The notes under the pieces were generated by a model, which was not told where the DNA came from, ran no database searches, and worked only from the letters and a program-made list of their open reading frames with translations. A stretch of 64,000 nucleotides of DNA from an uncultured virus (IMG/VR IMGVR_UViG_3300050188_000002) (lineage: Duplodnaviria > Heunggongvirae > Uroviricota > Caudoviricetes): the IMG/VR virus record IMGVR_UViG_3300050188_000002; one strand, written 5' to 3'. Position numbers and translations under genes: made by a program. How positions within the stretch are numbered: the stretch's first letter is position 1; every line of letters starts with the position of its first letter. Positions 1 through 64,000 of this stretch are shown here, in pieces.

Positions 1-109
1 TACGACACCGGGTCAAACAACGACTACTACGACACCGGGTCAAACAACGACTACAACGCCGGGTCAAACAACGACTACAACGCCGGGTCAAACAACGACT
101 ACAACGCCG
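1..109 (+). repeat. Coding tandem repeat, 24-27 nt unit (ccgggtcaaacaacgact...), about 4 copies
   Basis: Direct repeats are visible in the sequence. Confidence 0.95.
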
Positions 110-199
110 TCACTGTCTCCAGTGTTTGTACCTCCATTCGACACTTCTCTTAAGAAAAACAAATCACAAATCGGAGCAGCGTTTATAATAGGAATTTGA
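1..199 (+). CDS. 3' end of an upstream gene with a Thr-rich (TPGQTTTT)n tail
   Basis: Frame 2 is open from the window start to TGA at 197-199 and reads TTPGQTTTTTTPGQTTTTTPGQ...PSLSPVFVPPF...IGI*. Confidence 0.7.
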   Translation, partial: TTPGQTTTTTTPGQTTTTTPGQTTTTTPGQTTTTTPSLSPVFVPPFDTSLKKNKSQIGAAFIIGI

Positions 200-203
200 A
201 ATT

Positions 204-1802
204 ATGCCAAATCAATTACAAGTAGGTAACACTTTAATCAATAGTATAGAATCCGATTCTTATTATATTTACATGAGCTCTTTCGATCCGTGGTTTGATA
301 GATCAATTTCCGGCTCATGGTCCGTTATAAATTCTCCATCAAGAGTTTATGATTTAAATAATCCTGATATGGAGATCAGGATTAAAAATCAAAATAAAAT
401 AAAAGATCAACTAATAGGTATAAAGAGATTACACTCCTCAAATGTCAAGCTTGTAACCAAGAGAAATGATGATGTAATTGGTGCAACAGGCCAAATAGTT
501 CCTGAAGATTCAGTATTAACGGATTTGAATAGGTTTATTGTATCAGAATCAAAAACAAAGTCTGGAGAGTTTTATGTGTATGATATAATCCAAGGCCCAA
601 CAGCATCCGGGTTGACTTTTCACACATCTCCAAACTCACTGTCAGAAGTTCTTAATGAATCCAATTTCAATTTAACATACCCATACGGCATGTCTGATAC
701 GTTGAATGAGGCTCAGATTAAACTTTTGTATAAAATCAAAGGATTTGATGCAAAGTTCGTAACAGATAGTTATATCCCGGTTATGAACTCGGGTGACTTC
801 TCATCCATTCAAGAGAGAGTTCGGTTGACTTCATCTAATGGTGAAATCATAGGTATAGATATACAAAATGGAGGCACTGGATATCAAGACGGTGCTGTTG
901 TAACTCTTTCAAATGAGACGGGAACCGGGTTTAAGGGTATCGCCAGAGTTACTGCTGGGGTAATTGTTAGAATCGAAGTAACGTCTAAGGGAGTTGGATA
1001 TAGGCCAAATACAACAAATCCACACAATAACTACGTTCCAGATTTAGTAACAGTACCTGGTGGGTCTGGATTACTTGCTGTTCCAATTTATTCAGATTAC
1101 AATGGTCTCGGGTTTAATCCAATCAGACTAATAAATCCATCTGATCTAATGTTCTACAATACATTTGCAACAAATGCGGTTGAATATGGAAGTCCTTTTA
1201 TTGATGGTATGCATGGGTTCACAATAGGTTTAATAAAGAGCCCAGTAAAGAACAACACATCATCAGTTTTATTAGATGAACTTGCTACCGGGTATACTAA
1301 ACTTTCATTAATAAATGTTGGAAGCCCATTCAACATAGTGTTGCCTCCATTGAATTATGATTTAGAAGGAACTAGAGTAGATATCAGAATAACTACTTAT
1401 CAGACAACTCCTGATTTTACTGTAAACAGAATTCATACAGGAAAACTTCTAAAATACGAACTAATCGACAACAGCGTTAATTTGTACTTCGTTGATAAAG
1501 ATACATCTGGTATAGGATGGGATTTGACGGGAATTGGTACAGGGTCCGCTACAAAATACGCCGTAGAGTTTGTTGTATATAGCGACGTATCAGACGGGGC
1601 TATTGACGTTGTTACATCGTCGTTCTTTACAACAGTGAATCTTGCAGTTCCACCGGAAGTACAAGATATCGAGGTATTCTCTGGTGAAGTGATATATGCC
1701 GCCAGAGTTCCGGTTCCAACCTCAACAATGAATATTGAGAAAGCTTGGACTATGAATGATCATATAATTAGAGAATTTAGATTGATCGCACCAATCATAT
1801 AA
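204..1802 (+). CDS. Baseplate wedge protein, T4 gp8-like
   Basis: N-terminal YYIYMSSFDPW...LIGIKRL...VTKR, repeated IDIQNGGTGY-type motifs and C-terminal SGEVIY, in a T4-like structural context. Confidence 0.55.
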   Translation: MPNQLQVGNTLINSIESDSYYIYMSSFDPWFDRSISGSWSVINSPSRVYDLNNPDMEIRIKNQNKIKDQLIGIKRLHSSNVKLVTKRNDDVIGATGQIVPEDSVLTDLNRFIVSESKTKSGEFYVYDIIQGPTASGLTFHTSPNSLSEVLNESNFNLTYPYGMSDTLNEAQIKLLYKIKGFDAKFVTDSYIPVMNSGDFSSIQERVRLTSSNGEIIGIDIQNGGTGYQDGAVVTLSNETGTGFKGIARVTAGVIVRIEVTSKGVGYRPNTTNPHNNYVPDLVTVPGGSGLLAVPIYSDYNGLGFNPIRLINPSDLMFYNTFATNAVEYGSPFIDGMHGFTIGLIKSPVKNNTSSVLLDELATGYTKLSLINVGSPFNIVLPPLNYDLEGTRVDIRITTYQTTPDFTVNRIHTGKLLKYELIDNSVNLYFVDKDTSGIGWDLTGIGTGSATKYAVEFVVYSDVSDGAIDVVTSSFFTTVNLAVPPEVQDIEVFSGEVIYAARVPVPTSTMNIEKAWTMNDHIIREFRLIAPII

Positions 1803-1806
1803 AGCA

Positions 1807-1833
1807 AAACCCCGATTAAAATTCGGGGTTTTT
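1807..1833. terminator. Bidirectional intrinsic terminator
   Basis: aaaaccccga-ttaaaat-tcggggttttt between convergent genes. Confidence 0.75.
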
Positions 1834-1893
1834 ATTACAAGATCAGATATTCTTCTTACAACACCAACTTGTATAATTACAAATCAGACAATA

Positions 1894-3094
1894 TCACCTT
1901 TCAGCAGATACGTCTATATCATACTTCCAAGTAATTCCACGACGATCATGTATTCCAAATAACTTCTGAGTAGGCTTACCACCCAACTGTAATTGTTTTA
2001 GACTGTACATATCGGCACCACAAACAGCACCGTTGATTAGGATAGAACCATTATTGGTAGTCATTTCAGAAGCATTGTGGAAGTGTCCGGCCATTGAATA
2101 ATGAGGTACAATTCCGGTAATGCCAGACATCTTCTGTTCCCATGTACGAAGACCGTTTAAAGGACTTCCTCCACCTCTTATATCGTCACCATGTGACATT
2201 AGGAAGTTGTGATTGCGAATCTNNNNNNNNNNGCCACCAGGCCTTTGGTAGATGGAATTTGACTCTTGGATTATTTGAAAATCTTGCTTCTATGAACTTA
2301 TGCGCAATATAATCAAAGTTACAGAATGGCTTATCTACTCCCTTTTTGTTTGTTCTAGAGTGGTTTCCTAGAGCACCATAAAACTCAATATTGTCAAATA
2401 CTTCCAACCAAGATAGTAAGCATTCAGTGATAGTTTCTACACCAGCCATAGCCTGATCCATGATGTTATCACTGGTATACGCGGCAGACCATTCACCAAC
2501 CTCGTTCATACCTTGACATAAGTCTCCTAGAGAGAATACGTGTAGGGTAGGAATATCATATAATTTACTGTGTAACGCATGAATATCAATAACAGATTGC
2601 TTTAGATTTGCCATACGTTCCTTGGCAATATCCATATTGTATTCTGCTAATCCACCAGTGTCAGCCAAATCAAACGATAGACCGAAGTGGGTATCTGATA
2701 ACATCAGCCCCATATCTTCAGAGTCTCTCTTAACTTGCTTTTGTTGCTTACTTACGGTACGCTTTAGTTCTGGTAGTGCCTTAGCAGCAGCAACCAATTT
2801 ATCAGCGATTAGTTCAGTCTTTAGAACACCAGTCTGACTCTGTCTTTCTCTAGCAGACTTTAATCTTTCTTCTAAATTGAATTTAGACTCAACCTTTTCT
2901 ATTTCACGCTTCGTTGAATAGAATGACTTTTCTTCCCACCTTGTGTTACGAAATTTCTTTTCGACAGAATCGATACTACGTCCTAGTTCATTCGCAATAA
3001 CACGATATGGAACATTATCCGTTTTTAATACATATAGACACTCGAGTTCACCATCATTCCAAGCCTTAACGTTAGTTTTCTGTTTAGTCTTCAT
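1894..3094 (-). CDS. Calcineurin-like metallophosphoesterase with N-terminal HTH-like region; one gene split by the N gap at 2223-2232
   Basis: Motifs SDTH, GDL, GNH, HGD and GHFH span the two ORF pieces; AGGAG SD precedes ATG 3094. Confidence 0.75.
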
Positions 3095-3113
3095 ATTTCT
3101 CCTTATAAGGAAA

Positions 3114-3353
3114 TCAAGCCACAAATACGTTTATTATGGCTTGATTATTGTAAAACCACTCATGATTTATTCGTATTCTACAGCGTTTAAAGTTTTCATG
3201 CAACTCTTTTTCACAATCTCCGTCTAACACTCCAAGTAATGTAAGTGTAGAAGAAGACCCCGTTTGAAGTTGTGATAACCTCTTAACAGGGTCTTGCGAC
3301 TTACCAATTTTTAAAAACTTTGTATTGTCGTCTTGTATCAAATACGTCTGCAT
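3114..3353 (-). CDS. Small GIY-YIG/T5orf172-like domain protein
   Basis: YLIQ...KIGKSQDPVKRLSQLQTG...E..LH..F...EWF. Confidence 0.7.
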   Translation of the reverse strand: MQTYLIQDDNTKFLKIGKSQDPVKRLSQLQTGSSSTLTLLGVLDGDCEKELHENFKRCRIRINHEWFYNNQAIINVFVA

Positions 3354-3362
3354 CTTCCGTAT

Positions 3363-3488
3363 TTATACTTGATACGACTTGTAATCTACGGTTTTCGTAT
3401 CATGATGGCAACTTTTTATTGCTACTATAAAACTAACCATAACACTAACCCCAGAACAGATACCCAAAATAGAAAATAAAGTTTCCAT
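3363..3488 (-). CDS. 41-aa small membrane protein, not in the ORF track
   Basis: AAAGGAGG SD, then METLFSILGICSGVSVMVSFIVAIKSCHHDTKTVDYKSYQV*. Confidence 0.6.
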   Translation of the reverse strand: METLFSILGICSGVSVMVSFIVAIKSCHHDTKTVDYKSYQV

Positions 3489-3503
3489 ACGGACCTCCTT
3501 TAA

Positions 3504-4118
3504 TTATTTATCGTACTTACTACGATCTAAGAACTGTTCCCAAGCAGGATTAAATTCCTTTACCAAAGCGTCATAATCAACATCAAAAGCGTGACCGTGA
3601 GGAATGCGTGGTTGCCATAGCAATTTCATACCAGACTGTTCGGGCGTTTTGTTTGCTTTTCTCTGATTACAAGAGAAACACGCACAGATTGTATTAACAA
3701 AAGATAACTTACCACCGGCTGACTTCGGATGAATGTGGTCTATATGGACCTCATCAGGAAATAGTCCAGCACCACAATATCCACAGCAATATCCATCACG
3801 CACCATCAAAGCTCGCCTACTAAACTTAGACTTACGCGTCTTTGTAGTGTCCTTGGACATACTGATAACAGTGTTTGGTAATGCAATCTTTCTATTAGGT
3901 GTCTTAATAAACTTGTAATCGGCAGGCGATAGGTTATGCCCATACGCGCACCAATCATCAAAGCCAACACGAGACATATCTGAATGGAGTACTTGGACAC
4001 GCTCAGTGTATAACTGCATTAGGGCTTCTACAGCGGTAATCATTTTGTAGGGCGTAAATGCTGCGTTAATGTATAAAACTGGTTCTTTTAATATGTTTCT
4101 CATAAATGAAAAGGCCAC
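3504..4118 (-). CDS. HNH endonuclease, McrA-like family often found beside tRNA arrays
   Basis: VLYINAAFTP N-terminus and RDGYCCGYCG...IDHIHPKSAGG...N.ICAC..CNQRKANKTP. Confidence 0.85.
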   Translation of the reverse strand: MAFSFMRNILKEPVLYINAAFTPYKMITAVEALMQLYTERVQVLHSDMSRVGFDDWCAYGHNLSPADYKFIKTPNRKIALPNTVISMSKDTTKTRKSKFSRRALMVRDGYCCGYCGAGLFPDEVHIDHIHPKSAGGKLSFVNTICACFSCNQRKANKTPEQSGMKLLWQPRIPHGHAFDVDYDALVKEFNPAWEQFLDRSKYDK

Positions 4119-4155
4119 CTTTCGATGGCCTATTATAACGGGACTAAAATAGGCG

Positions 4156-4482
4156 TCAATGTAATACTGTGTAATAAACTGCTGCGGATGCTATACCTGC
4201 CATACCTGTTGCCATTGCCATTCTAAGATCAACAGATCCTTTCTTAGTGTAAGCATCTAATACCTCTTTACCAAATCCAATTAGACCCGCAGCACCACCT
4301 GCAAATGCGGTAGCGTGATACATATTCACACCAACAAGGTTTAATCCAAAAGTAACAACTGTAGCAATTAGAATACCTGCTAAAGCGTGTAATACTAAAT
4401 GTTTGTGTACCTCAGACTTAATTGGAATAAGTTTGATAAGTGCTTCTTCAATTTTGTAATATGTTTCGATGAGTTTTTTCAT
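4156..4482 (-). CDS. Small multi-pass membrane protein
   Basis: Three hydrophobic segments, KE..D motif, SD and late-promoter motif upstream. Confidence 0.55.
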   Translation of the reverse strand: MKKLIETYYKIEEALIKLIPIKSEVHKHLVLHALAGILIATVVTFGLNLVGVNMYHATAFAGGAAGLIGFGKEVLDAYTKKGSVDLRMAMATGMAGIASAAVYYTVLH

Positions 4483-4519
4483 AGGAATCTCCTTATATAC
4501 TATTTATCCAAAAACCAAG

Positions 4520-4608
4520 CGGAAACGTAGGTGTTCGAAACCTATTGACCATTTAAGGTCTCGGTCTTAGCAGGACCGTGCGACACTCCGACTCTTCGCC
4601 GCGTTTCC
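4520..4608 (-). tRNA. tRNA-Ser(GCT)
   Basis: Cloverleaf with cggtc-CTGCTAA-gaccg and a long variable arm. Confidence 0.9.
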
Positions 4609-4613
4609 AAATA

Positions 4614-4687
4614 TGCTCGTGGTAGGACTTGAACCTACAACCTCAAGAGTGTAAAACTTGCTATCTAGCCAATTGATATACACGAGC
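4614..4687 (-). tRNA. tRNA-Val(TAC)
   Basis: gctcgtg/cacgagc acceptor, loop TTTACAC, U31-U39 mismatch. Confidence 0.8.
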
Positions 4688-4748
4688 GTTCGTGGGATTG
4701 ATTTCAGCTTGCTTAAGGCCCCTACCGTCTACCCACTCTGTACAGAAG

Positions 4749-4833
4749 TATCATCGGTGGGAGTCGAACCCACACATCCTTAATGGATATCAGATCCTAA
4801 GTCTGATGCGTCTGCCAGTTCCGCCACGATGAT
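4749..4833 (-). tRNA. tRNA-Leu(TAG)
   Basis: tcaga-CTTAGGA-tctga with a long variable arm. Confidence 0.92.
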
Positions 4834-4839
4834 ATGAAG

Positions 4840-4911
4840 CTGGGGATAATGGAGTTGAACCATTCTAGCGGGCTTCAAAGACCCGTGCCTATGCCGATCG
4901 GCCAATCCCCA
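4840..4911 (-). tRNA. tRNA-Gln(TTG)
   Basis: cgggt-CTTTGAA-gcccg with a U1-A72 pair. Confidence 0.88.
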
Positions 4912-4917
4912 AACAAG

Positions 4918-4988
4918 CGACTCTAACGGGAGTTAAACCCGTGCTTCCTAATAGACAGTCAGGAGTGCTATCGTAACACTTTAGAGCC
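4918..4988 (-). tRNA. tRNA-Asp(GTC)
   Basis: cctga-CTGTCTA-ttagg, G73. Confidence 0.82.
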
Positions 4989-4993
4989 AAATA

Positions 4994-5064
4994 TAGTTCC
5001 ACCTTGATTTGAACAAGGACCGTCTGAATCAGAATCAGAAATGCTACCGTTACACCATGGAACT
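4994..5064 (-). tRNA. tRNA-Gln(CTG)
   Basis: tctga-TTCTGAT-tcaga. Confidence 0.85.
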
Positions 5065-5069
5065 AACAA

Positions 5070-5140
5070 TTTCGGCGGACAGAATCGAACTGTCGGGGCA
5101 GAGTTTATAAGACTCTGGGGATACCAACATCCTCACCGAA
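5070..5140 (-). tRNA. Non-canonical tRNA-like gene with TAT anticodon
   Basis: 7-bp acceptor, 1-nt linker, ggat/atcc D stem, 6-bp anticodon stem cagagt-CTTATAA-actctg, normal T arm. Confidence 0.7.
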
Positions 5141-5145
5141 GTAAA

Positions 5146-5164
5146 GGGAGACCGACGGGATTCG
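5146..5164 (-). pseudogene. 3' fragment of a tRNA (T-loop half plus acceptor strand), possibly His
   Basis: CGAATCCCGTCGGTCTCCC ends abruptly at the T loop next to the endonuclease gene. Confidence 0.6.
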
Positions 5165-5187
5165 GAGAATCACAGATAAATAAGACT

Positions 5188-6162
5188 ATGTTTACTAAAG
5201 TCCAATTAAACAATCAAAGTATTGTCATAAGAAATATCAAAACAGTATATGAAACGGATAACACCATAATGACAAGTTCATTATACAAGAAAATATTTAA
5301 AGGTCAACGACATAACAAAACTGGGTTATACTGGAACGACTTACTATACTTAGCAATACCTGGTTATAAACAAAAGCGTAAAACTCCAGAGCCAGCAAAG
5401 TTAACTATTTGCTCAAACTGTAACAAAACTTTTTTTAAACAAGTTGCCAGATTGAATAAAACAAGAATGTCATTTTGTTCTAGTAATTGCGCAGCATCAT
5501 ATAATAATAAAAATAGGTCTAAAGAAGGATTTAAGGTTTCTAAATTAGAAAGATGGTTACAAAATAAGCTTATTTTGGAGTATCCTTGTTTGGATTTTCG
5601 TTTTAATAGTACTACTGATATAAACTACGAACTAGATATTTATATACCAAAATTGAATGTCGCATTTGAAATTAATGGTCCATTTCACTACATTCCGATA
5701 TATGGCACAGAAAAACTAGAACAAGTTAAGAGGAATGATGTAAACAAAATTAGGTTATGCAAGGAACGTAATATTGTGTTGTATATTGTAGATACTTCAG
5801 AACAAAGTAGATTCACAGAAAATTCCAGCGTTTCATATTGGAATTTTGTAAAACAAATGATAGACGAAGTTTATATAAGATCGGAATCCGAAGTTGTATT
5901 TGATATATCAATATATAACCATAAGAAGGAAGATAGAACATGTTGTTATTGTTCCTCACGTTTTCATTCAAGTAAAAATGATACCAAATTTTGTTCTTTT
6001 AGATGTCGCAACGAATCAAAAATGAAGGTTCAACCTAACCATTCAGATCTTTTACAATTTTCAACATCAGACGAAACTTGGACCAATGCAGCGAAACGAT
6101 GGAGGGTTTCTAGAAAAACCATCCATAAATGGCTGAAACTTAATAAAATACAGGTTGAATGA
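5188..6162 (+). mobile_element. Free-standing homing endonuclease-like gene (zinc fingers, PD-(D/E)XK/Vsr-like nuclease, HTH), antisense within the tRNA array
   Basis: CSNC..FCSSNC, ELDIYIPKLNVAFEINGPFHY and a C-terminal HTH; ATG 5188 follows GATAAATA. The ORF-track start at 5041 overlaps tRNAs. Confidence 0.8.
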
Positions 6163-6225
6163 TCGGTTACGATCCGACTCACATTCCGTCACAAGGAATT
6201 ATGCTACCATTACATCACATTCAAC
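6154..6225 (-). tRNA. tRNA-His(GTG)
   Basis: G-1 and C73, attcc-TTGTGAC-ggaat, divergent T loop ATCGTAA. Confidence 0.85.
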
Positions 6226-6239
6226 ATTCACCATCAAAG

Positions 6240-6311
6240 CCGCCTAGACAGAACTCGAATCTGTTTCCACTGCTTTTCAGACAGTTGCTCTACCATATGA
6301 GCTACTAGGCG
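6240..6311 (-). tRNA. tRNA-Phe(GAA)
   Basis: actgt-CTGAAAA-gcagt. Confidence 0.82.
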
Positions 6312-6320
6312 GTTATTAAA

Positions 6321-6392
6321 AGATCCTGAGAGGAATTTAACCTCTTTAAATCGGGGTTGCAATCCGATGCATAAACATTCTGCCACAGGACC
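6321..6392 (-). tRNA. tRNA-Cys(GCA)
   Basis: Loop TTGCAAC, U73. Confidence 0.82.
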
Positions 6393-6398
6393 AATAAG

Positions 6399-6470
6399 CA
6401 GGAGAAACAGGACTTGAACCCGTACAAAGAGTTTTGGAGGCTCTTGTGCTACCAATTACACCATTCTCCT
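6399..6470 (-). tRNA. tRNA-Trp(CCA)
   Basis: agagc-CTCCAAA-actct, G73. Confidence 0.88.
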
Positions 6471-6477
6471 AAAATCA

Positions 6478-6888
6478 TCAAAGGCTTCCTTGATGTAGTA
6501 TTTCGTTTTTGTTAGTTTTCCAATTTGTTTCTTGAGTCATTTCAAATCCATGACTGTAATACCCGTTGTGATGATTGAAAATATGAAGATACTTTTCCTT
6601 TTGTGGGCACTGTCTACGATCCACCAATTTGAATACCGCATGTCCACCTTCGCTATAACTTTCTCCTTGATAAAAGAAACTTACATCAAATTTCCATACA
6701 TCTTCATTTTCCAATATTTGATTTAAGTTTTCTCCTTCTTCTTTTATCACGAATGGAGATTCAGAAATATACCAGTCGGCGTGTTCGCAGCAACTTTGAC
6801 TAAGATCATATCCGACTATAGTATTATTTTTATCTATGAAGTTTACTTTATTTCGGAAACTTCCATTTTGTTCTGTGAATATTTTCAT
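6478..6888 (-). CDS. Hypothetical protein inside the tRNA array
   Basis: 136-aa ORF with AAGGA SD; QSCCE and HNGYYSH motifs. Confidence 0.65.
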   Translation of the reverse strand: MKIFTEQNGSFRNKVNFIDKNNTIVGYDLSQSCCEHADWYISESPFVIKEEGENLNQILENEDVWKFDVSFFYQGESYSEGGHAVFKLVDRRQCPQKEKYLHIFNHHNGYYSHGFEMTQETNWKTNKNEILHQGSL

Positions 6889-6908
6889 GTTTATTTCCTT
6901 TTTATAAG

Positions 6909-6981
6909 TGACTTCGGCGGGGATCGAACCCGCGACTTACTGATTAAAAGTCAGTTATTCTGCCAACTGAATTACGAAGTC
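6909..6981 (-). tRNA. tRNA-Lys(TTT)
   Basis: actga-CTTTTAA-tcagt. Confidence 0.93.
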
Positions 6982-6986
6982 ATAAA

Positions 6987-7059
6987 TGAAGCATACGAGA
7001 TTCGAACTCGTGATATCCAGTATGAAAAACTGGCGACTTAGCCGCTTGTCCAATGCTCC
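6987..7059 (-). tRNA. tRNA-Glu(TTC)
   Basis: ccagt-TTTTCAT-actgg. Confidence 0.88.
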
Positions 7060-7134
7060 TTTTCTACAATTTTACACTATGGATTGTAGAACTCCAACGT
7101 ACCAATCTATAACTTTCATTATAAAACTGTGCTA

Positions 7135-7207
7135 TGCAACTAGTAGGAATCGGACCTACGACCTATCACTTATCAAGCGATTGCTCTACCAACTGAGCTA
7201 TAGTTGC
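7135..7207 (-). tRNA. tRNA-Ile(GAT)
   Basis: atcgc-TTGATAA-gtgat. Confidence 0.88.
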
Positions 7208-7216
7208 GAACCCGAA

Positions 7217-7289
7217 TAATGCTGACAGGACTCGAACCTGTATAACACGATCTTCGTATGATCGGGCCCGCCAATTAGACCACAGCATC
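7217..7289 (-). tRNA. tRNA-Arg(ACG)
   Basis: cgatc-ATACGAA-gatcg. Confidence 0.8.
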
Positions 7290-7296
7290 ATAAACA

Positions 7297-7369
7297 TGGA
7301 ACCAATCGGGCTCGAACCGATCACCTATTGCTTGCAAAGCAATCGCTCTACCAGATGAGCTATGGCCCC
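7297..7369 (-). tRNA. tRNA-Ala(TGC)
   Basis: G3-U70 pair and TGC anticodon. Confidence 0.94.
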
Positions 7370-7373
7370 AAAA

Positions 7374-7468
7374 TAAAATTCATCTGACCTGACCCCAGAT
7401 AGTATCCCCACGTATAGCCGAAATAAACTGGTCATTTCGGATTTGCATTCAGCAGGATAGAAATTTTA
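7374..7468 (-). ncRNA. Candidate small structured RNA with a kissing-loop interaction
   Basis: Closing aaaattt/gaatttt; hairpins ccgaaat/atttcgg and atctgg/tcagat; loops carry complementary UGACC and GGUCA. Confidence 0.45.
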
Positions 7469-7470
7469 AA

Positions 7471-7556
7471 TCGGTCTGCTAGGATTCGAACCTAGTCGAG
7501 GCGCTAATCTGGCGCAAAGGGTATATAAATCCCTCTTGTCTCCAAGACTCAAACCG
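7471..7556 (-). tRNA. Second non-canonical tRNA-like gene with TAT anticodon and long variable arm
   Basis: cggtttg/cagaccg acceptor, 1-nt linker, gtct-tgg-agac D arm, loop TTTATAT, gcgc/gcgc variable arm, canonical T arm. Confidence 0.65.
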
Positions 7557-7778
7557 AAGGTGAAAGACTTTTACTTAAAGAGGCTTCTTATCTTTCCTCA
7601 TATGGTATAAAACTATAATTAAATGTGATATTCTATATTATTAAGTGTGTTATTTTTATCACAGAATTAACAATATAATATTCTATACCACACAAAGGAT
7701 TATTACATATGATTTTTATTGTTCTCATATATGTATTTATTTTAAATTAATGGGCTAGAGCCCAAAATAATGGACTAT

Positions 7779-8134
7779 TGGACCTGCGCGGAGTCGAACC
7801 GCGGTGTTCCAAAGCTTATCGAATCGTTTCTACACGCTTATCACTCTTGTATTTTAGTCACAATTAGAAGGTGAACACCTTGTGATATATTTCAGAATTA
7901 TTTTCTTACATTATCTGAGTATTGTAAGAGTTTTCAAATCATTTACTACGCGGCTTTATTTGATCAAGCAGCGAGACGATAGTTAGCCTTTGCCTTACGG
8001 AAAGAAGCTACACGACCGACGGAAACAGTTGAAGTTTCAGCATTTTAGGTTTACCAACTTATTTTAAGAGGAACGTTGATGACCTCTACGTGCAACTAAT
8101 CAACTTACTAGGGAGTCGAAACCAGTTCAGGCCC
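7779..8134 (-). ncRNA. ssrA: tmRNA with tag AETSTVSVGRVASFRKAKANYRLAA*
   Basis: 5' GGGCCTGA..TTCGAC and 3' GGTTCGACTCCGCGCAGGTCCA with a G3-U pair; tag frame 8041-7964 ends LAA*. Confidence 0.92.
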
Positions 8135-8156
8135 TATACCATCTTATTTGATGGAG

Positions 8157-8230
8157 CTCGCGGTCTTGGGATCGAACCAAGCAACAATTGATTAACAGTC
8201 AATGCCCTTCACCCTGCCGGGACACCGCGA
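8157..8230 (-). tRNA. tRNA-Asn(GTT)
   Basis: attga-CTGTTAA-tcaat, G73. Confidence 0.88.
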
Positions 8231-8330
8231 ATAAACGAGAGGTTTTAAAGGCACTCTCAACCTTAGGGCTAAGCTGAAATTTCTTTCGCCGCCTCCGCCA
8301 CTGTATTTTATAGTTATACAGAAACTATAG

Positions 8331-8404
8331 TAACGGGGGTAGGATTCGAACCTACGACCTCAGGGTTATGAGCCCTACGAGCTACCATACTGCTCCACCC
8401 CGCT
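8331..8404 (-). tRNA. Initiator-type tRNA-Met(CAT)
   Basis: Three consecutive G-C pairs in the anticodon stem (ggg-CTCATAA-ccc). Confidence 0.9.
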
Positions 8405-8790
8405 AACGATGGCTCTTCAATCGTTCATAAAAAGAACCTGGAACACTTTGCTCAGAACCTTATAAGACTTGGACTTTATCTAAAAGGCGTGTTCTTTGAC
8501 CGTTATGAGGCCCACTCATATTTGGGACGGTTACTCCTGTCTGCTCTTACCACTATGGCAGCAAGTGTGATGAATTTATTACTTTGTCCTATCTGTATCC
8601 CAACTTATATGGTGGGTTCTAATGCGTCATCAAACGCGTTTTATTCTCTGATACAACCTTGTACAATTATCAGAAGTGTTGTTTGAGGCTACCGTATGAC
8701 TAGTACGGCGGACAACTTTTCACAGAATCACAGTACTGTGCCACTGAATCCGAGTACTCCGTGGTCAGACGGTCTATAACATCGGATTAA
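8405..8790 (-). ncRNA. Candidate large structured ncRNA (~385 nt) within the tRNA array
   Basis: Dense hairpins and long-range helices with no convincing ORF. Confidence 0.55.
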
Positions 8791-8798
8791 CAATTCTA

Positions 8799-8870
8799 AG
8801 CCTCCAGTCGGATTCGAACCAACGGCCACTTGTTTACAAAACAAGAGCTCTACCACTGAGCTATGGAGGC
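8799..8870 (-). tRNA. tRNA-Thr(TGT)
   Basis: cttgt-TTTGTAA-acaag. Confidence 0.93.
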
Positions 8871-8924
8871 AAACCTAGTTTTATGTTTAAAGCATCTGGA
8901 CTAGAAAACCGGATGACAATGTGA

Positions 8925-9107
8925 TCACTTCTTATCTAATTTCTTATCAGAAGTGCCTACTTCTCGTTGCTTCTTAGTCTTCGTGAAAATACGAAGTTCC
9001 GCATCAGTCGCGCGTTTCCAATTACGGAAATTTAAAGCGACGATATGACGTTCCATTTCTGCTACTATACATTCTGCTTGTTGTTCTGGGGTTCTACGCA
9101 TTGCCAT
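8925..9107 (-). CDS. Small basic hypothetical protein inside the tRNA array
   Basis: 60 aa with AGGAG SD. Confidence 0.55.
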   Translation of the reverse strand: MAMRRTPEQQAECIVAEMERHIVALNFRNWKRATDAELRIFTKTKKQREVGTSDKKLDKK

Positions 9108-9154
9108 TTTGGTCTCCTGTTTATTAGTTTATGTTTTTTATTTAACTTTGCAAG

Positions 9155-9236
9155 CGGTACCGTAAAGAATCGAACTCTCATCCCATAGGGAGCGACTGAT
9201 TTCAAGTCAGTTTGTGCGCCATGCACCGACAGTACC
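9155..9236 (-). tRNA. tRNA-Ser(TGA)
   Basis: actga-CTTGAAA-tcagt, long variable arm, G73. Confidence 0.82.
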
Positions 9237-9420
9237 TAATTTTGTTTTTTTATTATTAAATATAGCACTACAAGTTTGTGTACAAAAAAGTTACCAGTAA
9301 TACTTTTTCTTACATCTGATATTTTTTAAGTATTTTGATACCACACTCTTTACAACATTCTTTAACACTATTACCAGAATCATAGAAATACTAGAATTCT
9401 TGTATAGTTACTATTCTCAT
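9237..9420 (-). pseudogene. Degenerate zinc-finger homing endonuclease remnant
   Basis: GATAAATA-N5-ATG, then an in-frame stop and a frameshift; CKECG and FFCTQTCSAIFNNK resemble FCSSNCAASYNNK of 5188-6162. Confidence 0.55.
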
Positions 9421-9464
9421 AGATTTATTTATCTATCTAGATCTAGAGTTTCGAACTAATAAAA

Positions 9465-9549
9465 TCAGGAAGACAGGATTTGAACCTGCAAGTTAATTAA
9501 AAACCGCCACCCAAAGACGGGCCGATACCAAGTTACGGGCTACTTCCTG
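9465..9549 (-). tRNA. tRNA-Pro(TGG) with an extended variable region
   Basis: ccgtc-TTTGGGT-ggcgg, C1-G72, 14-nt variable region. Confidence 0.82.
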
Positions 9550-9554
9550 TTAAA

Positions 9555-9626
9555 AGCGCCAAGAGAATTACGATATCTCAACCTGGAGTTTGGAAAACTC
9601 CCGCTCTTCCTTTGAGCTACTGGCGC
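9555..9626 (-). tRNA. tRNA-Gly(TCC)
   Basis: ggagt-TTTCCAA-actcc, U73. Confidence 0.85.
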
Positions 9627-9631
9627 ATAAG

Positions 9632-9712
9632 TGGGCTACCTAGGAATCGAACCTAGTATGGCAGAAGCCAACGGTTTTACAGACCGTCCTACACCCATTG
9701 TAGATGTAGCCC
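9632..9712 (-). tRNA. tRNA-Tyr(GTA)
   Basis: acggt-CTGTAAA-accgt with a variable arm. Confidence 0.9.
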
Positions 9713-9727
9713 AAGAAACATATTAAT

Positions 9728-9779
9728 TTGTCAAAGATCTGACCGAGATGCATTCTAACACCGTCTAACATTTTGTCAA
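9728..9779 (-). promoter_or_regulatory. Sigma70-type promoter plus boxA-like element for the tRNA array
   Basis: TTGACA-16-TAGAAT with extended TG, followed by ATCTTTGACAA. Confidence 0.7.
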
Positions 9780-9790
9780 ACACCGAAATT

Positions 9791-9845
9791 AAAAAAAGGA
9801 GTCTTTTTGGAGACTCCTCAGTATAACTTGAGTATATGAAGAGTC
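9791..9845 (-). terminator. Attenuator: intrinsic terminator overlapping an antiterminator
   Basis: Terminator GGAGTCT-CCAAAA-AGACTCC-T7; the alternative helix GACTCTTCA/TGAGGAGTC shares its 5' arm. Confidence 0.75.
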
Positions 9846-9846
9846 G

Positions 9847-9921
9847 TTATGCAATAACAGTTTCCCAGGCGCGATTATCACTTGGTTGTTTATGAAACGG
9901 ATTATAGCACGAGAGTGTCAT
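9847..9921 (-). CDS. Putative attenuator leader peptide MTLSCYNPFHKQPSDNRAWETVIA
   Basis: GATAAATA-N5-ATG; 19 different amino acids in 24 codons; stop codon abuts the antiterminator. Confidence 0.7.
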   Translation of the reverse strand: MTLSCYNPFHKQPSDNRAWETVIA

Positions 9922-9943
9922 ATAGATATTTATCCTAGAAATT

Positions 9944-10345
9944 TTATTCCTGCTCGGTTTTTCTTAGAAGTTCTAAAATGTCCACTATTTCATTTGAGAT
10001 GAACACCTCAAATTCCTGTAAGGAAGCAGTGGTGTCGATAATGTCTTTATCATAAGTAGTTTTGACATTGTATTCAATTCCACCTATGACTCTGTAGTAT
10101 ACATCACATCCAAAAACTGGCATGTTTGAATCTGTTTTATCATTCAAAACAAATAGCGTTTCATATGTATTTCGTATACCATCCACATTTAATGCTATGT
10201 TATTTCCAGTCATCGTTGGTTTAGATAAACCAAGACCTTCTGCAACTTTATCAATTACATGAAATATGCTATTGGTTAAAGAACTACCTTGATGTTCCAT
10301 CAGAAGTTTAACTTGTTTTTGTAGGTTGTAGTCATCGAAATACAT
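9944..10345 (-). CDS. Hypothetical protein, candidate internal head protein
   Basis: N-terminus MYFDDYNLQKQVKLLME is shared with the neighbouring gene and ends in L-x-E. Confidence 0.55.
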   Translation of the reverse strand: MYFDDYNLQKQVKLLMEHQGSSLTNSIFHVIDKVAEGLGLSKPTMTGNNIALNVDGIRNTYETLFVLNDKTDSNMPVFGCDVYYRVIGGIEYNVKTTYDKDIIDTTASLQEFEVFISNEIVDILELLRKTEQE

Positions 10346-10367
10346 ATGATCCTTTATTTAGAGTATA

Positions 10368-10757
10368 TTAATCCCTTACAATTTCATCTATAACGGAGTC
10401 TGAAAGTTTAGGAATTCCTAGATATTGTCCAAGATCGGCGTTTAATTCATTCAGTTCTTGTCGATTTTTATATAGGGTATCAGAGTAAACTGCTGCATCT
10501 TGGGTCTTAGAAACCTTTATGATTAGTTTTTCTGGGTCTATCGAGAGTTCGACGGCAACAAACTTACCATTTAATCTGACAATCCAAGCAGCGTGTCCTT
10601 CTCCAATATGTTTATAAAAACTTGGAGCATGTCCAATATAACGTTCAATAACACTGATAAAGTGTTTAGGATGAATATTTGGATCAATAGATTTATCATG
10701 GTCTTCACCTAGAAGAGATTGAACTTGGTTTTGTAGGTCGTATAAGTCAAAGTACAT
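10368..10757 (-). CDS. Hypothetical protein, candidate internal head protein
   Basis: N-terminus MYFDLYDLQNQVQSLLGE; AAGGA SD. Confidence 0.55.
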   Translation of the reverse strand: MYFDLYDLQNQVQSLLGEDHDKSIDPNIHPKHFISVIERYIGHAPSFYKHIGEGHAAWIVRLNGKFVAVELSIDPEKLIIKVSKTQDAAVYSDTLYKNRQELNELNADLGQYLGIPKLSDSVIDEIVRD

Positions 10758-10771
10758 AATTATTCCTTTAA

Positions 10772-11101
10772 CTAGTATTTATCCATTTTTCCAACATCTG
10801 TATTTGGAGCTTCTGGCTTTAAATCATGATGGATTACGTATGAAAACCTACCATGCACTGTCACTCTTTGACCATCAATAGTTGTATATTTTATTTCATC
10901 CTTAGTCCAAATAATGGTGTCTTCTCTAACAAAGGCAATACCAACAACTCCTTGATTATCATCAATAATAACAATTCTGGCTATGGTTGGTTTAACAAAT
11001 ATAGGAGATACCGTGATAGGTGGCAGTTTGACATTTGGTTCAGATGCACACCCAACCCCAAATAAAGCGAATGCTAAGAGAATGATTTTTAAATACTTCA
11101 T
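10772..11101 (-). CDS. Lipoprotein
   Basis: MKYLKIILLAFALFGVGC signal peptide with lipobox; GGAGG SD. Confidence 0.7.
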   Translation of the reverse strand: MKYLKIILLAFALFGVGCASEPNVKLPPITVSPIFVKPTIARIVIIDDNQGVVGIAFVREDTIIWTKDEIKYTTIDGQRVTVHGRFSYVIHHDLKPEAPNTDVGKMDKY

Positions 11102-11138
11102 ATAAGCCTCCAAAGGTACTTATCTGATAAATATGATT

Positions 11139-11333
11139 ATGAAAAGTCTTATCCAATTAATGCTTGAAATGCTCGAGGAAGATGGTCCCGTGACATCAAC
11201 CGGACCATCTGGTGTAGGAGCAGGCTTACAACCAAACGGAACCACAACCGGAAATAAAGGGGATGGAAGTGCTATTTCTGGTTACGATAAACGCTTAAGA
11301 TTCCGTAGGTTAAAAAAGAAACGCCGTAAATAA
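11139..11333 (+). CDS. Small late protein copying the capsid N-arm motif, with a basic tail
   Basis: GATAAATA-N5-ATG; GLQPNGTTTGNKGDGSAISGYD; RFRRLKKKRRK. Confidence 0.7.
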   Translation: MKSLIQLMLEMLEEDGPVTSTGPSGVGAGLQPNGTTTGNKGDGSAISGYDKRLRFRRLKKKRRK

Positions 11334-11364
11334 CAAAACCACCCGAAGGTGGTTTGTCTTTTTA

Positions 11365-12081
11365 TTAAACTGTCGTACAAGAGCGCTGACTTAGGATAAA
11401 TTCTACTACATCTTTCTTCCAAGGTTTGGCCTTAGAAACTCCCGTTTCAAATGACTCCCAAATTTCTAAGAGGCGAGAGGTTGAAAGATCATTTAAGAAA
11501 TCTACTACATCGTTCTTCTTAGAACTAGTCCAAACAGCTTTTAGAGCCTTGGCTTCGATACATTCGGTTTCACGAATTACAAGACTTGAAAACTGACTAC
11601 GATAGTCATCCTCAGTTTCTTCACGCCAGTACTCACCAGCGGATTCGTCTTCTCGTCTAAAATCTTCTAGAAGTTCATTTAGAGTAATTCCCTTGATAAT
11701 TTTACCAGAACTACGATCTAAAACGGCCTTTTGAACAAAACGCGTATCCTCCTTAGTAGTTGCCTTAGACGAGGTCGTCTTGGTTGGCGTTGGAGCACTA
11801 ACTGCAACATCAACATTCTTGGCAGTCAGTCCATAAGCAGATAGAGCATCCTTAGCGGAAGTTGTGGTCTCTGCCGCTTCCGCAGCCTCATCAACGCCAT
11901 TAAACACTTCAACGAACACTGGACGCTTAGTAGCCCCCGCTACAACTCGATGAACTGCGGTTAGGTCCTTAGTTGCCTTTAGGAACTTACGTTGCTTGTC
12001 ACTGAAGAAATACTCACCCTTACGTGGGGCACGAAAAACCATCTTACCATCAAATTCTACGAATGCTTCATACTTTTCCAT
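11365..12081 (-). CDS. Hypothetical protein
   Basis: 238-aa ORF with AAGGAG SD. Confidence 0.7.
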   Translation of the reverse strand: MEKYEAFVEFDGKMVFRAPRKGEYFFSDKQRKFLKATKDLTAVHRVVAGATKRPVFVEVFNGVDEAAEAAETTTSAKDALSAYGLTAKNVDVAVSAPTPTKTTSSKATTKEDTRFVQKAVLDRSSGKIIKGITLNELLEDFRREDESAGEYWREETEDDYRSQFSSLVIRETECIEAKALKAVWTSSKKNDVVDFLNDLSTSRLLEIWESFETGVSKAKPWKKDVVEFILSQRSCTTV

Positions 12082-12102
12082 ATTTTATCTCCTTTAAAAG
12101 AA

Positions 12103-12525
12103 TTAGTTTGAGTTATTTGAAATTATTTGTACCAAGTTTGCTACTTTAGTTAGGATCTCAGATCCGGATGAAATCTCTGCATCTAAACCAGCAGTGATAG
12201 CATCTTTTGTTTTCCAAGAGGTTGTCACACTCTCATTTCCATCAGAAGACCTAACAACTCGTGTAATAGTACCAGAAATCTTTATCTTTGCAACGCTTTC
12301 ATTGTCAAATCTGATATTGATCACTTCTGCCTGTACCAATGAATCGGCCGGAAGTTCTCCAATAACCAACTGGTAGACGTCTCCTGCAATATTGTTCATG
12401 GCATTTCGAACTGTGCCAAACTGTGAATAACCAGTACCTTCGAAGTCGTCAGTACGACGATCAGAATCAATATCAGAGACAACTATCAAACGATCATCGG
12501 TAATCTTAATCTTTACAATACTCAT
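12103..12525 (-). CDS. Hypothetical protein
   Basis: 140-aa ORF with SD and an upstream TTTACA-16-TATACT promoter. Confidence 0.7.
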   Translation of the reverse strand: MSIVKIKITDDRLIVVSDIDSDRRTDDFEGTGYSQFGTVRNAMNNIAGDVYQLVIGELPADSLVQAEVINIRFDNESVAKIKISGTITRVVRSSDGNESVTTSWKTKDAITAGLDAEISSGSEILTKVANLVQIISNNSN

Positions 12526-12602
12526 AAAATCCTTTCAAATAGGGTGAAGACCAACACTCGTGTAGTATAACAAGCAATCACTTCCTGTAAACTGTTTAAT
12601 TT

Positions 12603-12976
12603 GCCTGACCGAATACCCCACCAACCAAGTTCCGACGCACCTTCCCATATCCGCTGAGTACTACCCCTGAGGGAAGAAAGCAGAATAAAAGGATTTGTGT
12701 ATTGGAAGAGACAGTGTTTAGAACCGATAAACGGTTACCTTTTGTAGAGTTAGATTTAACCTTCTTACTAACCCTTTCGGGTCATCAGCACCTAGATAGA
12801 ATGGTCGCCATTGCTAGGATTTGTTTATTAAGAACAGAAGGGAACATATCTAAGACGGTTCAGCATAGACGAAGTGAATCTATACCCGCTTGCTCTTTTA
12901 GGTCAAAACCCAAAAGAAATCCTTGAACCTGTTTTGTTTTCTAGATTTTTCACCGTTACTCTCGTTACGGTCAGGC
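12603..12976 (-). ncRNA. Candidate ~375-nt structured non-coding RNA or element
   Basis: Terminal helix GCCTGACCG/CGGTCAGGC enclosing many nested stems; GAAA tetraloop on the minus strand. Confidence 0.5.
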
Positions 12977-13072
12977 TGTAGTAGAAAGATTAAACCTGTT
13001 GTCTCCCGTTGTATAGGATAATAGCACCTTTTACGGGTTGCTATTATTATCTTATCCTATTTTTATTAAAAA

Positions 13073-13499
13073 TCAAGACTCTAAGAATTTTTTAATTGTA
13101 GAGAATTGAGAAGCAAGGTACTCTGGATGTTTGAAATTTATGAATTGGGTGCATCTATCTCCATATCCCCTACCTGTTTTCTGGCTCTTTACAATATTGA
13201 CTGTTATAGAACCATCCTTTAACTTATTGTTTCTGTCAGGTGGAGTCTTGTAGACGTCCAATGAACACCTATTTTTATCGTTTTCTATTGTTATACTCAC
13301 CTTTTTAGTTTCTGCCCCAATTCCTGGGTCTAGGAGTACTTTTTGGTCTCCGGTTGGAGTATTCTGTACGTATNNNNNNNNNNAAGAAAGAATTTATTAC
13401 ATGAACTACTTTGTGGTAATCAGAAGCGAAAGATGCTAATTCATTCAAAAGATTTGAAAATTCTACACTTTCTGATAAAATTTCTTTGAAACTTTGCAT
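13073..13499 (-). CDS. Hypothetical protein, probably one gene across the N gap, candidate internal head protein
   Basis: GATAAATA-N5-ATG, then MQSFKEILSES, like a T4 capsid-targeting sequence. Confidence 0.45.
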
Positions 13500-13992
13500 A
13501 ACTATATTTATCATGGTACTAAACGACAAAAACCTAGAAGTAATCCTAGAACTGGTGATGAAATCCATTACATCTAAGATAAAGGATTACAAAACTCTGA
13601 TATATTTGTCAGAGGATTACGATACGTCAAGGTTTAAATCAAATACAAATTCGATGTTTCCATATGTTGAATATCAACAAGACGATATGATAGTGGCATC
13701 ATATGTATTATTCAAAGGGTATGTCAATTGTTGTGGTAGTGATTTTCGATATAAGTTAACAGTAACTATAAACTGCCCGAAAGATGAAGATCCTAGTCTA
13801 ATTTACATGGTTAGTAACTCTCAGATAGACTATATGGGATTGGTTGTTTGTGAGGAAATGTATCCCAAATATGGTAATCTGATGAAGTTTATAGAGCAGA
13901 TTGAGGCTACATTGGATTCGGTTGTAGAGATTGAATCTTGTAAGGAATCTGATACATTCCTACCTCCAACCGAATGGGATGCCGATAAATAA
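13486..13992 (+). CDS. Hypothetical protein (start uncertain)
   Basis: 168-aa ORF. Confidence 0.55.
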   Translation: MKLCITIFIMVLNDKNLEVILELVMKSITSKIKDYKTLIYLSEDYDTSRFKSNTNSMFPYVEYQQDDMIVASYVLFKGYVNCCGSDFRYKLTVTINCPKDEDPSLIYMVSNSQIDYMGLVVCEEMYPKYGNLMKFIEQIEATLDSVVEIESCKESDTFLPPTEWDADK

Positions 13993-13996
13993 TGGT

Positions 13997-14716
13997 ATGT
14001 CATCAGTTGTAATTCCAAACCCGCTTCCTCCATCAGAGCCACCATATAATGAACCTATCGGTTCAGATGCTAGGCAGAATCTAAACTATCTCCAGCCTAA
14101 TAACTATTATATGGCTTTTGGACACATGCCCGATTTCCCGCTTTGGTGTCAGGAAATTACCCTTCCTGGATTGAACGGACCAGAACCAGCAGTCCAACAT
14201 ACTCCAACAAGACATATAAAACATCCAGGACATGGAATTGCTATGCAGCGTTTGAGTGTTACTTTCAGTGTTGATGAAGACTTGGTGCAATGGGCTTTTC
14301 TATACAACTGGATTAACGCAATACATTTAGGCACAAGCATTTATGACCTGAGTACATACTTAGTAAAAGATCAGACAAGTGATGCTGGATATCAACGTCA
14401 CTTGAGAGTTCCATCTGATATGGGCGGTACAACAGATGCAACTCTGTTACTACTAACAAACAAGAAAAATGTCAATCTAAAGATAACGTTTGGTCGTTTG
14501 TTTCCAATCTCTGTTGGTGGTATTAAACTGGAAAGTACCAATACAACAGCTGACCATAGAATTGCCACCGTTGATTTTGAGTACAATAACATCAAATTCG
14601 AGCGCGTAGACCCTGCTTACGATCCTGTTTTACAAGATCCAAAGGTTAAGGAATGGCAAGAAGTTCAGCGTCGTATTTCTACTGGCCAACCAGTATTTCC
14701 TCCTTATCCAGTTTGA
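13997..14716 (+). CDS. Tail tube terminator / tail completion protein, gp3-like
   Basis: NYLQPNNY...CQEITLPG...LSVTFSVDEDL..W..LYNWI...FPISVGGI; start chosen from the GATAAATA-N5-ATG pattern. Confidence 0.8.
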   Translation: MSSVVIPNPLPPSEPPYNEPIGSDARQNLNYLQPNNYYMAFGHMPDFPLWCQEITLPGLNGPEPAVQHTPTRHIKHPGHGIAMQRLSVTFSVDEDLVQWAFLYNWINAIHLGTSIYDLSTYLVKDQTSDAGYQRHLRVPSDMGGTTDATLLLLTNKKNVNLKITFGRLFPISVGGIKLESTNTTADHRIATVDFEYNNIKFERVDPAYDPVLQDPKVKEWQEVQRRISTGQPVFPPYPV

Positions 14717-14747
14717 CTAAAAAATAGTTTTGGTGTATAATCAATCT

Positions 14748-15179
14748 ATGTCAAGATCAATATGTACCATTATAGAAGAATACAAATCAGATTCAGTTAT
14801 CCAACAACATACTTTGGACATGGATTCTGCTAATACCCCACAGTTGCACTCCAAGTATATGGAATACCTATCAGATGCTCGCGAAGAACTTCGTGGCTTG
14901 AAAGGTAAACAAAAGGTGCTAAAATTGAAAAAGGAACTCTATTATAGTGGTAAGGCTCCATCCTCAGCCTATAAGGACGAAAAGTTTGACTTAAAGGTTC
15001 TAAAAAGCGAAATCCCTACATGGGTAGAATCTGATAAAGAATATATGGCTTTATCAGATGAGGTTGAAAGAGTTGAAGAAAAGATAGAGCAGTTGATAGA
15101 TATCATCAAACAAATTTGTAATAGAAACTTTGCAATAAAAAATATTATTGATTTTCTAAGGTTTAAGAATGGCGGTTAA
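14748..15179 (+). CDS. uvsY: Recombination mediator UvsY
   Basis: PQLHSKY...YYSGKA...R.FAIKNIIDF..F..G, adjacent to UvsW. Confidence 0.85.
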   Translation: MSRSICTIIEEYKSDSVIQQHTLDMDSANTPQLHSKYMEYLSDAREELRGLKGKQKVLKLKKELYYSGKAPSSAYKDEKFDLKVLKSEIPTWVESDKEYMALSDEVERVEEKIEQLIDIIKQICNRNFAIKNIIDFLRFKNGG

Positions 15180-15210
15180 ATTTTCGAGAGTCATTTAGAC
15201 TCTCTTTCTT

Positions 15211-16002
15211 TTGGAGAAACCAATGGATTTCGTAGAAAAAATAGGATTTGAAATCGGTGAATTGATGTTTTCCAAGGCCTTGTTTAAGGATTTTCGTAAG
15301 TCTACCTATATCAGGACGTTCAAAACCACATTGATACCATCTTCTCTAAAAGAAGCAATGTTATTGAATGTACTATCAAGATGTAAAGTTAAGTTATCTG
15401 GGGTTAATGGATCTGATAAGTATGCTGAAACGAATTGTAGTGGCGAGACTGCTATTGTAAGCATGAACGAAACTATTGATCTACCCGATATGTCAGAATG
15501 TAAGGGAATACTTGACGTTTTAAAAGAAGCATATAACGAAGACCCAACCAATGATGTTGTAAAGACTGGTATAAGTTCTGTGTGTGATTATTATGTACCA
15601 GAAATTAACATCAAATATTTTTCTGGATCTGATATGATTAGTGCGAAGCAAGCCGTTGTATCAACTATAGTACATGAGGTGAGACACGTTTTTCAGTCAT
15701 TGGAGTTTGATGTAAAACATGAATTTGCGAAGAGGGATGAATCATCAACTGATTCGCATTACAATAGTTATGTTTTCAATAAGACTGAGTTAGATGCTCA
15801 AGTTTCTGAATTTAAATCGTTAGTTGAATGCGGAGCAACACCCCTTTACGCAGTATGTTATTTGGTGATGAGAAATAGAAAAGATTATGAATATAAACAC
15901 GATAGTAATAATATCAAGCACTTCTTTATACTAAAAGATTTGCTAAGTATTGATATTGACATAAAAGAATTTGAAGATATGATATTGTCATGGAACAAGT
16001 AA
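15211..16002 (+). CDS. Hypothetical protein with a zincin-like HExxH motif
   Basis: TIVHEVRHVFQ followed by Y....ELDA. Confidence 0.5.
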   Translation: MEKPMDFVEKIGFEIGELMFSKALFKDFRKSTYIRTFKTTLIPSSLKEAMLLNVLSRCKVKLSGVNGSDKYAETNCSGETAIVSMNETIDLPDMSECKGILDVLKEAYNEDPTNDVVKTGISSVCDYYVPEINIKYFSGSDMISAKQAVVSTIVHEVRHVFQSLEFDVKHEFAKRDESSTDSHYNSYVFNKTELDAQVSEFKSLVECGATPLYAVCYLVMRNRKDYEYKHDSNNIKHFFILKDLLSIDIDIKEFEDMILSWNK

Positions 16003-17552
16003 TAAAGATAAGACCATATAATTCGGTTTTTTACAAACTCGATACTGACCCAGGCACCTTGCGGTTGCTCTGGGATAAGTTTCGTGTGAGAAAGACCAAT
16101 TACCAATTCCATCCAAAGTATAAAGCTGGTATATGGGATGGTTATATTCCTTTCGTAAACATGCGTAACGCCACTGTTGGTAGAGGTTTATTAGATCTTC
16201 TTAAGGAATATGCCGAAACGTGTGATATAGTAGTTGACGACTCTGAAGTTTTTGAAAATGATACTTATACTAGATCTAGCGTTGAAGAATATATAAAATC
16301 ACTAAATGTGGTTAGAACGACTCCGGAAGGTAATATTGTACCAATTCAGTTTTTTGACTACCAGATTGAAATGGTATGCAGTGCGATATTACGGCGTAGA
16401 AGTGTTCTCGAAGCCGCAACATCTGCTGGTAAATCTCTAGGAATATATGGGTTTGTTAGATGGTTTTTAGACCATAATCTTGGAAAGAAGATTGTTGTTA
16501 TAGTTCCGAGAACATCATTAGTAGAACAGATGGAATCTGACTTTAAAGATTACTCCAAGGCTAATGGGTTTGATGTTGACGGATGTGTTCATAAACTATA
16601 TAGTGGTAAAGAGAAGGATACTGATAAAAGTATTCTAATAACAACTTGGCAGTCTTTAAAGAATTTTGATGATAAATGGTATAATGATTCAGATATGTAT
16701 GGTGTTTTAGTTGATGAGTGTCATACTTGCTCCGCAAATGTCCTGAAAGATATACTTTCAAAATTAATATATGCCGAATATCGCATAGGTACTACTGGAA
16801 CAATCCCGAAACCATTGGAAGACAAGTATACATTGTTTTCAATGATTGGAACTGACGTTAAGATTGTTAAAGCGCATGAGTTAATAGAAACAAATCGAGC
16901 ATCACCAGTAGAAATCACGTGCTGTCTCCTAAAGTACGATCAAGAAATTTGCAAGATGGTAAATCCGTCCAAGTCTGCCGCTAGAAAAAATGGCAAATCT
17001 GGTTCTGACATTTTTAGAGAAGAATGTGATTTTGTTTTTACTAGCGACAAACGCAAAAAGTTCATTACAAAACTAACTAACTATATGACTGGTAATACTT
17101 TGATACTGTCTTCTAGGTTAGACGTCTTAGATGGATTGGAAGAAGAATTCAAAAATAAATATCCAGAAAAGAAACTTTATAGAATTGACGGTAAAACTGA
17201 AGTTGAAGATAGAGAGAAAACCCGTCAGATCATAAATCTCGAAGAGGATAACTCCGTGTTATTAGGTAGTACACAATGCGTTTCTACAGGAATAAATCTT
17301 CCGAGAATCCACAATATTGTTTTTGCTACAGGCACAAAGGCATTCATAACCCTATCCCAAGCAATTGGTCGCGGTTTAAGAAAAGCAGATGATAAAGATG
17401 TTTGTAAAGTTTTTGATATAGTTGATGACTTGAGATTTATAGGAAAATCTGGAAATGAGCGCAAAAATTATATGTTCAATCACTTCGAAGAACGAATCGT
17501 ATTGTATAGTGATGCGAAATTTCCATTTAAGGTCTTAAACTTCAAAATATAA
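15990..17552 (+). CDS. uvsW: SF2 helicase UvsW
   Basis: WDGYI, ATSAGKS, DECH, STGINLP, QAIGRGLR. Confidence 0.95.
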   Translation: MEQVIKIRPYNSVFYKLDTDPGTLRLLWDKFRVRKTNYQFHPKYKAGIWDGYIPFVNMRNATVGRGLLDLLKEYAETCDIVVDDSEVFENDTYTRSSVEEYIKSLNVVRTTPEGNIVPIQFFDYQIEMVCSAILRRRSVLEAATSAGKSLGIYGFVRWFLDHNLGKKIVVIVPRTSLVEQMESDFKDYSKANGFDVDGCVHKLYSGKEKDTDKSILITTWQSLKNFDDKWYNDSDMYGVLVDECHTCSANVLKDILSKLIYAEYRIGTTGTIPKPLEDKYTLFSMIGTDVKIVKAHELIETNRASPVEITCCLLKYDQEICKMVNPSKSAARKNGKSGSDIFREECDFVFTSDKRKKFITKLTNYMTGNTLILSSRLDVLDGLEEEFKNKYPEKKLYRIDGKTEVEDREKTRQIINLEEDNSVLLGSTQCVSTGINLPRIHNIVFATGTKAFITLSQAIGRGLRKADDKDVCKVFDIVDDLRFIGKSGNERKNYMFNHFEERIVLYSDAKFPFKVLNFKI

Positions 17553-17562
17553 AAAGACGAAT

Positions 17563-17949
17563 TTACTTCGTCTTTTTTACTTCGTCCTTTGATAAAGTTG
17601 ATTCTATATTTTTCCAATCTTTTTCAGACATTAGTATTTCAAGTTCTTTGGCTTTTAAGTAACTAACTTCGTAATACTCCATTATAACTTTGATTCTATC
17701 AGGAATGGTAAATGCTCTTACTGCATTCCAGTCTTGGTTTCTAACAGCACGAGGGGTAGAAAAGAATAGATATGAGAACTGCATATCAGCAGGCATCCCA
17801 TGACGCCTCGTTAATTCATAAACGTCAGAAATACAATCTATATTCCTAGATAGCATTCGGTTTATAATGAACGGGTCATACCCAACCAATGTTTCTGGCT
17901 TGGTTTTCTTATTCAGATGTGATAAAAAGTTTGGTTTCTCCATAATCAC
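17563..17949 (-). CDS. Clamp loader small subunit, gp62-like
   Basis: YDPFIINRMLS...MQFSYL...IMEYYEVSYLKAKE. Confidence 0.8.
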   Translation of the reverse strand: MIMEKPNFLSHLNKKTKPETLVGYDPFIINRMLSRNIDCISDVYELTRRHGMPADMQFSYLFFSTPRAVRNQDWNAVRAFTIPDRIKVIMEYYEVSYLKAKELEILMSEKDWKNIESTLSKDEVKKTK

Positions 17950-17993
17950 ATTATACTCCTTGTTTACTTTCTCGGAAGAGATAAAATACTCCT

Positions 17994-18992
17994 ATGCAAA
18001 ATACTACACCCCCACAACAGCCTATCGTAAATATTGACGCAACCCACGACCTTTGGATGATGAAATATCGTCCAAAGACTATTGATGAGGTTATCTTACC
18101 TGAACGCATTAAATCCATCGTGCGTCCTCTATGTAATGTATCAAATCCATTGCAACATCTTATTCTTTATGGGCCACCAGGATGCGGCAAGACAACATCC
18201 GCTCTAGTTATTGCTGCCGAGAGGGGAGCAAATGTTTTATTTGTCTCTGCCTCTAGAGAAGGTAATATGGATACGCTTAGAAATAAGATTTTTGACTTTG
18301 CTGTTACGAGATCGCTATCGTTTGGTGAACCTACACAGAAAATAGTTGTTTTGGATGAAGTGGACGCTTCTTCAGCGGCCATGCAAGATGCTTTAAGAAA
18401 CGTTTTGGAAGAACTTTCCAATGTATGTACGTTCATTATGACTTGTAACTATATCAACCGTGTTAGAGACCCAATTCTATCTAGATGCTACTCTATAAAT
18501 TTTTCTATTACTCCAGATGAAAAGGTTGTATTACACGGATTGATGTGTCGTAGAAGTTTTACTATTCTGAATCTAGAAAAAGTCCTGGTGGATAAAGGTG
18601 TTTTGGCTAAAGTTGTTTGGAAATACGGGTCTGACTTCCGTAGTTTGATGAATTTCTTACAATCTGTTTCCAAAAAAGAAACTGGATTGGATGTTGGTTG
18701 TATGGCAAACTTGGCCGTAGAATCTAACATAGACATCGTGTATAAAATTATAAGAACACATGACTTCAAGGCCCTAACCGCGTGGGTTAAAGAAAACTCT
18801 ACAAGTGATCTAAGTTCGATTTATAGAAAAATGTACGATCAGTATGAGAATTACCTAGAACCATCCTGTATCCCAGAACTTGTTTTAATAACGTATGACT
18901 ACATGAAGAATTTACCGAACGTTGCAGATCAAGAAATTTCGGCTATCGCGTTTTTGACGCAGATTATGAGTTCCGCTAGATTCAAAGACTAA
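17994..18992 (+). CDS. Clamp loader ATPase subunit, gp44-like
   Basis: W..KYRP, GPPGCGKTT, DEVD, SRC, ADQEI. Confidence 0.93.
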   Translation: MQNTTPPQQPIVNIDATHDLWMMKYRPKTIDEVILPERIKSIVRPLCNVSNPLQHLILYGPPGCGKTTSALVIAAERGANVLFVSASREGNMDTLRNKIFDFAVTRSLSFGEPTQKIVVLDEVDASSAAMQDALRNVLEELSNVCTFIMTCNYINRVRDPILSRCYSINFSITPDEKVVLHGLMCRRSFTILNLEKVLVDKGVLAKVVWKYGSDFRSLMNFLQSVSKKETGLDVGCMANLAVESNIDIVYKIIRTHDFKALTAWVKENSTSDLSSIYRKMYDQYENYLEPSCIPELVLITYDYMKNLPNVADQEISAIAFLTQIMSSARFKD

Positions 18993-19050
18993 TTACAGAA
19001 ATGTAAACAACCTGGATAACAACACGGATAAATTTATTGGTGAACTAAAT

Positions 19051-19257
19051 GTGAATGAAGACCCAAATACATCACATGATATTAAGACTAATATCAAATA
19101 TATTATTCTTAACGACGGCACCGAAGTCGAAGTTAAAAATTTTGGTGGGTATGAGGCTGGTTATTTTTTTGTACCATATTGCAATGTTCCTAGAAAAGTT
19201 ATTGATATTGATGACAACTACATCACTGATAGAATCATTAAATTATATAACATGTGA
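19051..19257 (+). CDS. Small hypothetical protein with a capsid-like motif
   Basis: YEAGYFFVPY resembles YDAGMFFCPY of the capsid paralog. Confidence 0.4.
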   Translation: MNEDPNTSHDIKTNIKYIILNDGTEVEVKNFGGYEAGYFFVPYCNVPRKVIDIDDNYITDRIIKLYNM

Positions 19258-19288
19258 TGATATTTTCAATAACTATTAAAATCATCTT

Positions 19289-20095
19289 CTAGGCNNNNNN
19301 NNNNTGTAAACAAAGATGACTATTTTTCTCACGGAAATTGGTTACACCCTTACCGCGACTTATATCAGTTACATTGCCACTGTTATCTTTTGTTACAGTG
19401 GTTTTGTCATTGAATAGGTCAATATCAGAACCATCTGATTCTATCTCGATCTGAATATTATCAGAATTATAATCTCTAGAAATATCATTCATTAATGGGT
19501 CTGTAACGCCGTTATTAGCAGGATTACCATTATTTTGACCTGATTGTGTCAATGCCGCCATTCTCACATCTATTTCTGGAATGCCAGTATCGAAAATGTC
19601 ATGTTGATTTTTGTATTTTTCTAATTTTAGAGTGTATATAACCCTGTTTCCAAATTGCCAAAAAATGTCATCTTTGTTTACATATACAATTTCAAATAGC
19701 ATCCCGAACATTGGGATATAAACCAGAGACCCTTCGCGTGGATATTGTTCATTTGATGTATCATCCACCACACCATTTTTTTCTGCAACCTCTTGATAAA
19801 ATCTGCGTCTAGAAACGCATACTTGGCTTGCACTTAATGTCTCTAGCCCTAACTTAGAAATTAAGTCATTTTGGCCTTCCCACCCGCCAGAACTTTTAAG
19901 ATACATTTCAATACATATGGCTTTTTTAAACGCACTTGCTGCACTTTCTCCATATAAAGAATCTTCATTTAAAAGAGTTCTTGGTAGATAGTAGGTTTCG
20001 AACCCACCAATTTGGATAAACTCATCAACGAGATCTTGATGAAGATTCCATTCTCCTTCTCTTTCTGTGTTTTGGTGGAAAGCCTGATTAATCAT
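19289..20095 (-). CDS. Neck protein, gp14-like (3' end falls in the N gap)
   Basis: E.I..GG.ETYYLPR...DSLYGE..S.F...IEMY..GWEG..D..SKLG...PREG.LVY.P. Confidence 0.88.
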   Translation of the reverse strand: MINQAFHQNTEREGEWNLHQDLVDEFIQIGGFETYYLPRTLLNEDSLYGESAASAFKKAICIEMYLKSSGGWEGQNDLISKLGLETLSASQVCVSRRRFYQEVAEKNGVVDDTSNEQYPREGSLVYIPMFGMLFEIVYVNKDDIFWQFGNRVIYTLKLEKYKNQHDIFDTGIPEIDVRMAALTQSGQNNGNPANNGVTDPLMNDISRDYNSDNIQIEIESDGSDIDLFNDKTTVTKDNSGNVTDISRGKGVTNFREKNSHLCLXXXXA

Positions 20096-20096
20096 A

Positions 20097-20603
20097 TTAG
20101 ATAGTGTTCTTATTTTCGAATCCGACTTCTGCTATAAAATCCAATGATACTGAACCTAGAGGTGGAACCGTAACGTTTCTTGGTAGAGCGTCAAATCCGA
20201 TTATAAGACCAGCCTGATATAATACGTAATGAGTTAAAGTAACCGGCGATGCTGACGTGTTTTGTATATTAGGAATTGATACTTTGAAAAATCCTATAAC
20301 CCCTGCTAGATTATTACCGGTATTAGACCCGTATGTAGATATTTGGTTGTCGCCTGGAATGATGATAGGGTAATCTTGATATTCCGGTCTAGTTGACTCG
20401 TCTATTAATGGATTCAATGTGGTTGGGAAGAACTGGGCTGCGTTCCCGGTTAGAACACCAGAATGATCATTAAAGTCTGTTAGATGTGATTCCGTAGTAG
20501 CCACGCCAGACTGTGTATTAACCGTAGCCAATTTAACTTGTACGGTAGACTTCGCTAGACTCAGTATGGTCTGTTTTAAGAATTTTTTCTGTGCTTGTGC
20601 CAT
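20097..20603 (-). CDS. Hypothetical virion protein
   Basis: ORF with GATAAATA-N5-ATG at 20603. Confidence 0.55.
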   Translation of the reverse strand: MAQAQKKFLKQTILSLAKSTVQVKLATVNTQSGVATTESHLTDFNDHSGVLTGNAAQFFPTTLNPLIDESTRPEYQDYPIIIPGDNQISTYGSNTGNNLAGVIGFFKVSIPNIQNTSASPVTLTHYVLYQAGLIIGFDALPRNVTVPPLGSVSLDFIAEVGFENKNTI

Positions 20604-20642
20604 ATTCCTATTTATCGTATTCAAATCAGGATAATTACATAT

Positions 20643-21182
20643 ATGTCAAAGGTTCAGAATAAAATAAGCGAGTTGTTTAATACCAGTATGGAAGAAGACG
20701 TTCCTGTTGTTGATTTTGATATAGAGTCAGAACCAAAACCTGTAATTTGTGAGGTTATTGACCCAGTAGCGATAGATAATCGTATAGAAGACCAACTAGA
20801 AAAGGTTGTTAATCGTATAGGATCTGATTCTGATCTAGCTAGAAGCACAAATCATTCCCTTCTATCGCAAACTATGGGGATAATTAAGGAGTTAAAGGCC
20901 ATCGCAGAAACTTCTGAGGAGCCACGCGCGTACGAAGTGTTGGCGCAATGGATGAATATCGCTGTTGCATTATCAACTCAAACCACAACCATAAACGATC
21001 GTACTGTAAGTACCATTGTTAAAGCCAAAAAAATTAGATTTCAAAAGGTTCCGGAGTCGATTTTAACTGTAGATAATAAAACTGGTAATATAAGTGGTAC
21101 AACTGCTGAAATGCAAAAACTTTTGATGTCTGAGGCCAATGAAACTAAATCTAAGGAAGAAAATGTCAAAAAAGCAGATTAA
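20643..21182 (+). CDS. Terminase small subunit, gp16-like
   Basis: A..SEEPRAYEVLA and GTTAEMQKLL motifs. Confidence 0.8.
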   Translation: MSKVQNKISELFNTSMEEDVPVVDFDIESEPKPVICEVIDPVAIDNRIEDQLEKVVNRIGSDSDLARSTNHSLLSQTMGIIKELKAIAETSEEPRAYEVLAQWMNIAVALSTQTTTINDRTVSTIVKAKKIRFQKVPESILTVDNKTGNISGTTAEMQKLLMSEANETKSKEENVKKAD

Positions 21183-21360
21183 AGAGTATGTTTGTGATCA
21201 GTGCGGCAACACGTTTCAATGTAAGATTTTAGATGATTCATCTCTAAAGGTTAAGTTCTGTCCTATTTGCGGTGAAGAAGAGGACTTTGAGAGAAACAAC
21301 TCAGAATATTCTTATATGATTTCTAGAGATGAAGATTTAGATGAGGATGACGAAGATTGA
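21163..21360 (+). CDS. Small zinc-ribbon protein with acidic tail
   Basis: CDQC...FCPICG. Confidence 0.7.
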   Translation: MSKKQIKEYVCDQCGNTFQCKILDDSSLKVKFCPICGEEEDFERNNSEYSYMISRDEDLDEDDED

Positions 21361-21749
21361 ATACATTAAGTTCTGATAATTTCACATTTTACGCAATTCA
21401 GAACTACCACACTCCAACTTTTAGTGGTATGAAGGATTTTTACATGGATATGAGACGCATATCCATTATAAACAATTCATTGGAGAAGTATAAGTTAGAT
21501 AGGACGTATAATATTGGTTTAATTTTAAACCATATAGTTATATTAAGTAATGTATTCGGGCCCGCTGCTATAAATATTTTGTTTTATAAGGTTAAAATAG
21601 ATTACCATAGTCTATTGAAAACCATGTTGGTCGAAACAAACATTATAGTTGGTAATGAAACCCTTCCGTTATTGTGTAATTATAACTTAGGCATTCTTCC
21701 AATTAATGATCAACTAAAAGAAGACATTTCTAATGCGTTAAAAGACTAA
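21357..21749 (+). CDS. Conserved T4-like phage hypothetical protein
   Basis: NF..YA..NY.TP...F..D...LILNHIVILSNVFG...LKT. Confidence 0.7.
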   Translation: MNTLSSDNFTFYAIQNYHTPTFSGMKDFYMDMRRISIINNSLEKYKLDRTYNIGLILNHIVILSNVFGPAAINILFYKVKIDYHSLLKTMLVETNIIVGNETLPLLCNYNLGILPINDQLKEDISNALKD

Positions 21750-21768
21750 AAATTAGATAAATATTACC

Positions 21769-24309
21769 ATGTTAACATACAATTCGGTATCAAAAGTACT
21801 TTTGAAGCAATATCATAACGTTTCTATAAATAGGGATGGTGTTCGATTGCCTGAATTGGTTGAATATATTGTTTCTAGAGGATTTATAAATAGAAAAGAA
21901 CTCACTCTAGACGTTTTACGTGAATCTGTTAAAAAGTTGCATCAGCATGGTCTCTTGGTGTTCGTTAACATCGATGGCGGTATGTTATTTGGGACTGGTA
22001 TATCAAAACCGATCAATGAAAATGCAAGTAGTTGGGAGATTGATGATATTTTCTGTGCATATCCAACATTTACAGACGGATATAACGTTGGATGTTCTTT
22101 AAGGACTTTATTTAAGAAATATGGAGTATGCCCAGATATATTCAAGAGTCCTAATACCGAGTGGCTTGCTGGATATGATGCTGGTTTTGTAGAAGGAACC
22201 GCATATAAGAATGATGCCCCAAACCCTATAGATAATACAAAGGAACTTGTGCCTGAATCTATTAAACCTGCTTTGAATTTCTATGGTATAACTGATTCTG
22301 ATCTTATTTCTGAAGAAATTAGTATTACCGATGAATCTGTAGTTATACTATCTGAAGGCCTCTTTGACACATTGAGTTCGGCCGGTAAATCGTTGACAAG
22401 ATTTGCGTTAAACTCTGATCAATTAAGTGATACTGGTAAAATAGCCAGATCATTTTTCAGTAGAGACATTGGTGCAGCCGTTCCTGCTGCCATAAAACAA
22501 GCCGCTTCAAAATGGGCTGAGCATAAGGGCGAATTGTTTGTGCCTTTGATTGCTTTATCGCCTGACCTACATAAAAACATTCAATCAAAATTGATCTCCG
22601 AGTCAAAGACGATAAAAGATGTGAAAAATATACCGTTACCTAAGAATGTTTATGGATCTACTGTATTTCTTACCGATCCTGTAGACCCATCATTAATGGT
22701 TTACCTTCCAATAGAAAAATTTGCTCCTATTTGTTTTGAGTTTATAGATGTAGACCGTATCAATGGGGAAGTTGAACCAGAAGATGTGACCAGCGATTTA
22801 GATATCGAAACTAGTGGGATAGGCGATTCCGGAGAAGAGGAAATTAATACTAAAAGTATCACAGCCGCAGAACTGAGACCACTATTAGACATGTCTTATG
22901 TCGAACAGTCCAAATACGTTAGTGATTATTTTGATACCACGTTTAAGCCGGAATCTACTATATTCAAATCTTTATCAGGAATTGAAAAGTTCTCATATCT
23001 ATATGATTTTAAAACAGATAATGACAATCCTAAGATATTCTCTAAATTCTATATGCCTGGTGCTAAAAAGGACGACGGTTCTAGAAGAATCACCAAATAT
23101 GAGGCAGACAATTTAAGAAGCCTTATAGGAAGAATCAATGTATTTACTGCGAGTTTCGATTCGTTGCTCAATCACGTTAATTCATTGAAGGAAGTCACTA
23201 AAAAGGACGATATCCCCGATGAATATAAGAAAAAAATTGTTTCTAAACTATATGATCTTGTAAGAGAAAAGATTTCTGATGTAGATGCTAACCTGTTCTC
23301 AGGAAAACTTGTAAAGCATATTGATGCTGCTATTGATATACTCAACTTCTTAAAAGCAGTAGAAACACCAAAGTCCAAAACAAAGCCAAACACTTGGACC
23401 TATGGGTTAGACCTATCTCAAATTGAAAATGAGATCAAAACAGTTGAAAGACTAAAAGAATTGATGACTACAGCTCCTATTGCTGAGTCTCTCATATTGG
23501 AAACTTCCGAAAAAGATGCTCATAAGTTTATAAAACATGAATATTATGCCGCGTTCGTGCCGCTTGTTACTTCGACTCCCCACAAGGAATCTCAGAGAAA
23601 GAAAGATAGAGATAAAGTAGATGTTAGAATCGTTATTTATGGTTTTATTTGGAAGAAGAGTATTAATTCCCCAACAAAAAACATAAACAGAACAGATGCA
23701 GCCTCCGAGCGTTACCTGATGTATAAATCACTTAGACTTGTGACCGGAGCCCCAATTCTATTTGGTTCATTGAAGAATAAAATTTCAGACATGGTCAAGT
23801 CAATTGATATCGGTAAATTCTTTGCTGTCGCACACTCATGGTTAAAAGGTCCAGCCAAACTCAACACCCAAAACGAAGGATATGTTGATACCGGATTTAT
23901 CACTATCGCTGAATTTGCCTCTAAATTTACCAATTACCTATCTTTCACAGAAATTAATAGATTTCATTACCAAATCGTTTATAAGTTCTCTCAAACTGAA
24001 TTGACTTTATCAATAAATTCAAATGAGAATACAGATAAAGTGAATAAGACTATAACTAGTCTAGACCTTCTATATAAGATTTATTCTAAGTTCTGGAAAG
24101 CGGCCGGTGTAAAGCTTGATATTATCCTGCGTAGCGATAAGAAAGAAGTGCCTATAAACATAGACTCCGCTAATAATAAGGATACGATTAAGAAAGCAGT
24201 TCAGTCATTATATGACCAGAATCGGCCAATCAAGCAGCCCACGCAATCACCTCAAACGCAACAGCAGCCCCCAACACAGACGCCACCAGCAGGCACGCCC
24301 AAGCCGTAA
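21769..24309 (+). CDS. Large hypothetical late protein, candidate processed head/ejected protein
   Basis: 846 aa, late promoter, several I/L-x-E sites, Q/P-rich tail. Confidence 0.6.
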   Translation: MLTYNSVSKVLLKQYHNVSINRDGVRLPELVEYIVSRGFINRKELTLDVLRESVKKLHQHGLLVFVNIDGGMLFGTGISKPINENASSWEIDDIFCAYPTFTDGYNVGCSLRTLFKKYGVCPDIFKSPNTEWLAGYDAGFVEGTAYKNDAPNPIDNTKELVPESIKPALNFYGITDSDLISEEISITDESVVILSEGLFDTLSSAGKSLTRFALNSDQLSDTGKIARSFFSRDIGAAVPAAIKQAASKWAEHKGELFVPLIALSPDLHKNIQSKLISESKTIKDVKNIPLPKNVYGSTVFLTDPVDPSLMVYLPIEKFAPICFEFIDVDRINGEVEPEDVTSDLDIETSGIGDSGEEEINTKSITAAELRPLLDMSYVEQSKYVSDYFDTTFKPESTIFKSLSGIEKFSYLYDFKTDNDNPKIFSKFYMPGAKKDDGSRRITKYEADNLRSLIGRINVFTASFDSLLNHVNSLKEVTKKDDIPDEYKKKIVSKLYDLVREKISDVDANLFSGKLVKHIDAAIDILNFLKAVETPKSKTKPNTWTYGLDLSQIENEIKTVERLKELMTTAPIAESLILETSEKDAHKFIKHEYYAAFVPLVTSTPHKESQRKKDRDKVDVRIVIYGFIWKKSINSPTKNINRTDAASERYLMYKSLRLVTGAPILFGSLKNKISDMVKSIDIGKFFAVAHSWLKGPAKLNTQNEGYVDTGFITIAEFASKFTNYLSFTEINRFHYQIVYKFSQTELTLSINSNENTDKVNKTITSLDLLYKIYSKFWKAAGVKLDIILRSDKKEVPINIDSANNKDTIKKAVQSLYDQNRPIKQPTQSPQTQQQPPTQTPPAGTPKP

Positions 24310-24486
24310 CCCTTGACCACAGCGAGAAACTTTGAGCAATAGGAGCGTCTTTCTCGGCTTTCATCATGATAGCCCAAATCATGGCTACCCCACCAACTCC
24401 TGATACGGCGATGATGGCGATTAACTCTAGAATAACTAAGATTGTTTTTAAAATAAGCATATAAGTTTCCTGATAAATAATCGTAT

Positions 24487-26538
24487 ATGATATCATATTA
24501 TCCGACTTCTGTCAAGCAACGCGTAACATCTCCTCTCATAGGGGATATGGTGCCTATGTTTGTCAAGGAGACATTTCCAAACTTCAGAAAATTCATAGAA
24601 GGTTATATTTCATGGAGTGAAGAAAATGGTAACCCAATGCATTTGCTTGGATTACTTAAAACAGCCAGAGATATAGACCTAACCGCCGATCAATTCGTTG
24701 TTCATTTGGCTAGGGAATTTGCTCCGTCTTTGGCTGAAAATCGGTTTTTATATGATTCTGAAAAAGCAACGTATAATGCCGCTGATTGGACATTTTTAAA
24801 GTACATTGGAGAGTATTACCGAGTAAAAGGTACTAGTAAGTCTTATGAGTATTTCTTTAGGTTGCTATATAATTTAGAAACCGAAGTAGTACACCCAAAA
24901 CACCACCTTTTTAGACCTTCTGATGGATATTGGGTAAATCCTTACAAATTTTTCATTGAAGTTCCTATAGGACAACTTGATTCTGATAGTTACACCAATT
25001 TATACATACCTGTTCAATACACTATTGATAACGGTAGTTCTTTTGTGTCTGTCGGAGTTGCGGATGTATTGCGTGTAGTAAATAGGTCAACAACCACTCT
25101 CACATTGGAATTTGAATTTGCTTCGTTTGATGATCAATTATTTTCAATTGGTGACCCAAACATCAAATTAAAGATTGATGATATTGACGTTGATTCCGCT
25201 CTTATTAATACTGATTTGACTCAGATTAAATCAATAATATCAACTAATACGTTATATGTCCCATTGAAAGTCCTCAATAAAATCAAGGTAATTAATGGCG
25301 GTTCAAATTGGCAGGTTGGAGAGAGAATCATTCTACAAGGAGATTCCCCAACAACTATTGAAGTTAACTCTATCAGTCAAGCAGTTGGAGGTAGCATATA
25401 CAATAAGCCAATATGCAAGTCTACTGGTATTAGTGATATATTTCTTAATGTTACATGTGTAACCGATGTGTCAAATAGCACACAATGGACAACAACTACG
25501 CCTTATTCAATTGGGGATTTAGTAATATATGATGGTAATTACTTCAAAGTAAACTCAAACATTATATCTTCTAGTCCACCAACTATAGATCCATCATATG
25601 ATCCTATTGATGTATTAATACCTACGATAAATGGCGTTACTGTATATAACGACGAATATTTCCTCTTAATAAACCAAGTACCGAATATTAATAGTGTTTC
25701 TAACGGGCTTTATCAGATTAAATATACAAACAATGGTAAATGTTTATTGAATAAGGTAGCAACCGTAGTTAACGATGTTGTATTTGATTCCACCAATAAA
25801 GTATATTATAGGTGTATCTCAAATCAAAATAACTTGGACTATGCTAATTCAAATCAGAACGTATTTAATGAATNNNNNNNNNNAGTTGGAGTTGGTGGTA
25901 AAATCTCGGGTATAACAATAATTGAATCTGGTTATTCATCTATTGATTATTCCCTAATCACTCCAATTAAATTAACTACTAATGGAATATTTGAAAATAT
26001 CACATATATAACCGGGGTTTTCTGTCGAGGTTTTGGTTATATGAAGGAACAGTGGTCTTCATCTTCCGATAAAAACATTGTACTAGAGGACAACTACTTT
26101 TACCAAAACCACTCATATGTAGTTGAAATAAAAGAACAATTTCCGGATGAATTTAATGTAGAAGAATACATAAAAACAAACCATCCTAGTGGGTTTCAAT
26201 ATTTCTTCTTAGAAACCCCATACTCTGGTTCTAAGATTAGAGACTATAACAGTTTATGTGCAACCGTCTGTGAAAGGATTTCTGAGAATGGAAGTGAGAC
26301 TTGTTCCCCCGACAACACACCAACAGTCATACCGTATCTTAATGATGAACTACAATTCGGTGTTGAACTGCCGCAGTACATAAAATACAGGACTGACATT
26401 GTATTTGAAGAAAATGTAAAGATAAATTCTTGGGTAACCCTAAGACAGTTCTCTATTTCTACTCAGGTCAACCAAAGTTCTAACGTATTGGTTGGAATTA
26501 ATTCTTGGATAACGCTTAGGGCATTCACCACCACATAA
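24487..26538 (+). CDS. Baseplate wedge protein, gp7-like
   Basis: P.FV.E.FP.F..F..Y, DID, Y..KGT..S..YFFRLLY and C-terminal DNYFYQNHSY..HPSG; contains an N gap. Confidence 0.7.
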   Translation: MISYYPTSVKQRVTSPLIGDMVPMFVKETFPNFRKFIEGYISWSEENGNPMHLLGLLKTARDIDLTADQFVVHLAREFAPSLAENRFLYDSEKATYNAADWTFLKYIGEYYRVKGTSKSYEYFFRLLYNLETEVVHPKHHLFRPSDGYWVNPYKFFIEVPIGQLDSDSYTNLYIPVQYTIDNGSSFVSVGVADVLRVVNRSTTTLTLEFEFASFDDQLFSIGDPNIKLKIDDIDVDSALINTDLTQIKSIISTNTLYVPLKVLNKIKVINGGSNWQVGERIILQGDSPTTIEVNSISQAVGGSIYNKPICKSTGISDIFLNVTCVTDVSNSTQWTTTTPYSIGDLVIYDGNYFKVNSNIISSSPPTIDPSYDPIDVLIPTINGVTVYNDEYFLLINQVPNINSVSNGLYQIKYTNNGKCLLNKVATVVNDVVFDSTNKVYYRCISNQNNLDYANSNQNVFNEXXXXVGVGGKISGITIIESGYSSIDYSLITPIKLTTNGIFENITYITGVFCRGFGYMKEQWSSSSDKNIVLEDNYFYQNHSYVVEIKEQFPDEFNVEEYIKTNHPSGFQYFFLETPYSGSKIRDYNSLCATVCERISENGSETCSPDNTPTVIPYLNDELQFGVELPQYIKYRTDIVFEENVKINSWVTLRQFSISTQVNQSSNVLVGINSWITLRAFTTT

Positions 26539-26546
26539 ATAACCAT

Positions 26547-27206
26547 ATGGCATTCATTTACTGTAAAGATGGGTCTGATTTAATATTCGATTGGCTGAAA
26601 ACCTCTCCGCCGTCTAGATATACATCATTATCAACCATATCTGGAAATACAAGTACAAATAGAGCAGATTCTGACACATATTTCACATTTCCGACTGATA
26701 TTGGAAACTATCCCCTACTAAACTGGTGGAGTAATATCCCAAAATATCAAAACTCGATGTTTCCTGGTTACTTCGATAAGACCTCGCAATCCACAGATCA
26801 GCCCCAGATTCCAAATACTCCGGCGGATTTAATTCCTCCATACGCCAACTCAAATAATGGTATCAATTCAGCTGGATTTAGGAGCGATTTACCTGTTTAT
26901 CTAGGTAATTTAAACGGCGGTGTAATCTTATTTGGTCAATACGATCCACTATCATTAGAAACAAACCAGAATTCAAGTATTGTAATTCAATTTGTTAAGG
27001 GTGCCAAATATGTATCAACAGGCGAAACGGTGAACAATCAAGGAATTATAAATGGATTCATTGTATACGATGGAGCTGCTAATAATGTGAATGACACATA
27101 TGTGTCAAGTTCATTTGGTGAAAACGGAAACATTGCAATCCAGCATATAAATGATTCCCTAGAAGTTGACGTTAATATACAGATTACTCCCATAACTGTT
27201 GCCTAA
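26547..27206 (+). CDS. Hypothetical virion protein
   Basis: 219-aa ORF with late promoter in the baseplate cluster. Confidence 0.6.
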   Translation: MAFIYCKDGSDLIFDWLKTSPPSRYTSLSTISGNTSTNRADSDTYFTFPTDIGNYPLLNWWSNIPKYQNSMFPGYFDKTSQSTDQPQIPNTPADLIPPYANSNNGINSAGFRSDLPVYLGNLNGGVILFGQYDPLSLETNQNSSIVIQFVKGAKYVSTGETVNNQGIINGFIVYDGAANNVNDTYVSSSFGENGNIAIQHINDSLEVDVNIQITPITVA

Positions 27207-27256
27207 AAATCGTATTGCGGTGGATAAATAACATAGACTTATTAAAAGAGTAACCT

Positions 27257-30200
27257 ATGCCACTAAACGATAATACCTTATCTCAGATCCCACCATACGT
27301 TAACGATTACCCACATGCGTTAGATTCTGGATATCACGGTATTCTATTTAAACCATCGTTTCCAGTTCAAGCTAGAGAGCTAACCCAGCTACAGTACATT
27401 CTTCAAAGTCAAGTTGAGAGAGTCGCCTCTACCCTTTACAAAAACGGTTCCATTGTAAAGGGAGGATCTTCTTTCTCTTTGGTTGACGTTATTGTCAACG
27501 ACTCAACTTACGCAGCTACCAATAACACAAACTTAGATAATTTTGTGTCAACCGATGTTGATGGTAATATCACTGGAAGTCGCAAAGTCATTGACACTGG
27601 TAGCGACACAACATCTGCGTCGCCAGCTTGGAACTCTTCGTTAACATATCCTACAATTGGAACCAAAGTAACATATAACGGTTCTACTTATGAAAACATT
27701 AAGCAAGTCCTAGTTCCATCAATAACTCCACCCTCTACTGACCTAGTAAATTGGAAACTAGCAATTATATCGGCTCAATTTGCCGTAAAACTTGTAGAAG
27801 TAAATAATGGGCAGGATTATGTGTTTGCTTCCAATTCTCGTACTGGTCTTAAGATTGACGGAACATCTAAGACTAAACTCCTAGTAAATGATACATTCAA
27901 AGTAGATGACGTTTCCCTTCCAACTTATGTTGGTAAAGTTGTTTCTATAAACAATAAACAAGCAATTGCAATTCATATAGATGATACGACATTCTTTTAT
28001 GATGGTTATCTTATTTCGTCTAAACCGTCAACAATAGTTCTCAGAACCAACAACTCTGATGGTAGTCTAAATTTTGATTGGAACTTGCAAACCTGTAAGG
28101 TTGGTGTTATTATCGATAAACAGATAGTAACTGTCAATGAAGATGAAACTCTATCAGATCCTGCTCGTGGGTCAAATAACTACGGTGCCCCTGGTGCTGA
28201 TAGACTTCAAATCACAGCGACTCTAGTACAACTTCCTTGGGACCCAAATTCGACAGATACCCCGTCTGGAAACTTCATTGAATTGATTCGTCTAAACAAT
28301 GGGGTCGTAATCGGTCAAAAGGACCCTAACGCAAATGGTCCTATATTAGATTTGATGGCCAGCCGCATGTATGATCAGTCTGGTTCATTCACAGTTGATC
28401 CATTCGCTTTAAAAATTGATTCTGATATATCTGATCATACCATGTTTGAGGCTATTCTTGAGCCTGGTGACGCGTACCACTATGGGTACCAGAAGCAAAC
28501 AATAGCATCAACTACACTATTTGCATCCAAAGCAAGAAGTACAACAACTTTCTCCAATGCAGAGGCAGATTGTCGAGCTGGATCAAGATTAAATGTCACA
28601 CTAGCTAGTCCAACCACACAAATAGACTTTAATAAGCATCGTAAGGTTTACTTACAGAACGCATCAAACCAAACAATTGGAGCAGCATTTATTAAGGACT
28701 TTGTATATAGAGAATACCTACCAACTCCTGCCGTAAATCTATACTACCTATACCTATACGACGTTGATGTTTCTGCTGGTTACCAATTCAGCCAAGTAAG
28801 ATATATCAATATTTCAACTGATAATGGTACAGTTGAAACAAACGTCGGTGTTGGAGTTAGATTTGCTGATATTGAATCAACTACCGGCATTGCTCCAAGT
28901 GGGGCTACGATATTATTTGATGCCGACTTGAATACCCTAGTATTCCCAGTATCATCAACTCCAATGGTACCCGGTAGTTTAAAGGAATCTACATTCCAAT
29001 TCAATGAATCATTTACTGGTGTTATACCGACAGTATCTGGGACTCTCGCTTTATCTGTTGATACTGCCGCAACAGATACGTTCTACCCATTCGTAGGAAA
29101 TGATCTAACATCAAATTCTGAAATCATAGAACATTACATTATCATAAACGAAATAACTGGTGCTGTAATCAATAGCAATTTAACGGTATCGTCTTCTAGT
29201 ACAAACAGATGGCAGAGTGTGGAAATTTCTGTTACTGGAGGGTTCCCTTTAGGAAATACTTTCACTGTAATGTCAACAATGAAGAGAGAATTGGCTTCTG
29301 GTCCTAATCGTCAAAAGACCCTTCGGTTGAATTGTATGATTGGTAATGTATCATCTGTTGCAACGGAGCGCAATTTTAGATTGCCGATTGTAAATAATAC
29401 AGTTCAACTTAACGTTCCTGATGTATATATATTAAGAAAAGTTTCCATTATCAAGGACGCAGCCGGAACTGCTGGTGACGATGTGACTTCTCTATTCGTC
29501 CTTCATAATGGTCAAACAGACAACCGGTATGAATATGCACATCTCACACTTGATGCTTCTGCGTTCAGAAATAAGTACGGTTCTAGAACAATAACAGACG
29601 TGTTCGGTGGTTCTGGACTCAACGTGGTTCGTGTTTATGCTGACGTGTTTGAATGGACCCACGTTTACAATGGATCTCCTGCGCACGGTGGCGAATTCAC
29701 AGTAGATTCCTACAATTATGATTTATCAGTTGCGTCTGCCACAGCCGCTGCCGATAGAGCCGCTATGCCTGTCGCTACCCCAGTAACATCGGCGGCGTCT
29801 ACAAACGCTGACTATGAACTTATCAAAGAGTTCAATACAAATATATCTAATACTTCTCAAGTTCCTCTAACCCCAAATGAGTCACAGGCTTGGTTCTTCC
29901 AATATGATTTGGATTCTGTACCAACGTACGTTTCATCTGACGCAAGCAATAGCGCATTCCTAGGAACTGCTGTAGACTTCCGCGTTAGACAGTATGTTGT
30001 TCAGGACGTTGCGTGCAATAAGGCGTTTAATTCAACCGCGTCTAACGTGCCTGGAACGTTTGGTACTTCCGGAAGATACTCTCAGGCAGACGCAGCACAT
30101 GTAACTTATAATGATGGACCTGTAAATGAAACCCTACCAAATGATGCTGTTTGGTTCTTGACCCCAGGAGTCCCAAATGCGTTGGTTGATGTAACATTCG

Positions 30201-33121
30201 AATCTAACTATACACCAAATGCATTCGATACATTCGCAACTTGGGATTCTACATATGATGTTTACGTACCAAGAATTGACACGATAGTTCTAACCAAAGA
30301 TCAACAGTTCAGTGTAATACAAGGAGTTCCTGGTCTTCAACCAGTAAAGCCATCAATCCCAAGCGATTCTCTACCTCTGTACGACTTGCAGGTTCCTGCG
30401 TATACATTTGAACCAGTTTTGGAAAACGTTGTAGGACATTATTATGATAATCAGCGCATTACGATGAGTGACCTGCGCAAGTTTGATACTCGTTTGACTC
30501 GCCTTGAGCAAATAGTTTCTTTGAGCTTACTTGAACAAAAAATTAAAGATGTCCCAATGAGCGACATCAATGGAGATCCTGTTCTCAAAAACGGCATTCT
30601 CGCTGATAACTTCTCATCATTAGTTTTAGCTGATGCTCAAAACCCATACTATAAAGCATCGATCGATAGTGATGCTAAAGAATGCCGGCCTTCAACCAAG
30701 ATGGACAACGTAAGTCTAGTAATTGATGACACTCATATGAGTTTCTCCCAAGTTTCTGGAAAGAATTACAAGGTTTCTAATGGCGGAGTAGGTAACAATG
30801 GACTTGCTCTATGGGGTAATAGAGTTCTAACGATTAATCCTATTGGTGAGGAGGCTTTCGTTACTCAACCTTTCGCTTCTGATTTTATCAATGTCAACCC
30901 ATTCAATGTATTTAAATGGGAAGGCACTCTATCTCTTGCTCCTTCTACAGACAATTGGGCCGACACCAAACGAAAGATTGTTCTTGTAAATCAGCAGAGT
31001 ATCTATGATCTTGACCAGAACTTTAAATCATGGGGTCAAAAAATTCTCGGTCAAAACGATGCTAATGGGGATACGTTCAATGGTTATGACCCATCAACTG
31101 GTATCACATGGAACAATGTATACGATAAGACTACTACTTCACTAACAACTTCGTTTAAGAAAACTGGAACTAGAGTGGTTGGTTTTATAAAGAGAAGATC
31201 TACTTGGGGTAACGTAACAAATACTCCAATATCTGCTCCTACCGGTATCACTACAAATACTCTAACAACCACTCAGAAAATAGGTGGGTATGGAACATCA
31301 GTAGATGTTTCGTTGAATATGTATTGCAGAGCTAGAATAGTCGAACTTAGTGTTTCTGCATTGAAACCAAATACTCAACTATATGTGTTCATGGATTCAA
31401 CAAATGTAACATCTCTATGCACACAGAATAGTTCTACTATTCTAAGAACAGATAATACCGGGTTTGCAAAGATAACGTTCAACTTACCAGCAGCCACGTT
31501 CTACACCGGAGTAAGACTAATCAAGGTTATAGACTCTCCTGACGGCAAAGTATATGACGACACAACATACGCAACCGCAAGTTATTACGCTCAGGGTGTA
31601 ACTACTACTAAGACTGGGTATTTGATCCCAGATTACAAAAAGGTTACAAAGCAGATTATAACGTCAAGTAACTCTTCTGGTAGTAATGTTATTACCGGTG
31701 TGAATAATTCTGTTTCGGTATCAGATGGCATTGATCTTTCTACATTCGCCAACCAAGGCATTGACGCACAGGAAGCAAGTGTATGTTGGATGGACCCAAT
31801 TGCCCAGTCATTCTTGGTTCCTGCTGACCAGTACCCAAATGGTGTTGTATTATCTTCCATAGAAGTGTATTTTAAGTCTGTAGACTCCGTAATTCCAGTC
31901 ACAATGGAAATTAGACGCAGCGTTAACGGGTATCCTAACGCCGCTGGAGCTGTTCCATTCTCAACCAAGGTTCTATCTCCGTCGGTTGATTCTGTGTCTG
32001 TAAGTGATGATGCATCTGTTTCTACCGAGTTTAGATTTGACTATCCAGTAGCACTAACTCCAGGCGAATATCATATCGTACTCCGTTCTAATAGCGACTC
32101 ATATCATGTATGGACTTCCGTTGTAGGCAACTATAACATTAAGGATAACGTTCGTATCACTAATCAACCATACGGAGGAGTATTCTTCAAGTCATCCAAT
32201 AACACAACTTGGACTCCAGACCAGACTCGCGATTTGACTATGAAGATTAATAGATTCGTATATAATTCTGGGCCATCTACAACTGTAAGTTGTACATTCT
32301 TATCAGACATTCCCGAAACAACCGATCTTATGGACTTAATGTTCGTTAAGGCCCAGTATGTGACCCATGGTGCAAATAGTACCAATATTTCTTGGGATTA
32401 TCGCGGTACAAACGCTGTAAGCAAGGCGTATGATCAATCATATATACCATTCCAGCCAAACCAGACAATAGTAATGCCTACTAGAAAGGTTCTACTGCAA
32501 TCCAGTGAGATTGGTAATTTTGATGGCGATCCTGATACAGCAGACGGACGCGTATCAATAAGATCAACATTCATCACGTATGACGGCGCTGTAAGTCCGC
32601 AAATTGATTTGGAACAATTAAGCGTAACCGCTATTCAAAACGTCGTTAACAACTCCGTAATCGGTGAAAATCTATCTATTCCGGATCAATACAATGGGGC
32701 AATTGCACGATATATCACTAAGAGAGTTGATTTGACTTCCGGGTTTGAATGTGATTCACTTAGATTAGATCTAAGTGCAAACCTACAGGGCAATGGTAGA
32801 ATACATATCTTCTATAAGGCTCTAGGTGTTTCTGATAGTCGCCTATTCACTGAACTTCCATGGAATGAGATGGAACTAGATCTAAGTCAATCGTTCCAGA
32901 CCAACGTTGGGTCAGATATATTCTCTGACTATACATTCAAACCTGTAGAAGTGATTGGGTCTGGTGAAAGATTAATCACTTATAATACAGCAACGGATGT
33001 TCCTACTCTAAACGGATCATCAGGATTGATTAAGTCCTTCGCATTCAAGGTTGTATTTACGACTGATGAACCAGCCAAAGCCCCAAGAATTAAGAATCTA
33101 AGAGGCGTTGCAACCCTGTAA
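27257..33121 (+). CDS. Large baseplate/structural protein, DUF4815/VrlC-like
   Basis: PY.ND..YH.ILFKP.FPVQARELTQLQ, GSNNYGAPGADRL, DPIAQSF, PRIKNLRGVA. Confidence 0.85.
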   Translation: MPLNDNTLSQIPPYVNDYPHALDSGYHGILFKPSFPVQARELTQLQYILQSQVERVASTLYKNGSIVKGGSSFSLVDVIVNDSTYAATNNTNLDNFVSTDVDGNITGSRKVIDTGSDTTSASPAWNSSLTYPTIGTKVTYNGSTYENIKQVLVPSITPPSTDLVNWKLAIISAQFAVKLVEVNNGQDYVFASNSRTGLKIDGTSKTKLLVNDTFKVDDVSLPTYVGKVVSINNKQAIAIHIDDTTFFYDGYLISSKPSTIVLRTNNSDGSLNFDWNLQTCKVGVIIDKQIVTVNEDETLSDPARGSNNYGAPGADRLQITATLVQLPWDPNSTDTPSGNFIELIRLNNGVVIGQKDPNANGPILDLMASRMYDQSGSFTVDPFALKIDSDISDHTMFEAILEPGDAYHYGYQKQTIASTTLFASKARSTTTFSNAEADCRAGSRLNVTLASPTTQIDFNKHRKVYLQNASNQTIGAAFIKDFVYREYLPTPAVNLYYLYLYDVDVSAGYQFSQVRYINISTDNGTVETNVGVGVRFADIESTTGIAPSGATILFDADLNTLVFPVSSTPMVPGSLKESTFQFNESFTGVIPTVSGTLALSVDTAATDTFYPFVGNDLTSNSEIIEHYIIINEITGAVINSNLTVSSSSTNRWQSVEISVTGGFPLGNTFTVMSTMKRELASGPNRQKTLRLNCMIGNVSSVATERNFRLPIVNNTVQLNVPDVYILRKVSIIKDAAGTAGDDVTSLFVLHNGQTDNRYEYAHLTLDASAFRNKYGSRTITDVFGGSGLNVVRVYADVFEWTHVYNGSPAHGGEFTVDSYNYDLSVASATAAADRAAMPVATPVTSAASTNADYELIKEFNTNISNTSQVPLTPNESQAWFFQYDLDSVPTYVSSDASNSAFLGTAVDFRVRQYVVQDVACNKAFNSTASNVPGTFGTSGRYSQADAAHVTYNDGPVNETLPNDAVWFLTPGVPNALVDVTFESNYTPNAFDTFATWDSTYDVYVPRIDTIVLTKDQQFSVIQGVPGLQPVKPSIPSDSLPLYDLQVPAYTFEPVLENVVGHYYDNQRITMSDLRKFDTRLTRLEQIVSLSLLEQKIKDVPMSDINGDPVLKNGILADNFSSLVLADAQNPYYKASIDSDAKECRPSTKMDNVSLVIDDTHMSFSQVSGKNYKVSNGGVGNNGLALWGNRVLTINPIGEEAFVTQPFASDFINVNPFNVFKWEGTLSLAPSTDNWADTKRKIVLVNQQSIYDLDQNFKSWGQKILGQNDANGDTFNGYDPSTGITWNNVYDKTTTSLTTSFKKTGTRVVGFIKRRSTWGNVTNTPISAPTGITTNTLTTTQKIGGYGTSVDVSLNMYCRARIVELSVSALKPNTQLYVFMDSTNVTSLCTQNSSTILRTDNTGFAKITFNLPAATFYTGVRLIKVIDSPDGKVYDDTTYATASYYAQGVTTTKTGYLIPDYKKVTKQIITSSNSSGSNVITGVNNSVSVSDGIDLSTFANQGIDAQEASVCWMDPIAQSFLVPADQYPNGVVLSSIEVYFKSVDSVIPVTMEIRRSVNGYPNAAGAVPFSTKVLSPSVDSVSVSDDASVSTEFRFDYPVALTPGEYHIVLRSNSDSYHVWTSVVGNYNIKDNVRITNQPYGGVFFKSSNNTTWTPDQTRDLTMKINRFVYNSGPSTTVSCTFLSDIPETTDLMDLMFVKAQYVTHGANSTNISWDYRGTNAVSKAYDQSYIPFQPNQTIVMPTRKVLLQSSEIGNFDGDPDTADGRVSIRSTFITYDGAVSPQIDLEQLSVTAIQNVVNNSVIGENLSIPDQYNGAIARYITKRVDLTSGFECDSLRLDLSANLQGNGRIHIFYKALGVSDSRLFTELPWNEMELDLSQSFQTNVGSDIFSDYTFKPVEVIGSGERLITYNTATDVPTLNGSSGLIKSFAFKVVFTTDEPAKAPRIKNLRGVATL

Positions 33122-33132
33122 TAAATATAACT

Positions 33133-34839
33133 ATGATAACATCCACATTCGATACGATTTATGAAGCAACAAGAAACATTTCCGTTCTGATTGCTTCGGT
33201 TGGTAGATTTAACCCACTCCATAAAGGGCACGAGAAACTCGTAAAAGATTTCTTGGGGGTAAAAATTGGTCAAAATAACGTATCTGAGACAAAGAAGGTA
33301 TTTTTTGTTACTGATACCCATAATAACACTACTGACCCTCTAGTGTATGATGATAAAGTAAAGTATCTAAGTGTGGCTTTTCCTGAAGTATCTAAACTAA
33401 TCACTAAATCGTCTGGGCAGGTATTTAAGAGTGTTGGTGATGTTTGTGATGAATTCGCTACTGCTCATCCTAAAGATGATCTTTACTTGTTACTTTTTTA
33501 CGGACAGAATGTAAGCCAAGAACAAGACTTATCTAATTTCAAACATCCTAAGTTTAAGGTTCAAAAGATAGAAGTTCCAAGAACAGAATCCGATGAGTCT
33601 TCTACTCAGATGCGAGAATTTGCAAAAGAAGGCAAAGAAGAGGCATTTTTGGTAAATCTACCAGAAAAACTTGCTACTAATGCTGAAATTGCAAAGGAAT
33701 GCTATAATAAGGTTAGAGAAGGTTTAGGAATTAATAAACCAACGGAAGAAATTAAAGAGTCTACAATTCCTTCTTGGTTTAAGATGTTGAAGGAAGAAGT
33801 ATCAAATGCCCCAATGCTCAAGAAATTCTATTCTAGACGCAGTGGAATCCCTCATATTGAAGACTTGGTATGCAGTGGAATGTCGTCCGATATGATTACC
33901 CTTCTTAAAAGAGTATTAAATGGTAGTGATGTCCAAATCAAATATGATGGGCTACCTTCAATATTCTTTGGTAAGCACCCAGCAACAGGTCAATTCTTTG
34001 TTGCAACCAAGTCTATTATGAACGTTGTTCCCAAGGTGTTTTATTCTGAATCTGATATTATGAATCATTATGGCCAAGACGCGGATCAGCAGTTTATACA
34101 GAAAATGGTATATGCCCTAAGATATCTTCACCCATTGGTAGAAGACGGCATTTGGTGTGGTGATTATCTATGGTGTAAAAACATATCTGGGTCTTTAGTT
34201 GGAGGAGAATCAAATCAATTCATATTCCAGCCTAATTTAGTAAAGTATACCGTAATGCCTAACACGGAAGCATGGAAGGCCTTACAAATTTGTGATTTTG
34301 GCATAGCTATCCATTCGATGTACACCGGTGATGTTCTAGAATCTATTGTTCGTTCTGAACCAGACTTCAAGAAGTTGAATTTTGAAAACAGCAAAGTCTG
34401 GTCTCCGAATACAATTATTGACACAAAGTTGGCAGTACTAAATGACGTTGGAGTTCTAATTTCTGAATTGGAAAAATACATTAAGAAAAATTCAAAGTAC
34501 ATTGATTTATTTAATGAAATTGGCGATCCTGAATCAGTTAAAAGATTCATCATGGCCGGTCCTTCTGTAATTGATATTCAAGAATTTGAGAAATATGCCG
34601 GGTACGATGTTCCTGTAGAAGAGCTTGAGGTTTATAGACCGATATTCGCAATCATTTCGGATGTTATCAAAATTAAATCTCATCTCATAACCGCTCTTAA
34701 CAGATACCATACTACAATAGTACCAAGCATTGGCGATACATCAACCGGTGAAGGTTATATACTAAAACTTAGCAATGGAGATTTGGTGAAACTGGTTGAT
34801 AAAGAAGTATTTACAAAACAGAATAAAGAGCAGTTCTAA
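33133..34839 (+). CDS. HIGH-family nucleotidyltransferase fused to a KxDG ligase-like domain
   Basis: GRFNPLHKGH and SSTQMR in the N-terminal half; HIEDL, IKYDGLP, GEGYI and VKLVD in the C-terminal half. Confidence 0.7.
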   Translation: MITSTFDTIYEATRNISVLIASVGRFNPLHKGHEKLVKDFLGVKIGQNNVSETKKVFFVTDTHNNTTDPLVYDDKVKYLSVAFPEVSKLITKSSGQVFKSVGDVCDEFATAHPKDDLYLLLFYGQNVSQEQDLSNFKHPKFKVQKIEVPRTESDESSTQMREFAKEGKEEAFLVNLPEKLATNAEIAKECYNKVREGLGINKPTEEIKESTIPSWFKMLKEEVSNAPMLKKFYSRRSGIPHIEDLVCSGMSSDMITLLKRVLNGSDVQIKYDGLPSIFFGKHPATGQFFVATKSIMNVVPKVFYSESDIMNHYGQDADQQFIQKMVYALRYLHPLVEDGIWCGDYLWCKNISGSLVGGESNQFIFQPNLVKYTVMPNTEAWKALQICDFGIAIHSMYTGDVLESIVRSEPDFKKLNFENSKVWSPNTIIDTKLAVLNDVGVLISELEKYIKKNSKYIDLFNEIGDPESVKRFIMAGPSVIDIQEFEKYAGYDVPVEELEVYRPIFAIISDVIKIKSHLITALNRYHTTIVPSIGDTSTGEGYILKLSNGDLVKLVDKEVFTKQNKEQF

Positions 34840-34894
34840 AACGCGCATTGCATTTTTTTAGTTTTATGGTATATTCCTCTTTAAAGGAGGAAAT

Positions 34895-35128
34895 ATGACC
34901 AAGGATATAAACACCACAGTTAGTAATGACATTTTCTGGATTCTATCCAAATACTCTCCGGAAGAACAGAAAACCGTTCTAGAAGCCATCAGAGGTATCT
35001 CTGATGCCATTTATTTCGATTCTTATATCGAAGAGCCGGACCAACACGAAGTTCCTAGAAACTGCAATAACATCGATGAGATAAAGGAGTTAGATTATGA
35101 GCTCAGTGATACGCTCGGGACACTTTAA
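34895..35128 (+). CDS. Hypothetical protein
   Basis: AAGGAGG SD with an upstream sigma70 promoter. Confidence 0.6.
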   Translation: MTKDINTTVSNDIFWILSKYSPEEQKTVLEAIRGISDAIYFDSYIEEPDQHEVPRNCNNIDEIKELDYELSDTLGTL

Positions 35129-35405
35129 CGGCATAGGATACGAATTCACGAGACCTATAGATACCCCAAACTTCAAGGGGTTTTTATTTCAATTGACATT
35201 TAATTTTGGCTACGATATAATAGTTAATCTATTTTTATCAACAAAGGTTGATGGTAATAATAGAATGGTTTGTGAATGGACCGTTTTAGGGATCGAGACT
35301 GTTGACTCCAAATACAAAGACCATATACTAAGCATGTCGGATGTATTTGCAAAATGGATGGTCCAACAAATCATAAAACAAGCCTGCTCTCCTGAGGAAC
35401 ACTAA
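35097..35405 (+). CDS. Hypothetical protein
   Basis: AAGGAG SD; translationally coupled to the helicase. Confidence 0.6.
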   Translation: MSSVIRSGHFNGIGYEFTRPIDTPNFKGFLFQLTFNFGYDIIVNLFLSTKVDGNNRMVCEWTVLGIETVDSKYKDHILSMSDVFAKWMVQQIIKQACSPEEH

Positions 35406-36802
35406 TGAATCACTCGTTTGACATTGTAATTTTAACATCCATACTTACAAATAAGGAATTTAGAGATGCTGTAATTCATCATCTCAAGCCAGATTTCTTT
35501 AGTTCTGTTCCTTCCAAGGCTATATTTAAAGACATTGATGAATTTAATACCAAATATGGGGTTATGCCAAATTTGGATGCGTTAGAACATATCATTAATT
35601 CCAGAAAAGGAAACGCATATTCTAACAAGGCTGACGTAGACCAACTAGGAAGAATCAAAGAATACATCAAGTCTGGCGAAAATAAACACGATTTTAGATG
35701 GTTAATGGATGAGACCGAGAAGTTCTGTAAACATAATGCAGTCTTGAATGCATTAGAGAAATCGGCTGATTTGGTTGACAAGAATGATGGCAAAGTTAAT
35801 CTTGACGTCATTCCGGACCTACTCAAGGAAGCCGTTAATATATCATTTGATACCACGGTAGGACATGATTATTTCGAGGACGCTTCTTCCAGATGGCAGT
35901 ATTTAACACAAAAAGTCGAAAAGATGCCTACTGATCTATCGTGTATCAATTACATTACTAGAGGCGGATTCTCTAAAAGCGAATTGGTTTGTATAGCTGG
36001 TGGTACTGGAGTTGGCAAAACTTGGAGTCTTGCAGACCATTCTTGTGCATTCTTAAGAAAAGGTAAGAATGTATTATACGTCTCGTTGGAAATTGGCGAA
36101 AACGAATTCGCTGCTCGAGTAGATGCCAACATGTGCAATATTCGTACTGACGAGATTGAAAAGATGAGTGAGCCGGTATTCGTTGATATGGTTAAAAAGG
36201 CCAGAACAAAGTGCGGAACTGGCAAGTTATTCATTAAGCGGTATCCTTCAACGTTGTGTACAACTAAGACGTTAGACTCCTTAATGCAAGAGTTGTATCA
36301 CAAACAGGGTTTTAAACCTGATGTTGTGGTTGTAGATTATCTTGGCATCATGGGTTCTTATAGACTGAAGTCACAGGAATCCTCATACCAGTACTTGAAA
36401 TCTGTAAGTGAAGAACTTCGTTCTTTCGCCGTAAGCCATAACGTACTTGTATTAACAGCATGTCAATTAAACCGAGGAGGTATGGATAGTGCCCAACCAT
36501 CATCGAAAGATATCAGTGATAGTATTGGTGTTATGTTTACGTTCGACTTGGCGTACGTTGTAGTTCGCACAAATGAACTGGATATGGCTGGTCAGATGAA
36601 GGTTATTCAGTTAAAGAATAGAAATATGGATACCGCAAAGTTACCAGAATTTGTTATTGGGGCCAGTAGAGATTACCAGAGATTCTATGATGCACAAATG
36701 CCTCCTGTTGAGGGTTATGGAAATAGGACATCCACTCCTCCTGTTCCAGTAAAACCATTAACCTCAAATAAAAAGTTACAAACAGCAAAGTGGTCTTTCT
36801 GA
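35405..36802 (+). CDS. Replicative DnaB-like helicase, gp41-like
   Basis: FDTTVGHDY, AGGTGVGKT, SLE, VDYL, QLNR, QLKNR. Confidence 0.95.
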   Translation: MNHSFDIVILTSILTNKEFRDAVIHHLKPDFFSSVPSKAIFKDIDEFNTKYGVMPNLDALEHIINSRKGNAYSNKADVDQLGRIKEYIKSGENKHDFRWLMDETEKFCKHNAVLNALEKSADLVDKNDGKVNLDVIPDLLKEAVNISFDTTVGHDYFEDASSRWQYLTQKVEKMPTDLSCINYITRGGFSKSELVCIAGGTGVGKTWSLADHSCAFLRKGKNVLYVSLEIGENEFAARVDANMCNIRTDEIEKMSEPVFVDMVKKARTKCGTGKLFIKRYPSTLCTTKTLDSLMQELYHKQGFKPDVVVVDYLGIMGSYRLKSQESSYQYLKSVSEELRSFAVSHNVLVLTACQLNRGGMDSAQPSSKDISDSIGVMFTFDLAYVVVRTNELDMAGQMKVIQLKNRNMDTAKLPEFVIGASRDYQRFYDAQMPPVEGYGNRTSTPPVPVKPLTSNKKLQTAKWSF

Positions 36803-36854
36803 TTTGAAATTGTTTTTTAAATCAGTATAATAACCACAACCGAAAGGATTAATT

Positions 36855-37115
36855 ATGTCCAATGAAAATAAAAGTTATATGATCGTATCCGGATTATCAC
36901 ATCTCCAGTCTGAAAATGCTCCGGCAGTTCCGGATGTCTTAAAGTTAGTATATAAGAGCGGTGGTGCCCTAAAGTTTTCTGCTAACGGAAAGTCTTACAG
37001 CGTTCGTCGAGCATCGTCTGCGACCGGTGAAGATGTAACCGATGAACTACGTATCCAAATGTTTGACTTCTTCACCTTCGAAGGTGGAGCTTCTACTCTA
37101 AAAATTTCAGTATGA
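36855..37115 (+). CDS. Hypothetical protein
   Basis: SD and upstream promoter. Confidence 0.55.
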   Translation: MSNENKSYMIVSGLSHLQSENAPAVPDVLKLVYKSGGALKFSANGKSYSVRRASSATGEDVTDELRIQMFDFFTFEGGASTLKISV

Positions 37116-37975
37116 TTCTAATAGACACGTCTAATATTGCTGTGGCCGGCTTTATAATGATGTCTAATGATGGGTCTGAGGCTGTCACCTTGGGCAGTTT
37201 TAGACATAGAATTTTAAACTCCATTCGTAAGATCATTAAGTCTTATGGGTCAAAGTATGGTGCTGATGGTATATTTTTATGCATAGATTCGCCATCGTGG
37301 AGATATCACATATTTCCACAGTATAAAATACGAAGAAAGCTTCGTAAGGCTGCTGATGAATATGACTGGAAGTGGTATCAGGCCTCTCTGAATACTATTG
37401 TGGAAGAGTTGAAATCTAATCTGGGAGTAAACATCATATCTTCCAGAGGGGCTGAAACTGACGATATTATCGGAGTTGTGTGTAGGATTTATTCTTCTAC
37501 AACTAAAATTCTTATAGTAAGCAGAGATACCGATTTCTGTTCAACACACAACGAGAATATAAAGCAGTACGATCCTATTTCCGACAAGTACGTTGAATGT
37601 GACGATCCTAAGAGATACTTGTTTGAAAAGATTGTCAGAGGTGATTCCACCGACGATATCCCCAATATATTATCCCCTGTAGAAGTATTCATAACCGAAG
37701 GCGCAAGACAAAAGTCCGTATATCAGAAGAGTCTAGATGTATGGTATAATCAGCCTATAGAATCTTTCTGTACACCAGAAATGCTAGAACGGTTCAAGCT
37801 AAATCGAGCTCTAATAGACTTGACATTTACGCCAAAGCCTATACAATCAGAGATCGAACTAGCATTTGAGACCGAAAGACAACGTGTGTTGCCTACTCTA
37901 AACGATCTTAGAAAATATTCCATTAACAATCATTTACATAACATACTGGAGCAATTACATGATTTCCAATACTGA
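37112..37975 (+). CDS. rnh: T4-type RNase H / 5'-3' flap exonuclease
   Basis: MILID, SWR...YK..R, ETDD, S.D.DF, GDSTDDIPN. Confidence 0.9.
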   Translation: MILIDTSNIAVAGFIMMSNDGSEAVTLGSFRHRILNSIRKIIKSYGSKYGADGIFLCIDSPSWRYHIFPQYKIRRKLRKAADEYDWKWYQASLNTIVEELKSNLGVNIISSRGAETDDIIGVVCRIYSSTTKILIVSRDTDFCSTHNENIKQYDPISDKYVECDDPKRYLFEKIVRGDSTDDIPNILSPVEVFITEGARQKSVYQKSLDVWYNQPIESFCTPEMLERFKLNRALIDLTFTPKPIQSEIELAFETERQRVLPTLNDLRKYSINNHLHNILEQLHDFQY

Positions 37976-38321
37976 CGATTTTTATTCCGTACCCGATAAT
38001 TTCAGAACCATGCCTAGACTCCCAAAAGGGTGTACTCATTTTTTCTACGCCATTGACGCAGATGGGATATATAATGGGTTGGAATCCGTACTTGAAGCCA
38101 CTGACGGCATCGTTAAGATCAAACGTAGCTATCAAACCAGAGGGTTAAGCATCAACAAATCATTTTACGACGGTTTAAGTCTTGTTAAGATTTCTGAGAG
38201 TGACTATAATGCGGTTCTAGACCTAATGTTTGAGCGTCGACAGGTCCAAACATCTGAGTCAAAATCCAAAGTAGACATTCTTATTTCCAACTTGATCAAA
38301 CCACATGTCCGAATTTCTTGA
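37959..38321 (+). CDS. Hypothetical protein
   Basis: 120-aa ORF overlapping both neighbours in an operon. Confidence 0.5.
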   Translation: MISNTDDFYSVPDNFRTMPRLPKGCTHFFYAIDADGIYNGLESVLEATDGIVKIKRSYQTRGLSINKSFYDGLSLVKISESDYNAVLDLMFERRQVQTSESKSKVDILISNLIKPHVRIS

Positions 38322-39309
38322 TAAACAATATATAAACATGATTTCCCCTCGATTAGAGGGGTTTTCTTGGATAGGTTCTAACACTGCTAACTTTAGATGC
38401 CCCATATGTGGCGATTCTAAAAATAACAAGAGAAAGCGCCGAGGGTACATCATACATGGTAAAAAGGGATATGGGTATTGCTGTCATAATTGTGGTACTG
38501 GAATGACATTTAGGAATTTCCTAAACAGCATTGCACCAGATCTTTCATCTATGTACAAATTAGATTTGATACGAAATAGATCAAACACAGAGGTACAAGA
38601 GGTAAAACATGTATTAAGGAAGCAACAAATAGTTTCCATAACGGAACTTTCTATACCAATTTCAGTTTTACCTGAGGATCATAAAGCAAAGCAATACGTA
38701 AGAAGTAGGCGCATTCCTGATCCATATATTAAAAAACTATTTTATACACCAAATTTTGGTAAAATGGTTGAAATATTAACCAAGCAGACTATCAAAGTAG
38801 AAGATGAAAGATTGGTCATACCATTCAGAACAAAAGATGGTAAAATTTTTGCTTTTCAAGGTAGATCATTAGACCCAAAAAGTGATATAAGATATATAAC
38901 AATAAAATTAGATGAAAGTATTCCAAAGATTTATGGGTTGGATACCGTAGATACAACAACCGATGTGTACATTGTTGAGGGTCCTATCAAGAGTATGTTT
39001 CTAAGAAACTCAGTTGCGGTTGCCGGTGCAACAACATCTAACATAGGTGAGTATATCCCGCACGACAACGCTGTTTTTTGTTTTGATAATGAACCAAGAT
39101 CACCCGATATAGTAGATCTTGTTGAAGATCGCATAAATGACGGGTATAAAGTAGTGATTTGGAATGATTACAATTATAAGTCTAAAGATATAGACGACGC
39201 AATCGTAAAAGAAGGAGCAACAATTGAAGAAATCGAAGAATATATTAAGTCGCACACGTTCAAAGGCGTCAAAGCCAAACTTGAATTTGCAAAGTGGAGA
39301 AAAGTCTAA
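38305..39309 (+). CDS. DNA primase, gp61-like
   Basis: NFRCPICGDS zinc finger, CHNCG, FQGR, VEGP, FDNEPR, KDI. Confidence 0.95.
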   Translation: MSEFLDKQYINMISPRLEGFSWIGSNTANFRCPICGDSKNNKRKRRGYIIHGKKGYGYCCHNCGTGMTFRNFLNSIAPDLSSMYKLDLIRNRSNTEVQEVKHVLRKQQIVSITELSIPISVLPEDHKAKQYVRSRRIPDPYIKKLFYTPNFGKMVEILTKQTIKVEDERLVIPFRTKDGKIFAFQGRSLDPKSDIRYITIKLDESIPKIYGLDTVDTTTDVYIVEGPIKSMFLRNSVAVAGATTSNIGEYIPHDNAVFCFDNEPRSPDIVDLVEDRINDGYKVVIWNDYNYKSKDIDDAIVKEGATIEEIEEYIKSHTFKGVKAKLEFAKWRKV

Positions 39310-39325
39310 AAGTATACATGATTTA

Positions 39326-39517
39326 ATGTGCCTAGGAGACAAGCTAGAAACTTATTTTCCAGAATATAAAATGGAATCCTATAAGTTATCCAATGGAATT
39401 CAGTATAGACTTATAGGTAGAGGTCATAGTATCGGTTTTATACAAACAACCGAGTCCGATGATGAAATGTTTGCTAGGTTTTTAAACGCTATTGAATATA
39501 TGAGAACTACTAAATGA
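39326..39517 (+). CDS. Small hypothetical protein (start uncertain)
   Basis: Short ORF filling the gap after the primase. Confidence 0.35.
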   Translation: MCLGDKLETYFPEYKMESYKLSNGIQYRLIGRGHSIGFIQTTESDDEMFARFLNAIEYMRTTK

Positions 39518-40315
39518 TCAGCCGACGATAAAATTCGGAAGTGACCCAAATCTTCCTTTAAAACACTCTTCGTCTAGAGTTTTAAGTTCTTCTATTGCTT
39601 CTGCTTTAAGATCTTTTCCATTAAACTGGATATTGCCTGGCATTTGTAAGCCTTCAAATTTGCTCAAATTTCCGGCCCATATTTTTTTAATAGAAGCGGT
39701 GCAATACCGGCTTAGGAAATCGTCTGACCAAAAAGAATTCTGCATCGGAGATTGATCTTCATTCACCGCCCTATAACATTCAACCATTACAAATTGTCCT
39801 ATCTGGAATTGATCCGGCGATGCATCGATATAACAACGTCCTAAGTAACGGTCAAATCGAACTGGTCTGGATCTAGTGTTAGAAACCGCCTGCATCTCGC
39901 TGAAGTACTGTTGAAGCTGCATTGAGTAACTCAAATATCCGGAACCAAGAGCAGTTGATCCTGTGGTTGCAAAACTCCATGTTGACCCCGGTGTCATAAC
40001 TACGCCGAACCCAGGAACAGATATACCGCCACCATAAGTAGGCGAACCAAGTAACCCACCAGATAGGGCAAATGCTCTGATTGTGTGTGTTACATCATTT
40101 GGTAGTGGAAAGAACCCATTATTAAGGTCGTCTTTTGTTAACTTATGAGCATAATATGCGTGATGTGTTCCGTAAATACCAACACGCTGAATCCATTGAA
40201 CAGACTTATCAACCACATCTTCAACCTGCTGTTGAGAAACATTGATAGTTATAACGCCTTTTCCGAGCTGTCTCAAACACCATTCGCTGAATTCTTGTCT
40301 AGTCTGTGGGAGCAT
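39518..40315 (-). CDS. Neck protein, gp13-like
   Basis: CLRQLG..VI.INVS..Q.ED...W..NLSKFEG.QMPG..FNG...F.VG. Confidence 0.9.
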   Translation of the reverse strand: MLPQTRQEFSEWCLRQLGKGVITINVSQQQVEDVVDKSVQWIQRVGIYGTHHAYYAHKLTKDDLNNGFFPLPNDVTHTIRAFALSGGLLGSPTYGGGISVPGFGVVMTPGSTWSFATTGSTALGSGYLSYSMQLQQYFSEMQAVSNTRSRPVRFDRYLGRCYIDASPDQFQIGQFVMVECYRAVNEDQSPMQNSFWSDDFLSRYCTASIKKIWAGNLSKFEGLQMPGNIQFNGKDLKAEAIEELKTLDEECFKGRFGSLPNFIVG

Positions 40316-40388
40316 ATATGCCTTTTTTAATATTTATCTTGACACTTCGGGCCAAATGTCTATAATCAAGGTCAAACAGGAATATTAT

Positions 40389-40721
40389 ATGTCTAAGTCT
40401 ACCAATCCTAAAATATCCAAAGCAAAGAAGAAAGCCATTCCAATAAAGAGAAAGCGCCAAAGTAAGGCAGCGAAAGAAAATATATCTAAGAATGACGAGT
40501 TATTTACCAAGAGCCCTCACTACATTACACCACAACAACTCGAAGGTAAGATAATTGAGGCGGTCAGAAAGGATGGCATGTATAAGACATATCTTGAGGC
40601 TGCAAGTGATGTTATGGTAGAGTTGGGGTTAGAGGCTGATTTCTTTGAAACGTTGTTAACTCCGGTTATTAAACGCCTTATAAAGGAGGACGCGATTGAA
40701 TACAACTTCAGAAAAAAGTGA
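40389..40721 (+). CDS. Late transcription coactivator, gp33-like
   Basis: IE..V....TYLEA...LLTP.IK..I..DA...NF in the gp33-gp59-gp32 gene order. Confidence 0.65.
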   Translation: MSKSTNPKISKAKKKAIPIKRKRQSKAAKENISKNDELFTKSPHYITPQQLEGKIIEAVRKDGMYKTYLEAASDVMVELGLEADFFETLLTPVIKRLIKEDAIEYNFRKK

Positions 40722-41376
40722 GCCTACAGGGTTCGCTACTTATAGGTTGCACAGGGCATTGAAGTTGCATCTTACAACTGATTATGACTTTCTAAAATAT
40801 GATGGATGCGTTCCAAACATCACTTATAAGAAGTTTGATTCTGAAAAAATGAAATATCACTATGCGAAGTTTGAGACAATTCATAATTTATCTGAGATTC
40901 CGAAATATATTCTAGCAAACCTAATGATTCAACCGAATATCCAAGCGGTTGATTTTCTTACTCCAGAGTTTAAAAAGAACTATCTAACATATTGCGGCAG
41001 AAGAGAATCAATGAAATACACATATTTAACTGATCTGCGGTCTCTATTTCCTAAAGGAGATCAAACCAATGACATTGAGATACAAAAAGTTATTTGTGAT
41101 GTAGGAACATTAAAGGGGGTATCACCTCCTATTATATCAGAAGTTATATCCAGAAGAATATCCCCGGAAAGTTTCATCATATTAGACCATATCTTTGGAA
41201 TCTGTAAAAAAATGGATCTTTTAGGAGTAGATTGTGTGAATCCATTATGGAGGACTTACAAAAAAAGAATTTTAAAATATAAGATGTTTTTTGTTGTAGA
41301 TGACATAAATACGTTTGTCAATATAACAAAGGATTATTTGGGGCCCCAAATAAACAAATTCATTGACAACGTTTAA
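40696..41376 (+). CDS. Helicase loader, gp59-like
   Basis: GF.TY....ALKLH.T.DYDF.KY.G...ISPESFIILD...KY..F. Confidence 0.85.
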   Translation: MNTTSEKSEPTGFATYRLHRALKLHLTTDYDFLKYDGCVPNITYKKFDSEKMKYHYAKFETIHNLSEIPKYILANLMIQPNIQAVDFLTPEFKKNYLTYCGRRESMKYTYLTDLRSLFPKGDQTNDIEIQKVICDVGTLKGVSPPIISEVISRRISPESFIILDHIFGICKKMDLLGVDCVNPLWRTYKKRILKYKMFFVVDDINTFVNITKDYLGPQINKFIDNV

Positions 41377-41427
41377 TAAAAGCGTAAAATAAAGTCTAAA
41401 TAACCACTAAATAAAAGGAGAAATAAA

Positions 41428-42396
41428 ATGCAAGACTTTGATACATATTTGGCCAAGGATAAAGTAGTAACCGGAAACTTCAAGGCTAAGACCGAAAAGA
41501 AGAATCTAGAAGATTTGATTGATGCTCGTTCATGGTTTCCAAAACTAGATGAGAAAACCGGCAGTGCAACCGCTCTTATTCGCTTCCTACCTGGAGATGG
41601 AGTAGCACCAAATGATATCCCATATATCACTTGGTTCATGCATAGCTGGAAGAACCCAGTAACAGAGCGCACTTATTACTCACCCTGTAATACAACTCCC
41701 GGAAGCCCACATCGCGGTCCAAAGGGATCAGAACCATGTGCAATGTGCTTTGAAAATAAGAAGTTATGGGAACAGGGACCAAGCGGTAAGACTCAGGTTC
41801 AGGGTATTAATGGTGCAAACGCTAGAAAGCGTCGTCAGCGTTATATGTCAAACATCTTAGTAATCAAGGACCCAACCAATCCATCAAACGATGGTAAAGT
41901 AATGTTGTTTGAATATGGGCAGAAGATTTTTGATATGCTAGAAAACGCATCCAAAGGCGATGAACTAAATGCTGGATTTGATCCAGAAGATTTGACCACT
42001 GGGGCAAACTTCAAACTAGTAATTCGTAAGGTTGAAAACAATGCCAACTACGACCTCTCTAAATTCGAAAATCAGTCACCATTGTTCGGTGGTGATAAGG
42101 AAAAGCTCCGCGTTGTCTGGAATGCTCGCCATAGTCTAACTGACTATTTCAACGGAACCGACCCAAAGGGTCTTAAGTGGAGAACTCCAGAAGAATCGGC
42201 AGAATATCTAGCTTGGGTAAACGGAGTTGAAAAGGCTCCAAAGATTGATGAAAAAGCAGCCGAATCTCCTTCAACTCCAGAAAAGGCTAAGGTGCTGGCT
42301 GCTCCAGTTGTTGCCGAGGTTAAGTCTGATTCATATTCAGATTTGCCATCAGATGATGACTGGATTAAAGCTGCGGCTCGCGGTTCAGTAGGCTAA
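41428..42396 (+). CDS. Single-stranded DNA-binding protein, gp32-like
   Basis: D.R.W.P, IRFLP, NILVIKDP.NP.N.GKV.LFEYG.KIFD, GANFKL, acidic tail. Confidence 0.95.
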   Translation: MQDFDTYLAKDKVVTGNFKAKTEKKNLEDLIDARSWFPKLDEKTGSATALIRFLPGDGVAPNDIPYITWFMHSWKNPVTERTYYSPCNTTPGSPHRGPKGSEPCAMCFENKKLWEQGPSGKTQVQGINGANARKRRQRYMSNILVIKDPTNPSNDGKVMLFEYGQKIFDMLENASKGDELNAGFDPEDLTTGANFKLVIRKVENNANYDLSKFENQSPLFGGDKEKLRVVWNARHSLTDYFNGTDPKGLKWRTPEESAEYLAWVNGVEKAPKIDEKAAESPSTPEKAKVLAAPVVAEVKSDSYSDLPSDDDWIKAAARGSVG

Positions 42397-42458
42397 ATAC
42401 ACTTCGAAGAATTACTCTTAATTGGGTAATCCTTCTTTCAAACATCAAACAAAACAAT

Positions 42459-42749
42459 ATGGCAAAATTCAAAGTTATTTCAAGTTCCGACGAAAAGGAA
42501 TTTAAACAAGAAGCATCAGATTCAACTCCTATCATAAAGGTAGAATCCGCTTCACCGGTCCAAGAACAACCGGCAGATTTCAATTATTACGTAGTTGTAT
42601 GGGAATCTGGAGTAGCATCAATTTCTCCTGTTAGGGGTTGGTGTGTATTTAAAAAAGAAAACCACCGTGATATGATCTCTCATATCAAATCAAACATTGC
42701 GCCAATTGCGCCAAATGGTTATAAGATTTTCACCGCGAATATGATTTGA
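42459..42749 (+). CDS. Hypothetical protein
   Basis: 96-aa ORF. Confidence 0.55.
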   Translation: MAKFKVISSSDEKEFKQEASDSTPIIKVESASPVQEQPADFNYYVVVWESGVASISPVRGWCVFKKENHRDMISHIKSNIAPIAPNGYKIFTANMI

Positions 42750-42829
42750 ATGGTAATCTTCCAAGTATATAATAGACGCTATAATGCGTCTGTTATTTTT
42801 CATGTCTTAAATTTAAAGAAAGTTATAAA

Positions 42830-45292
42830 ATGCAAGTTAAGAAAAAGAATGGTTCTGTTGAAATTTTTGATCATGCAAAGATTAATAAATCAGTTCAAAG
42901 ATTATGTGCGGGACTAAATGTATCTGCATCCGAGATTATTTTGAACGCTAGAATCCCAGAAAAGGCAAAGCGCACAATCCCATCACAGGAAATTAAAGAA
43001 TTAATTGAACTGTCAGCTGCATCTGAGACATGGAAAAATATCGATGCATCATATGTTGCTGCTCGGCAACGCCTTGATTTGATGTATGAAAAGGTATTCG
43101 GAGCTGGCGTTTGCTCAGAAACTTTTCTAGAAGATTATAGAGCGGCATTTGTTAGAGGTTTAAAGAAAGCCGTTAAACAAAAATTATTCTCTCCCAACGT
43201 TCTAACTAAGTTTGATCTGGAGCGATTAAAAATGGCTCTAAAGCCAGAACGAGACGAAGCATATCTATGGCATTCTCTTAAGAAATTAGAATCAGGATAT
43301 CTCGCTAAAGACCGCAATGGTAAGATTTTTGAACTTCCACAGACTTTCCATATGCGCGTTGCAATGGGTGTTTCTATGAACGAAGAAGACCCCACCGCCC
43401 ACGCCATCAAAGTATATGAAATTTATTCTACGTTTAGAGCTGCTGGATCATCCCCTACTCTATTTAATACTTGTTCTACATACCCACAATTGAGTTCGTG
43501 TTATCTACAAGAAGTTCCAGATTCTACGGATGGTATTATGGATGGTATTCATCAGGCCGCCCGCAAATCTAAGCACGCCGGAGGTCTTGGATTCCATATG
43601 TCTAAAATTAGAGCCTGCGGGGCCGCTGTAACTTCTACTAATGGCGAATCATCAGGCATCATACCATTTATTAAATTGTATAATCAGATGTTAATTGCTT
43701 TTAATCAATCTGGTAAGCGTCCGGGGGCTGGTTGTGTTTATATAGAACCGTGGCATCTTGATGTAGAAGATTTTATGGAACTTCGCCGTAAAGATGGCGA
43801 TGAACTCAGTAGAGCCCATCAAATCAATACTGCTATTTGGTATCCAGATCTATTCTTTAAGAGATTGGAAGCGCGTCAAGATTGGACTTTGTTTTGTCCA
43901 TCTGAAGTAGCAGACCTTCCTGATCTATTCTCTGAACAATTCGAAACGAGATATAAATTATATGAACGCATGGCTGAAGAAGGTAAGATTAAGAACTTTA
44001 AGAAAATCCCCGCTGTAGTTCTATGGCGCAAGCATATTGAAAATCTATTTGAAACCGGACATCCTTGGATTACATATAAGGATAACGCAAACGAACGATT
44101 TCCAAATAGACATCGCGGCGTTATTCATGGATCAAATCTATGTACTGAGATTTTCTTATCAACAAAACAATCTCAGTATGCTCAATACGGCAATAAAGAA
44201 GAGATTGGCGAAACTGCCGTATGCAATCTTTCTTCTATTAACCTAGATGTTCATACTTCTAAGAAGGGGGTAAATTGGGATCTATTAAAGGATACGGTTA
44301 AAGCTATTGTTAGATGTTTGGATAACGTAATTGATATTAACTTTTATCCTACCGAAGAATCTAAGAATGGCAACGATCTTAATCGTCCTGTAGGATTGGG
44401 TGTAATGGGTTGGTTTGAAATGTATACTAAACTTGGCATCCCACAAGACTCAACAGAAGCTATAGCATTAACTTCTCAAGTTATGGAATTCATTTCTTAT
44501 CATGCTATTATAACTTCTCACGAACTTTCTAAAGAGCGCGGAATATACAAAACATTCGAAGGATCTGATTGGTCTAGGGGCATCCTGCCGATTGATACTT
44601 ATAATCATATGATTGATAAGAAAGAGAATTCTGTTAAAATAACTGTTCCTGAAATTATGGATTGGGCTCCGGTTAGAGAAATGGTCAAAAATGGTATGAG
44701 AAATTCATGTTTAATGGCAATTGCTCCAAATGCTTCCATCTCTTATTTATTAGGCTGTACTGCTTCTGTAGAAGCACCATTCGCTATTATCGCTTCATAT
44801 GATACTGGCAATGCAAAGTTTAATATTGCCACCCCAATAATATCTGATATTCTTAGGCCATTTTGGTCTTCATCATTGGCGGATAAGATTGTTGAGAACC
44901 GTGGCAGTATTCAAAATATTGAAGAAATACCAAATCATATTAAACTTCTATTAAAGACTGCTTATGAAGTAGACGCGACAAACTTCATAATGGTGAATGC
45001 GGCTAGACAGAAGTGGATAGATCAAGGTATTAGTTTCAATATGTATTTTGAAACTAAATCTCCGAAGGTTATTTCTGAAGCCTATAAATTAGCTAATAGA
45101 GTCGGATTGAAGTCTACATATTACTTCTATGGTAGATCGGCATCTGAGACTCGTAAAATTGCTAAAAATGATGATCGCCCAGATGTCCCAATTTGGATTC
45201 ATAAAGGGTTTTCTACTGAAGAAGAATGGAAGGCTGCTGCTATGGTATGTTCCTTAGCAAATCCGGGATCTTGCCAAAGTTGTGAAGGTTAA
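42830..45292 (+). CDS. nrdA: Ribonucleotide reductase alpha subunit with ATP cone
   Basis: SPTLFN, LSSCYL, SNLCTEI, VCNL, APNAS, KSTYY, C-terminal CQSC. Confidence 0.97.
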   Translation: MQVKKKNGSVEIFDHAKINKSVQRLCAGLNVSASEIILNARIPEKAKRTIPSQEIKELIELSAASETWKNIDASYVAARQRLDLMYEKVFGAGVCSETFLEDYRAAFVRGLKKAVKQKLFSPNVLTKFDLERLKMALKPERDEAYLWHSLKKLESGYLAKDRNGKIFELPQTFHMRVAMGVSMNEEDPTAHAIKVYEIYSTFRAAGSSPTLFNTCSTYPQLSSCYLQEVPDSTDGIMDGIHQAARKSKHAGGLGFHMSKIRACGAAVTSTNGESSGIIPFIKLYNQMLIAFNQSGKRPGAGCVYIEPWHLDVEDFMELRRKDGDELSRAHQINTAIWYPDLFFKRLEARQDWTLFCPSEVADLPDLFSEQFETRYKLYERMAEEGKIKNFKKIPAVVLWRKHIENLFETGHPWITYKDNANERFPNRHRGVIHGSNLCTEIFLSTKQSQYAQYGNKEEIGETAVCNLSSINLDVHTSKKGVNWDLLKDTVKAIVRCLDNVIDINFYPTEESKNGNDLNRPVGLGVMGWFEMYTKLGIPQDSTEAIALTSQVMEFISYHAIITSHELSKERGIYKTFEGSDWSRGILPIDTYNHMIDKKENSVKITVPEIMDWAPVREMVKNGMRNSCLMAIAPNASISYLLGCTASVEAPFAIIASYDTGNAKFNIATPIISDILRPFWSSSLADKIVENRGSIQNIEEIPNHIKLLLKTAYEVDATNFIMVNAARQKWIDQGISFNMYFETKSPKVISEAYKLANRVGLKSTYYFYGRSASETRKIAKNDDRPDVPIWIHKGFSTEEEWKAAAMVCSLANPGSCQSCEG

Positions 45293-45307
45293 TTGAAAGG
45301 AATTAAA

Positions 45308-46333
45308 ATGATTAAAATACTAGATGAAATTGACACGCATGTTGCATCGCTTAGAACTGCTCGATGCCAATGGGCTAATGAAATGTTTAAGAATGGTCAA
45401 AAAAACGATTGGACTCCATTCCAAATGGAATCCCAGATGGCCGAAGATGCCAAACAATGGCGCACTAAGGATTTTTTAACTGAGGATGAACGTCTTATGG
45501 TTAAACGAGTATTGGGATTATTCGCCGCCGGTGAATCGTGCGTATCATCCTCTGTACAAAAGGTCGAGTCGATATACATTACTGATGCGGCATGTAGACA
45601 ATACCTTTTGCGTAAGAGTTTCGAAGAAGGGTTACATAATTATACAGTAATGGTATGCTGTAATGCATATTCATTAGACGAAAACGAATGTATACTTGCA
45701 TATAGGAATATTCCTCAAATAGCAGCAAAAGAAAGATATATGGCATCTGCGATAGATTCTATTTCTGAATCTAAAACATTTGATATTAATACAATTAGAG
45801 GAAAACAAGATTTTGTTAAAGTTATGGCTACTTTTTATTTAATAGTTGAGGGGTCTTGGTTTTTCACTAATTTTGTTGTTCTTTTAAGTATGGGTAAACG
45901 CGGGAAGTTGAAGGGGTTATGCAAGCAAGTAGATTACACAATTCGTGATGAGACTCTTCATGTAGAGTTTGGCTGTAAGGTATTAAAACAAATACGTGCT
46001 GATTATCCTGAAATATTTACGGCTGAATTTGAGGATGAACTTAATCGTCATCTTCTAGATGGAATTGTGTTAGAAGATTCGTATATTAAGTCTATTCTTC
46101 CAAATGGAATATTAGGGGTTGATTCTGATATGTTATTTGAATTTTGTAAATATCAAGCGAATTCTGTATTCTCTGATGCTGGTATTAAATTGAAATTTAA
46201 TGGAGTTAAAAACCCTTTTCCATGGTTAACTGAAGTTAATGATACGCCTACTAAATCGAATTTCTTCGAATCTCATAGTACTAATTATCAGAATAAATCT
46301 GCATTGAACCAGGAAGATTGGGATGAAGTGTAA
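45308..46333 (+). CDS. nrdB: Ribonucleotide reductase beta subunit, class Ic-like
   Basis: FAAGES, EEGLH, VEGSWF, RDETLH, NFFE....YQ. Confidence 0.93.
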   Translation: MIKILDEIDTHVASLRTARCQWANEMFKNGQKNDWTPFQMESQMAEDAKQWRTKDFLTEDERLMVKRVLGLFAAGESCVSSSVQKVESIYITDAACRQYLLRKSFEEGLHNYTVMVCCNAYSLDENECILAYRNIPQIAAKERYMASAIDSISESKTFDINTIRGKQDFVKVMATFYLIVEGSWFFTNFVVLLSMGKRGKLKGLCKQVDYTIRDETLHVEFGCKVLKQIRADYPEIFTAEFEDELNRHLLDGIVLEDSYIKSILPNGILGVDSDMLFEFCKYQANSVFSDAGIKLKFNGVKNPFPWLTEVNDTPTKSNFFESHSTNYQNKSALNQEDWDEV

Positions 46334-47236
46334 AATTACTACTATAGATTTCATAAATAAATCAACAATAATACATGGTGGGTTTTATTTATATAATGAA
46401 AAAGACATAAAGTACCAATAATATGCCCGATTCATGGCGTATTTAAACAAGAAGTCAGACAGCATATTAAGGGCGGGATATGCTTTAAATGCGGGACATC
46501 CAAGCAAGTCAAAGCCCGAACATTTAGCGCTGATGATTTCATAAATAAATCAAAATTTATCCATGGAAATTTATATGATTATTCTAAAGTCGAATATATT
46601 AATGCCAGAAAAAAGGTTGAAATAATATGCAACCTCCATGGGTCTTTTTATAAACAACCATACAAACATTATGCTGATGGTTGTGGTTGCCCAGAATGTT
46701 CCAAAAAGAATAATTCTAAAATAGAAACTTTGATAATGAATTATTTAAAAGATGTCGGAATACGTTATGAACAACAAAAAGTATTCAAGGATCTTAAATG
46801 TAATTGGTTTCTAAGGTATGACTTTTATCTTCCTGAATATAACATATTAATAGAATATGATGGAGAACAGCATTTTATTGGGGCTATATTTGGAGGTAAA
46901 TTTGATAGTAAAGAAGAACAAAGTATAGTCAAGCGATATAATTTGTTTAAAACTAAATGTAATGACCTCATTAAAAATTTATATGGTATTACTAATGGAT
47001 ATACTGTTTTGAGAATTCATTATAAAGATGCTAAAGTTTTCAAACAGATTATTAAATCGGTTCTTGATAATAGAGTTGGCGGGTCGATAATTTTTTCCCC
47101 TGCTTATAACGCTGTGCCTATATTTAATAAAGATATAATATCTATCAGTTCACAGGAAAAAGAGATAACCACGTATAAGATCGGCGCTTCTGTTGATGAT
47201 GTTGCTGAATTTGACTTCGGAAACATAACACTGTGA
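46323..47236 (+). pseudogene. Homing endonuclease (zinc repeats plus PD-(D/E)XK/Vsr-like domain), frameshifted near 46400
   Basis: The ATG 46323 frame stops at YQ*; another frame carries IICPIHG and YDYSKVEY..IICNLHG repeats into YDFYLPEYNILIEYDGEQH. Confidence 0.7.
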
Positions 47237-47284
47237 AGATAAAACCCAAGGCTTAACCTTGGGTTTTCTTGTATAAATAGTAGT

Positions 47285-50134
47285 ATGCCAGTAACACAAT
47301 CTCCTAATATCACTGTAAACCAGAGTATTATACAGTCTGATTCAACAACCACCTTGAGTCAATATCCAGCGTTTTACGTGGGTGAGTTCTCTTGGGGACC
47401 ATGTAATAAGCCGATTTTAATTAGGAGTTTAGCTGAACTATCCGATACGTTTGGAAATCCAAACGAAAATAATTTGACGGATTGGCATGTGGCGGCTGAT
47501 TACATTTCTAGAACAGGCGGTATGATAATCGTCAGAGCGGTGGATTCATCAGCCAGAAATGCAATTTTATCTCAATATAGAGTATTTTCTATGATTTTGG
47601 ATGAGGTTTCTACCCCATTTAAGGTTGGTGATGTTATTATTATCAGAGAAACCAATCCATTGGCTTCTGGAATGCCGCCTCAATATCCAGCAACAGACGT
47701 TGATAATGGGTTATATTCATTTGATACTACATCAAAACTGGTTGTAACATCGTTTAATTCTGATACTAATGAATTAAACTTCTATGTTGAATATGATTAT
47801 ACCGGTCCTTCTGGATTTACTAAAAGTTCTTATATCAAAGAACTAATAAAGAACACGAAAGACAAACTTATAAATTGCCTAGACGGAAACCCAACCGTTC
47901 AAGTTGGTACTTATACTCATGACCTGATCGTACCGTTACCAACAACCAAACAAGAAACTTTCGGGGTAAGAAAGTTTGAAGTTTTGACTGTTGATGTTAC
48001 CGAAAACACATATAACATTACATTTACTCCAAACGGAGACTCTTGGGGGTCTTCTAGAATCCTGTTAACATCTAATCTCAAATTGGACACAACCGATGAT
48101 TTTCTTAGAAGAAATGGGTCTTTCCCTGAGATAGTGGTGGATGATAAACCAACTTCTCATTTTATTGCTAGGTATCCCGGCGAATTAGGGAATTCGCTTG
48201 GTGTTCTATTTGTGCAACCTGGGTTTGATAAGGGGTCTAGTCTTTGGAAAGGTATTTATAAAACGATTTTGGATACCCTTCCCTCTATAGGCACTTCTGA
48301 ATACGCATTAAATACGTTACAGGCTGAGGTCAAAGACGAATGCCACGTTGTTGTATTTGATGTTGATGGTGGTATTACAGGAGAGTCTGGTACTATTTTG
48401 GAAGTATATCAAAATCTCAGTGTTATAGAAGGATCAAAGAAAAATGGAATAACGAATTTCTTTGTAGAAAAGATTAATTCGGATTCTAAATGGATATATT
48501 CTCTTTCTTCGGAATGGAAACCAGAAAGTCCATATAGTTCTCCTGAATATAGACTTAGCGTAAGAGAAACCGATCCTCTGTTTACAATCTTCTCGCACTC
48601 TGAATACGAATTCCCACAAAGTGATCCTGTTAGTTTGAATGTTATTCCTGATTTCGGCGTTACTTGTATGCCGTACGCTACAATTACTGGAGCAAATCCA
48701 TTCACTGAATCTAGAACAAATTCATCGGCTCAGCGGTTGAATTCCACTGATAATTTTTATGGAATAGATGTTGATGTTTTATTTGAGGATTCTGGAATAA
48801 GTGCTGTTAATAGAAACGATCTAACGTTTAGTTATACCACTGGTGGGTTGGATGTTTCATCTGAATGTCTACTTTCATCGCCTTATATCCCGGATGATAC
48901 TACTGTTCTTGGGTTGGCTAATTACGATACCCAAGATTTTGATAATCCTACATTTACCGGTCTATATACACCAAGATGGTATTCTCTTGGCGGAAATGTT
49001 GTATCAGTCCTTACATTCCCTGATTCATCAGTTAATTTCCCTGTTGATATTGACACATTAAAAGATAACATTACAAAGACAGTGACAATCGCTAATAAGT
49101 GGTCCGGATTCTCACCTATAAACGAATATAATAACGATATTAGTACATATTCGATATGGACTACAGAAACAATTAATAGATGGCAGATTATTGGGGTTTC
49201 TGGTTTTGGTGCTGACGTAGATCGAATTCCTAAGAACACCAAAAATACTTTCGTTATTCCTTATATCGGTGGTAATGGTTCATCATTTAGAATAAAATCC
49301 AGAGATTCTGTTGTTATCGGGGCATGGCAGAGTATTCCAGACACAACTAGAATAGATACAATTGTAGCCGGAGACTCTACTCAAATATATAAGCAATTCT
49401 TAGTAACGGTTGCAGATAAGTATAATTCTGTTGTTTTCATGTCACCTAATAAAGAAGACATGTTCTCTGGTAAGAATACAATTGAAAGGGCCAAAGATAT
49501 TGCAAAGTCGGCTGTAAGCTTAACTCCTTCTAATAAATTGTTCTGTGATTCTGGTTGGTATAAAAAGTACGATCAGTTCACAAACGTGTATATAGACGTT
49601 CCTTTGAATTCTATAGTAGCTGGTAATGCTGATAGTAAAGCATATCCTTGGAGTGTATTCTCTGGGTTATCTGATGGATATTTAAGAAACGTATCTAAAT
49701 TGTCTCTAAATGCTGATGATAAACAAGTTAGAGATATTCTATACAATGCATCAGTTAACCCAATAATAACAGTGTCTTCTGGTAGTATATCTTTATATGG
49801 CGATAAGACGTTGGTTTATAATACAAGTATTCTTAATAGAATACCAAACCGCAGAGCTTTAACCTTTATCGAAAAACTTTTATCGCACAATTCTAAGAAC
49901 TACATGTTTGATGTTTTGGATAAGGGGTCTATTGAGGGATACAAGGCTATGATAACTAGAGCGATGGATGAATTTGTTGCTTTAGGTGCATGTTTAAACT
50001 ACGAGGTTGTATGTGATTTATCAAATAATAACTCTGTAACGTATACCAACCATGAGATTCATGCATCTGTATTAGTTCAGTTTGCCGAAACCATAAACTA
50101 CATAACCGTTAACCTTGTCGCTACGAAACAATAA
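47285..50134 (+). CDS. Tail sheath protein, gp18-like, with insertions
   Basis: SP.I.V, G.F.WGP, FGNP, ARYPGELGNSL, YD......VPLN, RD.LY...VNPI, GDKT, RIP.RR. Confidence 0.92.
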   Translation: MPVTQSPNITVNQSIIQSDSTTTLSQYPAFYVGEFSWGPCNKPILIRSLAELSDTFGNPNENNLTDWHVAADYISRTGGMIIVRAVDSSARNAILSQYRVFSMILDEVSTPFKVGDVIIIRETNPLASGMPPQYPATDVDNGLYSFDTTSKLVVTSFNSDTNELNFYVEYDYTGPSGFTKSSYIKELIKNTKDKLINCLDGNPTVQVGTYTHDLIVPLPTTKQETFGVRKFEVLTVDVTENTYNITFTPNGDSWGSSRILLTSNLKLDTTDDFLRRNGSFPEIVVDDKPTSHFIARYPGELGNSLGVLFVQPGFDKGSSLWKGIYKTILDTLPSIGTSEYALNTLQAEVKDECHVVVFDVDGGITGESGTILEVYQNLSVIEGSKKNGITNFFVEKINSDSKWIYSLSSEWKPESPYSSPEYRLSVRETDPLFTIFSHSEYEFPQSDPVSLNVIPDFGVTCMPYATITGANPFTESRTNSSAQRLNSTDNFYGIDVDVLFEDSGISAVNRNDLTFSYTTGGLDVSSECLLSSPYIPDDTTVLGLANYDTQDFDNPTFTGLYTPRWYSLGGNVVSVLTFPDSSVNFPVDIDTLKDNITKTVTIANKWSGFSPINEYNNDISTYSIWTTETINRWQIIGVSGFGADVDRIPKNTKNTFVIPYIGGNGSSFRIKSRDSVVIGAWQSIPDTTRIDTIVAGDSTQIYKQFLVTVADKYNSVVFMSPNKEDMFSGKNTIERAKDIAKSAVSLTPSNKLFCDSGWYKKYDQFTNVYIDVPLNSIVAGNADSKAYPWSVFSGLSDGYLRNVSKLSLNADDKQVRDILYNASVNPIITVSSGSISLYGDKTLVYNTSILNRIPNRRALTFIEKLLSHNSKNYMFDVLDKGSIEGYKAMITRAMDEFVALGACLNYEVVCDLSNNNSVTYTNHEIHASVLVQFAETINYITVNLVATKQ

Positions 50135-50173
50135 TAAAGGATAAATAAACATAGTTTCTTTTAAAGGATAATC

Positions 50174-50872
50174 ATGTCAAATTCAGTTACAATGCCTGCC
50201 TATCAGGTAGACAACTTCATTAAGGCCGTAGGAGGTGGTGCCCGTCCAGCTCTATTTGCTGTGGTTCCGGGTGTAAACCTTGATCCGGCCCAGATATCAT
50301 CGCTATTCCAAACCGCACAGGCCGCGATTACTGCCGGTGATATCAGTTCCCTATTTAACAACCTAACCAATGTATTGGATGGACCTCTTAACCTAGCAGC
50401 CCATATTATGCTATGTAAGTCGTCGTCCTTCCCAGCATCGGAATTAACCGATATCGGTGTTAAGTTCCGCGCCCGTCATGCGCCAATTCCCGGCGAACGC
50501 GTATTCGCTGATTGGAAATGTACATTCTATATGCCACCAGGCCATACAAGTCGTCTTCTATATGAATCATGGCATGAGGGAATTAACGGCGGTCGTTCTA
50601 ACCAGCGTTCCCTAGGTGGGTATTCCGATATATATAAGTCATTCACAGTTGTTCAGTTTAGCACCCTAGGAACTCCAACTGCCGCTGTAAGAGTCCATGA
50701 TGCATTCCCAACTACTATCGGTGAAGTTGGTCTAGATTGGGAAACAAACGGGATAGAATCATTTGATGTATCATTTAAATATCAATATTGGGATCGCCTA
50801 CCATTTACCGGACTCGCTGGACGTATTTCGGATGTTGCTTCTGTTGTAACCGGTGGACCACTAACATTCTAA
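50174..50872 (+). CDS. Tail tube protein, gp19-like
   Basis: GGARPALF, FRAR...PGER.F.DW, FPT..GEV.LDW, F.YQYW. Confidence 0.92.
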   Translation: MSNSVTMPAYQVDNFIKAVGGGARPALFAVVPGVNLDPAQISSLFQTAQAAITAGDISSLFNNLTNVLDGPLNLAAHIMLCKSSSFPASELTDIGVKFRARHAPIPGERVFADWKCTFYMPPGHTSRLLYESWHEGINGGRSNQRSLGGYSDIYKSFTVVQFSTLGTPTAAVRVHDAFPTTIGEVGLDWETNGIESFDVSFKYQYWDRLPFTGLAGRISDVASVVTGGPLTF

Positions 50873-50947
50873 TTTCAGTGCAATTTGTAATAAAAGAAAC
50901 CTATCGCGGGTTTCTTTTATTTTACACTTTTAAGATAAATAACTGAT

Positions 50948-52650
50948 ATGGCATTACCTAAATTCAAATACTTCGGATTTAAGTTAGAGCAAACAACTAA
51001 GGAAAAAGTACTTGAAACTAAGGCGGTTTCATTTGCTCCTCCTACAGGGGATTCTCAATCATGGCGATTCATTCGTCGGTTTTTGATTCAACTGAATATG
51101 ACTTGATTTCTCGTTATAGAATGATGGAGCAAGATCCTATCATTGCTGATGCTATCGAAGATATAACAAACGAGGCCATTGTATTTGATGATAATGAGAT
51201 GCCCGTATCACTCAATATTGATGATGCTGCTGGTATTTCTGAATTTACTAAAGAAAAAATCGTACAAGAATTCAAACGCATTTTAATACTATTAGACTTT
51301 AAAACTAATGGAGATATGTTATTTCGTAGATGGTATGTTGATGGTCGGTTGATCTTCCATAAGATTATTGATGCTGCCAACCCTCATTATGGGCTTCTAG
51401 AAATAAGACGTATTGAACCTCATACTATTAAACGTATTCAGATATCTGATTCTGTTAATCTACCGAATACTCAGGGTATTCTGTTGTATAAAGGTAAACC
51501 AACTACATATTACATGTACTCCCAACAGGGTTTTGGTAACTGGAATCCGGCTCAAGTAAATCAGAACCCAACGTTTACAACTCAACAGGCGCAGCATACG
51601 CCTACTTCTGTTGCGATGTTGAATCTAACAGAGGATTCTATTACATTCGGTCCATCTGGTCTCTTGGATTATTCCAAGGGTGGCGGTATCATAGTTTCAT
51701 ATCTAAACCCAGCAATTAAGCCGCACAACCAGCTTAATATGATGGAAGATACCATGGTTATATATCAACTGACAAGAGCAGTTGAGAGACGAGTTTTCGG
51801 AGTAGACGTAGGTGACATGTACAAACATGAAGCTGAAGTATACATGCAGGAGCAGGTTGATAGATATCGTACCAGATTGGCATATGATACTACCACCGGG
51901 TCCCTTACATCGCGTAATAACTACATGGCTATTCAAGAGGACCTATGGATTCCAAAGCGCGAAGGTGGTGGTTGGGATGTCACCACGCTAGATGCTGGTA
52001 AGTCGATGGCTGACAATAAGGGTAATACTGAATATTTCATGAATAAGTTGTATCAAGCCCTACACTTGCCTCCAAGTCGTTTACAGGATTCCAATAGTTC
52101 ATTCCGCATCGGTAATCCAAATGAAATCATGAGAGACGAGCTTAGATTTTCTAAGTTTATAGATAGACTAAGAAATAGATTTTCATTTATATTCTATGAT
52201 ATTTTGAGAACCCAATTGTTATTAAAGAACGTTTGTACACCAGATGATTGGGATAGACTTCGTAGTTTCATTCAGTTCAAGTATCGTAGTGATGTACATT
52301 TCGCTGAGCTAAAGGAGGCAGAACTCCTAAAGATGCGCATTGAATTGGTATCTGCAATAGATCCGTTAGTGCAGCGCGGTTGGTACTCTGAAGAATATGT
52401 CCGTGAAAAGATTCTAAAACAAACTACAGAAATGCGTTACGATATTGGTGATAATAGAAATATAAATCAACAGGCACAACCATTGGCTCCATTGAACTCC
52501 TCTGGTTCAATAGACATTGCTGGGTCGTCGCCATCTTCAATTGGAGGCGGCGGAACACCAACAGCACCCCCAGAAACCCCAAAACCAGCAAGTCCACCTG
52601 AGTTGACTTTCAATACTGGCGGAACCTCTCCGGAGTCCCCAACAACATAA
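50948..52650 (+). CDS. Portal protein, gp20-like; the N-terminus (from 50948) is out of frame with the main ORF 51061-52650
   Basis: YFGFKL..SFAPP N-terminus; LI.RYR.M, FRRWYVDGR, NQL.MMED, RRVF.VDVG, EI.RDELRF.KF..RLR. Confidence 0.9.
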
Positions 52651-52692
52651 ATTTAGATTAAGCATAAATACTTTAAGTAAAAAGGATATAAA

Positions 52693-53397
52693 ATGTCTAC
52701 AAAAGAGCAATTGCAAAACAAACTTATCGAATCTATTATCGTTAAAGACTTCGTCTCTGCTGATAAACTATTTGAACAGTCGATGAAGAAGTTCATCTTC
52801 GATGTTCTTAAAGAGCGTGAACAAAAGACTTTAGATACCATTGGGTCGGCACTATTCATTGAAAACGAAGATCCCGAAACTGATCTATCTGATATTAATG
52901 ATGCTCTATCCAATCTAGGGTCAGATACTGAAACTGAAGAAAAGGTTGATGAAGAGGATGATGAAGAAACGGAAACCGACGCAGACGCAGAAGTAGAAGA
53001 CTCTGAAGAAAATAAAGATGAAGCCGATTCCGATGCTACTGCCAATGTAGAGCATAAGGACGGCGAAGTAACCATTGAAATTACTCTACAAGATGATGAA
53101 GAGCTGGTTGATAAGATTCTCAAGGCTGCTGGTATTGATAAAGACCAAGTAGAAGAAACCGGAGAAAAGGAAGAACATAAGGATGAAGAGAAGTCTGAAG
53201 AAGACAACGAATCTGAAGAATCTGAAAAAGAAGACGACTCAGAAGATGATTCCGATGAATCTGAAGAGTCCGAAGAAGAAAATGGTGACGACGAAGATAA
53301 CGAAGATAATGGTAACGAAATTGACTGGTTCTCAAACACAGAAGAGCCAGTTAAAGAATCTATTGAACGCAAGTCCCTATTTAAACAAGTAGTCTAA
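52693..53397 (+). CDS. Acidic prohead core protein, gp67-like
   Basis: D/E-rich protein between the portal and the protease. Confidence 0.55.
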   Translation: MSTKEQLQNKLIESIIVKDFVSADKLFEQSMKKFIFDVLKEREQKTLDTIGSALFIENEDPETDLSDINDALSNLGSDTETEEKVDEEDDEETETDADAEVEDSEENKDEADSDATANVEHKDGEVTIEITLQDDEELVDKILKAAGIDKDQVEETGEKEEHKDEEKSEEDNESEESEKEDDSEDDSDESEESEEENGDDEDNEDNGNEIDWFSNTEEPVKESIERKSLFKQVV

Positions 53398-53401
53398 CAC
53401 T

Positions 53402-54307
53402 ATGAATAAACTCTTTGAACTTCTAGCCGAGGAAGCTAATTGGAGGCCAAATAACCTATTTGGTCATTTGCCTGAGGGTTTATCTGCTTCGGATGTATGT
53501 TACACATCAACATCTGTAGACTTCTCGTTTAAAGTGCATGTTATTAAAGACGGAGAAAGATATACGATTCTAGGATTTAAAGATCGGGTTCTAGTTCCTA
53601 ATATCAAGGCTTTTGATAAAGATATTGCCTGTGCAAGAAAGACGGCAGATCTTTTAGTATCCCAATATGACTGCGGCGTCAATAAGTCTAATGCTGATTG
53701 CATTGATAAAGAAATGGAAGAAGCAATTGTATACGCCAAGAAACTTTTAGACGAAAACTTCGGAGATGACCGTCATTGGTTTGATGAAGTTGAGCAAGAT
53801 CTAGTCGATCATGACGATATTGATGAGGACGATGACGAAGAAACCTACGAAGCTGAAAGTGAAGTTGAAACTCCAGAAGAAAAGCCAGCATCAAGAGGAG
53901 TTTCATTTGCGGTATACACAGATCCAAAGAGTCAGGTATTAAGGAAGCAGTCTGATCTTTATGGCGATCCAAATTTGACTAGAGGCATCTCGACCGGTAT
54001 CAAGCGTCTTAATGGATGGTCCCTTATATCGAATGTGACCACCAAGACAATGATGTCAGGTAAGAATCCTGTTGGTGTTAGAATCGGATTAACCTTCTCT
54101 AATCCAGAAGTTACAAAGAATATAGCAGATTTTCTGAGAGGTCTTAATGTCAACTTAGGTCAAAACGCTAATTCAATTTCTATGGATCTTAAAGAATTGT
54201 CTAAGTTGGTCGGAACATCTAAAAACGCTTTCGCTACATTCCAGACGTCAAACAATGTCAATGTAGGAAGAATCCAAGTTAATAATAAGAAAGGATCTAA
54301 GAAGTGA
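53402..54307 (+). CDS. Hypothetical prohead protein
   Basis: Head-operon position; MNKLFELLAEE N-terminus. Confidence 0.5.
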   Translation: MNKLFELLAEEANWRPNNLFGHLPEGLSASDVCYTSTSVDFSFKVHVIKDGERYTILGFKDRVLVPNIKAFDKDIACARKTADLLVSQYDCGVNKSNADCIDKEMEEAIVYAKKLLDENFGDDRHWFDEVEQDLVDHDDIDEDDDEETYEAESEVETPEEKPASRGVSFAVYTDPKSQVLRKQSDLYGDPNLTRGISTGIKRLNGWSLISNVTTKTMMSGKNPVGVRIGLTFSNPEVTKNIADFLRGLNVNLGQNANSISMDLKELSKLVGTSKNAFATFQTSNNVNVGRIQVNNKKGSKK

Positions 54308-54957
54308 AACTTCTACGAGAACTAGTTACAGAAACAACCCATACAGTTGACGCTGAAAAGAATCTATATCTTTCCGGTATTGCTGTTATGTGCGAAGAAG
54401 AGAATCAAAACGGACGTATCTATAAAACTGATATAATGGCGCCGGAGATTAATCGTTATATCAAAGAAAGCATCCAAGCAAATAGAGCATACGGAGAGGC
54501 AGACCATCCACAATCATGTGAGATTAGTATCGATAGAATTGGTGTTCTATGGACGGAATGTACACAAGATGGTAACTTATTTCATGGGAAGTGTAAAGTT
54601 CTACCAACCGCCCCCGGCAATACAATCAATGCTATTGTAAGTCATGGTGGTGTAGTTGGATTTTCTACTAGAGGATTGGGAGACGTTATCACTGAATCGT
54701 CTGGTAAATCTATTGTTTCCAACTATCGTATGATCACCCTTGGTGACGTTGTTGTAAACCCATCAGTCGGTTCTAGAGCTTTAGCCATTTCTATTATGGA
54801 ATCCACCGAATGGATGTTAGACGCGAATGGTAAGTACATCCCTATGCAAGAAACAATCGAAACCGCCAAGAAGGAACTATCTAAAGCGTCGTTAAATCAA
54901 TTCGATGAAGTTGCTATGAGACAATATATTAAATTCATTTCTCTATGTCGTGGTTAA
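54304..54957 (+). CDS. Prohead protease, gp21-like
   Basis: MKLLRE, N.NGR.Y, RA.GE.DHP, GFSTRGLG, DVV.NPS. Confidence 0.93.
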   Translation: MKLLRELVTETTHTVDAEKNLYLSGIAVMCEEENQNGRIYKTDIMAPEINRYIKESIQANRAYGEADHPQSCEISIDRIGVLWTECTQDGNLFHGKCKVLPTAPGNTINAIVSHGGVVGFSTRGLGDVITESSGKSIVSNYRMITLGDVVVNPSVGSRALAISIMESTEWMLDANGKYIPMQETIETAKKELSKASLNQFDEVAMRQYIKFISLCRG

Positions 54958-54991
54958 GGATAAATAAATACGATTACCTTTAAGGAAAACT

Positions 54992-55981
54992 ATGTCAAAA
55001 CAAGAACCAACTAAACCAGTAGATCGCTTTCAAATAGCAGAATCTCTATTCGTTGAAATGATCGGCCTAAAGCCAGAAGTACTAAACGAGCGTCTCCAGT
55101 CAATTAAGAATTCTATTACTGGGGTTTCTTCGGATGCTACTATCTCGGAAACCACTAAGAAGATCATAGGAACTATTGTAGAAGCGGAAAACTTTGATGC
55201 AGTTCCGGCAGACTTCAAGAAGGCTGTAGAAGAAACAGTAAACGCTGCTGTTACTGCTAAACTAGCAGAAGAGCGCCAACTTCTAGAGGCCGCTCATGCA
55301 GAGCGAGTCCAGAAGGAAATTTCAACACTACAGGAAAAGAGCAAGGCAACTTCTCGTGCTGTGGTGGTTGAACTAATAAAGGGAGTAGACCTTTATATGA
55401 AATCATGTGCTGATAAGTGGCTAGAAGAAAACCAAGTCTCGATTGACGAAGGTATCAAGTCGCAGGTTCTAGAAAACTTCTATCGTAATGTCGTTCGTGT
55501 AATCAAGGAGTCTGGTGTTAACGCAGATCTAACTCCTAAGGTTAAAGAAGAAGTTAAGGAAGTTAAAGCCCTAGCAGAGTCTAAGGTTAAAGAGATTGGC
55601 GAACTAAAGCGCCAGTTGAATGAAGCTAAGACCGAAGCTCTTTCTGCTCAACAGAAGACTCTCGAAGAACGCAAGAAACTAACCGGAGTAATGAAGACTC
55701 GTTTGTTTGAAAATGCTACCTCTGGACTATCCGACATGCAGAAGGATAAGGTTAAAACTCTAACTGAAGGTGTTGTATTCAAGACCATGGAAGAATACTC
55801 AGTCAGAATATCTAAACTAGCAGAAACTGTTCGCTCTGCTGAGACTCCAAAGCCAGTAGTTGTAAACGAAAGCCTACAATCGATCACTACAACTCAGCCT
55901 GTCCAACAGCAAGTTCAGCCTCCGGTTGCTCCAAAGAGCACCCTTCTAGAGTCTCTAAATCAAGATCAGTTATTCGGTTAA
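54992..55981 (+). CDS. Prohead core scaffold protein, gp22-like
   Basis: Coiled coil with W.EEN..SID.GIKS...ENF and GLSD.QK.K...L.E. Confidence 0.85.
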   Translation: MSKQEPTKPVDRFQIAESLFVEMIGLKPEVLNERLQSIKNSITGVSSDATISETTKKIIGTIVEAENFDAVPADFKKAVEETVNAAVTAKLAEERQLLEAAHAERVQKEISTLQEKSKATSRAVVVELIKGVDLYMKSCADKWLEENQVSIDEGIKSQVLENFYRNVVRVIKESGVNADLTPKVKEEVKEVKALAESKVKEIGELKRQLNEAKTEALSAQQKTLEERKKLTGVMKTRLFENATSGLSDMQKDKVKTLTEGVVFKTMEEYSVRISKLAETVRSAETPKPVVVNESLQSITTTQPVQQQVQPPVAPKSTLLESLNQDQLFG

Positions 55982-56115
55982 AATGTAAACTAAATCGTAT
56001 AAAAACTCCTCATCTTAGAGGAGTTTTTGTTTTGTGAAAAAATTGCGAGATAAATAATATTAAGGATTTAAGCCAAATCCATTTTAACTAAAAATAAATC
56101 TTTAAGGAGACCACA

Positions 56116-57637
56116 ATGGCTATTACTAAGGAAGCAATTCAGGACTGGAAAGGTATTCTTGATCACAAGGCATTCACCCCGATCAATTCTACCCTCAAAA
56201 AGCGCACACTTGTTCAGTTGTTCGAAAACTGTGCATCTAACGATCGTCTCACATTCGAAAATGCCGATAGAGTTCGCGCATTCTCACGCAGTCTATTGAC
56301 NNNNNNNNNNAGCAACTACCGTACCTGTAGGCCCAACTAACACATCTGGTCCAGCAGGCGCAGCATCAACCGGTATCAACCCAGGTCTACAACCAGACGG
56401 CACAACCACTGGTAACGTAGGTGACGGTTCAGCCCTAGCTGGTTTCGACCCAACCATGATCACCCTAATCCGTAGATCACAGCCATCATTGATTGCTTAC
56501 GACCTAGTCGGTGTACAGCCAATGAGCGCTCCAACTGGTCTAATCTTCGCTCTACACGCTCGTCGTCTAAACGCAGATGGAACCAATGGCGTTGAACTAT
56601 TCGGCGGTGATACTACTGACTACCTCAACAAGGCTCAGCAGTTCGCATCCGCTGGTACAGGTGTAGTAAACGGTCCAACCGACCCAATCGTTGATGCTAA
56701 CGGTTTCGCCAAGGTCAACACCCAAACCGGTGAAGTTCTAGGTGCTGGTACCTATGCATGGAAGCGTGCATCCATGACCATCAGCCGTGTCAACGTAACT
56801 GCTGATACCAAGGCACTCATGGCTGAATACACCCATGAAATCGTGCAGGACATGAAGCGCGTTCATGGTGTTGATGCTGAAGCAGAACTTTCAAACATCC
56901 TAGCAACCGAAATCGGTTTCGAACAGAACCGTGAACTAATCGAGACTATCCGTTCATCGGCTAAGTCTTATGGTTCAGGTGTAGTGGATCTAACTCTAGG
57001 TGGTATCGTACCAGCCGCTCTAGTTGCCGGTGGTAACAACAGCGGAGCCAACACCGCGGTGCAGGCCCCAGTAGCTTCTACCGTAACCTCAGGTAACTTC
57101 GGTGCCTTCGGTTCAGCAGAACGCTTCAAGGCCCTATTACTCCACATCGAACAGGCTTCGAACAGCATCGCTCGTGAAACCCGTCGTGGTAAGGCAAACT
57201 GGGTACTAGTATCCTCAGACGTAGCTGCCCTACTACACCTAGCTGGTGTTCTAACCATCAACCCAGACCTCAAGTCTTCTGTTGATATTGCTGATGATAC
57301 CCAAGGTGCTTCAGTACTAGGAACTCTAATCGGTGGTCAGAAAGTCATCGTAGATCCATATGCAACTCAGGGTCAGGTTGTAGTTGGTTATAAGGGTAAG
57401 ACCGCTATGGACTCCGGTATGTTCTGGTGCCCATATGTTCCACTCGAGAAAGCAGTTGCAACTGATCCTAATACATTCCAACCAAGAATGGGTTTCAAGA
57501 CTCGTTACGGAATCGGTGCTAACCCAATCGCTGAAGGATTCCTTGGCTCAGTCAACGGTCCATCAACAGTGGCAAACGCTCAGGGTCTATATAACTCCAA
57601 GAATACTTACTTCCGTAAGTTCACCGTTCTCTATTAA
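56116..57637 (+). CDS. Major capsid protein, gp23-like, split by the N gap at 56301-56310
   Basis: W..ILDH, FDP.MI.LIRR..P.LIAYD.VGVQPM..PTGLIFAL, G.DAEAELSNIL..EI, TFQP.MGFKTRYG. Confidence 0.96.
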
Positions 57638-57661
57638 AGAAACCGGATTTACAAAAGAAAT

Positions 57662-57692
57662 CGAAAACTCCAGAGAAATCTGGAGTTTTTCG
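57662..57692 (+). terminator. Intrinsic terminator after the capsid gene
   Basis: aaaactccaga-gaaa-tctggagttttt. Confidence 0.85.
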
Positions 57693-57874
57693 TTTATATA
57701 ACAAATGTAAATTATCATAAACTTTATTTAGGATTAAATGCTTTTCGGAATATCTGATGATGTGCTTACCCCTGTTGTGATTATTCTTAATGTATACTAT
57801 CGAAAATATAGTCTTTTATAGTTGCATTATATAGTACTGCAAAGGGATAAATACTTAAATAGGAGATTTATTAA

Positions 57875-59173
57875 ATGTCTAAAAATTCATCGTATTTAGT
57901 CCGTAGATGGGGAAATTTCCTATCTGCCTCAGCCGAACCAGCACATAATGCCTTAGCAGCTATTGTGCTTGAAAATCTTTATAACGAAGACTTGTTTATT
58001 GACCCTAACAGGATCGGTAAGCTTCTAGTTGAAACCCCATACACAACTACTGGAGATGGTGTGCGTGCTGGTCTAGATGTTCGTACTAATCCAAACCCAG
58101 CCAACCCTGCTCCAAATCCAGCCAATCTAGGCGATGGAAGTGCAATTTCCGGGTATGACACCGTTACTATTAGTATGGTAAAGCGTCTCATTCCTCAGTT
58201 AATCGCGTTCGATATGGTTGGTATTCAGCCTATGAATGGTCCTGCTGGTGTGATATTTGCTGATCGTTGGACAGATGAAAATGGTCTAGATTGGCTAAAC
58301 CCACAGAATCCAAGAACTAATACAATTGATCCTTTAGCTAACGCTGCTCAAAACTCTAATCCAATTCTAACCAATCCTGGAGAATTGGCCAATAGCAATC
58401 CAACTTGGAAGGATATCGTTCTAAAGATATCTCGCATGTCATGTGTTGCTGAAACTAGACTATTCAAAGCAAATCTAACGGACGAAGTAGTCCAAGACCT
58501 ACTATCGGTTCATAATATTGACTCTAAAGTTAGATTTGCCGAAGCGTTCCTACAGGTTCTACTTCACACAATTAACCGCGAAACAACTGATATGATTAAG
58601 GCAGCAGCCATTACCACTGGTAGTTTGGCTCTTGGTGCATATTCTGATATTGAATATCACAAGTTCTTCTTCCGCTTAGAAAGAATGGCTGAACAGATCG
58701 CAGCTGATACTGGAAAGACACGCGGTAACTTCGTTCTATGTTCTCCTCGCGTTGCTGCATACTTAACATCTTGGGGCCACTATCTAGCCCCGGTTGGTCG
58801 TGGTGATTTAGAAGGGTACGACTTAGTAGGTAGTGCAAATAACCACGCGTATATCGGTACGTTAACCAATAATATTAAAATATATGCGGATTATACTGCT
58901 ACAACTGATTACATGCTAGTAGGAGCTAAGGGGTCAAATCCATACGACGCTGGTATGTTCTTCTGCCCTTACACACTTGGCGAGAAACCATTTGTAACCC
59001 GCGATCCAGATACATTTCAGCCAATTATGTACACCCGTGCTAGATATGGGTTCTTACCAAACCCACACGCAACCGGGTTTGATGCTAATGTTCCAAGTAC
59101 AATTTTGAATGCTGGAACCAACAGGTATTTCAGAATACTGTCAATAACTGGATTAACTGACAATCCTACCTAA
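57875..59173 (+). CDS. Second capsid paralog, probably the vertex protein (gp24-like)
   Basis: LIAFDMVGIQPMNGPAG, RGNFVLCSPRVA, DAGMFFCPY, DPDTFQP..TRARYG. Confidence 0.88.
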   Translation: MSKNSSYLVRRWGNFLSASAEPAHNALAAIVLENLYNEDLFIDPNRIGKLLVETPYTTTGDGVRAGLDVRTNPNPANPAPNPANLGDGSAISGYDTVTISMVKRLIPQLIAFDMVGIQPMNGPAGVIFADRWTDENGLDWLNPQNPRTNTIDPLANAAQNSNPILTNPGELANSNPTWKDIVLKISRMSCVAETRLFKANLTDEVVQDLLSVHNIDSKVRFAEAFLQVLLHTINRETTDMIKAAAITTGSLALGAYSDIEYHKFFFRLERMAEQIAADTGKTRGNFVLCSPRVAAYLTSWGHYLAPVGRGDLEGYDLVGSANNHAYIGTLTNNIKIYADYTATTDYMLVGAKGSNPYDAGMFFCPYTLGEKPFVTRDPDTFQPIMYTRARYGFLPNPHATGFDANVPSTILNAGTNRYFRILSITGLTDNPT

Positions 59174-59252
59174 TAGTAAACCTAATAAAAACCAGTGACT
59201 CCAACTCGCGGGTTTTTGAATAAATATTTATAGCACCATCAGAGATACCTAT

Positions 59253-60401
59253 ATGTCAGTAATAAATTCATCATCGAATATTGTAGACACCTCTGGAGCG
59301 GTACTGTCTAGTGGTGCAATTGGATACTTTTCTACCCATGCATCTGGACCTCAGGGATCTATTGACTATGTACAAACCGGAAACCCTCCAGTTGGTCCGG
59401 TTCCCGGAGTAGCAATAAATTTAGTATCTGGAGGTGCAAATGGATCATATCCAACTTCTGGTGTAACGTATTCGGTTGATATGTCAGTTGGCTCCGGAGT
59501 GACATTCGATGGTATAAGTGGGTATCTTGATATTCCAACGTTACCAGCGTCAGCATCTGATCCAATTGGAATATTGTTCTCATATTCATTAAGTTCCGGG
59601 TCGGCTCTAGACATTAATTTGTTTGATTTAACAGATGGGATTAATTATTTAGTTGTTAAGATTCCAGCAAACACAAGTACCATTAATACATCATATGATA
59701 CCGCAATGGTTACAAGTGCAAGTAACCCACAATATACTAATGGAACAAATACTGTATTTGTTTATTTTGATGGTGTGTCATCATTAAAACTTTATATCAA
59801 TGGCCTATTAGCAGCATCGACAACATATACACCTGTATCTTGGACTCCTAATAAGGGAACATTTGGAGCCCTTTGGACCGGAACTTCGTATGCTGGATTT
59901 TCTTCATATACACTAAATGACCCGGCAATATTTGATTCTGCATTGACTACTACTCAGATCTTGCAACTAATGGGACAAGCAAGTACTGCTGCTCCATTAC
60001 CTGGACAAGTATTATCTGATGCAACGGATGTCAATGCCGGTTATTTAGATCAAGAATTGGTTGCTGGAGTAGGAATCAGTATTACACCAATCTCTAATGG
60101 TTCTGGAAACGACTCATTGGTAATTGCGGCTACTGGTCCCGCCGCGACCTTGGTTGAGATTCCATTTAAAATATTAAAACCAAATGAATTACCTGACGGT
60201 GTTATCTCTACATTTACATTTACAAACTCATATGTAATGACCCATCCTATATTTTTTGCTGGTGGTTCATTCCTAGAAGATATAACTCCTGATTATACTT
60301 GGGTTTCTTCCACAAAAACTTTAACAATCAATGGTTCTGTAATGCCTTCATCAGGAATGCCTATCAGAGCCGTCATCGGACTTTTCTCTGAAACTTATTA
60401 A
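59253..60401 (+). CDS. Virion protein with a LamG/concanavalin-like domain
   Basis: FDGISGY...LKLYING...IFDSALTTTQI..L. Confidence 0.6.
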   Translation: MSVINSSSNIVDTSGAVLSSGAIGYFSTHASGPQGSIDYVQTGNPPVGPVPGVAINLVSGGANGSYPTSGVTYSVDMSVGSGVTFDGISGYLDIPTLPASASDPIGILFSYSLSSGSALDINLFDLTDGINYLVVKIPANTSTINTSYDTAMVTSASNPQYTNGTNTVFVYFDGVSSLKLYINGLLAASTTYTPVSWTPNKGTFGALWTGTSYAGFSSYTLNDPAIFDSALTTTQILQLMGQASTAAPLPGQVLSDATDVNAGYLDQELVAGVGISITPISNGSGNDSLVIAATGPAATLVEIPFKILKPNELPDGVISTFTFTNSYVMTHPIFFAGGSFLEDITPDYTWVSSTKTLTINGSVMPSSGMPIRAVIGLFSETY

Positions 60402-60409
60402 ATAACAAC

Positions 60410-60886
60410 ATGCCATCATACGTAATACATCGCGGAAATGTAATAGACAGAATTATAATTTCTCCTTCTATGCCAACAAATATAGCGGAAGGGTATGTAG
60501 TATCTGAAGTATCTACTTTAGTTGATTTGGATGTAATTAAAGGAACCATATCCAGTAGACCAACGTTAGACTATCTTAAAGACCTACGTAAGAAAATCGA
60601 AAGTACAGTATTATACAATGGAGTTTGGTATGATGCTGATCCGGAATCGCAAATTAAATTTCTAGGTGCATTTAGAGTTGTTGCGTTAGGCATGTGGCCG
60701 GAGGCTGGTATTCCATGGAGATCGTACGATAACTCTTGGCATGTCCTTACTGTAACCGATATCCAAAATCTTTTTCAAACAATATATCAAAGACAGCACG
60801 ATGCGTTTACGGCGTTTGCTGCTGATGAACAATTACTCGCGCAAGGACAACCTGCAACCAATCTTTCTGCCTTGGGACAACCATAA
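60410..60886 (+). CDS. DUF4376-like fibre-associated protein
   Basis: YNG..YDAD..SQ.....WRS.DN....LT..D. Confidence 0.65.
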   Translation: MPSYVIHRGNVIDRIIISPSMPTNIAEGYVVSEVSTLVDLDVIKGTISSRPTLDYLKDLRKKIESTVLYNGVWYDADPESQIKFLGAFRVVALGMWPEAGIPWRSYDNSWHVLTVTDIQNLFQTIYQRQHDAFTAFAADEQLLAQGQPATNLSALGQP

Positions 60887-60895
60887 GAGGACATT

Positions 60896-62221
60896 ATGTC
60901 AGACTTAAATACACTAAATCTTTTATCAAACATTTCTTCTGCAACAGAGTTTACTGCTGATGTAGCATATACTGGAGTTAGCATTGGTGATACTCTACTT
61001 CGAATAACTCTTGTAAAGAACTCTTTAGGTACCCCAAGTACAGGAAGTGTAATTTGGGTTAATAAAAGTACTAATTCTATTGTCTCTGCTCCTGTTGCTT
61101 TGCCTCCAGAAAAGGCTTCTGCTCTACCATCTGATTCTTCTACCGCAACTAATCAAGCATCGCAATTGGTAGTTGAAACCGCTATCTCATCTAGCATTGG
61201 TCAAGTGTCGGATGTTGCATATTTAGGTTCAGGTAACGCCTCTGAAATATCAATTTTAAAAGGTATATACACAACTCATAATGCATCTCTACAATCAATT
61301 TTAAGTGCGGTAAATGCACAATTAGAGTTAACTTCTAGCGTATGGACCGATATTAGTGGAGCATTCTATTATCGTAGAGAGATCTATGATAGTTCTACAT
61401 CTTCTTATAGCATCGTATATACAACTCCACAAGGTGCTCCGGCCACGCCAGACTCGGCAACATTAATACCGGCTGGTGGTGACACAATTAAATTAGAGCA
61501 ATCTCAGTACATCGCTACTGCGTCTGGTACAGGCGTAACAATTGGAGATTATTTAATTAATATAGTAGCAGTCAACACTGGAGTTAATCCATATACTGTG
61601 GCTGCAAATTTCTGGATTAATATTTCTACTACAGCAACACTATCCACCCCTCCTGTTAGTGGAACATATGCGTTCGTTGATAGTATTGTATTAAATAATA
61701 TACTATCCCAAGTTACTAATATCTCAACTTCTGTTGGAACCCCATCAGATTCGGCTTGGGTATCAGGAGATGGTACACATACATCGTTACTAAAAACAGT
61801 TGCAACAAATACCTTCTCACAAGGGAGTGTTGTTGATGTTGCTGCTATAAATGGTACTGGTTCATATTCAGTAATATCATTGCTAAAAGCATTATTGAAT
61901 TCTAACCAATCGGTGTCTAGTGCTGTAACACCAGTTGATAGAAGTCTGACTATAACAACCGGAGGAACAGCACAGCAATTAGCCGCGTCAAATACTTCCA
62001 GACGTAGAATGGTTATTCAAAATCCAGCGAATATAACAGGAAATATAAACTCTGAATCTATATATATTTCATTTGTAGGAACTGCGACTATTGCTGGTGT
62101 TGGGTCTTTTGAACTAATGCCAGGAGCAACTTGGGATACTGCCGGTGCTACCCCAATAAGTTCAGCTGTATCTGTTATAGCGTCTACAACTGGGCATATT
62201 ATCAACGCTTTCGAACTCTAA
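60896..62221 (+). CDS. Ser/Thr-rich virion or fibre protein
   Basis: Internal repeats ..D.A....G....ISLLK and a C-terminal AASN.SRR...IQN domain. Confidence 0.6.
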   Translation: MSDLNTLNLLSNISSATEFTADVAYTGVSIGDTLLRITLVKNSLGTPSTGSVIWVNKSTNSIVSAPVALPPEKASALPSDSSTATNQASQLVVETAISSSIGQVSDVAYLGSGNASEISILKGIYTTHNASLQSILSAVNAQLELTSSVWTDISGAFYYRREIYDSSTSSYSIVYTTPQGAPATPDSATLIPAGGDTIKLEQSQYIATASGTGVTIGDYLINIVAVNTGVNPYTVAANFWINISTTATLSTPPVSGTYAFVDSIVLNNILSQVTNISTSVGTPSDSAWVSGDGTHTSLLKTVATNTFSQGSVVDVAAINGTGSYSVISLLKALLNSNQSVSSAVTPVDRSLTITTGGTAQQLAASNTSRRRMVIQNPANITGNINSESIYISFVGTATIAGVGSFELMPGATWDTAGATPISSAVSVIASTTGHIINAFEL

Positions 62222-62229
62222 TAATAAAA

Positions 62230-64000
62230 ATGTCAATACGCGGCCAAACATCTGCACAAACAAATAATTTAGCAAGAGTACGTGCCTATAATGACAACTC
62301 TATGGGTGGTGTTGTCTCTTATGTCAATCAAAATTTGACTATTTCCGGATCACGTTCATTTTCTGCCCCGCAACATATTATTGTTTCTGCCGCAAAAACT
62401 TTGACATTAAGTGGACAATGGACCGGGCGTCTAGTTAAAAATGGGGCAGGGATCATACAGTCTAACGTCGTACAGAATTTGACGCGTTTGGACATCCTGA
62501 GCGGTCGATATAACATCGGGTCGGGGGTGAACAACATTGGGCCTACNNNNNNNNNNCTACCCCAGTTGTGAACATCGGCTCCACCGGCATCCTGTACAAC
62601 GGCCCGGGCTACAACTCTCAGTCGGTGTTTGCCCTGATGGGAGATAGCGGTGGGATCATCGAAAACCAGTCCGGAAACGGCCCATTCACTGTCACAGTCG
62701 CCGACGTGCCGACAACGCCGATCCCGGCGTGGAACGGGACGATCGGCGGCCCCACTGGTCAGAATGTGATTGTTGACCTGGTCGGAACCGGCACCCGTAT
62801 GTGGGGTGGGGTCTGGAACGGCACAGGTACCGTTTCCAGGTTCAACACAACGAACGGTCAGACTGTCATCACGTCGGCGACCGGGATGTCGAATGGTGTG
62901 GCTTCCCATGCTAACATCGTCACCGCCCCCGGCGTGTTGTCCTTGGACGTCGATGCCAACGTGTGCAACCTTCAAGGTACCGGGACGGTCAATTCCTACA
63001 GCGCGACGCCACACACGTTGACCGTGAACATCGGCGTCACGCATACGTTTGCCGGCGTCCTGGACGGGCCGATCTCGTACAGCACTGGAGCGGTGACGAC
63101 CGAGGTTTGTACGTTCTCAGGTGGGCACACGAATACCGGGGCCTTCATCGCCACGACCGGAAACACCCTCAAGTACGACTACGCGACGAACAACGTCATC
63201 CCAGCCACGGTGTCTTTGACGTTGGCCGGTGGAACCCATCAGTTCCTGAACGTCTCCGGTACGGCGCTGATCGGGGGAGCGACAGCCACCGCCAACGGCA
63301 GCACCTTGAGTTTCAGCAACTGCTCCGGAACGGTGGATCTCAACACGGTCTCCTTGGGGGCATTCACGGCCAATATGTCGGGGGTGTACTCAACGCCCGC
63401 CACATGGAAGGCCACAGGGATGCCTCTGTCGTCCGATATCACGGGTCTGACCAATGGCGGATATCAAGTCTCGACTGATGCCAGCGGCTTCTTGACCGCT
63501 GCTATTCCGTCCTTGTGGAGCCAAGGGGGGACTCTCGTGTCCGCCGGGCCGGCTGTGATCTCCTACCTCGACCCGACCGGGGCTGGTGGGAACCTCGCCA
63601 GCACCCCCGTCACGGTAGGCACGGGCGTCCAGACCATTGGCGGCTTGGTGGCCAACGTCTACGCCCAGAACCCCGGCGGGTATGTCCTGCCACTCTCGAT
63701 CCCGAGCGGCGCCGGCCTCCAGACACCGTCGATCACGAACAACAATCAGGCGCTGTCGATCTCCGGGGTCGGCCTGCTCCAATCGGCAACTGCGGGCGGC
63801 ACGCTCACGATCGACAACAGCCAGACGGTGACGCTCTCGACTACGGTTCAAAACAACACGACGGCATCGTCACTCGCAAAGACCGGAACGGGCACGCTGG
63901 TACTAGCCGCCACTCAGACTTATACCGGTGGGACGACCGTCAGTCAAGGGACGCTCCAGGTAGGGACCGCTTCCCAGTTGTTCAATGCATCGGCTGCTCA
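62230..64000 (+). CDS. Adhesin/fibre-like protein with autotransporter-associated beta-strand (PATR) repeats, running off the window end
   Basis: ATG 62230; after the N gap, the frame from 62559 reads to LAKTGTGTLVLAATQTYTGGTTVSQGTLQVG. Confidence 0.7.

Follow-up and report, generated by a model that had tools for sequence, protein, structure and literature searches.

The region immediately upstream of the tRNA array of an uncultured phage appears to function as a ribosome-coupled transcription attenuator that acts on late transcripts entering the tRNA and tmRNA genes. We put the probability of this reading at roughly 55%. In silico support comes from the parts of the element, from their non-randomness, from two competing folds, and from the recurrence of the arrangement before other phage tRNA arrays. 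The transcription start, the translation of the short ORF, its coupling to transcription, and the response to slow decoding are what we infer. If the reading is true, this would be the first attenuator known on tRNA genes, and the first one built to report many amino acids. A literature search found no published attenuator acting on tRNA genes. The arrays themselves are reported to be connected with the supply of codons and with evasion of host defences that cleave tRNA (PMC11555353, PMC11464382).

The window, i.e. the whole stretch of DNA that was analysed, comprises 64,000 nucleotides of IMG/VR record IMGVR_UViG_3300050188_000002. As judged from sequence, the source genome is a distant T4-like phage. 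PHROG matches were obtained for sheath, tube, portal, protease, scaffold, two gp23-type capsid proteins and the clamp loader, and further for gp32-, gp41-, gp59- and gp61-like proteins, UvsY and NrdAB. The capsid protein shares about 41% identity with the nearest named phages; its closest relatives overall are 72% and 61% identical, and those in IMG/VR at most 44%. Leader DNA was carried by one sequencing run, a plant-metagenome DNA run that is probably its source, and no RNA run was listed. The elements of the locus are as follows.

10345..9944, minus strand: 133-aa orphan gene, late, 5' of the leader
9927..9934, minus strand: late-promoter box GATAAATA of the T4 type, with G at the first position
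9847..9921, minus strand: 24-codon leader ORF including its stop (ATG at 9921, stop codon 9849..9847)
9833..9845, minus strand: predicted 5' strand of the antiterminator, beginning 1 nt past the leader stop codon (constrained folds and shuffle tests)
9812..9825, minus strand: predicted 3' strand of the antiterminator, with 8 bases in common with the 5' arm of the terminator (constrained folds)
9791..9819, minus strand: intrinsic terminator with a 9-pair stem (9819..9796), a 6-nt loop and seven T to 9791
9752..9779, minus strand: sigma70-type promoter 3' of the terminator, 11 of 12 matches plus a TG extension
4614..9712, minus strand: tRNA array of 22 tRNAs for all 20 amino acids (ARAGORN and Rfam)
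9712..9631, minus strand: tRNA-Tyr, the first gene of the array
9426..9433, minus strand: second late box, inside the array, followed by N5, ATG and a 9-codon ORF
8134..7776, minus strand: tmRNA within the array (Rfam, 91.5 bits)
7734..7740, minus strand: third site resembling a late box, within the array (ATAAATA, then N5 and the ATG of a 31-codon ORF)
4917..4988: tRNA-Asp (Rfam, 46.6 bits; relaxed ARAGORN)

Every element listed in the initial annotation was found where it had been placed on the minus strand, and each detail was correct. This extends to the array for all 20 amino acids plus tmRNA (21 tRNAs were counted by ARAGORN, and the addition of tRNA-Asp gives 22) and to the separate sigma70 promoter 3' of the terminator (9779..9752).

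The box in front of the leader had been read as a late promoter, and its distribution in the window bears this out. GATAAATA occurs 19 times compared with 5.7 expected, a count reached in none of 100 shuffles, and copies sit 5' of sheath, tube, portal, scaffold, capsid and baseplate genes. Under the geometry reported for T4, in which the late box spans -13 to -6 (PMC2988020), the A of the leader ATG would be position +1. The same layout is widespread in the window, where ATAAATA followed by exactly five nucleotides and ATG was found at 12 sites, versus 0.65 expected. Nine of the 12 sites head ORFs of 64-949 aa, including the genes for the tail sheath (47285), an 846-aa protein (21769) and a tail-tube-like protein (13997) and those starting at 33133 and 26547. 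The remaining three open ORFs of 24, 9 and 31 codons (9921, 9420 and 7728), all on the strand of the array. No ribosome-binding site was found at the nine genes, and one of them, the tail sheath gene, has a terminator just 5' of its start. Late messages with this layout are probably leaderless. We know of no leaderless late messages in T4 itself. Translation of the leader is credible because the layout also heads nine real genes, and the leader mRNA, judged by its start context, is probably leaderless and translated. The recurrence of the layout is equally compatible with a box-plus-ATG module from which the leader ORF arises as a by-product. A gene for gp55 or gp33 was not found in the 64-kb window. 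The nine gene-heading sites lie at 47272-47287, 21756-21771, 33121-33135, 26535-26549, 13984-13999, 20601-20616, 5175-5190, 11126-11141 and 13497-13512. An internal sigma70 promoter, suggested by an extended -10-like word in the leader ORF (9909..9901), was considered and rejected, as such words are not enriched (8 versus 5.7 expected).

Directly behind the leader ORF, the RNA can adopt two folds. A perfect nine-pair match with one G-U, beginning one nucleotide past the stop codon, had been noted by the initial annotation and is indeed present, with 9845..9837 pairing to 9820..9812 on the minus strand. The complete antiterminator has 13 pairs with one bulge and a calculated energy of -12.9 kcal/mol, against -12.7 kcal/mol for the terminator alone. 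When the full-length RNA was folded from the ATG, the minimum free energy was -29.1 for the terminator form versus -27.4 with the antiterminator forced. The nascent prefix, before the 3' arm of the terminator exists, was predicted to adopt the antiterminator. Folds with and without a masked ribosome footprint, as the annotation had proposed, separated the two states: with the footprint at the stop codon only the terminator could form, and with the footprint at codons 6-21 the antiterminator formed in the nascent chain. For a ribosome-free leader the predicted default is read-through, and termination would therefore need tight coupling. Attenuator geometry is thus real in silico, with short ORF, terminator, exclusive antiterminator, and selection of the fold by ribosome position on the ORF.

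The alternative pairing was unlikely to arise by chance. Among 2000 dinucleotide shuffles of the 75 nt upstream, 0.1% matched the energy gain and 0.25% matched the duplex energy. It was also the largest alternative pairing among the 14 terminator-like hairpins in the window (-12.5 versus -8.4 kcal/mol for the next one). The leader stop codon ends 27 nt before the terminator stem. For lambda tR2, termination is reported to be maximal beyond about 30 bp from the stop codon (PMC4824070), and since the spacing found here is close to this value, a ribosome at the stop codon should mask the antiterminator strand and leave the terminator unblocked. When 24 nt of upstream RNA were added, the start-codon region paired with the bases just past the stop codon, which favoured the terminator (MFE -32.8, z = -3.0); the ORF part alone gave a fold z of -2.0. 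The hairpin with the next-strongest alternative pairing (-8.4 kcal/mol, matched by 1% of shuffles) is the terminator after the UvsY-like gene (15186-15204, plus strand). The leader terminator (loop at 9810-9805) has a trait in common with many of the switchable terminators near tRNA genes, among them those at the loci L223, L221, L286, L293, L203, L172, L305 and L317 of the survey described below: in place of the usual tetraloops, they have A-rich loops that end in three or four A.

From these elements the following sequence of events may be proposed. Late RNA polymerase would begin transcription at the AUG or immediately beside it, and the leaderless 5' end would be engaged by a ribosome. Under rapid decoding, this ribosome would be at the stop codon while the polymerase transcribes the terminator, and its footprint would cover the segment past the stop. 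With this segment covered, the 5' arm of the terminator would be free, the hairpin would form, and the T run would mark the end of the transcript. A delay of the ribosome at any of about codons 2-22 would let the segment past the stop codon pair with the 5' arm as soon as the latter emerges. This pairing would block the terminator, and transcription would run on into the tRNA genes. On this model the phage probably makes more tRNA transcript when ribosomes decode slowly. With 19 kinds of residue in the ORF, most of them present once, read-through could be set off by a lack of nearly any charged tRNA.

The residue content of the leader ORF is unusual. Its 24 codons specify 19 kinds of residue, with only Gly absent, none present more than twice and most present once, and Ser is drawn from two codon boxes. 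The initial annotation had held that 19 of 20 amino acids exceeded chance, and this stood with P about 2e-4 under three nulls. The probability of at least 19 kinds in 24 codons was 1.5e-4 at the base composition of the window (5.9e-4 with uniform residues), and 24-residue windows with 19 kinds made up 2 of 12,812 in the 28 long ORFs of the phage and 8 of 40,709 among stop-free six-frame windows. Among the window's 99 ATG ORFs with 22-26 codons, the leader ORF was also the most diverse. Its codon usage mixes common and rare codons without a pattern. Tandem or enriched cognate regulatory codons, by which attenuators are recognised, were not found in the leader ORF. The presence of each residue only once or twice counts against an attenuator by analogy, since classical attenuators use runs of regulatory codons.

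A more far-reaching reading is that the near-complete residue set has been selected, so that the leader would serve as a general sensor of decoding speed, with the lead ribosome coming to a halt whenever nearly any host tRNA is depleted or cleaved. We regard this as plausible but less likely than not. The stall could be caused by starvation, by phage-induced demand or by an anticodon-nuclease defence; it would open the terminator and raise late transcription of the phage tRNA set and tmRNA. Should this hold, the tRNA genes would be under supply-and-demand feedback, and the leader would be one of a wider class of leader-ORF attenuators that guard arrays in uncultured phages. The idea of a pan-amino-acid sensor, put forward in the annotation, fared unevenly in the comparison with other loci, as coverage was high in several other leaders but ordinary in others. 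Pan-amino-acid diversity therefore looks real in a subset of candidate leaders, as far as their sequences tell, and is not class-defining.

Any such control would be partial. The switch is bypassed by the sigma70 promoter after the terminator and by the late boxes at 9433 and 7740, and therefore only the late component that starts from 9934 or from the upstream late operon would be gated. The limiting role of the sigma70 promoter had been recognised in the initial annotation, and we agree with it; the two late boxes add to the bypass. Genes that depend uniquely on the switch at late times could be those for Tyr, Gly and Pro only. No terminator was found after the array-internal late box at 9433.

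In order to see whether the arrangement recurs, tRNA arrays were taken from IMG/VR by T-loop patterns in two samples of 80-119 loci, and all counts given here are among the matches listed. Terminators with a stem of at least 7 pairs outside tRNAs were scored against 120 shuffles each, with a shuffle fraction of at most 0.035 as cut-off, and were considered tRNA-proximal if a tRNA followed within 400 nt, which in the second sample had to be on the same strand. In the first (discovery) sample, an alternative pairing was present at 10 of 19 tRNA-proximal versus 3 of 84 other terminators among the matches listed. The second, independent sample gave 7/17 versus 7/115 (Fisher P = 3.4e-4), and pooling of both gave 17/36 versus 10/199 (P = 9.6e-10), again among the matches listed. 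An ATG ORF of 20-60 codons that stops 15-35 nt before the stem accompanied 11 of these 17 with alternative pairing, compared with 34 of 218 other terminators (P = 2.1e-5, among the matches listed). About half of the terminators just 5' of phage tRNA genes in the two samples thus appear to carry an antiterminator, most of them with a short ORF whose stop lies some 25 nt ahead of the stem, which suggests that the leader studied here is not a one-off. In several of these, only 9-22 nt separate the terminator from the first tRNA, too short a stretch to hold a promoter.

The diversity of the ORF did not recur in the same way. The initial annotation had proposed a search for short, diverse ORFs 5' of other arrays; pairing and ORF placement were found again, but diversity was not general. 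Two unrelated leaders had high coverage, with 19 kinds in 32 codons at L286 (P = 0.007) and 18 in 25 at L203 (P = 0.0035), and about ten candidate leaders of other loci had diversity P values of 0.095-1.0. The small ORFs 5' of 59 other arrays showed no general surplus of diversity. Nor was there a class-wide surplus of diverse small ORFs upstream of arrays, as 4 of 83 ORFs at 60 arrays had P <= 0.05 and 4.2 were expected. The arrays of L211 and L286 are, like the one in the window, complete and accompanied by a tmRNA.

One group of leaders, which we call family A, could be followed across many loci. A search pattern made from the junction of terminator and first tRNA in L211 and L223 retrieved 34 metagenome loci, of which 30 extended far enough upstream to be usable and 23 were distinct. 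In all of them the same ATG is kept and the frame is open through the pairing segment, with ORFs in length classes of 30, 40-42, 43, 48 and 52-53 codons; the two alternative frames of these stretches contain 119 and 73 stops (26 ORFs). The 6-pair core of the antiterminator was paired in 132 of 132 cells. It has undergone two wobble changes and one compensatory AU-to-GC change, by which a codon is altered as well; 1 of 500 shuffles did as well as this. After the terminator, at a distance of 5-15 nt, come tRNA-Asn and a large array; in L211 the array serves 20 amino acids and a tmRNA is close by. The full fold includes a trp-like pairing of early codons with the antiterminator strand (z = -4.3). 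Covarying helices, for which the initial annotation had proposed a test in relatives, were thus represented by one compensatory pair in the analogous family A but by none for the leader itself, for which relatives were not found.

The long forms of family A contain all 20 amino acids in 40-53 residues (P 0.006-0.05 each). With the 20 residues at their start, which they share, taken as given, a random tail would supply the missing kinds with a P of 0.023-0.23 per lineage. The 30-codon forms have 14 to 18 kinds of residue. Within this 30-codon subfamily, there was no third-position bias (13, 14 and 12 variable sites by codon position), and the residue was altered at 19 of 22 variable codons. Freely changing residues fit a leader whose product is unimportant, as well as they would fit non-coding DNA.

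No sequence relative of the leader in the window was found in any search. Comparison of 9400-10400 with phage records (megablast, blastn) returned nothing but a 73-nt tRNA match, and a search with the array (6100-9750) gave matches to single tRNAs only. The 133-aa protein encoded upstream had no relative in IMG/VR or in a set of 5.8 billion proteins. The exact terminator pattern had 0 matches in IMG/VR, nhmmer gave no further match for the leader, and the leader peptide had no detectable relative among 23,529 small ORFs of the loci collected. With an HMM of family A, the ORF of the window was absent from the best 25 of these 23,529 small ORFs. A search for the capsid family in five related records matched nothing there or in controls, a negative that says little, as the records are 8-33% complete. 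The leader is therefore without covariation in its own helices, and is treated here, on sequence grounds, as an analogue and not as a member of family A. Homology to two other leaders was considered and rejected. For L203, 23% of shuffles reached the local DNA score; for L286, 2% of 1000 shuffles did so and BLASTP gave E = 0.008 in a single comparison, which is not significant given about 36 candidates. A block pattern common to the leader and L286 matched only the contig of L286 itself in IMG/VR.

The most immediate alternative accepts the two-state switch as real, but takes it to be blind to amino-acid or tRNA supply and the residue make-up of the ORF to be incidental. The switch might then sort transcripts by origin or timing, treating late leaderless transcripts differently from upstream read-through, or its state might depend on a protein or a small RNA. 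Such an explanation sits well with the enrichment of the alternative pairing at tRNA-proximal terminators with or without a diverse ORF, with the ordinary residue diversity of many candidate leaders, and with the altered fold in the presence of 24 nt of upstream RNA, by which transcripts of other origin could fold differently. Even so, we consider it unlikely. It fails to explain why, in 11 of 17 cases, the end of an ORF falls 15-35 nt ahead of the stem, why the frame is conserved in five length classes, and why the leader has a diversity of P about 2e-4. Moreover, the leader matches no known RNA family or protein-binding motif.

A more mundane explanation, which we judge rather improbable, sees only an ordinary operon-end terminator followed by an early promoter, similar to the PeSL cassettes of T4-type phages, with the short ORF as a by-product and the pairing as a coincidence. 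The terminator does lie 125 nt past the stop codon of the upstream late gene and 17 nt before the sigma70 promoter, and PeSLs are described as composite promoter-terminator motifs (PMC2839356, PMC4122927). The ORFs behind the two other late boxes of the array, moreover, are 9 and 31 codons long, as chance alone would produce. However, a pairing of P about 0.001 and a diversity of P about 2e-4 are unlikely to coincide in one 130-nt spacer, the three-part layout is also enriched before tRNA genes elsewhere, and the cassette is absent among the best 20 of 47 direct-repeat families in the 64-kb window. It is also conceivable, with still lower probability, that the late box, the gene-like context of the ATG and the strong terminator form a complete, stand-alone late unit of about 130 nt, whose product, either a 24-residue peptide or a small RNA of this length, would have its own function. 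Shuffled versions of the region fold less well, with z values as given above for the extended RNA and the ORF part. Against a functional peptide stand the lack of detectable relatives among the 23,529 small ORFs and the free residue changes in the leader peptides of family A, and a stand-alone unit would leave both the mutually exclusive hairpins and the link to tRNA genes unexplained.

The ribosome-coupled attenuator that we prefer belongs to a known class of mechanism; its target, its sensor logic and its phage setting are new. Leader-peptide attenuators control the amino-acid operons trp, his, leu, thr, pheA and ilv in enterobacteria. The leader shares with them, and with the general model of leader-peptide attenuation as far as outlined in PMC1183508, a leader ORF, an intrinsic terminator and an exclusive antiterminator set by ribosome position. 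It differs in its target, which would be phage tRNA and tmRNA genes instead of biosynthetic enzymes, and in its codons, as nearly every amino acid is present once and a run of one regulatory codon is lacking. It is also probably leaderless, with a T4-type late box, and its untranslated state is predicted to read through.

Other systems resemble the leader in part. T-box riboswitches also tie a choice between terminator and antiterminator to tRNA charging, but they bind one uncharged tRNA directly and need no ribosome. Neither a T-box nor another Rfam family was found in the leader by a gathering-threshold scan of the window, and an E-value scan of 9700..10000 gave no T-box. The toiL ORF upstream of topAI-yjhQ in E. 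coli acts by Rho-dependent termination and responds to antibiotics, whereas the leader would use an intrinsic terminator with an antiterminator hairpin and have tRNA genes as its target. Common to both is a short ORF that reports general translation stress, as toiL is described in PMC12121999. Likewise, in the mycobacterial polycysteine attenuators, as described in a preprint (bioRxiv 10.1101/834739), a leaderless short ORF at the 5' end attenuates downstream genes; these are Cys-rich ORFs of a bacterium that act on cysteine-related operons. The PeSLs are similar to the leader in that a stem-loop terminator (ending at 9791) directly precedes an early sigma70-type promoter (from 9779) in a T4-like genome. 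In the PeSL descriptions available from PMC2839356 and PMC4122927, however, the motifs are repeated and linked to gene shuffling, whereas the cassette of the window was not among the best 20 of 47 repeat families, and a leader ORF or antiterminator is not part of those descriptions.

Several further features of the window were recorded. Relaxed ARAGORN alone indicated two extra tRNA-like genes on the minus strand, one of 86 nt that resembles tRNA-Ile(tat) and has a canonical T arm (7471-7556) and one for tRNA-Leu(aag) (4519-4595). Three genes encode HNH/homing endonucleases (5188-6162, plus strand; 3504-4118, minus strand; 46730-47236, plus strand). One of them lies inside the tRNA array on the opposite strand and starts with a late box, N5 and ATG; the longer form of its ORF overlaps tRNA-Ile. 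At L203, an endonuclease-like gene is likewise located between the leader and the next tRNA. Also encoded within the array (6478-6888, minus strand) is a 136-aa protein of phrog_10011, a small but widespread phage family with 91 relatives and invariant CCE and NGYY-H-GF motifs. Its relatives elsewhere have no link to tRNA arrays, as an array of at least 8 tRNAs was present at 3 of 80 loci.

Tandem repeats of 24 nt occupy positions 1-109, 5' of a baseplate-wedge-like gene. Six masked runs of ten N are present (2223-2232, 13374-13383, 19295-19304, 25874-25883, 56301-56310 and 62547-62556), one of which interrupts a 64-aa ORF at 13305-13499. At 4112-4159 on the minus strand, a terminator hairpin directly adjoins a sigma70-type promoter that has 11 of 12 matches, so that the predicted start of the promoter lies inside the hairpin; this site would be a compact overlap of terminator and promoter.
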